From Macrostomum lignano (lineage: Eukaryota), in the NCBI GenBank assembly GCA_002269645.1, contig NIVC01000406.1:30052-94051 (forward strand): DNA of 64,000 bases, written 5' to 3'. Position 1 is the stretch's first letter. Each line of letters starts with the position of its first letter. This document shows positions 1 through 64,000 of this stretch, piece by piece. The notes below the pieces were generated by a model that was not told the origin of the DNA, did not search any database, and was given only the letters and a program-made list of their open reading frames with translations. The translations under genes were made by a program, and so were the position numbers.

Positions 1-629
1 GAGTTAAAATTACCTCAGGCTTGCCGCCAGCGAGCTCGGGTCGTTTCTGCTTTTGTCCAGTCGACTCTGCGGCCATTGCATTTGACGAACAAGTTTATTT
101 AAAATATTCCGCAGAAATTTCCGAAGCGATTTATTTTGAAACACGCAGCACATTTATAGCTGTTGTAGTGCCTGTCAGCCAACCAATGAGACTGAGGTTA
201 CCAACACGCATAGAAAAGCCTTCAGATCCCATTTTTTCATACTATACTACTTCTAATAGGAGATTCATTTCACTACATGTACTGAAGAGTTCTAACAATC
301 GTTTATTTTTTATCGTTTTTTTTCAACAGAAAACTCACATTCACGGTTTCGTTTAAACTGTGTACGAAAGTCGGCATGTAGCAATAACTCCGAGGAAAAT
401 GCTTGTTAATTTAATCTATATATTTCTAAGAGCTATATTGTAAATAGAATATGTATTTATGAAAGGCAATCCATCTATCAGACTGCAATTTGCTGAACAA
501 AAACATGGCATAATTGGATTATTATTCCAGCATGCATGTAAATGTTTCAACAAAATCATCCATTAATCATTCACTACTTTACTAGTATCACAGATGACTT
601 GCTCCGAGTCAGTTGATATGGCTCCATCA

Positions 630-947
<318 letters not shown>

Positions 948-1473
948 GTGGGCAGGCAGATGGGCAAACAGCTTGGCCAGCAGATTCAGTACAAAAAGTC
1001 TATTTGCATACCGGTTGGAGCATTGTTGTTGCATGAAAGGATGCAGTCCAGGAACAAGTTAAACATGGATATTGAGTAAACAGTCACAGTCATTGGCAAC
1101 TCATGATAATTAGCACGTGCAACCTATGACTCCCAACATGTAGCTGCATTTTTACATTGATTCCTCCGTTGTGTCAACTTTGAATACTCGTAGCTTCGAC
1201 CGGCCGTTTGGAAAACTGGGATGAACAATCCATCCAAGCATGTTTACTCAGCACACTGACAGAACTGGTCGTGTGAAATTTATAGGCTTCTTCCGGTACA
1301 AATACAGCCCTGAGCTGAGCAGGATTTGCTTCGGAAGCGATAAGTCCTATTGTTTGTTATACACCAATCGGAACACGTGTAGCTTTGCTTAAATACACCT
1401 GTCGGCCTGTCACGTCTCGTTTTTGAGTACGTAATTTGTCGTAGGATTGATTCTCAAGTGCTATCAATCCACA

Positions 1474-2434
1474 ATGTCGTCATCGTTGCTGTTGCTGCTT
1501 CTACTGTTTCTGCTGCATTGCCAGTCAGCTGGCACCAGCAACTGTCCGCCGCTGGGGCGTACGACTTTCAACTCGATGCCGTTGTGTCCGAAAACCGACG
1601 ACGATACAACCCGGACTCGCGTCAAGTATGAGTCTAAACCGAGCTGCGTTTACCGGTGTGCCATCGATCAGGCCTGCTCAGCCGTGCACATCAGTGCCGA
1701 GCAGTCCAAATGCTTGCTGGCTACATCAGCTCAATGGCAGGACAACTGGTTGAACCAGCTCGAGGTGCAGCTCTCTGTTCAAGCGGCCAGCGGCTCCGCA
1801 GAAGAGCGGTCTTGCCGAAGGCTTAGTCGCGTGGTACAACTTTCGCTATTCGCTGCTAAATCTGGCTGACGAGACCGTGCTGACGTCGAGCTTAACAATC
1901 GCGTCACAAAGGAACGTTTCTGGTGCAATTCTGAACTGTCGCAGTGGAAGCTGCATCCGCCTGTCGGTGCCAAACGGCGTGCAGAATATTGCGGGCCCGG
2001 CTGGTGAGTTCAGCTACTACGTGAAGGCGGAGCGAGACTACAAGTACAGCACTTACTATATGCGCGCTTCTTCTAGCTCAGCCGAATCGAGCGTTGAAGC
2101 TTTCCTAATGGAGTCGAACCGTAGAATTGTCTTTGGAAATGCCAAGGTCAGTGCTTACGGACAGGAAACTGGTCAAATCACTGATTCTGGAACCGCTACC
2201 GTGTCCATAGGTGTCACTTACGGAGTAGCTTTCAGTGCCTACTACAATGGAAGGCAACTTGTCGTTGGTAGCACTGGGACAAGGCTTCAATCTGTCCGTG
2301 CTGGAACCGACGTCCTTCTCGGATGCAAGCACAATGACGCATCGAAGACTCTGAGTGGACGAATTCTGTGCTTTGGCCTCTGGAATAGAAGCTTGTCGAT
2401 GAGTGATTTTGAAAATCTCGGCGGTGAATGCTGA
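1474..2434 (+). CDS. Secreted PAN/apple-domain + LamG/ConA-like protein, interrupted by one +1 frameshift near 1752 (pseudogene or assembly error)
   Basis: ATG at 1474, then a hydrophobic signal peptide (MSSSLLLLLLLFLLHCQS) and a PAN-like Cys pattern (SCVYRCAIDQACSAV...CLL). The next frame is open from 1754 to 2434 and reads ...GLAEGLVAWYNF...SIGVTY...AYYNG...LSGRILCFGLWNRSLS, typical LamG3 start and end motifs. Removing one base near TGGTTGAACC gives a ~319-aa ORF. No intron is evident. Confidence 0.7.
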
Positions 2435-2983
2435 TGCATGCTGGTTGTCGATTCATCTTTAGCTTAACTTTCGGCGTTTGAGCGGCTTAACACTTTGCAG
2501 CGCTGCAGTTGTGTGTTTTTTCTTTCACGATTTTATTTATCCCTCTCGGACTTTATTAGAAACCTTACTTTTTGGGACAAGTTTGGGATAGTGCAGACCG
2601 AATATTTTCTACAGCACTGAGAATATGGATCTCAGAGTTTGAACCTACTCTATCTCATGTGACACCATTGATTGTGTTACATCGTGACCACAGCTCCTAC
2701 AATAAGAACGCAAGATGGGTCAACTCAAATGTCTGTTTTGCCTCACGATTGTTCCACTAGCCTGACAACAGTTGTTTCTATGCCTCAAATTGATGCGATA
2801 CATGAACTTCATGTATTTTATTGACGTTGAAATTTGCTAAAACAACTTGATTCAATGTTGATAGTTCTTATTTTTACTACATGGATGGTTAAACATGGTT
2901 TCTATGAGACATTGCTGCTGAAATTTGGCATAATTTGTGCTGATTTCTATGGCCGAAGTACAAAACTTGCTTGCCTTTACCGC

Positions 2984-3222
2984 TCGGACTTACAACTGAG
3001 GGGGGTTCGATTCTCGACCCACTCAGAACAATTTGTGTCCTTGAGCTCAAGACACTTAACTCTGCATTGCTTCAGTTCACCCAGCTGTAAAATGGGTGCC
3101 AGCATTAGCTGGGATAATTGAAGGTGTGTGTGGCGACCCCCAAGTCCTTGGACTAAACAGCCGTACGCAGCGAGTTTTCAGATTCGCTGCGCGATAGCTG
3201 CGGCTGAGCTGTTGGTTGCATA
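2984..3222 (+). mobile_element. tRNA-derived SINE with a Nin/Deu-like central domain (copy A, 5'-truncated)
   Basis: B-box-like GGTTCGATTC, then GTCCTTGAGCTCAAGACACTTAACTC...CACCCAGCTGTAAAATGGGTGCC. Reverse-complement matches at 48018-48101 and 61322-61508. The domain name is from memory of SINE central domains. Confidence 0.7.
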
Positions 3223-3639
3223 TCATCCCATTAGGACAGGTGTACTCAATTACATGTATGTATTATTATTATTATTTCAAGCGCCACACAGATCCATGGC
3301 AGGCAGAAATTGAAATGAGCTGTTTTTTCAGAGCTTTGCAATTGTCTTTGCTATTGATCGAGAAATTCATTCTTTTCACGGAGCTGCTCAAAGGCTTGCT
3401 AAGATTAAACATAATGCATTCAAAAGCCAATCATCTTTAAACAGAAACGACCTGGTTTTTAATTTTAACAAGATGTTTTTCTCGTCATATTGCTTAAAAT
3501 TGGCATGTTAAAAATGCAAAATAAATTTTCGCAATTGCCTCCGGTTTCTATAAGAATATTTTCCTTTTGCAAATAGGGTGCGCCCTCAGCCCCAGTCGAC
3601 GTCCCAGCCCCGGTTCTCGGCCATTTATTACATGTAGGT

Positions 3640-3790
3640 TCAGCGTCATGTCGCCGCCCCGTACTCGGCCTCCGAGTCCCGAACCAGCGCTTCGTCCATG
3701 TACACATCGACCTGCTGGGGCCATTGCCGCCTTCGCAAGATATTTGACCTATTCACCAGATGGGCGGAGGCAATCCCAACGGTCGACACC
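3640..3790 (+). pseudogene. Degenerate Ty3/Gypsy integrase fragment
   Basis: Across frameshifts and a stop it reads VQRHVAAP / VPNQRFVHVHIDLLGPLPPS / FTRWAEAIP, matching the Gypsy integrase core start (RFxHVHIDLVGPLP...FTRWPEAIP). Confidence 0.8.
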
Positions 3791-4064
3791 TGCATGTATC
3801 ACATGTACTTTATAACTCCGCATGCAGTACTGTACGTCCCTGCACCTGCTGCCTTTAATTGTGAGGACCCAGTGGATCGCCAGGTTCGGCGTGCAGAACT
3901 ACATGTACATCACTTTGGACTGCACCTCCCTGCAGTTCACAGCAAGCTTTGGTCTAACTTAACGTCTGATGACTTCACGCCACTGTCTGCGCACCTCCAT
4001 GTGTGCTTAATTATAATGCTCCCATGCATAACTGTGCCACCTACACATGTAGCTGCTTAGCGTT

Positions 4065-4290
4065 ATGACATTTCGGGTTTGTGATATTTTCTCAATCGGG
4101 TTTATGATGGGCGTTGCTAACACTTTCGGAGTTATGATATTTCGGGTTTGTGATATTTTCTCAATCGGGTTTATGATGGGCGTTGCTAACACTTTCGGAG
4201 TTATGATATTTCGGGTTTGTGATATTTTCTCAATCGGGTTTATGATGGGCGTTGCTAACACTTTCGGAGTTATGATATTTTGGGTTCATG
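4065..4290. repeat. 63-bp tandem repeat, about 3.5 copies
   Basis: Unit ATGATATTTCGGGTTTGTGATATTTTCTCAATCGGGTTTATGATGGGCGTTGCTAACACTTTCGGAGTT-like; gives 21-aa periodic spurious ORFs. Confidence 0.9.
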
Positions 4291-4338
4291 ATGGGCAATG
4301 CTATTTTAGTTTTCGGAGTTGTAACTTTTCGGGGTGAT

Positions 4339-6167
4339 TGATGAGGACGCACTTTTTCCCAAATTCCACGCTAGCACATGGGCTCTAAACTTACTAGCCT
4401 ACTAACAGTGGGCAATGGGCATTTTTATCCTTTTTCTGCGAATTTTCATAGAATCTATACTAGATATAATGTCTGGCCATACTAGTAGTCATAATAACAG
4501 GCGAAGCTTTTTGGGTCATAAATCATCGCTTTCGAAGCTGGTCTGACAGCCACCTGCGCCTCACTCAGTGTTGAGGCGGGCGCCAGATGGTCTGAGGGGA
4601 TGCGGGCGGTAGCTTTTTTCTCATCATTTTGACAGGCCATCAAGATTTATGAGGTCAGAGCCTATTGTTCGTGTTCACTCAAGCGTGTGACAGCTTTGAC
4701 AGCTATGCGTTTTACCTCTAAAAGTACTTTGGGATTAGCGATTAGCGATTTCTCTTCATTATCTTCACTTTCTATTTAATAAGAGCTTTTTAATGTATAT
4801 TTTTTCATTAACTTTTGTCAATTCTACGCGAAAAGTCATAAATCATTTTGTTGCGATTTTGATTGATTTATGGCCGCACCTGTCATGTTTTTACGACCCT
4901 GTGGGAACTGATAGGATCTCCCGGTCACGTGATTCTGGGTGGCAACAAGCTTAGCCAATCAGAAAATTCGACGCTCATTTTCGGCTCAGCCAATCAGAAT
5001 TGACGTGTCCCATTATAACAAACTGCGGTCCAGTTGGCGGCTATTTAAACCGGTGTTTTTCGCGCCGAGCGCCGATATCGATACGCGTATCGATCACCTA
5101 GTGATCGGGGCGCCATGCAGCCAATGAGAGGCGAGGAGGGTTGACACCCACCCCACCTCCAAAATCAACGGATTTTGGTGTCCATGTAGTGAGGCTACCT
5201 AGACTTGCTTGATTGGGTGATTCCTTATCTGTCCCCTGTTTCAGTAGCTGGATTAGGCGCACACTTTTGCTCATTTTGTTCAGTAGTGCTGCTACTGAGG
5301 CAGAAGTCATTCGATAATACTGCTAGTAGTCTAAAGCTCCAATTCAATCTGAAGTGTGAAGTGATCTAAGGAGAATGTTAAATCTAACAGTTATTTTTTA
5401 TCGGTTTTATTTCTTTGTTCGCCGATGGCTCAGATGAGCGGCTAAGCTAGTAGGCGCCGGTCACAGTGGACCAATGGCAAGGCAGTTCTCAGTCGATCAA
5501 TCTAACAAATCAGTTAGCGAAACTGCCAGTAGTGCAGAATCGGCGCCAGAGATGTACTTTGTGCACTCTAGGTTAGCCAAGCGGCTCGGGTGATGAATCA
5601 TGCGGTCTCTGATGTTCGAGTTAGCCTATCATCAGCGCTAGGAGAGGCTAGTTGGCGCGTTGAAGGCCAAAAGTACAATTCCTCGTATTTAGCAATGTAA
5701 TAGTACATGTAGCTACCCCATAGACTCGCTACTGCAAGAATCCCCTGCACAAGTCCCCTCTGTACCTGCATGGCCAATGCGATCTAGTCCCAGCAGTGTC
5801 CCTTATCATCGGCTATGACTTCGAGATTGACAGCAAAAAGACACTAGTTGGCAGGTAAGTGCAAAGCCCCTTCTAGTCGGAAGCCCGATTTCGAGAGTCC
5901 CGGTGTGGTGAGCCAGGACGTACGGGCTGGTGGCAGCGAGCTAGCTAATCTGCGGATTAACTAATTTCTACCTTCAAAATCCTCCTTGCTTGTCTCTCGC
6001 TGTCCCTCTCTTAGCTATAGGACCTAGACTGCTCGCCACATGATCAAGCTACCATGGGGCTGACCATATCTGACAGGAGTGGGGGGCCAGGACTCTAATT
6101 GATTTATTTCTGAGACCTGAGGCCCGAAGGCTTCCCCACAAGGGGGCCGAAAGGCCGAAACCCATCA
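4339..6167 (+). mobile_element. Solo-LTR-like element, copy 1 (1829 bp)
   Basis: Termini TGATGAGG...CCCATCA (TG...CA), flanked by a 4-bp TSD TGAT (4335-4338 / 6168-6171). Colinear with 30152-32156. Internal E-box 4926, CCAAT 4955 and 4990, TATTTAAA 5042. No coding capacity seen. Confidence 0.8.
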
Positions 6168-6597
6168 TGATGATGGCGACCCGACCCGGCGACCCCTAAA
6201 CAGTCACACGCATACTATACTATACTTTTGGAAACCAATTGCAATGAACCGCTTTAACCATGCATGGCGGTATCCTTGCATTTGGAGACCCACCACACAA
6301 TAAATTGATGTGTACATTGTCGTCTGTTTAATTTTTCAAACTTTCGTACTCGCAACATCGACTTCAATTTATGCTCCCAATTAATACCCCGAATTTTATT
6401 TAATTGGTTAATTTTGGTACTTCGAAAATTTTTTATAATACCCTGCAAATAACTTTCAATTAAAATGACTGGTTGTTGAAAGCCTCTGGGACATTAATTG
6501 GTAGAGCTATTTAGAACGCAGCTTGTTATTAGATGATACATCCGCCGGCCTATCATACTAGTAAAAAGGGCAAACTTGCATTGCAATATATGCCAAT

Positions 6598-6640
6598 TTG
6601 TCCTGACGAAGAGCCTAGAGGCTCGAAACCGGTAGCCTAT
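6598..6640 (+). ncRNA. Minimal type-I hammerhead ribozyme motif of the kind carried by Penelope-like elements; stem I degenerate
   Basis: CUGACGA (6603-6609), extra A, stem II GAGCC-UAGA-GGCUC (6611-6624), GAAA (6625-6628), palindromic ACCGGU stem III, and GUA cleavage triplet (6632-6634). Stem I pairing is poor. Confidence 0.65.
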
Positions 6641-6674
6641 CTAAAAAATATTTTAACACGCTGTGACCTCTCTT

Positions 6675-6675
<1 letters not shown>

Positions 6676-6755
<80 letters not shown>
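6676..6755. repeat. (CT)n microsatellite
   Basis: About 40 CT units directly visible. Confidence 0.98.
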
Positions 6756-6758
<3 letters not shown>

Positions 6759-7249
6759 TATTTTCCTCTTGCGAGCCTCTAAGTACTGTTAGAATATGCA
6801 TGCAGCGACGATTAGAATACGTTTCAGTACGATGTCCTTGTGTTATCTAGCTTCGCAGCGTCACGGCTAAAATTATGTCTAAAGTGATGTGATGGTTGAT
6901 GGTTCCTAAAAAGAAGGAACGGTTAACGACGCCATTTTCAGTTTTAAAGAAACAACAGAACAGAATGCCACAAATTAGCTAATAAAATGCTTAAAAATTA
7001 CTTTTGCTATATAACATTATTCAAGGCATTTAAATATTTTTACTGAAAAATTGGTTAATTATATGATATTTAATGCCGGAATTTTCGAATCAGTGGCTCG
7101 GCCGGCCGTATGTATTTAAACTGGCAAGTGGCTTGACTGGATCAGGGTCGCAATGTTATGATCTCAGCCCTCGCAGTCCTCGCAGCCCTCGCATATCACC
7201 AAAACCACAGTATGTTCGTGCCTTGTGCAATATGCTACGGTTGGGCCTA

Positions 7250-9300
7250 GACTCAGCTCTGGAGAAAATCTTTTACACTTTTATGTACTATTTTAAATAT
7301 GAAATCTGCTCGTAAAAATAGGCCATTGCTGTGTAAAGATAGCAATTATTAAAGATTGATTGTTAATTACTAGGCCTAATTAACATCATCAAATAATTAT
7401 TTGCTTTTTGTTTTGAATATAAATTATGACAATCTTAATTCTTAAGCCTAGGCCTACACAATTCTTGAAGTACCTGTTGTATTGACTTCTAATTCTAATG
7501 GCCTACTTTGATATGTAGGCCTATACTAAGCTAAGAGCCTGCCTAGTATTAGTAAAACCTAGGCCTAGTTGACTCCATCTAGAGACCCCTTGTATATGCC
7601 AAAATTCTCAATGACAGAGGCCACCTCTTGACAATGGTTCCTCACTGGGTTTTAACTTTTTTGTGTCACTAATATTCCATAGCAAGGGGAAAGCCAAATT
7701 TGAGACAAACTTAAAACAAAGTCAAGCTCTCAATATAAATTAAATATACATAATATTAATAATATATTTAGGCCTTAACTTTGGGTGTGGGTCATTTTGT
7801 CTACTGTTAGTTTGTCTGCTCTCTGCTAGAGGTCCATGCTAGGGTAGGTAGGCAGGACTAGGCAGTTTATCTGCTAGCTTGTATTGTTTCCAATGAAAAA
7901 ATACCTAGTAAAAAAGCAATAAAACATATCTTGGTATAAATAACAATATTTGCTGCAAAACAGCATCTATTTTTTCATTTAGGCCTAGTGCTAGGCCCTA
8001 CTTTTATTAAGAAGATAAATATTGATTTATCTTAAGGCCTAGGACTAGGTCTTGAATGTGCATTTTGATTTTAGTAGACATTTTGCATAAAGTAGGCCTT
8101 GGCCTTATGAAGTTCATATAGTTTCTCAATGAATTTCTTTTAGCATTATATATAGTAAATAAACTTATAGGCCTAATTAATATATTATAAAATCATATTT
8201 AAAATGAAAGCTAAATTATATAGGCCTAGTATCATCTTTTTAAATTGTTATATAGCATGCCATAGTCTAGATCATGCTAGGGCCTAGGTGCACACGTGAA
8301 TTAAAATTGTATAATTAGAAATGCATGCCAAAAAATTTTGAGTATATTATTACACTCTCAAATCTATTCTGGTGTTGTGACATTGAATAACCTTTTTGAG
8401 TTGCATAGAAGACCTTTTTTGGCTAATAATTTGGTTGATTTTTTGCTTTTTTGCTTAAACTATTCACAGTAAAAAAGTGATACATACAAAGATCTGTTCA
8501 AATGCCTTATTATGAGATTTAAAAACTCGGAAGCTTGAAATTTATGCTTAAAAAAACTTTACCACTTATCTCTTACCACTTACCACTTGTTTTACCACTT
8601 AACAAGTAAATTTTCTACGTGATTCTATAAGGTGCATAGCTAGTATCCATGCATACTATTTTTTACCAGTGATACACACCATGCAAGGCCAATGCAGGCC
8701 CAAATTTTTGGGCATATATTACGCAATCTAGAGTGTAGATAGCATGTAAATAAACTATAACAATTTTTCCTTTTGCTTTAAATATTGGCAACCAAGCACG
8801 AATGAATTAGCCTAACTAATCAGATAATATTGTATGTAATATATAATATAGTGCTATATTGGTACTATAAAGTTGATTATTAAATGGCAATAGCCAAGAA
8901 GAAATTGAAAAAATGTGCAAAGTGAGGCTACTCAGGCAGTTAAACATTTAACAAAGTTAAATAATAAGGCCTCCCTACACTGATTTTTTCTTAGAAGATC
9001 CAAACTGATTCTGGTTTTAGAATTGGTTAATATGAAAAAAGTCTGTTTATGCCTTAAGTGCAATTTGCTATGGCTGGCCTAAACTTTTTTGAAGAAAATC
9101 TTTACACTGTCCATGTGCTATTTTTTTAATATGAATCTGCTTGCTTTTAAAAATATGCTTAGGCTATATAAAAATAATAATTAACAAAGATTGATTAGTA
9201 ATTAAATTAATAATAGGTATAATTAATTAGGCCTAACTGCTAATATCAAAAAATAATTTTTTGCTTTATGAAGTATTTTTCCTGTAACAAATTATATATC
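7250..9300. repeat. AT-rich diverged repeat family with an internal ~1.83-kb-spaced direct repeat; related to 50000-52700
   Basis: 7255-7400 resembles 9085-9270 (GAAAATCTTT.ACACT...AAAGATTGATT...AGGCCTAA). 8250-8450 resembles 50740-50950 (TAGATCATGCTAG...AAATGCAT.CCAAAAAATTTT...TAATAATTTGGTT). Confidence 0.6.
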
Positions 9301-9535
9301 AAAAGGGTATGGGAATTCTTGGCTATGCTTTTTATTGCTAAAATATCAAACAATCTTTTAAATTAATTTTTTGTGTATGAAATATTTCATATTTTTAAAT
9401 TTTTAGCTAAAATTACAGTACCAGAGATAAAAAATCTATCAGATGCAGAATTATTATAAATTTTTGTTTGAGTATAAACTTATTTTTTTAATGTACCTTG
9501 TCTAACACACAAATATCTTGTCATTGGCAACCAAT

Positions 9536-9796
9536 CATACATGCGCAACTTCTGGCCAACCTGGCCGATCTGGCCACCGTAAATTGTGGTGGACCAGGAG
9601 TAAGTCGCAAAGATGCCCAGCCTAAAGAATAGACGTATTACTAATTAGATGACGAGGCATTTAGCCCTTATAAGACAATCATAGCTACTCCTGCCGTTTA
9701 CCCAAAAGGGTTAGGTTTCTTTTACAGGTTAGTCGCATTATTGGTCAAAAATTAAGTCGCATGGCCAGTGTAAATCAGGGGGGTTGCGCATGTATG
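9536..9796. mobile_element. hAT-type MITE (261 bp)
   Basis: Perfect 14-bp TIRs CATACATGCGCAAC / GTTGCGCATGTATG and an 8-bp TSD CAACCAAT (9528-9535 / 9797-9804). An 8-bp TSD fits hAT (or P). Confidence 0.85.
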
Positions 9797-9939
9797 CAAC
9801 CAATTGTTTTCTAATTTTTTATATCTAACATGTAGTTTTATATCTGCAAGTTTGATTACATTAATTGTCTGATCGTTGCATGCAGTAGTATTCATTATTA
9901 ATCTTTGCTATACAAACAGAGCAATACTTATTGAATTGA

Positions 9940-10146
<207 letters not shown>

Positions 10147-10399
10147 TTATTGATTTTGCCACTGATGGCTGTGTCACTTCTGATTAGCTTTGTTATGGGT
10201 TTATTTTCTGTCGCTTAGGATTGCAATTGACTAAAGTGCTTTGAGTAAATGATTTCAGGGTAGCCTTGCTATACTGATACTTTACCTTGTTAGGATTTTG
10301 ATTTATCCAGGCGTATGACATTGGGATCTCAGATTTAAGGGTTCAGAAAGTGGAATATCAGATCTGGATTCTAAAACTGTGATCTCGGATTCAGGATTC

Positions 10400-11290
10400 T
10401 GAAATTGGGATGAAGATTTTTTAAGATTCTGAAATTGGAATCTTAGATTTTTGGGATTCTGAAATTGGGATCTTCGATCTGGGATTCTAAAATTGGGATT
10501 TTAGATTTGGGATTCTGAAATTGAGATCTTAATTCGGGATTCTGAAATCGGGATCTTAGATTTTTGGGATTCTGAAATCGGGATCTTGGATTTTTGGGAT
10601 TCTGAAATCGGGATCTTGGATTTTTGGGATTCTGAAATCGGGATCTTAGATTTTTGGGATTCTGAAATCGGGATCTTGGATTTTTGGGATTCTGAAATCG
10701 GGATCTTAGATTTTTGGGATTCTGAAATCGGGATCCTAGATTTTTGGGATTCTGAAATTGGGATCCTAGATTTTAGGGATTCTGAAATTGGGATCCTAGA
10801 TTTTTGGGATTCTGAAATTGGGATCCTAGATTTTAGGGATTCTGAAATTGGGATCCTAGATTTTTGGGATTCTGAAATTGGGATCCTAGATTTTTGGGAT
10901 TCTGAAATTGGGATCCTAGATTTTTGGGATTCTGAAATTGGGATCCTAGATTTTTGGGATTCTGAAATTGGGATCCTAGATTTTTGGGATTCTGAAATTG
11001 GGATCCTAGATTTTTGGGATTCTGAAATTGGGATCCTAGATTTTTGGGATTCTGAAATTGGGATCCTAGATTTTTGGGATTCTGAAATTGGGATCCTAGA
11101 TTTTTGGGATTCTGAAATTGGGATCCTAGATTTTTGGGATTCTGAAATTGGGATCCTAGATTTTTGGGATTCTGAAATTGGGATCTTCGATCTGGGATTC
11201 TAAAATTGGAATCTTGGATTTGGGATACTGGAACTGGGATCTTAGATTTTTGGGATTCAAAAATATTGATTTTAGATTCGGGATTCTAAA
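10400..11290. repeat. 30-bp minisatellite
   Basis: Unit GATTCTGAAATTGGGATCCTAGATTTTTGG; produces the spurious DFWDSEIGIL ORF. Confidence 0.97.
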
Positions 11291-12439
11291 AATGGGATTT
11301 CGGATTTGATTTGGGATTCTGGAACGAACTGTTATCTTAGATTTATGATTGTGAAATCATTAAGAGTATTTCTATTGACCAATTTTGCTTAAATTTGTTC
11401 GAATTCATTCAAAAATTGCTTGCGGTTTTCAGTGTTTTAATCAACTATGAAAAATTGATTACAGAATATTCTTGTGGTGTTGGCACGCGGTGTCATTTCA
11501 GTTTAATTTTGTCTGTGTGTTTGGCTTGAATTTGTCATTTTTTGTGCCTTGGATGGAAATCAGTTGGGAGCAATCATTACTTGGTATTAAAGAGCATTCT
11601 GATTATTATTATAGGCATAAATTTCACGCACGCGCACAATATGTCGTTCTTCCACTGTTGAATTTTTTAAGAGCATAAAATCCATTTTGTTTGTTAACTA
11701 GTTTTGATTGATTGTTGTTTCAATTTTCCTCTTGTCAATTGGTATTTTATATAACTTATGCACAGTTTTAGTGTCAATCGGCGTTCGCCTACTGTCAGTA
11801 ATACGTTGGATTTTTTGTTGTTTTTTTAATCAATGAAATTTTAGAAAGAAACTCTAAGATTTCCGATTCCCTAGTCGTGTAATTAGATTTGTAATGATGA
11901 AGCTAGATTGGATCACTGGGATAATTCCAACTACGAGTATGTAGTCATGAATTCTGTAAGAGCAAAAGTGATTAAAATAAAATATAATCAAAAACCCGCA
12001 CCTTTATAAACCCTCTAAAACAGGTGTTGTGCTTTATTTTGTTCATCTTCTGCACTGTTTGCTTTTTCTCTCGTTATTTTGTATTTTTTTAATTTTTTTT
12101 CTTGTCTGTGTGCCTGCGTGTGTTTTTAACAGTAAAGAATGCAACACTCATTTCCTTTGCGTATTTTGCTTCCCGTGTGTTTACATTAATTCAGTTGACA
12201 TCAATAATGTTCGCAATAAATGACCATTAATTAATTATCTAATCTTCTCATCTTCAGCACCCTGTTGGCAGGCGCTGCCCCCCTAATGCTGGGTTCTGGA
12301 TTTTGATTCTGAAAAGTCTGAAAACTTAAGTATTTAATTGGTGATTTTTGAGCTGCTTTGCCAATCTGGGCTTCTTCAAAATATTGTAAAGCCGTTTTCA
12401 TGCAATTTACTTTTATTTATTTTCTCGGTTTAGGCACGT

Positions 12440-13235
12440 TTCCCCCTAGTGTTTATGTAGGGTTTCCCCCTAGTGTTTATGTAGGGTTTCCCTAGTGTTT
12501 ATGTAGGGTTTCCCTAGTGTATATGTAGGGTTTTCCCTAGTGTTTATGTAGGGTTTTCCCTAGTGTTTATGTAGGGTTTTCCCTAGTGTTTATGTAGGGT
12601 TTCCCCCTAGTGTTTATGTAGGGTTTCCCCCTAGTGTTTATGTAGGGTTTCCCCCTAGTGTTTATGTAGGGTTTCCCCTAGTGTTTATGTAGGGTTTCCC
12701 CTAGTGTTTATGTAGGGTTTCCCCTAGTGTTTATGTAGGGTTTTCCCTAATGTTTATGTAGGGTTTTCCCTAGTGTTTATGTAGAGTTTCCCCTAGTGTT
12801 TATGCAGGGTTTCCCCTAGTGTTTATGTAGGGTTTCCCCTAGTGTTTATGTAGGGTTTTCCCTAGTGTTTATACAGGGTTTCCCCTAGTGTTTAGACAGG
12901 GTTTCCCCTAGTGTTTAGACAGGGTTTCCCCTTGTGTTTATACAGGGTTTCCCCTTGTGTTTAGACAGGGTTTCCCCTAGTGTTTAGACAGGGTTTCCCC
13001 TAGTGTTTATACAGGGTTTCCCCTAGTGTTTAGACAGGGTTTCCCCTAGTGTTTAGACAGGGTTTCCCCTAGTGTTTAGACAGGGTTTCCCCTAGTGTTT
13101 AGACAGGGTTTCCCCTAGTGTTTAGACAGGGTTTCCCCTAGTGTTTAGACAGGGTTTACCCTAGTGTTTAGACAGGGTTTCCCCTTGTGTTTAGACAGGG
13201 TTTCCCCTAGTGTTTAGACAGGGTTTCCCCTTGTG
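12440..13235. repeat. ~23-24-bp minisatellite with an internal CCCTA/TAGGG hairpin
   Basis: Unit CCCCTAGTGTTTATGTAGGGTTT, changing to ...TTTAGACAGGGTTT in the 3' half. Confidence 0.95.
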
Positions 13236-13358
13236 TTTAGAATGACTGAATAATTAATATTTGCAATGCTTCGCCATTTAACCTGAAATTAAATAATCTA
13301 AATCGTTAACAATAACGCTCATGCGGTTTTTAAAACTTCAACTAATAAATAAACAGCA

Positions 13359-14372
13359 ATGGCTAGCAAAGACAGTGCGGTGGCTCACAGCCTCACAAAC
13401 CCCGAGATCAGTCGCTACAGTCGGCAGTTAATTATGCCCGAAATTGGCGTCGCCGGTCAAATGGCTTTGAAGTCCAGCCGGGTGCTAATTATCGGCGCGG
13501 GGGGTCTGGGCTGCCCTGCCGCTATCTACCTGGCCGCTGCTGGGGTTGGTGAGTGCTCGCTGACCATTCTGTGTGGGGCTAAAATTAGCCCAGCTTGATC
13601 TGGCTTCATTTATAAATACTAGTCAGTATAATGATCACTCACATTAGGGCCCAATAATAAAATCACTCTCTTGGGCGATTTCAAATGGAAAATCACTCTC
13701 TTGGCTCCCTAATGGAAAATCACTCTCTTGGATCCCTAATGGAAAATCAGTCTCTTGGATCCCTAATGGAAAATCACTCTCTTGGATCCCTAATGGAAAA
13801 TCACTCTCTTGGATCCCTAATGGAAAATCACTCTCTTAGATCCCAAAATTCCCAATGGAAAATCACTCTCTTAGATCCCAAAATTCCCAATGGAAAATCA
13901 CTCTCTTAGATCCCAAAATTCCCAATGGAAAATCACTCTCCCTTTAATCCTCCGCAGGCCACATAGGCATAGTGGATCACGACAATGTTGAGCTGAGCAA
14001 TCTGCATCGCCAGATTCTGCACACAGAATCTGCTATTGGCACACCTAAAGCCGTCTCTGCTGCTGAGCAGTGCCGCAGGTAATTTTTTGCTTTTACAGGT
14101 AGGCAATGTTAGTAGACTTGGTAAACTTTATTTAATTAATGCTGTTGGTTTTATTTATTTTTCTCTCAGGCTAAATTCAAGCATTACTTTGGAGCCGATC
14201 ACAGAGAAATTTACTAACAAAGTGGCTATGAACATTGTTAGTCGGTGAGTTCAATTATCAAATTAAATACTGTTTTTGATAGTGCTAAGCAAGTACGAGT
14301 AAATAAAATACTGTAATAAGTGTTGTATATGATGTACTACTACTACCACTACTACTACTACTACTACTAATG

Positions 14373-14405
<33 letters not shown>

Positions 14406-14489
14406 GTGCTACTACTACCACTACTACTACTACTAGTACTACTACTGCTACTACTACCACCACTACAACTACTAGTACTACTACTACTG

Positions 14490-14535
<46 letters not shown>

Positions 14536-15342
14536 TACTACTACTAGTACTACTACTACTGCTACCACTACTACTACTACTAATGCTACTACTACTACTA
14601 CTAGTACTACTACTACTGCTACCACTACTACTACTACTAATGCTACTACTACTACTACTACTAGTACTACTACTAATGCTACTACTACTACTATTAATGC
14701 TACTCCTACTACTACTAATGCCACTACTACTACTACTAATGCTACTACTACTACTACTAGTACTACTACTACTGCTACTACTACCACCACTACTACTACT
14801 AGTACTACTACTACTGCTACTACTACCACTACTACTACTACTAGTACTACTACTACTGCTACTACTACCACCACTACTACTACTACCACTACGCTCGTAG
14901 TACTACTACTACTACTACCACCACTACTACTACTAGTACTACTACTACTGCTACCACTACTACTACTACTAATGCTACTACTACTACTACTAGTACTACT
15001 ACTACTGCTACCACTACTACTACTACTAATGCTACTACTACTACTACTACTAGTACTACTACTAATGCTACTACTACTACTATTAATGCTACTCCTACTA
15101 CTACTAATGCCACTACTACTACTACTAATGCTACTACTACTACTACTAGTACTACTACTACTGCTACTACTACCACCACTACTACTACTAGTACTACTAC
15201 TACTGCTACTACTACCACTACTACTACTACTAGTACTACTACTACTGCTACTACTACCACCACTACTACTACTACTACTACTACGCTCGTAGTACTACTA
15301 CTACTACTACCACCACTACTACTACTAGTACTACTACTACTG

Positions 15343-15385
<43 letters not shown>

Positions 15386-18300
15386 TACTACTACTAGTAC
15401 TACTACTACTGCTACCACTACTACTACTACTAATGCTACTACTACTACTACTAGTACTACTACTACTGCTACCACTACTACTACTACTAATGCTACTACT
15501 ACTACTACTAGTACTACTACTAATGCTACTACTACTACTATTAATGCTACTCCTACTACTACTAATGCCACTACTACTACTACTAATGCTACTACTACTA
15601 CTACTAGTACTACTACTACTGCTACTACTACCACCACTACTACTACTAGTACTACTACTACTGCTACTACTACCACTACTACTAGTACTACTACTACTGC
15701 TACTACTACCACCACTACTACTACTACTACTACGCTCGTAGTACTACTACTACTACTACCACCACTACTACTACTAGTACTACTACTACTGCTACCACTA
15801 CTACTACTACTACTACTACCACCACTACTACTACTAGTACTACTACTACTGCTACCACTACTACTACTACTACTAATGCTACTACTACTACTACTAGTAC
15901 TACTACTACTGCTACCACTACTACTACTACTAATGCTACTACTACTACTACTACTAGTACTACTACTAATGCTACTACTACTACTATTAATGCTACTCCT
16001 ACTACTACTAATGCCACTACTACTACTACTAATGCTACTACTACTACTAGTACTACTACTACTGCTACCACTACTACTACTACTAATGCTACTACTACTA
16101 CTACTACTAGTACTACTAGTAATGCTACTACTACTACTATTAATGCTACTCCTACTACTACTAATGCCACTACTACTACTACTAATGCTACTACTACTAC
16201 TACTAGTACTACTACTAATGCTACTACTACTACTAGCCCTTGCCCGATATCCCTTCTCAACCCGCAGCTTCGACCTGGTGCTGGACTGCACAGACAACGT
16301 GGCCACCCGCTATCTAATCAATGACGCCTGCGTCCTAGCCGGCAAGCCGCTGGTATCCGGCGCTGCTCTCGGCTTTGAAGGGCAACTCTGCGTGTACAAT
16401 CACCGCGGCGGGCCGTGCTACCGGTGTCTGCACCCGGCCCCGCCTCCACCCGAGACCGTGGTGTCCTGCGCCGAGGGTGGCGTACTGGGTTTAGTGCCAG
16501 GCATTATTGGTAGCATGCAGGTATAATAATTCATGTCCTGTCATGTCCTTCTCTGTCACCTCGCATTTCCTCCGTTACTATCCCTCGCTTCCCCCCTCTA
16601 TCCTTCCCCATCCCCCCTCGGTTCCTCCCTCTATCCTTCCCTATCCCCCTCGCTTCCCCACTCTATCCTTCCCCATTTCCCCTCGGCTCCTCTCTCTATC
16701 CTTCATTCTTTCCCCATCTCCCCCTCGCTTCCCCTCTCTATCCTTCCCCATCTCCTCTCGCTTCCTCTCCTATCCTTCCCCATCTCCCCCCTCGCTTCCC
16801 CTCTCCTATCCTTCCCCATCTCCCCCCTCGCTTCCCTCTCTATCCTTCCCCATCTCCCCTCGGCTCCTCTCTCTATCCTTCATTCCTTCCCCATCCCCCC
16901 CTCGCTTCCCCTCTCTATCCTTCCCCATCTCCTCTCGCTTCCTCTCCTATCCTTCCCCATCTCCCCCCTCGCTTCCCTCTCTATCCTTCCCCATCTCCCC
17001 TCGGCTCCTCTCTCTATCCTTCATTCCTTCCCCATCTCCCCCTCGCTTCCCCTCTCTATCCTTCCCCATCTCCTCTCGCTTCCTCTCCTATCCTTCCCCA
17101 TCTCCCCCCTCGCTTCCCCTCTCCTATCCTTCCCCATCTCCCCCCTCGCTTCCCCTCTCTATCCTTCCCCATCTCCCCCTCGGTTCCTCTATCTATCCTT
17201 CAAATTCTCCTCATTTCTCATTATTCAGGCTCTGGAAGCAGTCAAAGTAATCCTGCAGCCGGTTCAGGCGAAAGCCAATCTGTCAGCTACTGGCGCTGGC
17301 ACTGAAGAACAGCAGCAGCAGCCGCCGCAGGCGCCCAAACAACAGCTGAGACTATTCAACGCCTTAGAGAGCTCCCTACGCTGCGTAGCTATCAGGAAAC
17401 GCTCGCCAGGCTGCGAAGTCTGCGGTCGGGAGCCTCGCATTGTCGACGTGCGCTCCGTTGATTATGAAGCTTTCTGCGGCCTGCCAGCCTGCGACTTGGT
17501 GACGCCAAGGACGCCGCTGCCCGGTCAGACTCGAATCAGCGCCACCGAGTTTGCTAAGGTTTGTTTTGCAGCTTCACTTGTGTTTAGGCTTGTATTGCCG
17601 TTAGCTAGCCAGGTTCTGTAATTTTAGGTCTCTAGACACTAACATCTCGTCTAAGGACTAGCTTTAGACCTTTGAGAGCCCTATGTGAAGCTTCAGGAGC
17701 ACATCCAATCTGAAGAGTCTGTTGTACAGCCAGAACCTGAAGGGCCTGTTTTACACCCAGAACCCGAAGGGCCTAGTGTACACCCAGAACCTAGGGTGTC
17801 TGTTGTACACCCAGAACGTAGGGTGTCTGTTGTACACCCAGAACCTAGGGTGTCTGTTGTACACCCAGAACCTAGGGTGTCTGTTGTACACCCAGAATTT
17901 GAAGGCCAATGAAGAGTCTGTTGTACACCCAGAATTTGAAGGCCAATGAAGAGTCTGTTGTACACCATTGTACACAATGCAACCATTGATTTTAAACCCA
18001 CGCCACCATCAGGTGTACAATACCGCCGGATCGTCGCCGACAGAACAGCGATCGCCGCGTCTGCTTCTCGACGTTCGTCCGGAATGCGAGTTCGCCATCT
18101 GCCGGCTTCGTGGCAGCCTCAACGTGCCGCTGTCTCGATTGGCCCAGCCTGTTGGCAAAAGTCTTCTGGCTGAGGCTCTGCAACCTCTGTTAAACAGTTC
18201 TTTGGCTGCCGGAGATGCCAGCTTCTGCGATAAGGACAAACTTTTGCCAGGTGAGCAGGTTTTTCAGTTGCAACTGGAGTTTTTGCTCCAGTAATTCGAT

Positions 18301-19758
18301 TTACTAGAAATTACGTTCTTAAATCTAATTAAAGATCACCCTCAGATCTCATCGAAAATCGCCCTCTCGAATCCTGTAAATAATCGCCCTCCAATGCTTA
18401 TGAAAATTATCCTCAAATCCCAATGCAAAATCAGCCTTGAATACTGCTATACATTGGCCTCCAATGCTACCGAAAATAGGCCTTCAATACTACTGAAAAT
18501 TGGCCTTCAATCCTAGTGTAAAATAGGCCTTCAATACTACTGCAAAATAGGCCTTCAATACTACTGCAAAATAGCCTTCAATCCTAGTGTAAAATAGGCC
18601 TTCAATACTACTGCAAAATAGCCTTCAATCCTAGTGTAAAATAGGCCTTCAATACTACTGCAAAATAGGCCTTCAATACTACTGCAAAATAGGCCTTTAA
18701 TACTACTGCAAAATAGGCCTTCAATACTACTGAAAATAGGCCTTCAATACTACTGCAAAATAGGCCTTCAATCCTAGTGCAAAATAGGCCTTCAATACTA
18801 CTGCAAAATAGGCCTTCAATACTACTGCAAAATAGGCCTTCAATACTACTGCAAAATAGGCCTTCAATACTACTGCAAAATAGCCTTCAATCCTAGTGTA
18901 AAATAGGCCTTCAATACTACTGCAAAATAGGCCTTCAATACTACTGCAAAAAGGCCTTCAATACTACTGCAAAATAGGCCTTCAATACTACTGCAAAAAG
19001 GCCTTCAATACTAATGCAAAAAGGCCTTCAATACTAATGCAAAAAGGCCTTCAATACTACTGCAAAAAGGCCTTCAATACTAATGCAAAAAGGCCTTCAA
19101 TACTAATGCAAAAAGGCCTTCAATACTAATGCAAAAAAGGCCTTCAATACTACTGCAAAATAGGCCTTCAATACTACTGCAAAATAGGCCTTCAATACTA
19201 CTGCAAAATAGGCCTTCAATACTACTGCAAAATAGGCCTTCAATGCTACTGCAAAATAGGCCTTCAATACTACTGCAAAATAGGCCTTCAATGCTACTGC
19301 AAAATAGGCCTTCAATGCTACTGCAAAATAGGCCTTCAATACTACTGCAAAATAGGCCTTCAATGCTACTGCAAAATAGGCCTTCAATACTACTGCAAAA
19401 AGGCCTTCAATACTACAGCAAAATAGGCCTTCAATACTACTGCAAAAAGGCCTTCAATACTACAGCAAAATAGGCCTTCAATACTACTGCAAAATAGGCC
19501 TTCAATATTACCGAAAATCGCGCTGTAGTTAGATTAACAACGACATTTTTACTCTATTTTTCAACTTAAATTTTTATGCAACAACCATCGCCCTCGCCGT
19601 TCCCAGTGTACGTAATCTGTCGCCGTGGCAACGACTCTCAAGTGGCGGTTCGCATCCTGCAAGAGCAGCTGGCTGACCGGCCCTGCCGTCTAATAGACAT
19701 TGCTGGCGGCCTCACCGCCTGGGCTGCTCAAGTTGATCGAGAATTCCCTATTTATTAA
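13359..19758 (+). CDS. MOCS3: Adenylyltransferase/sulfurtransferase MOCS3/UBA4 (MoeB/ThiF + rhodanese), 7 exons, ~452 aa
   Basis: Exons 13359-13548, 13958-14078, 14170-14244, 16268-16520, 17229-17558, 18013-18250, 19607-19758; all GT-AG, phases consistent, 1359 nt. Motifs [73 protein letters not shown]. Confidence 0.96.
13672..13940. repeat. 27-bp minisatellite in MOCS3 intron 1
   Basis: Unit ATGGAAAATCACTCTCTTGGATCCCTA. Confidence 0.92.
14335..16235. repeat. (CTA)n-based satellite with higher-order blocks, MOCS3 intron 3
   Basis: CTA triplets with CCA/CTG/ATG/GTA variants; the marker ACGCTCGTAG recurs at about 14891, 15282 and 15732. Confidence 0.97.
16560..17200. repeat. C/T-rich degenerate tandem repeat, MOCS3 intron 4
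   Basis: Units such as CCCCCTCGCTTCCCTCTCTATCCTTCCCCATCT. Confidence 0.93.
17712..17965. repeat. ~27-37-bp tandem repeat, MOCS3 intron 5
   Basis: GTCTGTTGTACACCCAGAACCTAGGGT units. Confidence 0.88.
18440..19510. repeat. 24-bp minisatellite, MOCS3 intron 6
   Basis: Unit AAAATAGGCCTTCAATACTACTGC. Confidence 0.96.
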
Positions 19759-20344
19759 TTAATAATTCTTACTAATTAACAGGTCTTTTGTACTATATCA
19801 AAAAGATAGGTCACTGAGCTTTGAATATATAAACAGACACTAATAATTTGATCGATTTTGCTTATAAAGGCAAAGAATGGTGGTTCAGTCAGGATGGCTC
19901 CTTTTTTCAAACTCTTGGTGCCCTTCACTTTTAGATTTTTCTTTTAGTCTGTGTAAAATAAAGTTTGAAAAAATGATTAATTTGCGCATTTCTACTAACA
20001 GTAGTATTTTCGTAGTGCATAATTAACGACTTAAGTCTGCTTTTATAGAAACTCAATTTCCTCTAGGGGATCTGGTAAAAAAATTTCGGGTCAGTTATTT
20101 GTTCTCAAATCAGTTTATTCTCGGTGAATTGTTTATTTAATTATTTAATGCCAAATATTTGAATTGTATATGTTAATTAGTTCGTATGTTAATGCTTATA
20201 AACCCCGAATACATGTTAATGTATTTCTATTTTTAAATTCAGCTGAAATTTTTTATCAATTCTTTGTTTATTTAATCTTGTCTACAAAGTGCAAAAAAAT
20301 CGATAAAAACTTTTTATTACTTTCTTTTTGAAGCGGTCCATGAT

Positions 20345-20755
20345 TAGCTGCGCCAATTAGATTAGGCTTAGGCTAGACTATGGGGAGAACCCATAGTTTA
20401 GGTCACGTGATTTAGCTAGCGATCCGCTCAGCCAATCAGATTAGGCCTAGGCTAGACTATGGGAAGGAACCATAGTTTAGGTCACGTGATTTAGCTAGCG
20501 CTCCGCTCAGCCAATCAGATTAGGCCTAGGCTATGTGGAGGAACCTAGTTTAGGTCACGTGATTTAGCTAGCGCTCCGCTCAGCCAATCAGATTAGGCCT
20601 AGGCTAGACTATGGGGAGGACCCATAGTTTAGGTCACGTGATTTAGCTAGCGCTCCACTTAACCAATCAGATTAGACCGGACCCATAGTTTAGGTCACGT
20701 GATTTAGCTAGCGCTCCGCTCAGCCAATCAGATTAGGCCTAGGCTAGACTATAGT
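20345..20755 (+). promoter_or_regulatory. Tandem array (61-79-bp units) of E-box + CCAAT motifs upstream of the Aurora kinase gene
   Basis: GGTCACGTGAT at 20401, 20480, 20553, 20632 and 20693, each followed 18 bp later by (A/G)CCAATCAG. The array ends ~570 bp upstream of the Aurora ATG. The repeat is certain; regulatory function is inferred. Confidence 0.5.
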
Positions 20756-21325
20756 TAGCACGGAAGAAAAATACGATTGGGGTGGCTGTTGATTGAGCTT
20801 CCTCCCTCGTCCTTATCTATAAGGCAATTTAGGTGTAAATGTAATCAGTTAATTTCTTGTTTAATCCAAGCTGCCGTAAATCGGTTTTAATTATGTTTTA
20901 CTTATATTTACTTACTAATATGCTTGCTATATCCAGAGTCAGTGTTTTTAGTCAGACTGAGTAAGTACGTAAATAAAATACAAGTTTTAATGCTTTCAAA
21001 GCTATTTTGGAGACTGATAATTTATTGTAGCTTTTATTACTTTTTCTACTTTTGAAGTAGTATGTAGGCTATTATTTATGCTATTCACACTCATGAGAGT
21101 CAGCCCCCAAAGCCACAGAGAGTGTGCATTCCTGACGACACTGAGACTTGAACTGAATTGGGCTGAGGCTAATTCCGCTTTTGGCCATAGACTAAAGAAA
21201 CACTTTATCCACTCTCGAGCTCGAATTGAATGTCATTCCGCATTTTACACTAAATATTCCAGCCGTTAACTTCACTTAAACGCAAATTCGACGCGTCCAG
21301 TAGTCGAGTTCAAGCCACCGCTAGC

Positions 21326-24300
21326 ATGGAATCCACGGCCAACAGTAAGAAGAAAACCGATGTTGATACCGCCGCTACTAAGAAACGCTTGCCAGTGTCA
21401 TCGGCAGCGTCATCTTATCGCTTGCCTGTGCCGCATCAGCAGCCGGCATCGCGTGTCCAATCTCAGTTGAGGCCGCCAGCCGCAGGCGCTAGATTTGGTG
21501 CTGGATCTGCTGCTACTGCTGCCGGTACTGCCACTTCAGCTAAAGAGAACAAGCGACCATTGGTATCGGCAACAGCAGCCGCTGGAGGCCGATACCAGCT
21601 GCAACATCCGGCGCCTAGACCTGCAGCTGGCCAGGCGCATCCTCCTTCATCAACATCTGCTGCGGCTGCGGCTAAGACCGCCGCTGCCAATGCCGCGGCC
21701 CTCAGACTCCGGGCCGCTGCTGCCGCTGCCGCCGCGTCAACTCCAGCAGCAGCTTCAGCCTCTTCGTCATCCTCTGTGTCAGCTTCAACTTCGGAGCGCT
21801 TAAAACAGCTGACGGTGTCGTCTGCTGCCAAGCTGGCCCAGCAGGACAAGCTGAAATCCGCCACTAATATCGATATGATTAGGGCTAAGCTGAAGCAGAC
21901 TGTTGCTGTCGATGCTGCTGCCTCTGGTTCCGCCTCAGCATCCGCCTCAGCTGCCGCTCCGTCTTCATCCGATGCCGATGCAGCCGCTAAACTGGGCCAA
22001 GTGAAGCTGGACGCCAACGGTCCAACTGGCGATATTAATCGTGAGGACAAGGAAACGCTCAGCGATACAATTTGTCGATTAGAATGCGAGGGGGACAATG
22101 AGCAGTCTGACAAGCAGAAGTCTGTTCGGCAGCAGAAACAGGTAAAGATCGATTCTTCATCGATTTTTAGTTACAAGAATTCTTATGTGAAATACAGTTT
22201 TTATATTCTACTTAAGATTTAAAAATCCTAATCCAAAACTTATAAGCCCCTTGATTCTCCATCTCAAACTTAGGAATCCCCACCCCAAACTTTAGAATCC
22301 CCATCCAAATCTCGGGAATCCCCATCCAAATCTCGGGAATCCCCATTCAAATCTCGGGAATCCCCATCCAAATCTCGGGAATCCCTATTCAAATTTCGGG
22401 AATTCCCATCAAAATCTTGGGAATCACTATTCAAAACTGGGGAATCCCCATTCAAATCTCGGGAATCCCCATCCAAATCTCGGGAATCCCTATTCAAATT
22501 TCGGGAATTCCCATCAAAATCTTGGGAATCACTATTCAAAACTGGGGAATCCCCATTAAAATCTCGGGAATTCCCATCTAAATCTTGGGAATCACTTTTC
22601 AAAACTCGGGAACCCCATTCAAATCTCGGGAATCCCGATTCAAATCTTAGAAATTTGCATTCAAATCTCGGGAAGAATCCTTATCTAAATCTTGGGAATC
22701 CCCATTCAAAACTCGGGAATTCCCACAAAGACTTAGTAAGGCATACTGTTCCTTGCTGCAACAATTCAGAAGAATCTGCAATATTCAATAATATCAGGAT
22801 TCGGGTCAGCAACACCAGCAGCAGCAGCAGCAACAACAGCAGCGCCAACGGGAGCAATGGTCAATCCAAGACTTCGACATTGGCCAGATGCTTGGCCGCG
22901 GCAAATTCGGCTGCGTATTCCAGGGCCGCGAGAAGCGATCAGGTTTCCTAGTCGGCTTGAAGATCCTATTCAAGGCTCAGATTGATAAGTACGCCATTCA
23001 CAATCAGATTCGCCGCGAAATTGAAATCCAAAGCCACCTGCAGCATCCCAATATCCTGAGACTGTACGCCTATTTTCACGATCCCCGGCGAGTCTACCTG
23101 GTGCTGGAGTTTGCCAGCGGCGGCGAACTCTTCAAAATGTTGTCCTCTGCCAGCCGCTTCAGCGACAGGCGGGCGGCCACCTACATCTATCAGCTGCTGC
23201 ACGCGCTGCGCTACTGCCACTCGCTCAATGTCTATCATAGGGATATTAAGCCCGAGAACCTGCTGCTGTCCGGCAGCGGAGCGCTTAAGGTATTCTCTGC
23301 TCCCTGCATCTCCCCTGCTCCCTGCATCTCCTCTGCTCCCTGCATCTCCCCTGCTCCCTGCATCTCCTCTGCTCCCTGCATCTCCCCTGCTCCCTGCATC
23401 TCCTCTGCTCCCTGCATCTCCCCTGCTCCCTGCATCTCCTCTGCTCCCTGCATCTCCCCTGCTCCCTGCATCTCCTCTACTCCCTGCATCTCCCCTGCTC
23501 CCTGCATCTCCCCTGCTCCCTGCATCTCCTCTGCTCCCTGCATCTCCCCTGCTCCCTGCATCTCCTCTGCTCCCTGCATCTCCCCTGCTCCCTGCATCTC
23601 CTCTGCTCCCTGCATCTCCCCTGCTCCCTGCATCTCCTCTGCTCCCTGCATCTCCCCTGCTCCCTGCATCTCCTCTGCTCCCTGCATCTCCCCTGCTCCC
23701 TGCATCTCCTCTGCTCCCTGCATCTCCCCTGCTCCCTGCATCTCCTCTGCTCCCTGCATCTCCCCTGCTCCCTGCATCTCCTCTGCTCCCTGCATCTCCC
23801 CTGCTCCCTGCATCTCCTCTGCTCCCTGCATCTCCCCTGCTCCCTGCATCTCCTCTGCTCCCTGCATCTCCCCTGCTCCCTGCATCTCCTCTGCTCCCTG
23901 CATCTCCCCTGCTCCCTGCATCTCCTCTGCTCCCTGCATCTCCCCTGCTCCCTGCATCTCCTCTGCTCCCTGCATCTCCCCTGCTCCCTGCATCTCCTCT
24001 GCTCCCTGCATCTCCCCTGCTCCCTGCATCTCCTCTGCTCCCTGCATCTCCCCTGCTCCCTGCATCTCCTCTGCTCCCTGCATCTCCCTGCTCCCTGCAT
24101 CTCCTCTGCTCGCTGCATCTCCCCTGCTCCCTGCATCTCCCCTGCTCCCTGCATCTCCTCTGCTCCCTGCATCTCCCCTTCTCCCTGCATCTCCCCTGCT
24201 CCCTGCATCTCCTCTGCTCCCTGCATCTCACCTGCTCCCTGCATCTCACCTGCTCCCTGCATCTTCCTGTGCTCCATGCACCTCACCTGCTCCCTACATC

Positions 24301-24997
24301 TCCCTGCTCCCTGCATATTACTCTGCTCCCTGCATCTCACCTGCTCCCTGCATCTCCCTGCTCCCTACATCTCACCTGCTCCCTGCATCTCCCTGCTCCC
24401 TGCATCTCTCCTGCTCCCTGCATCTCCCTGCTCCCTACATCTCACCTGCTCCCTGCATCTCCCTGCATCTCCCTGCTCCCTGCATCTCTCCTGCATCTCC
24501 CTGCATCTCCCTGCTCCCTGCATCTCCGCTGCTCGCACACCCCCCCCCACTGACAATGTCCGGCTCTCCCGCAGATGGCCGACTTCGGCTGGTCGGTGCA
24601 CTCGCCGGGCTCAAACAGGACCACCGTGTGCGGCACCCCGGACTACCTGCCGCCAGAGATGATCGCCAACAAGCTCTACGATCACCGGGTGGACATCTGG
24701 GCCACCGGGGTCCTGACCTACGAGTTCCTTCGCGGTGCGCCGCCATTCTACGACAGCAACGACCAGTTGAAAATGTCGAAAATTGTTCGCGGCAAATTTG
24801 ACTGGCCAAAATTCTTTCAACCGTTGGCGAAATCTTTTATCGGCTCCATTCTGCGAGTCAATCCTGACGAACGGGCCAGCGTCCAGCAGCTCATGTCGCA
24901 TGCTTGGATTGAGAACTTCGCCGAGAAGGTGCTGGATCGGGGGCCGAACCTCACTGGCGAGGCTGAGCGACTGGCAGCTGCGGGCTCGGCTAACTGA
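21326..24997 (+). CDS. Aurora-family Ser/Thr kinase, 3 exons, ~576 aa, with a long Ala-rich N-terminus
   Basis: Exons 21326-22141, 22798-23289, 24575-24997 (all phase 0, GT-AG). Motifs WSIQDFDIGQMLGRGKFG, RREIEIQSHLQHPNILRLY, HRDIKPENLLL, DFGWSVH, RTTVCGTPDYLPPEM; KEN box at AKENKRPL. The A vs B subtype is not determinable by eye. Confidence 0.95.
22270..22730. repeat. 21-bp minisatellite, Aurora intron 1
   Basis: Unit GGGAATCCCCATCCAAATCTC. Confidence 0.93.
23297..24525. repeat. 18/36-bp C/T-rich minisatellite, Aurora intron 2
   Basis: Alternating CTCCCTGCATCTCCCCTG / CTCCCTGCATCTCCTCTG; explains the 22888-24801 read-through ORF. Confidence 0.97.
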
Positions 24998-25289
24998 CTG
25001 TGCGACTGCGACTGCGAAGCTTGATTTTTATATTTAATTATACTAATCCTCTTCTTGTCGTGTTTTAATAGCTCCGATAGTATATAAATCTGTTTACCAA
25101 GCTGTCTATTGTAGTACCCTAATTATAGTACACACTGCTCTTTAATATATCAAACCTATGATTTAAGGATAAAAATAAAATATAATAGAAGTACCGAATA
25201 TGCAATCAGTCCCGTGGCTGAGTTCTATTTTTGTGAGCTTGAACCCTTTATTATGCCATTTGCTAAACCACATACCCCAAACTTCACTC

Positions 25290-25880
25290 CCCAATACCTA
25301 CTTCACAAACCATCGACCCCACAACCCCTAACCCCACAAACCCAAACCTCCCAACCCCCAACCCCACAACCCCAAACCCTACAACCTCGCAACCCCTAAC
25401 CCCAGTTACCCCACAAACCCTCCAAACCCACAAACCCAAACCCCCAACCCCCAACCCCACAACCCCAAACCCTACAACCTCGCAACCCCTAACCCCAGTT
25501 ACCCCACAAACCCTCCAAACCCACAAACCCAAACCCCCAACCCTACAACCCCCAACCCCGCAAACCCTCCAAACCCACAACCCCCAACCCCACAAACCCT
25601 CCAAACCCACAACCCCCAACCCCACAAACCCTCCAAACCCACAAACCCTCCAAACCCACAACCCCCAACCCCACAAACCCTCCAAACCCACAACCCCCAA
25701 CCCCACAAACCCTCCAAACCCACAACCCCCAACCCCACAAACCCTCCAAACCCACAACCCCCAACCCCACAAACCCTCCAAACCCACAACCCCCAACCCC
25801 ACAAACCCTCCAAATCCACAACCCCCAACCCCACAAACCCTCCAAACCCACAACCTCCAACCCCACAAACCCAACCCCAC
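25290..25880. repeat. C/A-rich degenerate tandem repeat
   Basis: AACCCCACAAACCCTCCAAACCCACAACCCCC units, downstream of Aurora. Confidence 0.93.
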
Positions 25881-26651
25881 CACGTACCGCCGACCCCAGA
25901 AACCCAGCTGATTTTAGGTTACAATTTCTGAAGTACTTTTGCTGTTTAAACAAAATCCTCTTTCACAAACAAATTATTTTACGTCTCAGCTGATTGCGCA
26001 CCTTATTTATATCGTTGCAACAGGCATTTTAAAATAATTAATGCATTTTGCTAAACCACTGCATTGCAACTGATTTATTGTTTACTTTTATTCCAGTTTT
26101 CAGCTCAAATATTGTTTCATTGTGAAAAATTAAAGTGAAACAAAAATCAGCATTTCGCATGTAACAATGGTGCTTGATTACATTTGCTTTAATTTCTTGC
26201 TTTCTAATTTATACATTCAATACCCCTGAGAGTTCACTAATGTGCTTCTCCTTCTTTACCCTGACAAATATTTTCCCATCAAATGGAAAGTCAAATATCG
26301 TTAATTCAAAGCTATTCGATGGTGTGTTTTTTTAGAAAATAAAAGCTTAAAATAACAAAATAAACGAAATATTATTTTTTAAAGCCGACCGTCTCATTGC
26401 TGTTTGAAACTGGAAAACTCAAATCTTACTCTGGTTGATTATTTACTTCTGTGCCGCTCATTTTATACCGGTTAATTGTAGCACACAACTCTGCACTTCA
26501 CACACCTTAAATCACACGCACGAACTAACGCACCTGGGCTCACACACACACACACACACTCCTCAACTTACACACTCCCGGTCTCGCACCCAACGTACAC
26601 AAACCCCAAATCCCACAAACCCAAATAACACAAACTCAACTCACACAAACC

Positions 26652-26681
26652 CAGGGACTACTCAAGTTTGAGTAGTCCCTG
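26652..26681. mobile_element. 30-bp TIR-only hAT-like insertion
   Basis: CAGGGACTACTCAA-GT-TTGAGTAGTCCCTG (perfect 14-bp arms, CAGGG...CCCTG ends), flanked by CACAAACC on both sides (26644-26651 / 26682-26689). Confidence 0.6.
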
Positions 26682-27645
26682 CACAAACCCAAATCACACG
26701 AACCCAAATCACACAAACCCTAATCACACAAACCCTAATCACACGAACCCAAATCACACAAACCCTAATCACACAAACCCTAATCACACGAACCCAAATC
26801 ACACAAACCCTAATCACACAAACCCTAATCACACGAACCCAAATCACACAAACCCTAATCACACAAACCCTAATCACACGAACCCAAATCACACGAACCC
26901 AAATCACACGAACCCAAATCACACGAACCCAAATCACACAAACCCAAATCACACGAACCCAAATCACACAAACCCAAATCACACGAACCCAAATCACACG
27001 AACCCAAATCACACAAACCCAAATCACACGAACCCAAATCACACAAACCCAAATCACACGAACCCAAATCATACAAACCCAAATCACACAAACCCAAATC
27101 ACACGAACCCAAATCACACGAACCCAAATCACACGAACCCAAATCAAACAAACCCAAATCACACAAACCCAAATCACACAAACCCAAATCAAACAAACCC
27201 TAATCACACAAACCCAAATCACACGAACCCAAATCATACAAACCCAAATCACACGAACCCAAATCAAACAAGCCCCAATCACACGAACCCAAATCAAACA
27301 AACCCAAATCACACAAACCCAAATCACACAAACCCAAATCAAACAAACCCTAATCACACAAACCCAAATCACACGAACCCAAATCATACAAACCCAAATC
27401 ACACGAACCCAAATCAAACAAGCCCCAATCACACGAACCCAAATCAAACAAACCCTAATCACACAAACCCAAATCACACGAACCCAAATCAAACAAGCCC
27501 AAATCACACAAACCCAAATCAAACAAACCCTAATCACACAAACCCAAATCACACGAACCCTAATCAAACAAACCCAAATCACACGAACACATTCACACGA
27601 ACCCAAATCACACGAACACATTCACACAAACCCAAATCACACACC
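26682..27645. repeat. 15-bp minisatellite
   Basis: Unit AACCCAAATCACACA/G; explains the spurious TNPNH ORF. Confidence 0.97.
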
Positions 27646-27662
27646 AACTGACACTCAAACTG

Positions 27663-38590
<10,928 letters not shown>

Positions 38591-39559
38591 ATCTGTACCT
38601 AATGGACGTGTTTCGGTGCTTGGCTGTGTTGCCTAGCCTAATATACTCAGACAGAAGACTCCAGTCCATCCAAAATGCAATTTGCTCAACTCGAGACCAA
38701 AAGCAATTTTGCTCCGACATCGGGGGCAGGACTTAGCTTTATAGCGAGCAGATCGATGTTTTCTACTCTTCATCTCGATCGTTAATGACTGATCGCATTA
38801 CCATCTTACAAAGAGATTCTGACCAACATGGGGCCTGCCGGTTCAGCTGACGGTTCTCTAGGTCTCCATGCAACAGATAAATTCACTTCTAAAAGCAGAA
38901 GTTTCGGCTTCTTCTGTTGAACTAAATCTTCGACATTATCTTTAAACTCAATTTCCTATACCCATATGCAATTACAATTTGGAAGCTTGGCCTTGAGTAC
39001 AGAGAGCAGCTCAGTGGTGCGTGCGATTCACAACGAAGACGGCGAGGAGGGCCTGCGTGTCTTGTGTACAGTATGTGCTCAGAAGCGAGTCAGCCGAATG
39101 GGCAGAATTGCCTCAGGGATCACGTGTTGCGCAAGGGTGCCCCACAGCCCTCCAAATCTTCAAAGTCCATGTTAAGATCATTATTGTTTGTTTAACTACA
39201 GCTAAAAATTAGATATTCGCTATTCGAAAAGTTAAAACTTAAAAATCAGTCAAACTAAGAGAGTAAACACTTTAAATTTAACATTTCAATTAGCCATATT
39301 TATATGGACGTCCAAAACTTATTATTACTCTTAAATAACTTTAGTACTTAAAAAAACATATTATAGAACATCCAGCAGTTGTTTTGATTACGAACCGTGG
39401 CTCAGGCAGTAGAAAAAGACTCAAACAATGTCACCGAAAAGAGGTAATTTACTTTTTCACTCTTTTAAGTTGAGACAAAAATATTAATCGTTTAAACTAG
39501 AACAGAAAAAACTGAATGAAAAATACATTGAAAAATAGAGCTATTTATCGAAGCAACAG

Positions 39560-40500
39560 AAGCGATTTTGACGGGCGATTTTTTGGACATGATGATTTTT
39601 GATGGGCGATTTTTCTGAGCATGATTACTTTTAATGGGCGATTTTTCTGAACTTGATTTTTGATGGGCGATTTTTCTGAGCATGATTACTTTTGATGGGC
39701 GATTTTTCTGAACTTGATTTTTGATGGGCGATTTTTCTGAACTTGATGATTTTTGATGGGTGATTTTTCTGAACTTGATGATTTTTGATGGGCGATTTTT
39801 CTGAACTTGATTTTTGATGGGCGATTTTTCTGAACTTGATGATTTTTGATGGGTGATTTTTCTGAACTTGATGATTTTTGATGGGCGATTTTTCTGAACT
39901 TGATGATTTTTTATGGGCAATTTTTCTGAACTTGATGATTTTTGATGGGCGATTTTTCTGAACTTGATGATTTTTGATGGGCGATTTTTCTGAGCATGAT
40001 TACTTTTTGATGGGCGATTTTTCTGAACTTGATGATTTTTGATGGGCGATTTTTCTGAACTTGATGATTTTTGATGGGCGATTTTTCTGAACTTGATGAT
40101 TTTTGATGGGCGATTTTTCTGAACTTGATGATTTTTGATGGGCGATTTTTCTGAACTTGATGATTTTTGATGGGCGATTTTTCTGAACTTGATGATTTTT
40201 GATGGGCGATTTTTCTGAACTTGATAATTTTTGATGGGCGATTTTTCTGAACTTGATGATTTTTGATGGGCGATTTTTCTGAACTTGATAATTTTTTATG
40301 GGAGATTTTTGTGAGCATGATGATTTTTCACAGGTGATTTTCTCAGCATGATGATTTTTGACAGGCGATTTTCTCAACATGATGATTTTTGACAGGCGAT
40401 TTTCTCAACATGATGATTTTTGACAGGCGATTTTTTTGCATGAGCATGATGATTTTTGACAGGCGATTCTCTCAGCATGATGATTTTTGACAGGCGATTT
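39560..40500. repeat. 32-bp minisatellite
   Basis: Unit TTCTGAACTTGATGATTTTTGATGGGCGATTT. Confidence 0.95.
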
Positions 40501-40713
40501 TTGAGGTTTGACGTTTTTCGATGGAAAAATTTTCAAGGCCTTTTTTGTCAATTTTTTAATTTAACAAGAAAGTTTATCTTTGCTTAAGTAAAGGTTACTA
40601 AAAACTTCTTTCATGACTCAAAGCGTTAGTCGCCTAGTCGGGATGAAAAATAATAATAAATCAAGCTGAATTTAAACAACATGCCTAAACAGATCGGCCG
40701 TCTGATCGTTGAT

Positions 40714-43700
40714 TCATTCACCGCCTCCGCCAGCTGATGGCGAAGAGGCCCGAACCCATTTTGGGGCGGCGGCAGCAGCGGCAGACGAAGCCGACGCACC
40801 GGCACCGGCTACCCGCTGCTGGCTCCCGCCACCAGAAAACTTTTGCCGATTTCTTTCCATCCATCGAGCGGCTTTCTGCGACTTTTTCGACTCCGGATTC
40901 CTGGCCCGGGGGCCGCCGCCCTCTCCGCCGCCCCTGCCGCCGCCTCTTCGACCACCTCGCCGACCGCCTCGCCCACGATGACTGCCCCTGCCGGCGCCTC
41001 GACCCCGATCTGGGTAACTCCAAGAGAACTCGCTCTGCTGCCGCTGCTGGTCGGGCTTCGAGTCAGACGAGTCCCTGGACCCGAACCGGATGCCCTGTTT
41101 ATCAACCTCATCGACAATTCTGGGATCGAACAGGGCCGGCACTCGCCGGTCGCGCCAGTGCGGATGGCTGAGCAGCACCGTGTCGATGGGTCGCCAATCT
41201 GGCGGCGGCAGGGCCGAAGCCGACGGGGGGTTGGGCGGCATGGACAGCAGGTGCTCGCGGCAGGAGGCCTCGGACAGCATCAGGCGGCAAGCCGGGTCGC
41301 CAGGTGACCGGCGGAGCAGCAGGCGGACGCCGGCGGGGAAGCCGCCGACGGTGACTCGCAGCCGTTCGATGGCGTTGGCCAGCGTGTTGAAGGCCACCAG
41401 CCCGCCGGACAGCAGGCCGGAGCCGGCCGCCTCCTCTGCTAAATCGTCCGGCGATAGAAACTCGTACAGCAGAACTCGACCGTCGAATACGTTGCATCGA
41501 GTCCTTAGCAACGGGGTGTCGCCGCCGGTTGCTAGGCAAGCCAGCCAATCCCGACAGGATTGCAGCGGCGAAGGCGTCTCGCAGCCGAAGTAGGGCTGGC
41601 GCTCCAGCTGGACGCGCAGATGGCATGGGGTTGCTGATTGACAATATTTGGCGTGCCCACTAGCCGCCGATGGACGGGGAGCGAACCCGCGACCTACCGA
41701 ATCGAACAGTCGTTTAGCAGTCTGATGCGGCAGGATAAAGGGTCGGCGAGACCGAACTAGCAGTCGGTGGCGACCGATCTGCAATACGCTGTAGATCAGA
41801 GCTGGGCCGTTTGCTGCTGCTGTTACCGCTGCTGCGGTGGCAGTTGATGAAGTCTCAGCGCCAGCATCTTCGTCATTCGATGAATCAGTGGCGTTGCTGC
41901 ATTTAGAGAAACAGAGGTTTGTTACATATAAAATATATTATAAATGTTTGAAGTGAGGTGTCCTGATAGTGAAATTCTCGAACTTGCGACTGACTGAGAG
42001 TCTGGTTTGTGAATTGTATATGTTTTTTGAATTGTCTATGGTTTGTGAATTGTCTATGGTCTGTGAATTGTCGATGGTCTGTGAATTGTCTATGGTTTGT
42101 GAAGTGTCTATGGTCTGTGAAGTGTCTATGGTCTGTGAAGTGTCTATGGTTTGTGAAGTGTCTATGGTTTGTGAATTGTCTATGGTCTGTGCGAATTGTC
42201 TATGGTCTGTGAAGTGTCTATGGTCTGTGAATTGTCTATGGTCTGTGAATTGTCTATGGTTTGTGAAGTGTCTATGGTCTGTGAATTGTCTATGGTCTGT
42301 GAATTGTCTATGGTTTGTGAAGTGTCTATGGTCTGTGAATTGTCTATGGTCTGTGAAATTTCTATGGTTTGTGAATTGTATATGTTTTTTGAATTGTCTA
42401 TGGTCTGTGAATTGTCTATGGTTTGTAAAGTGTCTATGGTCTGTGAATTGTCTATGGTTTGTGAAGTGTCTATGGTCTGTGAATTGTCTATGGTCTGTGA
42501 ATTGTCCATGGTTTGTGAAGTGTCTATGGTCTGTGAATTGTCTATGGTTTGTGAAGTGTCTATGGTTTGTGAAGTGTCTATGGTCTGTGAATTGTCTATG
42601 GTCTGTGAATTGTCTATGGTTTGTGAAGTGTCTATGGTCTGTGAATTGTCTATGGTCTGTGAAATTTCTATGGTTTGTGAATTGTATATGTTTTTTGAAT
42701 TGTCTATGGTCTGTGAATTGTCTATGGTTTGTGTGAATTGTCTATGGTTTGTGAAGTGTCCAGTTTGTGAAGTGTCCAGATAGTGAAGTGTCCAGTTAGT
42801 GAAGTGTCCAGTTAGTGAAGTGTCCAGTTTGTGAAGTGTCCTGTTTGTGAAGTGTCCAGTATGTGAAGCGCTACCTACCCATCGCAGTCACCCACAGCGG
42901 TGCCAAAAGTTTCCAGCAGAGCCAGATTATCAGTGTCCTCAGCATCCGGACTGATTTTCTGCCTATTCTCCGCAGGCTGCTCCTGTTGCTGCTTCTTAAT
43001 CTGCTTTTGGCTTTTATTAGCTTTAGTAAACTTGAGCCTAGCCCTCATCTGAGCCAGCTTAGCCTGTATGTCAGCTGCAGACACCCCAGCGGCATTAAAG
43101 TGCGGCAGTGTGTTGTCAATGCAGAGCAGCCACTGCCCATTGCCAGCGTCAAATTTGTCATGCGGCTCCTCCATCAGGGCGGGCATCTCCCAGCCAGCCT
43201 CACAGACTCTATCAAGCAGCATGCGCTTCAGAGTGGCGCAGCTCAGCACCAGGTGACAATCATGCCGTCTGGCCAGCTTCTTAGCAAAATCGTCTTCACT
43301 GATAGGACACGGTTTCCAATGCAGCTGGTAGCCAGAGTTGTCAGCTGTCTGATTTGGGAAATTGTCAGCCAAATGTTCGATGCCAATAGTGATGCTGGGA
43401 CAGTTGGACTGGCTGATCTGATGAGGATTCAGCAGCATTCGATGGCCCTGCAAAAATGTAGACTTCGTTAGCTGTATGCGGCATTTTATATGGCTTGGCC
43501 AATGGCCAGAACCAACTGCAGAGGCTTTGCTGCCCATTCCGCCGACTCCCCTGAGCAGGCACACAAGCGCGCGGATATGTACGCAGTCATACGCACAGGC
43601 ACACACTCACACAGGAGTGTACAGCGGTCCTAACTTTATTTATCGTTAGGCATGTACACTTCACTGTGCCTTGGAGGTTGGCCCTCAAGGGCGTTGATTT

Positions 43701-46700
43701 AGAATCGAGTCTGTTTACTAACCGCAGCCGTATCTGCTTAACTTCTTAACAACAATAAAACTTACCCGTCGAGCCACCACTTGCTCAAGTTTAATATTCA
43801 ATTTCACGGCCTCATCGCTGGTGGTGGCCCAGCAGTCGATATCGCCGTTCTGTCTGGGCACCATGGACACACTGTCTAGGGTTCTGTAGTAGTCTGGATA
43901 GCGGCTTCTGCGGTGGCTGAGGGTGCGCTGCAGACACTGAAAGATTGAAGATGAGGTCAAGTTATGAACAACAAAATTAGGTTGGCACCCATCTGCACTC
44001 AGCAACAGCAAAACTACCCTTAACTGATGCTGACAGAATAAAAGCAGGGGCGCCAGCACCAGAGGCTTTAGCACCAGGGGCTTTAGCACCAGGGGCTTTA
44101 GCACCAGGGGCGCCAGCACCAGGGGCTTTAGCACCAGAGGCGCCAGCACCAGGGGCTTTAGCACCAGGGGCTTTAGCACCAGAGGCTTTAGCACCAGAGG
44201 CTTTAGCACCAGAGGCGCCAGCACCAGGGGCTTTAGCACCAGGGGCTTTAGCACCAGAGGCTTTAGCACCAGAGGCTTTAGCACCAGAGGCTTTAGCACC
44301 AGGTTCGCCAGGACCAGGGAAATTTCTTTAAATCTATTTAAGACAGACGACTTACATTAAAATAAGCCTTGTCCTCATCCGGCAGCACGCATGTTGTAAA
44401 ACTTGGAAAGTGCTTGTGAGCCTCTTCTGCGTACTTTTTAAACAGCGCTTGCTCTTTTCGCACTTTGGGCGACAGGAGCTGCAGTGTTTGAATGTGTGGG
44501 AGATTTTAATTATTTTCGGATTTCAAAGAATTGCCTGTTTCAATTATGTTTTGCAGAATCGTTGGTGGGCCTTTAAAGTAGTGGGCTGAATCTAAATGCT
44601 AAAAATACTGTATATAGAAGTAGAAAGGGGAAGCAGCTACAGAGGGGCGCCAGCTACAGAGAGGCGCCAGCTACAGAAGGGGTGCCAGCTACAGAAGGGG
44701 CGCCAGCTACAGAAGGGGCGCCAGCTACAGAAGGGGCGCCAGCTACAGAACGGAGGGGCGCCAGCTACAGAACGGAGGGGTGCCAGCTACAGAAGGGGTG
44801 CCAGCTACAGAAGGGGTGCCAGCTACAGAACGGAGGGGTGCCAGCTACAGAAGGGGTGCCAGCTACAGAAGGGGCGCCAGCTACAGAACGGAGGGGTGCC
44901 AGCTACAGAAGGGGCGCCAGCTACAGACGGGGCGCCAGCTACAGAAGGGGCGCCAGCTACAGAAGGGGTGCCAGCTACAGATGTGGGCGCCAGCTACAGA
45001 AGGGGCGCCAGCTACAGAACGGAGGGGTGCCAGCTACAGAAGGGGCGCCAGCTACAGAACGGAGGGGTGCCAGCTACAGAAGGGGCGCCAGCTACAGAGG
45101 GAGCGCCAGCTACAGAGGCGGCGCCAGCTACAGAGGCGGCGCCAGCTACAGAGGCGGCGCCAGCTACAGAAGGGGCGCCAGCTACAGAAGGGGCGCCAGC
45201 TACAGAACGGAGGGGTGCCAGCTACAGAACGGAGGGGTGCCAGCTACAGAAGGGGTGCCAGCTACAGAAGGGGCGCCAGCTACAGAACGGAGGGGTGCCA
45301 GCTACAGAAGGGGCGCCAGCTACAGACGGGGCGCCAGCTACAGAAGGGGCGCCAGCTACAGAAGGGGTGCCAGCTACAGATGTGGGCGCCAGCTACAGAA
45401 GGGGCGCCAGCTACAGAACGGAGGGGTGCCAGCTACAGAAGGGGCGCCAGCTACAGAACGGAGGGGTGCCAGCTACAGAAGGGGCGCCAGCTACAGAGGG
45501 AGCGCCAGCTACAGAGGCGGCGCCAGCTACAGAGGCGGCGCCAGCTACAGAGGCGGCGCCAGCTACAGAAGGGGCGCCAGCTACAGAAGGGGCGCCAGCT
45601 ACAGAACGGAGGGGTGCCAGCTACAGAAGGGGCGCCAGCTACAGAACGGAGGGGTGCCAGCTACAGAAGGGGCGCCAGCTACAGAGGGAGCGCCAGCTAC
45701 AGAGGCGGCGCCAGCTACAGAGGCGGCGCCAGCTACAGAGGCGGCGCCAGCTACAGAAGGGGCGCCAGCTACAGAAGGGGCGCCAGCTACAGAACGGAGG
45801 GGTGCCAGCTACAGAAGGGGCGCCAGCTACAGAACGGAGGGGTGCCAGCTACAGAAGGGGCGCCAGCTACAGAGGGAGCGCCAGCTACAGAGGCGGCGCC
45901 AGCTACAGAGGCGGTGCCAGCTACAGAAGGGGCGCCAGCTACAGAAGGGGCGCCAGCTACAGAAGGGGCGCCAGCTACAGAACGGAGGGGCGCCAGCTAC
46001 AGAACGGAGGGGCGCCAGCTACAGAAGGGGCGCCAGCTACAGACGGGGCGCCAGCTACAGAAGGGGCGCCAGCTACAGAAGGGGTGCCAGCTACAGATGT
46101 GGGCGCCAGCTACAGAAGGGGCGCCAGCTACAGAACGGAGGGGTGCCAGCTACAGAAGGGGCGCCAGCTACAGAGGGAGCGCCAGCTACAGAGGCGGCGC
46201 CAGCTACAGAGGCGGCGCCAGCTACAGAGGCGGCGCCAGCTACAGAAGGGGCGCCAGCTACAGAAGGGGCGCCAGCTACAGAACGGAGGGGTGCCAGCTA
46301 CAGAAGGGGCGCCAGCTACAGAACGGAGGGGTGCCAGCTACAGAAGGGGCGCCAGCTACAGAGGGAGCGCCAGCTACAGAGGCGGCGCCAGCTACAGAGG
46401 CGGCGCCAGCTACAGAGGCGGCGCCAGCTACAGAAGGGGCGCCAGCTACAGAAGGGGCGCCAGCTACAGAACGGAGGGGTGCCAGCTACAGAAGGGGCGC
46501 CAGCTACAGAACGGAGGGGTGCCAGCTACAGAAGGGGCGCCAGCTACAGAGGGAGCGCCAGCTACAGAGGCGGCGCCAGCTACAGAGGCGGTGCCAGCTA
46601 CAGAAGGGGCGCCAGCTACAGAAGGGGCGCCAGCTACAGAAGGGGCGCCAGCTACAGAACGGAGGGGCGCCAGCTACAGAACGGAGGGGCGCCAGCTACA

Positions 46701-49563
46701 GAACGGAGGGGCGCCAGCTACAGAAGGGGTGCCAGCTACAGACGGGGCGCCAGCTACAGAAGGGGCGCCAGCTACAGAGGGAGCGCCAGCTACAGAGGCG
46801 GCGCCAGCTACAGAGGCGGCGCCAGCTACAGAGGCGGCGCCAGCTACAGAAGGGGCGCCAGCTACAGAAGGGGCGCCAGCTACAGAACGGAGGGGTGCCA
46901 GCTACAGAAGGGGCGCCAGCTACAGAACGGAGGGGTGCCAGCTACAGAAGGGGCGCCAGCTACAGAGGGAGCGCCAGCTACAGAGGCGGCGCCAGCTACA
47001 GAGGCGGCGCCAGCTACAGAGGCGGCGCCAGCTACAGAAGGGGCGCCAGCTACAGAAGGGGCGCCAGCTACAGAACGGAGGGGTGCCAGCTACAGAAGGG
47101 GCGCCAGCTACAGAACGGAGGGGTGCCAGCTACAGAAGGGGCGCCAGCTACAGAGGGAGCGCCAGCTACAGAGGCGGCGCCAGCTACAGAGGCGGTGCCA
47201 GCTACAGAAGGGGCGCCAGCTACAGAAGGGGCGCCAGCTACAGAAGGGGCGCCAGCTACAGAACGGAGGGGCGCCAGCTACAGAACGGAGGGGCGCCAGC
47301 TACAGAACGGAGGGGTGCCAGCTACAGAAGGGGCGCCAGCTACAGACGGGGCGCCAGCTACAGAAGGGGCGCCAGCTACAGAAGGGGTGCCAGCTACAGA
47401 CGGGGCGCCAGCTACAGAAGGGGCGCCAGCTACAGAAGGGGTGCCAGCTACAGATGTGGGCGCCAGCTACAGAAGGGGCGCCAGCTACAGATGTGGGCGC
47501 CAGCTACAGAAGGGGCGCCAGCTACAGAAGGTATAGAGGGGCACTTAGTGAAAGATCGGCCATATCAACTGCTGTATCAATAATACACAATTTAAACTGA
47601 TCGCACACAATAAAAGTGCAAAAGCGCCACACTCACCCGATAAATTTCCAAATCTGCCTCGATAACATTTGGTCCAAGCGTGCGTTTTTCATTTATAGTG
47701 GCACTACTACTGGCCGCACCATCAGTAGCAGTGGTATGCGTAGTTTTGTCAGTCTCAGTTATCTCAGCAATAGCGATGGCATATCGCCAACGCATGGACA
47801 TCAGACGGCTGAATTGCTGACTCTCCGATAAAGTGAGGACAGATTTTTTAGGAAACGGATGCTGAAATTTGATGTTTCGCCGCTGGTACATTGCCTGCCT
47901 CTCGGTTGGAATCTCGGCTGCGGAAGTGGCACCGGAAGTGCCAGATTGAGAGCTAGCAGATGCTGCAGTCTGCGGAGTTCTAGAATTACAAATAATAATA
48001 ATTGATTACACCTGCCTATGTGCAACCGACAGCTCAGCCGCAGCTATTTCTGGACTTGTGAGGGAAGGGGGTCACCACACAGCCTCAATTACCCCAGCTA
48101 ACAGAGTATGATGATTTATGATGATTTATGATGGTTTATGATGGTTTATTATTATTTACGATGGTTTATGATAGTTTATGATGGTTTACGATGGTTTATG
48201 ATGGTTTACGATGGTTTTTGATAGTTTATGATGATTTATGATGGTTTACGATGGTTTATGATGGTTTACGATGGTTTATGATGGTTTACGATGGTTTATA
48301 ATGATGGTTTATGACGGTTTATGATGGTTTATGATGATTTACGATGGTTTACGATGGTTTATGATGGTTTACGATGGTTTATAATGGTTTATGACGGTTT
48401 ATGATGGTTTACGATGGTTTATGATGGTTTATGATGGTTTACGATGGTATGGTTTATGATGGTTCACGATGGTTTACGATGGTTTACGATGGTTTATGAT
48501 GGTTTATGAAGATTTACGATGGTTTATGATGGTTTTTGATAGTTTATGATGATTTCTGATGGTTTACGATGGTTTATGATGATTTATGATGGTTTATGGT
48601 GATTTATGATGGTTTATGATGGTCTATGATAGTTTACGATGGTTCACGATGATTTATGATGATTTATGATGGTTTATAATGGTTTTCGATGGTTTATGAT
48701 GGTTTACAATGGTTTACGATGGTTTACGATGGTTTACGATGGTTTATGATGGTTTATGAAGATTTACGATGGTTTATGATGGTTTTTGATAGTTTATGAT
48801 GATTTATGATTGTTTACGATGGTTTATGATGGTTTACGATGGTTTATGATGATTTATGATGATTTATGGTGATTTATGATGGTTTATGATGGTCTATGAT
48901 AGTTTACGATGGTTCACGATGATTTATGATGATTTATGATGGTTTACGATGGTTTATGATGGTTAATGGTGGTTTATGATGGTTTACGATGGTTTATGAT
49001 GGTTTATGGTGGTTTACGATGGTTTACGATGGTTTACGATGGTTTATGATGGTTTATCAAACTCACCCAGATGACTTTCGCTTTCTCGATTTTGGCAAGC
49101 AAGCACTCTGCTGAGAAGGCTTCGGAGGCGCAGACGACACAGCTGCTGGCAATTTAGAAATATTCGAAGGCTCGTCAGCAAGCAGTACAGTCTTTGTTGG
49201 CTTATTATTAGCCAATGTCTTTGTTATAGTTGTAGTATCATCACGCTTCGTCCTATTAAAAGATTTGCTAGCCTGCAAAGTCGGCCTAGTCTTTGTGCGG
49301 ACAAACTGACTGTCATCATCTGGTGAGCCTGCAGCGGGTTCAACAGGCTCGACTTTCAATTGCGGCTCAGAAGCTTTCGTGGACACCTCTTGCGACTTCT
49401 CAGCCTCTTTAGAGATACCTGCAGCTTCATCTGTGCCAGCCTCTTGCTTTACCTGAGCCGAAGTGCCAAACGTTTCTTCCAGATGTTTCCAATGACTTTC
49501 AAAGTCAAATGTTTGCATAAATCTGTCAAGCTCCTCATCAGCGCCCGTATCTTTGTTGGCCAT
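40714..49563 (-). CDS. ICE2: Little elongation complex subunit 2 (ICE2/NARG2)-like, 6 exons, ~961 aa
   Basis: Exons (minus) 49563-49067, 47979-47637, 44478-44356, 43936-43766, 43447-42879, 41896-40714; GT-AG, phases consistent, 2886 nt. Recalled ICE2-like motifs: PFPKKSVLTLSESQQF, ISEDDFAKKLARRHDCHLVLS...WEMP...LCIDNTLP, and LIYSVLQIGRHRLLVRS...QLERQPYFGCE (NARG2_C). Confidence 0.78.
42010..42860. repeat. 18-bp then 15-bp minisatellites, ICE2 intron 5
   Basis: GTGAATTGTCTATGGTCT units, then GTGAAGTGTCCAGTT units. Confidence 0.95.
44042..44310. repeat. 15-bp minisatellite, ICE2 intron 3; same family as 59660-60835, inverted
   Basis: AGCACCAGGGGCTTT / AGCACCAGGGGCGCC units. Confidence 0.95.
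44630..47530. repeat. 2.9-kb ~18/22-bp minisatellite with higher-order structure, ICE2 intron 2
   Basis: GCCAGCTACAGAAGGGGC plus variants (AACGGAGGGGT, GAGGCGGC); explains the three 900+-aa spurious ORFs. Confidence 0.97.
48018..48101 (-). mobile_element. SINE 3' fragment (copy B)
   Basis: ATGTGCAACCGACAGCTCAGCCGCAGCTA...CACACAGCCTCAATTACCCCAGCTAA matches 61322-61405 and the reverse complement of ~3105-3222. Confidence 0.7.
48105..49056. repeat. 10-bp minisatellite (ATGGTTTATG/ATGGTTTACG), ICE2 intron 1
   Basis: Directly visible. Confidence 0.97.
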
Positions 49564-49999
49564 TGGCTGAAACAAAGCATTAAGACAGGAAAATATAACT
49601 ACAGTACGCATTGATACATTGGCAGTTAATTTCGATATATTGAACCCGGGATCAATTTTTAGTTCACTTTATTATAGTTAGAGACAGAGGGCTGTGCTGT
49701 GTGCACTCTGGTGCACTTTAAGCGAAATTGTTACATACGATTACATACGAGTAACTGGCTGGCAAGAGTTATAGGCATTACTTCTCATTCCACTAATTCC
49801 CTTGAGCAGGCACACACACACAGGAGTGTACAATGGCCCTAACTTTATTTATTATTAAGGCATGTACACTTTTTATTGTGCTTGTGCTTTGGGGGTTGGC
49901 CCTCGAGAGCATTAATTTCACGAGCAGAGCCAAGCCAAGATTCCAATTTAGCTCCAAATTAATGTGACTACATATCAGAGTGGTGCGCCAGACCACTAG

Positions 50000-52700
50000 G
50001 CTATGGCCTCATACTATGCCAGCTAATTGTTTATCGAAAATGAATTACCAACTTTCAGGTCAACAACCTTTAATTATATTATATCTAATCCAAAAAATCT
50101 TCTGAACTAGTAGCTGCTCCCTATATAAATAATGGGAATAATGGCATGGCTATAAAAGTGAAGAATTATGTCAAAACTGACAAAATACAGATACAATCTA
50201 CTTGTTTAGTAAGAAGCTTTGTTTTTAACATATGTAAATAAGACTATTAAATAAACATATACACACATATTAGGTCCTAGGATGTCTAGGCTATACAAAG
50301 TCTAAGACTCATTTATAAAGCCTATTGCTAACAAATAAAATCAATTTGCTAAATATTTAGCAAATATAGGTCTATAGAATACAAATTTCTACTGTTGTGA
50401 CTTGGCCTAATCTAGTATGTCAGGTAAGCTCTTTAGCAGACAAGCTAAGGATCATTTCAGCCTACTGACCAGACTGACTATAATAGCTAAGCAATGAGCA
50501 TGAGATTGTGTCAAACACCAAGTTACTTTGTCCCTAGATCCCACAATTCAAAAGTTCCCAAAGGCAGTGTTTCTAAGAAATTCAAGTGGAAGCAACTAAT
50601 TCTATTTTTTTGGAAACTGGCAGCTGGCTTAGCTGGGTGTTGTACATATATGATAAGAAGAGAACATAAATAGAAAAAGCAAAATAAAATAAAAATGATA
50701 GCAAATTTTATTTTAATTTTATCTAATTTAATAATGGCAACTCCATAGCCTAGATCATGCTAGATGCATGCCCAAACAAAAATGGAATAGTTACAAATGC
50801 ATACCAAAAAATTTTAAGTGAACATCTATACTCTTAAATTTAGGCCAGTGTAATAATCTAACAATAAATGGCTTTTGCATTGCAACAGTAAATGACCTTT
50901 TTGTGTTGCATAAAGAACCCTTTTTAGGTAATAATTTGGTTCATTATTTATCTTTTTTGTCTATACTATTGACAACACACAATTAATACAGACAAATATT
51001 TGCTTAGATATCTTATTACAAGCTTAAAAACTAGAAGGGTTAAAATTTATACCTAAAAATCAACCTTTTAATATTTTTACACTTAACATTAACTCTTCTG
51101 CATTATTCTATAAAGTGCATACCAGGTATACACGTGTATTTTTTAAGGGTAATACATGCCATATGCCAACCAAAGTTCAGATTATGTATTAGTGTATGTT
51201 GGGTCCAGTGGGAGGAAATACAGGATGACATTTGTATATTGTGACTAAAAAAATCTTTTCAACTTTGTATGCCAAAGTTGTATGCTTTTCTGTTCTTGAA
51301 TTTATTATTCATGCAGAATAACAAACTTAAAAAGTATGCACTTTTGCAATTTGCACTGAAAAAAAGACAATTATAAAAGAAGTATTTTAAATATATTTAT
51401 TTGTGAAAATTGAGAAAAAATAAGCTTTTAGGGCACAAAAATTAAAATTGTTTTATATTCTTTGTTCTGTGAATCCATGTTGATAGCATTCTATGTAGCA
51501 TAATTTATGTAAAAAGTCACTTTATTTGATCCTAATATTTATGCAGGTATACCATAGATCTATGCTAAAATTTTCTGCTGTGCCATAGTTCAGAAGGTAG
51601 ACATGTACGCCAAAATTTCCCAGAATACAACAAGGGTACTTGCCATTTTTTAGTGTATATCAGCATACATCCCAGTGTACATGATATAGTAGATATTTTT
51701 GGCTTATATCTATGACATACCCATGCTTGGGTACAATCTAGGGATTTGCCTAGCTGTTTCTATTGGTACCTCATACATGTAAGTCACTATTGGACACAAT
51801 AATAGTCACATTGACTGCTCTCAGCCAATAGTGACTTACATGTGTGTTTTGCCAATAGAAATGGCTGGGTGAATCCCAAGGTTATATATATATATGTATA
51901 TGTTAGGATCAAATAAAGTGATCCTGCATTCTTTTCATATATGACTGCATTCTATCTAGTGACTACATATAATAAACTAGGCCAATATGCAACATTGTCA
52001 TTATGGAATGTTATTATTGTCATGTTAAAGAATAATAAAAAAAACAATTTTAAACTTTGCACTCTTAAACACTTGTTTTTTCTTAATTTTTAGCAAATAA
52101 AAAGTATTTAAACTTCTTTTATAATTGTTTTTTCTTATTGCACATTGCAAAAGTGCATAATTTTTAAATTTGTTATTCTGTATGAATAATAAATTCAAAA
52201 ATGAATAAAAGAATACAACTTTGGCATACATACATAATTGAGAACTTTTTTTAGTCCTGCTATACAAATGTGGTCTTGTACTTTTCCCTCTACTAGACCT
52301 AATATACACTAATTTTGTTTTTATGTTGTTATATTGTTATGTTATATTGTTATATTGTTGTTATGAATGTTGATATTGATGTACACTAATGTTGATGCTA
52401 ATATACAATCCAAACTATGGCCACTGTGTCATGTATACTAGTGTATACTAGTCATATATATATGCTGATGTACACTGAAAAATGGCAAGTATCCTTGTTG
52501 TATGCCAATAAATCTCAATATATATATTATATTCTAAACTATGGCATGCCTAATTTTTGGTATACAAAGCCAATGCATACCCAAATTTTTTGGGTAGCCT
52601 AGGCCTATATACTATATAATCTAGAGTCTAGACTAGAGAGTGGCAGCAACTTTGATAACAACTAGGCCTACTTTAATAACAAAATAGGCCCAGACTAGAT
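50000..52700. repeat. AT-rich foldback-like repeat with nested inverted arms
   Basis: 51188-51480 is the diverged reverse complement of 52030-52315; 51620-51690 is that of 52430-52505; a perfect 18-bp IR lies at 51776-51793 / 51825-51842. Shares sequence with 8250-8450. Confidence 0.7.
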
Positions 52701-54736
52701 AGACTAGTTAGAGTCTTCATGGTTATGACTCATGATATAAAGGTCATAAGAACTTAAATATAGACTTAATTTATCAATGAAATTGTCATGAATACATTAA
52801 TATGGTACTTAATATCAATTACTGAATACTAGGCCTAAGTCAAAAGACCTAGGCCTACTTGATACTTATTTGTCTAATATTTAAAACTAAAATTTAATCT
52901 AAGATTTGAAAATTGAAAATTTAAGATTGTAGCTAGTTTGATAATAATTTATTTTAGAAGTTTAATAGAACATAGGCTAGGCCTAACCTCTGAAGTTCTG
53001 AACTGTCTTTATGTCTAATGATTTTTTTGCCAAAATGCTAATTGATATTTGCTTTGCTATATAAATCATTAGGAATTGGCCTATGCTAATGCTAGGCTGG
53101 CTAGACATACATATGTTTTGCAATGCAGCTGCTTTCATCTCAGCCACTCTAACTTAAGTTGTTAGGCCTAGTGTACAGACGAGTGCATGGGTGGGGCAAA
53201 ATATTTGTCGAATTTTGTCCATGTCTATGTTTAGTTTAGGTCTAGGAGGCAAAATATTCTGCCCCACAGGCTATCTATATGATATGTACGATATAACCTT
53301 GAGATAAAAAACTGACGTGTGACTAATTCATTTCTCATGGATTGGGAGTTAGCAGAGAGACACTTACACCTTCACTTTCCTGCTCTGTTGTCAAGCTCAG
53401 TGTTTAATTCGTCTGGCTATTGCACGCTTCGTGATTCAAAAAAGACCATTAAATGCGCTATTCTGATAATTTATCGTTTAAACAAAAAAGTTTCTGTGCT
53501 TGTCTAGAATTTAAAAACGGAATTGAAAATTTATCAAAAGCAACAACTTTTCCATATTTTTTATCTGATTCTTTACTGCAACGTTGGTAACAAAGTCAGT
53601 TGATACTACTGCCATAGTCTTAGAATAAAAGTAGTGCGCTCGAATCTAATTCGACTTCATTGCTGTAATTTCTGTGGTAGAGCCACTAACTTGCAAGAGT
53701 TTATCCCTGACGGCTCCTAAAAACCAGTCCCAGCCCGGAAGGCTATAGACTTTAAGAGCTAGACTAGCTCTTGAGAGCTCTCTCGAGGCTCGACTTCATG
53801 ACTTCAAACGCTTCATGACTGCATATCATCGTCATGTCGACTGAAATCGGTGATGAATTGAAGAAAGCGTTGTAGCTCTCTATCTTCACTATGATCTTCC
53901 CGAATCAGTTCGGTAACCAGAGCCAATTAGTTTGATGTAACGCCATCGAGGGATTCTATACATGGTAACTGCTCATCTTTCTCGATCCAGTGTCAAATAA
54001 GCTAGCAATGTGTTCGTGTATTCTCAAAGGCTTCAGACTGCGCTTCTGTCCTCTTTCTGCCCAACAAAAGGCTCGATTTTTGTTGCAGCTACTTATGTCT
54101 ATGGTTCAAACCAGACCCTAGACGTCTAATTTTAGGCATGCATTGCTACATATGCTACAGCTAGACGTTTGTAGCTTTAACATACGTGCGTAAGAGCAGA
54201 TTTACCTAATATACTCGACTCGTAAATTAGGAGTTAACTGCGAGAGAGAGACGGCAGACAGTTTACGCGGCACATTAATCGAATTTGCTTTTGTTTATTG
54301 TATTGGCGTTTTATTTGCATAGGACAATTGTACTACAAAAACTTTACAAATTATGAAGTCAAGGATTTAGTAGAGATAGATGTAAATAGTTTTAGAATGT
54401 ACTCGTACGAGCGTTCGTGTATAATTGACTACTGAACACATCATGCATAATCTGGGGGATATTAGTCGATTTCGTGAAGTAAAATCAAAAGCTTAGCACC
54501 ACTCAGAGAGCTCGACTTTGAAAGCCAGCATAACAATTATATAGCTCGTATTGTAAAATTACATTGGGCTAGTATAAGAGAGGTGTCGCTTACGGTTGAT
54601 GGTCTGCCGCTAACGATTATATAATTAATTTTCACTCTGCATAAAGGAGCACCCACCTATTGATGAATCTGTGATTGTGTGAATGGCATTATTATCATTT
54701 CTAGTGAATCTTGGTGAATCTCAGAGTCATCATGTC

Positions 54737-57700
54737 CTAATCGCAGTTGATGTAAGCAGACGTGCTCGACGACCCACGCAGATTCTCATTTGCGCTATTT
54801 GAATTGGAACACTTCAAGAAGCTTGTTAGCGGTGAAATGGACACTTCCTCGTAGCAATTGAGATCGGACTCTTCATAGTAAGTGCCGTCATTGCTGACAG
54901 GACGTATTGGACTGTCTGGGAGCTGTTTCAGCTCCAGAGTTTGCAGTTGACGCTTTTGCTGTTCTAGCAAGCACGCGGTTGCAAGTCGATTTGTTGTTGT
55001 TATCAGAGATTTTGTGTGCCTCTACAAAATTGGGATATGGGAACCTGGCGTGAATCAGAATTGTCATTTTCAGACTGGGTGCACATACCGTATACCCAGA
55101 GGCAGAGGGGGGCAGGGGGCGGCTGACCTCCCCCCCACAAAAAGTGCGCTTCGCTCCTTCGGCCTAAGAGACAGAGCGAGGGGCGTCCATAAAGACAAAG
55201 GGGCGTCCATCTAGAGACAAGGGCAACCATCTAGAGACAGGGGCAACCATTTAGAGACAAGGGGCACGTACCCAAAGACAGGTGCACCCATCTAAAGACA
55301 GGTGCACCCATCTAGAGACAGGGGCACCCATCTACATGTAGAGACTGGGGCACGTACCTAGAGACAGGGGCAACCATCTAGAGACAGAAGGACGTACCTG
55401 AATGTATAGAGACAGGGGCATGCAACCTAGAGACAGGGATACCCACCTAGAAACAAGGGCAACCACTTGGAGACAGGGGCACGCATCTAGAGACATGGGC
55501 ACCCATCTAGGGACAGGAGCAGCCTTTTTGAGACTGGGGCGACCATCTAGAAATAGGGGCACGTACCTAGAGACAGGAATACCCACCTAGAGAACAGGGG
55601 CAACCATTTAGAGACATCTGGGGTCCAAATTCAGGATGCCAAAGTTAAAGTTGATGTGCCAATCACACGCTGGCGCAACAACTCAGAGTCATACATGCAA
55701 CTAACCTTGACGATCAGAGCGGTGACTGCAGCAACAACAATAACGCACAGGACCAGAGCACCAAATAAGATTAACAACTGTAGCAGGGAATTTTTCTCCA
55801 GTCTCCAATCATACTCGAGTTTGCCTCCAGCTGCCGGAGTAGACAGGGCAAAGCTGTTCCTGATGGCTTCAATATCGGAGGCATCCACATTCGGACTCAG
55901 CGGCAGTGTGAAAATCTTCTTAGTTGTTGCAACAAGTAGCTTTTGACTCTTCTGCTCCAGTAGACATTCGAGCAGCACTACGCTTGACTTATCAAATATT
56001 TGAGCCCAGATTTTTAAAGTCCATTTGCTGAGCCTGTCTGATGTTGGAGCGGCTGAGTCCAACAAGCGCTGAGCTGTTTTGTTAGGCAGGGTCTGAAATA
56101 AAGTAAGCCATACGTTTTTTTTCTGGCTACCCGAGCGAGGCCTTTGACAGACTCTCCCGAGGAGTATGCACACGGATGCATGAGCGTAGCATGCACAAGT
56201 TCACTACTCAAGCAATAAGGATTGGCCCAATGGATCAAAGAGGTAATGAATATTCTTCTCTAGTTAAATTGAGTTTATCACTGCGAATCTCAACAAGGTT
56301 AAACACGATCGGGGAATAGACTAATGATAATTGCAGGATGGGGTCCATGAGAATTGCCCGCAGACGAATTAATTGTTCGCCGAGTTTTCCCGCCGAGGTT
56401 TGCCTCAGAATCTAGTTGCCCGTAGCTAAATGCGCTGCAGGAAAAAGGCATTGCGGCAAACCTCGGCGGGCAATTCACTCACGAACAAAATGCACTGCGG
56501 GCAATTCTTGTCTTGCGCCAGGGCGGTGCATGGATACCCTGGCGCAAGCCTTCTGCAACATCGTCCCACGACCGGCTACAATTTTTCATGCCAATTACGC
56601 TGCCTCATGAGCACTTACAAGCGAGCGGATGTACTCGTAATGTACGCAGACACACACACACACTCGCACAGAGTGTACAGGATATATCTTGACACTCTCA
56701 CCTCCTCTAGTTGACCTTTAGTGAAATAAAACAGTTGACAAACTATCGAAGAAATGGGTGGCCAAGCTTCGCTGACAGAGATATTTATCGAGAGCAGCTT
56801 GTTCGTTTCGACATCGGATCCTTCTAAATTGGTCCTTCCACGAACTTTTTTGAAAGAAACAGATGGGAAATATCGATATGTTTTATTCTGCTTTTTGCTG
56901 CATTATAGGTAAGGCTAGAAACTGGAAACCAACTTACAAAAAACTTTAGGTTGATCGCTTTTTCGACTGTAAACATCGGGATATTGATGTTGCATCGACT
57001 GGTTGACCTGACATCTGACTTGCCAATCAGAATTTGTCATCGATTTTGTTAACTTCAATTGGTGAACACTCGAAAATCCGGTTTGCTATGGGAGAAGTGC
57101 GAAAAATAAGGTCAAATTACGTTATGAAGGTTCTAAGAAAACTTTTTCTCAGGACATATATGCTCGTAAAAGGCAACTCAGTGACTTTATTCGAAGCTAA
57201 AATTTGAGAAAGGAATAAAGATCAAAACCATGTATTTCTTCATTACTTACGCTAATCTTTTTCAGCTTTAACTCCGCATCTGAGCCAACAGTTAGCCAGC
57301 ATCTGTGACTCACTGGCCAACCACTGGTTTCGCAACGATGTGAGGTCACTTGGACTTGCTCAATTTGGCCAGCTTCCAAATAATTACTGTTTGCATTGCT
57401 TGAAAACGCTATGCTGTTGATGCAGGGATCTGTAATTTTAATGAGCAATACTGCTAAGCTTAGCATCAAAAATGATCTAGTGAAGACAGTTCAAAAGATG
57501 ACAGATAAAGGAAGGAATTGAAACAAGAGGTTTCTAGTGAAAAAGCGTGATAGCAACAAATCTTTGTCAAAATGATCTCATATACATTGCGTCACCTACC
57601 TGTCACAGTCGGTATTTGAAACAGCCAAGGCTCTTGAAATTTGATTCTTATACCAGTGCTTGGTATGACTTCGCAATGGACCGATGAACCGGTCATCTCT

Positions 57701-60700
57701 TTGACAGGCTGAACTGCGAACACAGATTTGACGTTAAGTAGGGTAGCACCGAGATTGCCTTTCACTGACTCGATCGTCTGTGGGGATGTTGTGCAGTGTT
57801 GTAGAGTTTATGCTCTGGATGTAGGATTAGTGAACTATGAACTAGAGAGAAAGTTGTTTCAAATGTCTCATCCACGCCTGAATATACCAGCAGTGGACGA
57901 AACGCCGAGTCGCAACAGTACGACCCGACGTGGATGATGTAACATGTAACATGCCTTGGTGACTCGATCGTCGCTGATCTTGAAGGCGTAAAATTGCTGC
58001 TAGAGAGAGTCCCATCCTTCAGATTCAGTTTTTGGGTCCTGACCCAAAGACCACTGTCGTATAACAGGACATAAACTCAAAGTAAATTAAAGTAATGGAA
58101 ATATTTTCACTGCCCCAGATCAAATGCAATCATTGATAATGTGATTAAAAATAGGATTTTTACAGGATACTGCCCTCCCAAAAATTACACGATTTTTGAG
58201 TTTACTATAGTGGTCCTTATCCTGACCACCCACTGGACGTCGGCTAGGGCCTAGGACTGCAGAACCGTTCTCAAGGAACAAAACCCGGACAAGATCGACA
58301 AGATCATCGCAGATAATTCAACCGTAGATCTAAATTCATTCATCAACTCATGCACTCTTAGCACAGAATCGTCACTCACCGTGGACAAAAGTGTCATATT
58401 CCACGGAGTTGCCGCGGCGGCTGCAGCACTCGCCTCAATCCGGCACTGATGCCTCGGAGCCGGATAGGAATCGAACGATTCGAACGTCACATTGACCGGA
58501 TATCCGGCTAGCCAAAGAGGTGGAGCATCCAAACGCATGTTGCTGGGATTCACTGGAAATGACAATATTTAGCAATCATTTTTATTATATTTATTTAAAT
58601 GTCAGGATTTAATGTTGTGATATAGGACTAGTGTATAATTATGAAAGATGAAAGATCCTGCAATTTCCACCAATTTAACAAGTGTAACTAACCGTTCATT
58701 TCCAGGACTTGTTCAATCTGCCACCAGCTGTAACCTGAGGCAGTGCCGCCGTGCCTGGAAGCGCAGCGTAGGAAGCCCCCGTGATAGTTCGGGCTGGCCT
58801 CGAATTCGAAAACGCAGCTTTGAGTGCCGCCGGATGTGAGGCCTGGTTGGCAAGTCAGCTACAAAAATGGTGAGAGGTAAAAAAGGAAGTCTTTTGACGT
58901 TAAATCTAGAATGCTTCAAGGATTGCGAATCTAAACGATGCATATGATAGCGCAAGTGTCGGACGCATCGTGCAATCAGGTTATTAGAGAGAAGAGAGCT
59001 GAGAAGAGACCTTGAGCGGGCTGGATTACTATTGTGAAGTTTCAAAGGACCCGGATAGAGAGGCTCTGTGGGCATGTGGCTTGCGGGACGGAGTTTGCCA
59101 CCCCTGTACTATAGCATTTACCAAGCAATTTAAGCCTTAGCAGCAAGCTTTTGAAGACTTGCTATATCGCCCAAACGAGGGCCGATCGATCAAGTTTAGA
59201 ATTTGGCCTTCTTAAATTTGATAAAACAATGTCTGCAAACAGATGCTATACAGATATCACATCGTTTGTGCGTGGTCAGACGTTCCTACGTATCTACTCA
59301 TCTACTGGTCCTTAAAATACGAGTACATCCGGTTTATGATGAAAATCTACGATAACACCTGAGAAAACTCACCTTATTAACTCTCGAAACTTTGCCATCG
59401 AGAGCAGCAATGTCGCAATCAATTTCAGAAGCGGCTCCGTTGTCGCAGCGTTTCTCAGCTACATTGAAACAGATTTTGTCGCCAAGGGTCAAGCTGAGTG
59501 ACTGAGCAAGGCTGCTACAGTATATGTAGGTCTCATTTGACAGTAGTTGCAGCCGCGGCTGGGCACCTTAAATGTTTTTTAGACAATTGGTTGTTATGTG
59601 GAATACTTAAAATCGATTTATTGTACTCAAATATATTTTATAGCGTGTGTTGGCGCCAATGGTGCTGGCGCCCCTGGTGCTAAAGCCCCTGGTGCTGGCG
59701 CCCCTGGTGCTGGCGCCCCTGGTGCTGGCGCCCCTGGTGCTGGCGCCCCTGGTGCTGGCGCCCCTGGTGCTGGCGCCCCTGGTGCTGGCGCCCCTGGTGC
59801 TGGCGCCCCTGGTGCTGGCGCCCCTGGTGCTGGCGCCCCTGGTGCTGGCGCCCCTGGTGCTAAAGCCCCTGGTGCTAAAGCCCCTGGTGCTGGCGCCCCT
59901 GGTGCTAAAGCCCCTGGTGCTGGCGCCCCTGGTGCTGGCGCCCCTGGTGCTGGCGCCCCTGGTGCTGGCGCCCCTGGTGCTGGCGCCCCTGGTGCTGGCG
60001 CCCCTGGTGCTGGCGCCCCTGGTGCTGGCGCCCCTGGTGCTGGCGCCCCTGGTGCTGGCGCCCCTGGTGCTGGCGCCCCTGGTGCTGGCGCCCCTGGTGC
60101 TGGCGCCCCTGGTGCTGGCGCCCCTGGTGCTGGCGCCCCTGGTGCTGGCGCCCCTGGTGCTGGCGCCCCTGGTGCTGGCGCCCCTGGTGCTGGCGCCCCT
60201 GGTGCTGGCGCCCCTGGTGCTGGCGCCCCTGGTGCTGGCGCCCCTGGTGCTGGCGCCCATGCATGGTGCTGGCGCCCCTGGTGCTGGCGCCCCTGGTGCT
60301 GGCGCCCGTGGTGCTGGCGCCCCTGGTGCTGGCGCCCCTGGTGCTAAAGCCCCTGGTGCTGGCGCCCCTGATGCTGGCGCCCCTGATGCTGGCGCCCCTG
60401 GTGCTAAAGCCCCTGGTGCTAAAGCCCCTGGTGCTAAAGCCCCTGGTGCTGGCGCCCCTGGTGCTGGCGCCCCTGGTGCTGGCGCCCCTGGTGCTAAAGC
60501 CCCTGGTGCTGGCGCCCCTGGTGCTGGCGCCCCTGGTGCTGGCGCCCCTGGTGCTGGCGCCCCTGGTGCTAAAGCCCCTGGTGCTGGCGCCCCTGGTGCT
60601 GGCGCCCCTGGTGCTGGCGCCCCTGGTGCTGGCGCCCCTGGTGCTGGCGCCCCTGGTGCTGGTGCCCCTGGTGCTGGCGCCCCTGGTGCTGGCGCCCCTG

Positions 60701-62057
60701 GTGCTGGCGCCCCTGGTGCTGGCGCCCCTGGTGCTGGCGCCCCTGGTGCTGGCGCCCATGCATGGTGCTGGCGCCCCTGGTGCTGGCGCCCCTGGTGCTG
60801 GCGCCCATGGTGCTAAAGCCCCTGATGCCCCTGCTTTAGTGGACAATCAACCCGTCTCGAAAATAGAAAAATGTGATGCACAACTACTTTCTTCGAATTT
60901 ATTGTTTCTTCTGAATAGCTTGGGAGTTTGAGCGTATTGACTCGAGTCTGTTTACCTGTGATATTTATCGCTTGCCACCTCAGTGCATTCGTCGAGCTGT
61001 TCAGCATCATGTAGGCAACGGGCTTCTGTAAATATGTGTGTAAAGTTAAGTCAGTTTTGAAATTGACCAACTAGCTAATAGTCACTTAATGCTTTTCATT
61101 CACACCTGGTTTGCAGAAGCCACGTGACCGATCAGTGGTCGCCAATCTGTGCCGTTATTGATCACGCTCAACCGGGTTCGGCACGGGTCCTCAAACTTTA
61201 TCGCCAGCGGCAGGGACAGTGAGCCAAATGCTTTCACACCTTTGTTGAGTTGGTGGGGATTTCGTGTTTATTGTAATAGTTATATTGCAATAATGGATTA
61301 CATATCTGCCCTAATGACCAGATGTGCAACCGACAGCTCAGCCGAAGCTATTGCTGGGGGGACTGTAGGGGGTCGCCACACACAGCCTCAATTACCCCAG
61401 CTAAATGCTGGCACCCATTTTACAGCTGGGTGGAATTGTAGCAATTCAGAGTTGTGTCAAACCCCCGCCATTCAAGTCGTAAGTCCGACTCTCTAACCAC
61501 TAGGCTACATGTACAACCCCTCTCTAATAACCATATTTTAAGTCTATCATGAAAATTTTGAGTAGCCTTGAGTAGGTTCGATTTCCGTGCGCGGCCGCAT
61601 AATTCATTTGAGCCTTTTGGTGCATGAAATTTGCCTGGTGGGTTGTCTTGCCATGAGGACCAACCCCTAAGGCACAGAGACTGCATGCCTGACGATTAGA
61701 AAGTCATGACCCGCTGTAAATTCTGTGTACCCTGCACAGTACTGGCACTCTGCACTCACCTGTACCTTGGATAATATCAATGCTTGCAATTTTCATCGGC
61801 TGTTTCAATTGCAGAACCAGCCAACTGGGCCCGAATTTGAGCTGGCGACTTGCAGGAAACTCATCGCTAGTGTTGTTGTTGGAGATCAATCCGAGACAGT
61901 CTATCCGGTTGCTGGGTGCCTGCCATATCTGTGCTATTGTTCCGTAGTTTAGATCGACAGTTCGAGTTGACTGGTGGCAGTCGCTGCTCACGGAGCTGCT
62001 CAAGCAGATGAGCACTGCGCAAGTGCAGATGAATGTCACGGTTGTTTGAAGATACAT
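54737..62057 (-). CDS. Unrecognised type-I membrane receptor: signal peptide, discoidin/F5-8C-like region, ~4 divergent Ig-like domains, TM helix, Tyr-motif tail; 12 exons, ~784 aa
   Basis: Exons (minus) 62057-61760, 61239-61106, 61025-60956, 59566-59373, 58858-58693, 58552-58380, 57777-57600, 57429-57251, 57085-56938, 56844-56702, 56092-55706, 55021-54737; all GT-AG with consistent phases and no stops (2355 nt). SP MYLQTTVTFICTCAVLICLSSSVSS; SWLVLQLKQPMKIASIDIIQG; repeated C2-set-like halves (FEFEASPNYHGGFLRC, FAVQPVKEMTGSSVHC, LKLTKSMTNSDWQVRC); TM LLILFGALVLCVIVVAAVTALIV. Confidence 0.75.
55195..55618. repeat. Degenerate ~21-bp tandem repeat, intron 11 of the Ig receptor gene
   Basis: CTAGAGACAGGGGCACCCAT-like units. 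Confidence 0.85.
56340..56540. mobile_element. Small foldback MITE-like element, intron 10 of the Ig receptor gene
   Basis: Inverted repeats AGAATTGCCCGCAG / CTGCGGGCAATTCT (14 bp) and CCCGCCGAGGTTTGCC / GGCAAACCTCGGCGGG (16 bp). No clear TSD identified. Confidence 0.55.
59012..59106 (-). mobile_element. hAT/Charlie-like MITE end fragment
   Basis: The minus strand begins CAGGGGTGGCAAACTCCGTCCCGCAAGCCACATGCCC, a typical hAT-Charlie terminus. A related GCGGG..GGATT.CTATTGTGAAGTTTCAAA segment recurs at ~63175-63210. Confidence 0.5.
59660..60835. repeat. 15-bp minisatellite, intron 3 of the Ig receptor gene
   Basis: GGTGCTGGCGCCCCT / GGTGCTAAAGCCCCT units; explains the spurious GAPGA ORFs. Confidence 0.98.
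61322..61508 (-). mobile_element. tRNA-derived SINE (copy C) with A-box
   Basis: The minus strand starts GTAGCCTAGTGGTTAGAG (Pol III A-box-like), then TCGGACTTAC and CACCCAGCTGTAAAATGGGTGCCAGCATT shared with copy A. Confidence 0.72.
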
Positions 62058-64000
62058 TTTATAAGTCGCTTACGGTATACGGATTGCTGAATCTAAGAAG
62101 ACTACCAAAATATGGAAGAATATATATATATAGAAATCTAGGCCAGTCACATAAATAGGCAGCTATGGCGTGTATGCTGTACATTTCCTCTTTTATAAGG
62201 ATTAGTTATGGTGAAGTTCGTTAACTTATAGTTAAAATACATCGGTTTATTTTGTTTTAATCTATCCGTGCACGTCTTTGCACTGCGCCAGTGCACGCAG
62301 GAGGTTCAGTAATTAGCAAAATCTGCACTATCATATTTTATCATCTCTGACTGGCTATGCTTCAGTTTTTATGTTTACACAAAATTTGTTAAATAACTTT
62401 GGAGAATTTAAATTTCTAGGAAAAAAGCTTTCAACGAGAATAAGAATCGTGTTTTATTTTTGCGGCCATTGGAAGTAGTATCGCATGCAAATTGGAGAAA
62501 ACTGGAACAATTTTTGTTTACATTGTTTTTATAAACTTCTTGAATACTTAAAAAAGTATGTATTGATTCTGCCACAGACTCAATATAGAATATCATATTG
62601 TCTATATATGCTTGACATAATAGAGGTCGATATGAATCTACTCGTAGAAATTGGAATTGATGTGAAAGAAATTACTAGCAACTAAATGTATAAAAAAGAG
62701 TTTTATAAGATCTAGGTATAATAACAGTAATCACTAAAAGTAGATTAATGAGCTGAGTCTATGGTAGCAAGGCTGGTAAACATCTTTTATTTAAATCGAA
62801 CTATTAATTATTGCTAACAAAAAAAGACTTACGCTCACAGACGGTTAGACCATAAACTTGTACAGAAAAAACTTAAAATAAACTAGAAAAAATTAGACTC
62901 AAGAGGTTACAAACAATTTTAAATTACGCCAACGAACACTGACTAAATTAGTTTGTTTTTAGCTAGAGAAGCCAGTGCAGGACTGCGGGCCAGGAGAGGG
63001 GAGAGGGGTAGGAAAGAGAGAAGGGAGACAGTAGACAGGAGAGGCGAGGGAATAAAGGAGAAGAGATGAGACATAACACGAGAGAAGGGATTTAATTGAA
63101 GAGGAGAGAGAAGAGAAGGGAGAGAAGTTAAGGGAGGAGATTAGAGAGAAAACATATGAGAAGATACAAAATTTAAGCGGGTCGGATTGCTATTGTGAAG
63201 TTTCAAAAGCAAAGCATGTGCGCGCGACAAAAAAAAAAATCATGATGCTACGGTAATATTAATAGAAATAATAATGCAATAATATAGTACCAGCTATTGA
63301 TAATATTAATTATCTATAATAACACTATTCTTATAATAAGACTAGCCCATACACTAGCTACTAGTTAATACGTGAGTAATTATTATAAAATTAAATTAAG
63401 GTGAATTGCTTCCATGGCTCAAAAAACTGCACCGATTAGCTACATCATGCGAACAGTAAAAAAGTCTGTCAAAAAATGCTTCGTTATTCCTCGAAAAAAT
63501 TAAAAGCTGGAAAAGTGCAGTGAAACGGATAATATATCCCGTATAAGAGTAAATGCCGGATTGATTGAAGCAATTAGCGCAATAAAAATAACGATATACA
63601 ATAATAATGATATTATTGACTTCACAGCACTGCGACTATCAGTGGAAATGCTGGTCACTGTTGATGTACTGTATTACTTTTATTATCTAATTTCTCGTCG
63701 ATGTTGTCTTCTTTTGGCGGAACTACTGTCGGTGTGTCATGGAACCAGTAGGAACCGACGAATCGGAACTTCACAAAGCAGCGAATCAGCCTTACGAGCA
63801 GTTCGAACAAGGATGAGCACAGATTTGCCGGCTTCGTTTGTGGTCGTTAAACTTAGCTGGCACTTCTGACCTGCAGCCCTGCAGAACCCGTCGGCTGGAG
63901 GCGTCTGCAATGGTAATCATTAGCTGCTCAATCAAGCTATTCTCGGCACTAAAGTACTTTTAGCTACCAACTACTCTTAGCTACTCAAACTACTCTTAGC

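Follow-up and report, generated by a model that had tools for sequence, protein, structure and literature searches.

Within a 64,000-nucleotide stretch of Macrostomum lignano DNA (hereafter the window), a preliminary description had pointed to an unrecognised receptor in which a discoidin-like module is fused to about four Ig-like units, and in which disulfides between strands C and F would systematically take the place of the usual bond between strands B and F. This raises the question of whether the locus is a real gene, which domains its product may carry and how its cysteines are best paired. As detailed below, the gene stands, the outline of its domain architecture is probably right, the shifted-cysteine pattern fits, judging from residue spacing, the usual immunoglobulin disulfide just as well, and overall we regard the locus as a real but modest curiosity.

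Exon structure and predicted product

The locus is a genuine protein-coding gene of M. lignano on the minus strand, extending from an ATG at 62057 to a TAG stop at 54739-54737, exactly the end points described before. Our model joins 13 exons through GT-AG introns into a product of 816 amino acids with no internal stop (Table 1), which bears out the stop-free multi-exon structure. By codon usage, the chosen frame is the top-scoring of all six in 10 of the 13 exons (binomial p about 3e-6, our own calculation), among them exon 5 (acceptor tttttgtag, donor G/gttagt) and exon 12, and the introns score negative in all three frames with the exception of the minisatellite-bearing intron 3. For exons 5-13 the splice junctions were assigned from sequence logic alone, as was the standing of exon 7.

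Table 1. Features of the receptor gene in window coordinates
Feature	Position	Strand	Content
Upstream 99-nt exon	63796..63894	-	in UniProt model A0A1I8I804 only; found by tblastn
Exon 1	61760..62057	-	ATG, signal-peptide-like aa 1-25, start of discoidin-like module including WLVLQLKQPMKIASIDIIQG
Exon 1 cryptic acceptor	AG at 62016-62015	-	used by UniProt model A0A1I8I804
Exon 2	61106..61239	-	discoidin-like module, INNGTDW motif; junction IIQGTG/VKAF same in A0A1I8I804
Exon 3	60956..61025	-	discoidin-like (ALRWQAINIT); junctions SANQ/KPVAY and INIT/GAQP same in A0A1I8I804
Minisatellite	59647..60814	.	15-bp unit, 77 copies; fills most of intron 3
Exon 4	59373..59566	-	discoidin-like end (to C184) and unit 1 first half (C200, C208, C218)
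Exon 5	58693..58858	-	unit 1 second half: C235, C247, F-strand-like FLRC264AS
Exon 6	58380..58552	-	unit 2 first half: PLWLAG, VNVTFES, SYPAPRHQC324, poly-Ala, W338
Exon 7	57888..58016	-	doubtful 43-aa cassette, phase 0-0, three Cys
Exon 8	57600..57777	-	unit 2 second half (EMTGSSVHC423EV); strong splice sites; C2-set_2 match
Exon 9	57251..57429	-	unit 3 first half: C450, C480-ETSG-W-P, C491, W492; donor AGC/gtaagt
Exon 10	56938..57052	-	unit 3 second half, SDWQVRC521QVNQ; 115 nt; phase 0 to 1; donor T/gtaagt
Exon 11	56702..56844	-	unit 4 first half: LLSINISVSEAWPPISSIVC581QL
Exon 12	55706..56092	-	unit 4 second half (VVLLEC636LLE), stalk, transmembrane helix aa 695-720
Exon 13	54737..55021	-	cytoplasmic tail (KRHTK..., LLEQQKRQLQTLELKQL, YYEESDLNCYEEV) and TAG stop

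The exact size given previously, 784 amino acids in 12 exons, could not be reproduced, as we obtain either the 13-exon product or, when the doubtful exon 7 is left out, 12 exons encoding 773 amino acids. The earlier model probably corresponds to a 785-aa variant (V3) that keeps exon 7 and omits exon 10 (57052-56938), which is skipped via the weak donor CATG/GTTTTG and carries an F-strand-like cysteine. The phase pattern of exon 10 is that of the other units and its inclusion makes the cysteine count of unit 3 even; its weak points are the acceptor ttgaag and a codon score 0.01 under that of the best frame. Exon 7, by contrast, is probably absent from the main product to judge from its weak splice sites (purine-rich acceptor ctgaag, donor CTG/gtatat), a chosen frame that is not the top frame by codon score, and its effect on the cysteines, because with it the ectodomain has 21 of them, an odd number, against 18 without it, and the distance between the paired cysteines in unit 2 grows from 56 to 99 residues. 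The main product would thus probably comprise about 773 amino acids.

The predicted topology is that of a type-I membrane protein, in keeping with the preliminary description: a signal-peptide-like N-terminus is followed by one single strong hydrophobic helix (window 55789-55712; Kyte-Doolittle maximum of 3.08 at residue 699), the sequence KRHTK and a tail of 94 residues. The N-x-S/T motif occurs 12 times at 11 distinct sites, all of them in the ectodomain and none in the tail, which instead contains a short heptad-like stretch and the acidic tyrosine motifs YYEE and YEEV. On balance we lean towards a single-pass type-I membrane glycoprotein with a discoidin-like head and four Ig-like units whose cysteines form ordinary B-F pairs. 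Such a protein would comprise, in order, a cleavable signal peptide, a discoidin (F5/8 type C)-like jelly-roll module, the four Ig-like units, a short stalk, the transmembrane helix and the tail. What it does is pure inference; most likely it would serve as a cell-surface adhesion or recognition receptor, in which the head could bind glycans, lipids or a component of the matrix, the Ig-like units would keep the head away from the membrane, and the tyrosine motifs of the tail may couple to SH2-type adaptors or the endocytic machinery.

Pairing of the cysteines in the Ig-like units

The proposal of a shifted cysteine pattern was built on short sequence strings, all of which are present in our translation (GAASEIDCDI, SYPAPRHQCRI, GWPVSHRCWL, AWPPISSIVCQL, NVTFES and INISVS). 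The first four were taken to carry a cysteine in place of the strand-C tryptophan. While the quoted cysteines are indeed there, the replacement does not apply to unit 3, where W492 directly follows the quoted cysteine. Nor do systematic C-F disulfides follow from the spacing, since, with exon 7 left out, the F-strand cysteine of units 1-4 is preceded by another cysteine at distances of 56, 56, 41 and 55 residues, with tryptophans at +14 (W338) and +12 (W492), and unit 3 has the full C-x-a-x-G-x-P...W signature. Most simply, the cysteines would form ordinary B-F pairs, namely C208-C264, C324-C423, C480-C521 and C581-C636. The triad C324/W338/C423 of unit 2 then has spacings of 14, 42 and 56 (without exon 7), and C480/W492/C521 of unit 3, accompanied by G484 and P486, has spacings of 12, 29 and 41, compared with 12/42/54 in a neighbouring gene's canonical Ig domain. 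Units 1 and 4 contain cysteine pairs 56 and 55 residues apart without the tryptophan, which speaks against this canonical register, as do two other features: the residues at Cys-2/Cys-4 in units 1-3 (K/A, H/P and H/T) are not hydrophobic, and two prolines lie just before C324. Even so, C-F disulfides across all units appear the less likely reading, as by position the cysteines would fit canonical strand B at least as well.

A narrower version of the proposal is tentative and, as we see it, somewhat unlikely. Here, the strand-B cysteine would have been lost from units 2 and 4 (now F311 and V569), perhaps also from unit 1, and a cysteine would stand where strand C normally has its tryptophan, giving a C-F disulfide like that of CD4 domain 2, while unit 3 would be canonical. 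It draws on an alternating hydrophobic strand (I199/F201/V203, V307/V309/F311 and I565/I567/V569) that puts V203, F311 and V569 at the canonical cysteine position, and on a glycine exactly seven residues upstream of V203, F311 and V475 in units 1-3, a distance that recurs between G111 and L118 of CD4 domain 2 and between G4 and C11 of the neighbouring canonical Ig domain. This glycine rule, however, fails among the units of the protein itself because unit 3 shows the canonical C/G/P/W signature. Likewise, unit 2 contains a segment x-P-x-P-x-h-x-C reminiscent of the I-set motif G-x-P-x-P-x-i-x-W, a pattern [IH]-x-C-x-[IL] is common to all four units, and TFES-x9-QCR of unit 2 locally recalls TLES-x8-QCR of CD4 domain 2, but the similarity to CD4 domain 2 is not significant and W338 falls at the canonical tryptophan place if C324 is the strand-B cysteine. 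In favour of the narrower version, units 2 and 4 contain exactly two cysteines each (extra ones occur in units 1 and 3); yet two cysteines 55-56 residues apart are a priori a normal B-F pair, whereas the C-F spacing in CD4 domain 2, the sole known example verified in this analysis, is 29.

Extending that reading to a lineage-restricted Macrostomum receptor family, with a discoidin-type lectin head and Ig-like domains of which some have a same-sheet C-F disulfide in place of both the B-F disulfide and the core tryptophan, seems to us rather doubtful. If true, the combination of domains and the rewiring of the core would be ones not known from any named gene.

The 5' end and the fold of the modules

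Ordinary B-F pairing in a protein that begins at ATG 62057 remains our preferred reading, and the only relative retrieved bears on its 5' end. An exhaustive phmmer search with exon 1 returned a single match, the gene's own fragment A0A1I8I804 from M. lignano, and no relative outside this species, in agreement with the lineage specificity suggested before. The entry, a UniProt 'ASH domain-containing protein' in which we found no ASH match, represents the same gene: over residues 121-335 it agrees with exons 1-4 without a single difference, so that three junctions are independently confirmed. It is a 335-aa fragment with neither start nor stop that ends one residue short of the end of exon 4 and contains none of the four Ig-like units in full, no membrane anchor and no tail; in public protein sets the gene is annotated as a fragment only. 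Its single-sequence AlphaFold2 model was uninformative (mean pLDDT 30.6).

A0A1I8I804 departs from our model at the 5' end, where an upstream 99-nt exon with proper GT-AG sites (ctccag/CC ... GCTC/gtaagg) is spliced onto the cryptic acceptor in exon 1, skipping ATG 62057 and the signal peptide, and where 85 further residues are absent from the window. Two explanations fit the upstream exon, an alternative 5' exon or a piece of a chimeric model. Taken at face value, it would make the gene longer, starting upstream of the window, with ATG 62057 unused and the hydrophobic stretch of the 'signal peptide' internal. We consider this unlikely, because the fragment lacks a start codon and matches no Pfam family in its upstream part, because an internal hydrophobic segment of 20 residues would expose the glycosylated, cysteine-rich ectodomain at the wrong membrane face, and because ATG 62057 is the first in its frame, located four codons 3' of an in-frame stop and followed by a textbook signal peptide. 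A chimeric A0A1I8I804 model is plausible since multi-gene precursors make up about 7% of the transcripts assembled for M. lignano (PMC5730564).

For the protein starting at ATG 62057, a profile search gave weak matches to F5_F8_type_C and C2-set_2; no Pfam family reached its gathering score anywhere in the protein, and the whole protein had no PDB match at E<=10. The sequence may have diverged so far that only such weak profile matches remain. On the N-terminal module, F5_F8_type_C (PF00754) is the only family reported, with residues 45-97 aligned to profile positions 12-54 of 127 (13.0-13.1 bits, below the cut-off of 28.2; E 0.11-0.12). We further compared the module with five PDB-verified discoidin domains (FVIII C1, FVIII C2, NRP1 b1, NRP1 b2 and lactadherin C2). 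Here, hhalign gave P 0.003 over 51 columns, with a probability of just 10%, pairing the INNGTDW stretch of exon 2 with the 'S-x-DG-x-x-W' region of discoidin domains, and an HMM built from the five domains scored 6.4 bits, a value reached by 5 of 5000 shuffles (shuffle p 0.001; 4995 of 5000 are beaten). In BLASTP against factor VIII C2 the best local match is the hallmark WL..QG motif (E 0.21). C27 and C184 lie 157 residues apart and would bracket the module, as the terminal cysteines of discoidin domains (about 150-160 residues) do. Taken together, the N-terminal module is probably discoidin-like as had been described, on domain evidence that is weak but consistent.

The Ig-like assignment is likewise probable. 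C2-set_2 matches unit 2 with E 0.0044-0.0055 (17.2-17.5 bits, below the cut-off of 21), its profile positions 43-80 aligning in exon 8, and thereby does at least as well as the plainly canonical Ig domain encoded by a neighbouring LRR gene (E 0.0065), which is also under the cut-offs of V-set (17.1 versus 26) and Ig_3 (17.4 versus 30). Each of the four units consists of two exons, starts after a phase-1 intron and is split by a phase-0 intron, giving intron phases of 1,0,1,0,1,0,1,0 if the two phase-0 introns flanking exon 7 are left out. The units resemble neither CD4 domain 2 nor the neighbouring Ig domain to a significant degree. That the repeated modules adopt another cysteine-containing beta-rich or mixed fold, their Ig-like motifs being pattern-matching on a fast-evolving orphan, is quite improbable: the lack of a Pfam Ig match on units 1, 3 and 4, of significant similarity between the units (internal repeat z<1.4) and of a PDB match would suit such a fold, as would a weak match of the second half of unit 4 to the helical family TPR_ANAPC2 (E 0.075), but unit 2 matches C2-set_2 as strongly as a bona fide Ig domain of the same genome, unit 3 has the C-x-a-x-G-x-P...W...C signature, the modules measure 98-117 residues and IgSF genes typically have such two-exon units with phase-1 borders.

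Comparison with known receptors

Discoidin (F5/8 type C) domains occur in membrane proteins such as DDR1/2, the neuropilins, DCBLD2/ESDN and CASPR. The present protein resembles them in its single-pass type-I layout with a discoidin-type module at the extracellular N-terminus and in the hallmark motifs W-L-x-h-x-L...Q-G and N-G-x-x-W, which occur in the right order. Unlike in these proteins, the hallmark Asp is Gln, the hallmark motif contains a one-residue insertion and the two conserved tryptophans are 33 residues apart. Unlike DDR, neuropilin, DCBLD2 and CASPR, it has no kinase, CUB, MAM, LCCL or laminin-G domain and instead carries four Ig-like units and the 94-aa tail. Neuropilin and CASPR2 appear among the PDB matches of the discoidin search. 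An identity as a nephrin/Kirrel/DDR-like protein, raised in the preliminary description, finds no counterpart in the searches, as Pfam yielded no kinase match in the 94-aa tail, where DDR has its cytoplasmic tyrosine kinase, and no match to I-set or to fn3, the latter a domain of nephrin, and phmmer with exon 1 no relative beyond the gene's own fragment.

In NCAM-type genes, Ig units are encoded by two exons each. The present gene shares with these IgSF molecules the tandem Ig-like units of two exons with phase-1 outer boundaries and a type-I product with a short cytoplasmic tail; it differs in the absence of fibronectin type III repeats and of a significant I-set or Ig match, in its discoidin-like head and in having no detected orthologue.

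CD4 domain 2 (PDB 1cdy_A, residues 98-178) is the classic Ig domain with a disulfide between strands C and F. As in this domain, a hydrophobic residue would locally occupy the strand-B cysteine position seven residues after a glycine, and a cysteine follows 12-13 residues further on in a Q-C-R context. The spacings of 56 in unit 2 and 55 in unit 4 differ from its 29 residues, and C491-C521 of unit 3, 30 residues apart, is the only pair that comes near. Among Pfam families, unit 2 matches the CD80-like C2-set (PF08205) best; here, TIESVKG...SSVHCEV aligns with no net gaps and covers the second half of the domain only (17.4 bits). When this ungapped alignment is extended back, C324 and W338 fall about 56 and about 42 profile positions before the F-strand cysteine, positions that we take to be the strand-B cysteine and the tryptophan of the profile.

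Gene model and 5′ end

Three-frame translation of the interval revealed a co-linear run of open segments on the minus strand, and GT-AG joining of these segments results in a reading frame of 2451 nt with 13 exons that encodes 816 aa, while omission of the doubtful exon 7 leaves 12 exons and 773 aa. The end points given for this gene in the preliminary description are exact, as they correspond to the ATG at 62057 and the final base of the TAG (54739–54737). A codon-usage log-odds score trained on other genes within the window placed the chosen frame at the top of all six frames in 10 of the 13 exons (binomial p ~3e-6, our own calculation) and was negative in all three frames for every intron save intron 3, which consists mostly of a minisatellite. 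The product possesses a signal-peptide-like N-terminus and one strong hydrophobic helix (residues 695–720) followed by KRHTK, and all N-x-S/T matches (12 matches at 11 distinct sites) are located N-terminal to this helix. Exact look-up in the protein collection retrieved no copy of the 180-aa exon 12 ORF or of four splice variants, and tblastn detected no paralogues within the window.

Exons of the gene and further features, in window positions
Feature	Position	Strand	Remark
Exon 1	62057–61760	minus	
Exon 2	61239–61106	minus	
Exon 3	61025–60956	minus	
Exon 4	59566–59373	minus	
Exon 5	58858–58693	minus	
Exon 6	58552–58380	minus	
Exon 7	58016–57888	minus	doubtful
Exon 8	57777–57600	minus	
Exon 9	57429–57251	minus	
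Exon 10	57052–56938	minus	
Exon 11	56844–56702	minus	
Exon 12	56092–55706	minus	
Exon 13	55021–54737	minus	
Upstream exon of A0A1I8I804	63894–63796		99 nt
Cryptic acceptor region in exon 1	62011–62020		used by A0A1I8I804
Intron 3 minisatellite	59647–60814		77-copy array
Second site of minisatellite unit	about 43718–44299		opposite orientation
Last intron tandem array	55199–55616		degenerate
MITE-like element, intron 11	56350–56508		159 bp, palindromic
Kilobase-scale tandem arrays	44596–47600, 14263–16306, 25284–27651, 41969–42783		
Leucine-rich repeat gene	27663–29988	minus	Ig domain in ORF 28732–29115
Aurora-type kinase gene	22888–24997	plus	
Non-LTR retrotransposon	32639–37572	minus	largely intact

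The 12 exons and 784 aa described previously are most closely approached by a 785-aa splice variant in which exon 7 is kept and exon 10 is skipped via a weak donor, and that exon set is probably wrong at both of these exons. Exon 10 carries a perfect GTAAGT donor, shows the phase pattern of the second exons of the other Ig-like units (four successive modules, units 1–4, encoded by two exons each) and contributes the F-strand-like SDWQVRCQV. Exon 7 is regarded as doubtful because its splice sites are both the weakest of the whole gene, its frame is not the top one in codon score, it represents a phase 0-0 cassette, its inclusion results in an odd number of ectodomain cysteines (21 versus 18 without it) and it renders unit 2 far larger than domain size. 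An origin of exon 7 by duplication of exon 8 was rejected, the identity being 13 nt only and within the shuffle range.

An exhaustive protein search with exon 1 alone yielded one true match, the M. lignano fragment UniRef100_A0A1I8I804 (P0121 in the collection searched), whose record is entitled 'ASH domain-containing protein'; an ASH domain was sought in this protein and not found. Two other matches were plant tandem-repeat proteins and were judged to have arisen by chance. Residues 121–335 of A0A1I8I804 are identical to exons 1–4 with the same joins as in our model, which identifies the organism as M. lignano and provides three junctions with outside support.

The gene might also start further upstream, with the ATG at 62057 remaining unused, and this reading remains a rival since A0A1I8I804 bypasses this ATG by splicing its upstream exon to a cryptic acceptor at 62016/62015 within exon 1, with 85 further residues encoded beyond the window. 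However, A0A1I8I804 is a fragment without a start codon, no family match was obtained for its upstream part, and the upstream fusion would bury the hydrophobic segment internally, so that the ectodomain, which is glycosylated and rich in cysteines, would have its topology inverted. As, in addition, multi-gene precursors make up ~7% of the assembled transcripts of M. lignano (PMC5730564), we consider the 5′ end of A0A1I8I804 to be a chimeric or minor form and tentatively place the start at the ATG at 62057. The 3′ end of the upstream exon (GTGCTCATCC...GCTC/gtaagg) resembles the signal-peptide stretch of exon 1 (GTGCTCATCTGC...GCTCC/gtgagc), which hints at a partial duplication.

Discoidin-like module and Ig-like units

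None of the domains of the product reached the curated Pfam threshold, and a phmmer search of the PDB with the whole model returned zero matches at E ≤ 10. The sole Pfam match on the N-terminal module was to F5/8 type C (E 0.11). The discoidin hypothesis, which had been stated beforehand, was tested directly against five discoidin domains with PDB-verified sequences. Using hhalign, WLVLQL...IIQG...INNGTDW was aligned to the discoidin core WLQVDL...TQG...S-DG--W (P 0.003), and with a profile built from the five domains the real sequence outscored 4995 of 5000 shuffles. Furthermore, C27 and C184 bracket 157 residues in a manner similar to the terminal disulfide bracketing discoidin domains. Together with the Pfam match, these observations make a discoidin-like nature of the module reasonably, albeit not firmly, supported. 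The AlphaFold2 model of A0A1I8I804 was uninformative (pLDDT 30.6).

For the four units, an Ig match was obtained in unit 2 only (C2-set_2, E ~0.005, over the E–F strand region), and trimming of the poly-Ala loop of this unit did not extend the match into its first half. As a control, we examined the neighbouring leucine-rich repeat gene, whose clearly canonical Ig domain (C11/W23/C65) fared no better in Pfam (E 0.0065). Hence, Pfam is simply insensitive to the Ig domains of M. lignano, and such domains are easily missed by standard annotation of this genome. Each unit is preceded by a phase-1 intron and split by a phase-0 intron, an arrangement shared with NCAM-type IgSF genes. The units showed no significant similarity to one another in an internal repeat test, nor to CD4 domain 2 or the neighbouring Ig domain in pairwise comparison, and their MAFFT alignments were unstable.

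Cysteine register of the Ig-like units

The preliminary description had proposed systematic disulfides between strands C and F, with Cys instead of Trp in strand C of every unit. The peptide strings quoted for this proposal are all present in the translation, and judged by sequence they would fit two strand registers. In the register proposed there, VNVTFES and INISVSE form strand B, and C218, C324, C491 and C581 lie in strand C. In the canonical register, C208, C324, C480 and C581 of strand B are partnered by C264, C423, C521 and C636 of strand F, with Cys–Cys spacings of 56, 56, 41 and 55 in units 1–4; the spacings in the canonical Ig domain of the neighbouring gene are 12/42/54. A Trp is found at +14 (unit 2) and +12 (unit 3) after the canonical strand-B Cys, and unit 3 harbors the complete C-x-a-x-G-x-P...W signature. 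Counting against this register, the residues at −2 and −4 of the Cys are non-hydrophobic in units 1–3, and C324 is preceded by two prolines. The replacement of Trp by Cys does not hold for unit 3, where a Trp directly follows the quoted Cys.

A C–F disulfide in units 2 and 4 would agree with the clean hydrophobic alternation ending at V203, F311 and V569, with a glycine 7 residues upstream in units 1–3 as in CD4 domain 2, and with [IH]-x-C-x-[IL] being common to all four units; yet the verified disulfide of CD4 domain 2 spans 29 residues compared to 55–56 here, and we regard such a shift as rather doubtful. The pairwise comparisons with CD4 domain 2 and the neighbouring Ig domain did not tell both registers apart. 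On balance, we lean towards the canonical pairing of strands B and F, and the claim of systematic C–F disulfides is unproven. That the units adopt a fold other than that of Ig domains appears improbable.

Genomic surroundings and putative function

The minisatellite in intron 3 is built of the 15-bp unit GTGCTGGCGCCCCTG, which recurs ~16 kb away and has 70 matches in the window compared to 0.16 expected. The last intron contains a 20/40-bp tandem array (~20 copies, 67% matches), and the MITE-like element of intron 11 is bounded by terminal inverted repeats of 14 nt that match perfectly (AGAATTGCCCGCAG / CTGCGGGCAATTCT), with a further inverted repeat of 22 nt inside. The four kilobase-scale tandem arrays, which between them occupy a large part of the window, give the false impression of very long ORFs in several frames. 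The abundance of repeats in the window agrees with the published genome, where 15% of the sequence consists of simple and tandem repeats (PMC5730564). In the Aurora-type kinase gene, the catalytic domain is split by an intron with a ~1.2 kb GC-rich minisatellite; its top identity to database Aurora kinases is 55–58%, and M. lignano's own protein is not among the matches. The retrotransposon contains long open frames, one of which we read from the ORF translations as a putative reverse transcriptase; a second one, by the same reading, bears a putative RNase H-type motif.

The product would represent a type-I glycoprotein in which Ig-like spacers follow a lectin-like head and the tail harbors YYEE and YEEV, most plausibly an adhesion or recognition receptor that may signal or be internalised via these tyrosine motifs. 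The exhaustive search, performed with exon 1 only, found no relatives outside M. lignano. Word-indexed protein searches with the whole model and with the ectodomain minus low-complexity regions gave no matches but also missed the 215-residue identical A0A1I8I804; as a perfect match in the collection was overlooked, word-indexed negatives at this locus are unreliable. The literature contained nothing relevant on A0A1I8I804 or on this domain combination in M. lignano.

If the model holds, a full-length surface-receptor gene joins the M. lignano catalogue, whereas the public protein collection now holds only a mis-started 335-aa fragment with a misleading name. The locus also shows that standard profile libraries barely catch even canonical Ig domains in M. 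lignano, and its IgSF repertoires are therefore probably undercounted. The discoidin-plus-Ig-like combination would then be one for which we have no match among named families, none being known to us in which a short tail occurs together with Ig-like units and a discoidin head. The cysteine question carries modest weight, since the loss or relocation of disulfides in Ig domains has precedents and the ordinary reading of the cysteine pattern is at least as good as the C–F shift. What is new about the gene is the way in which familiar parts are arranged, in a genome that evolves fast.
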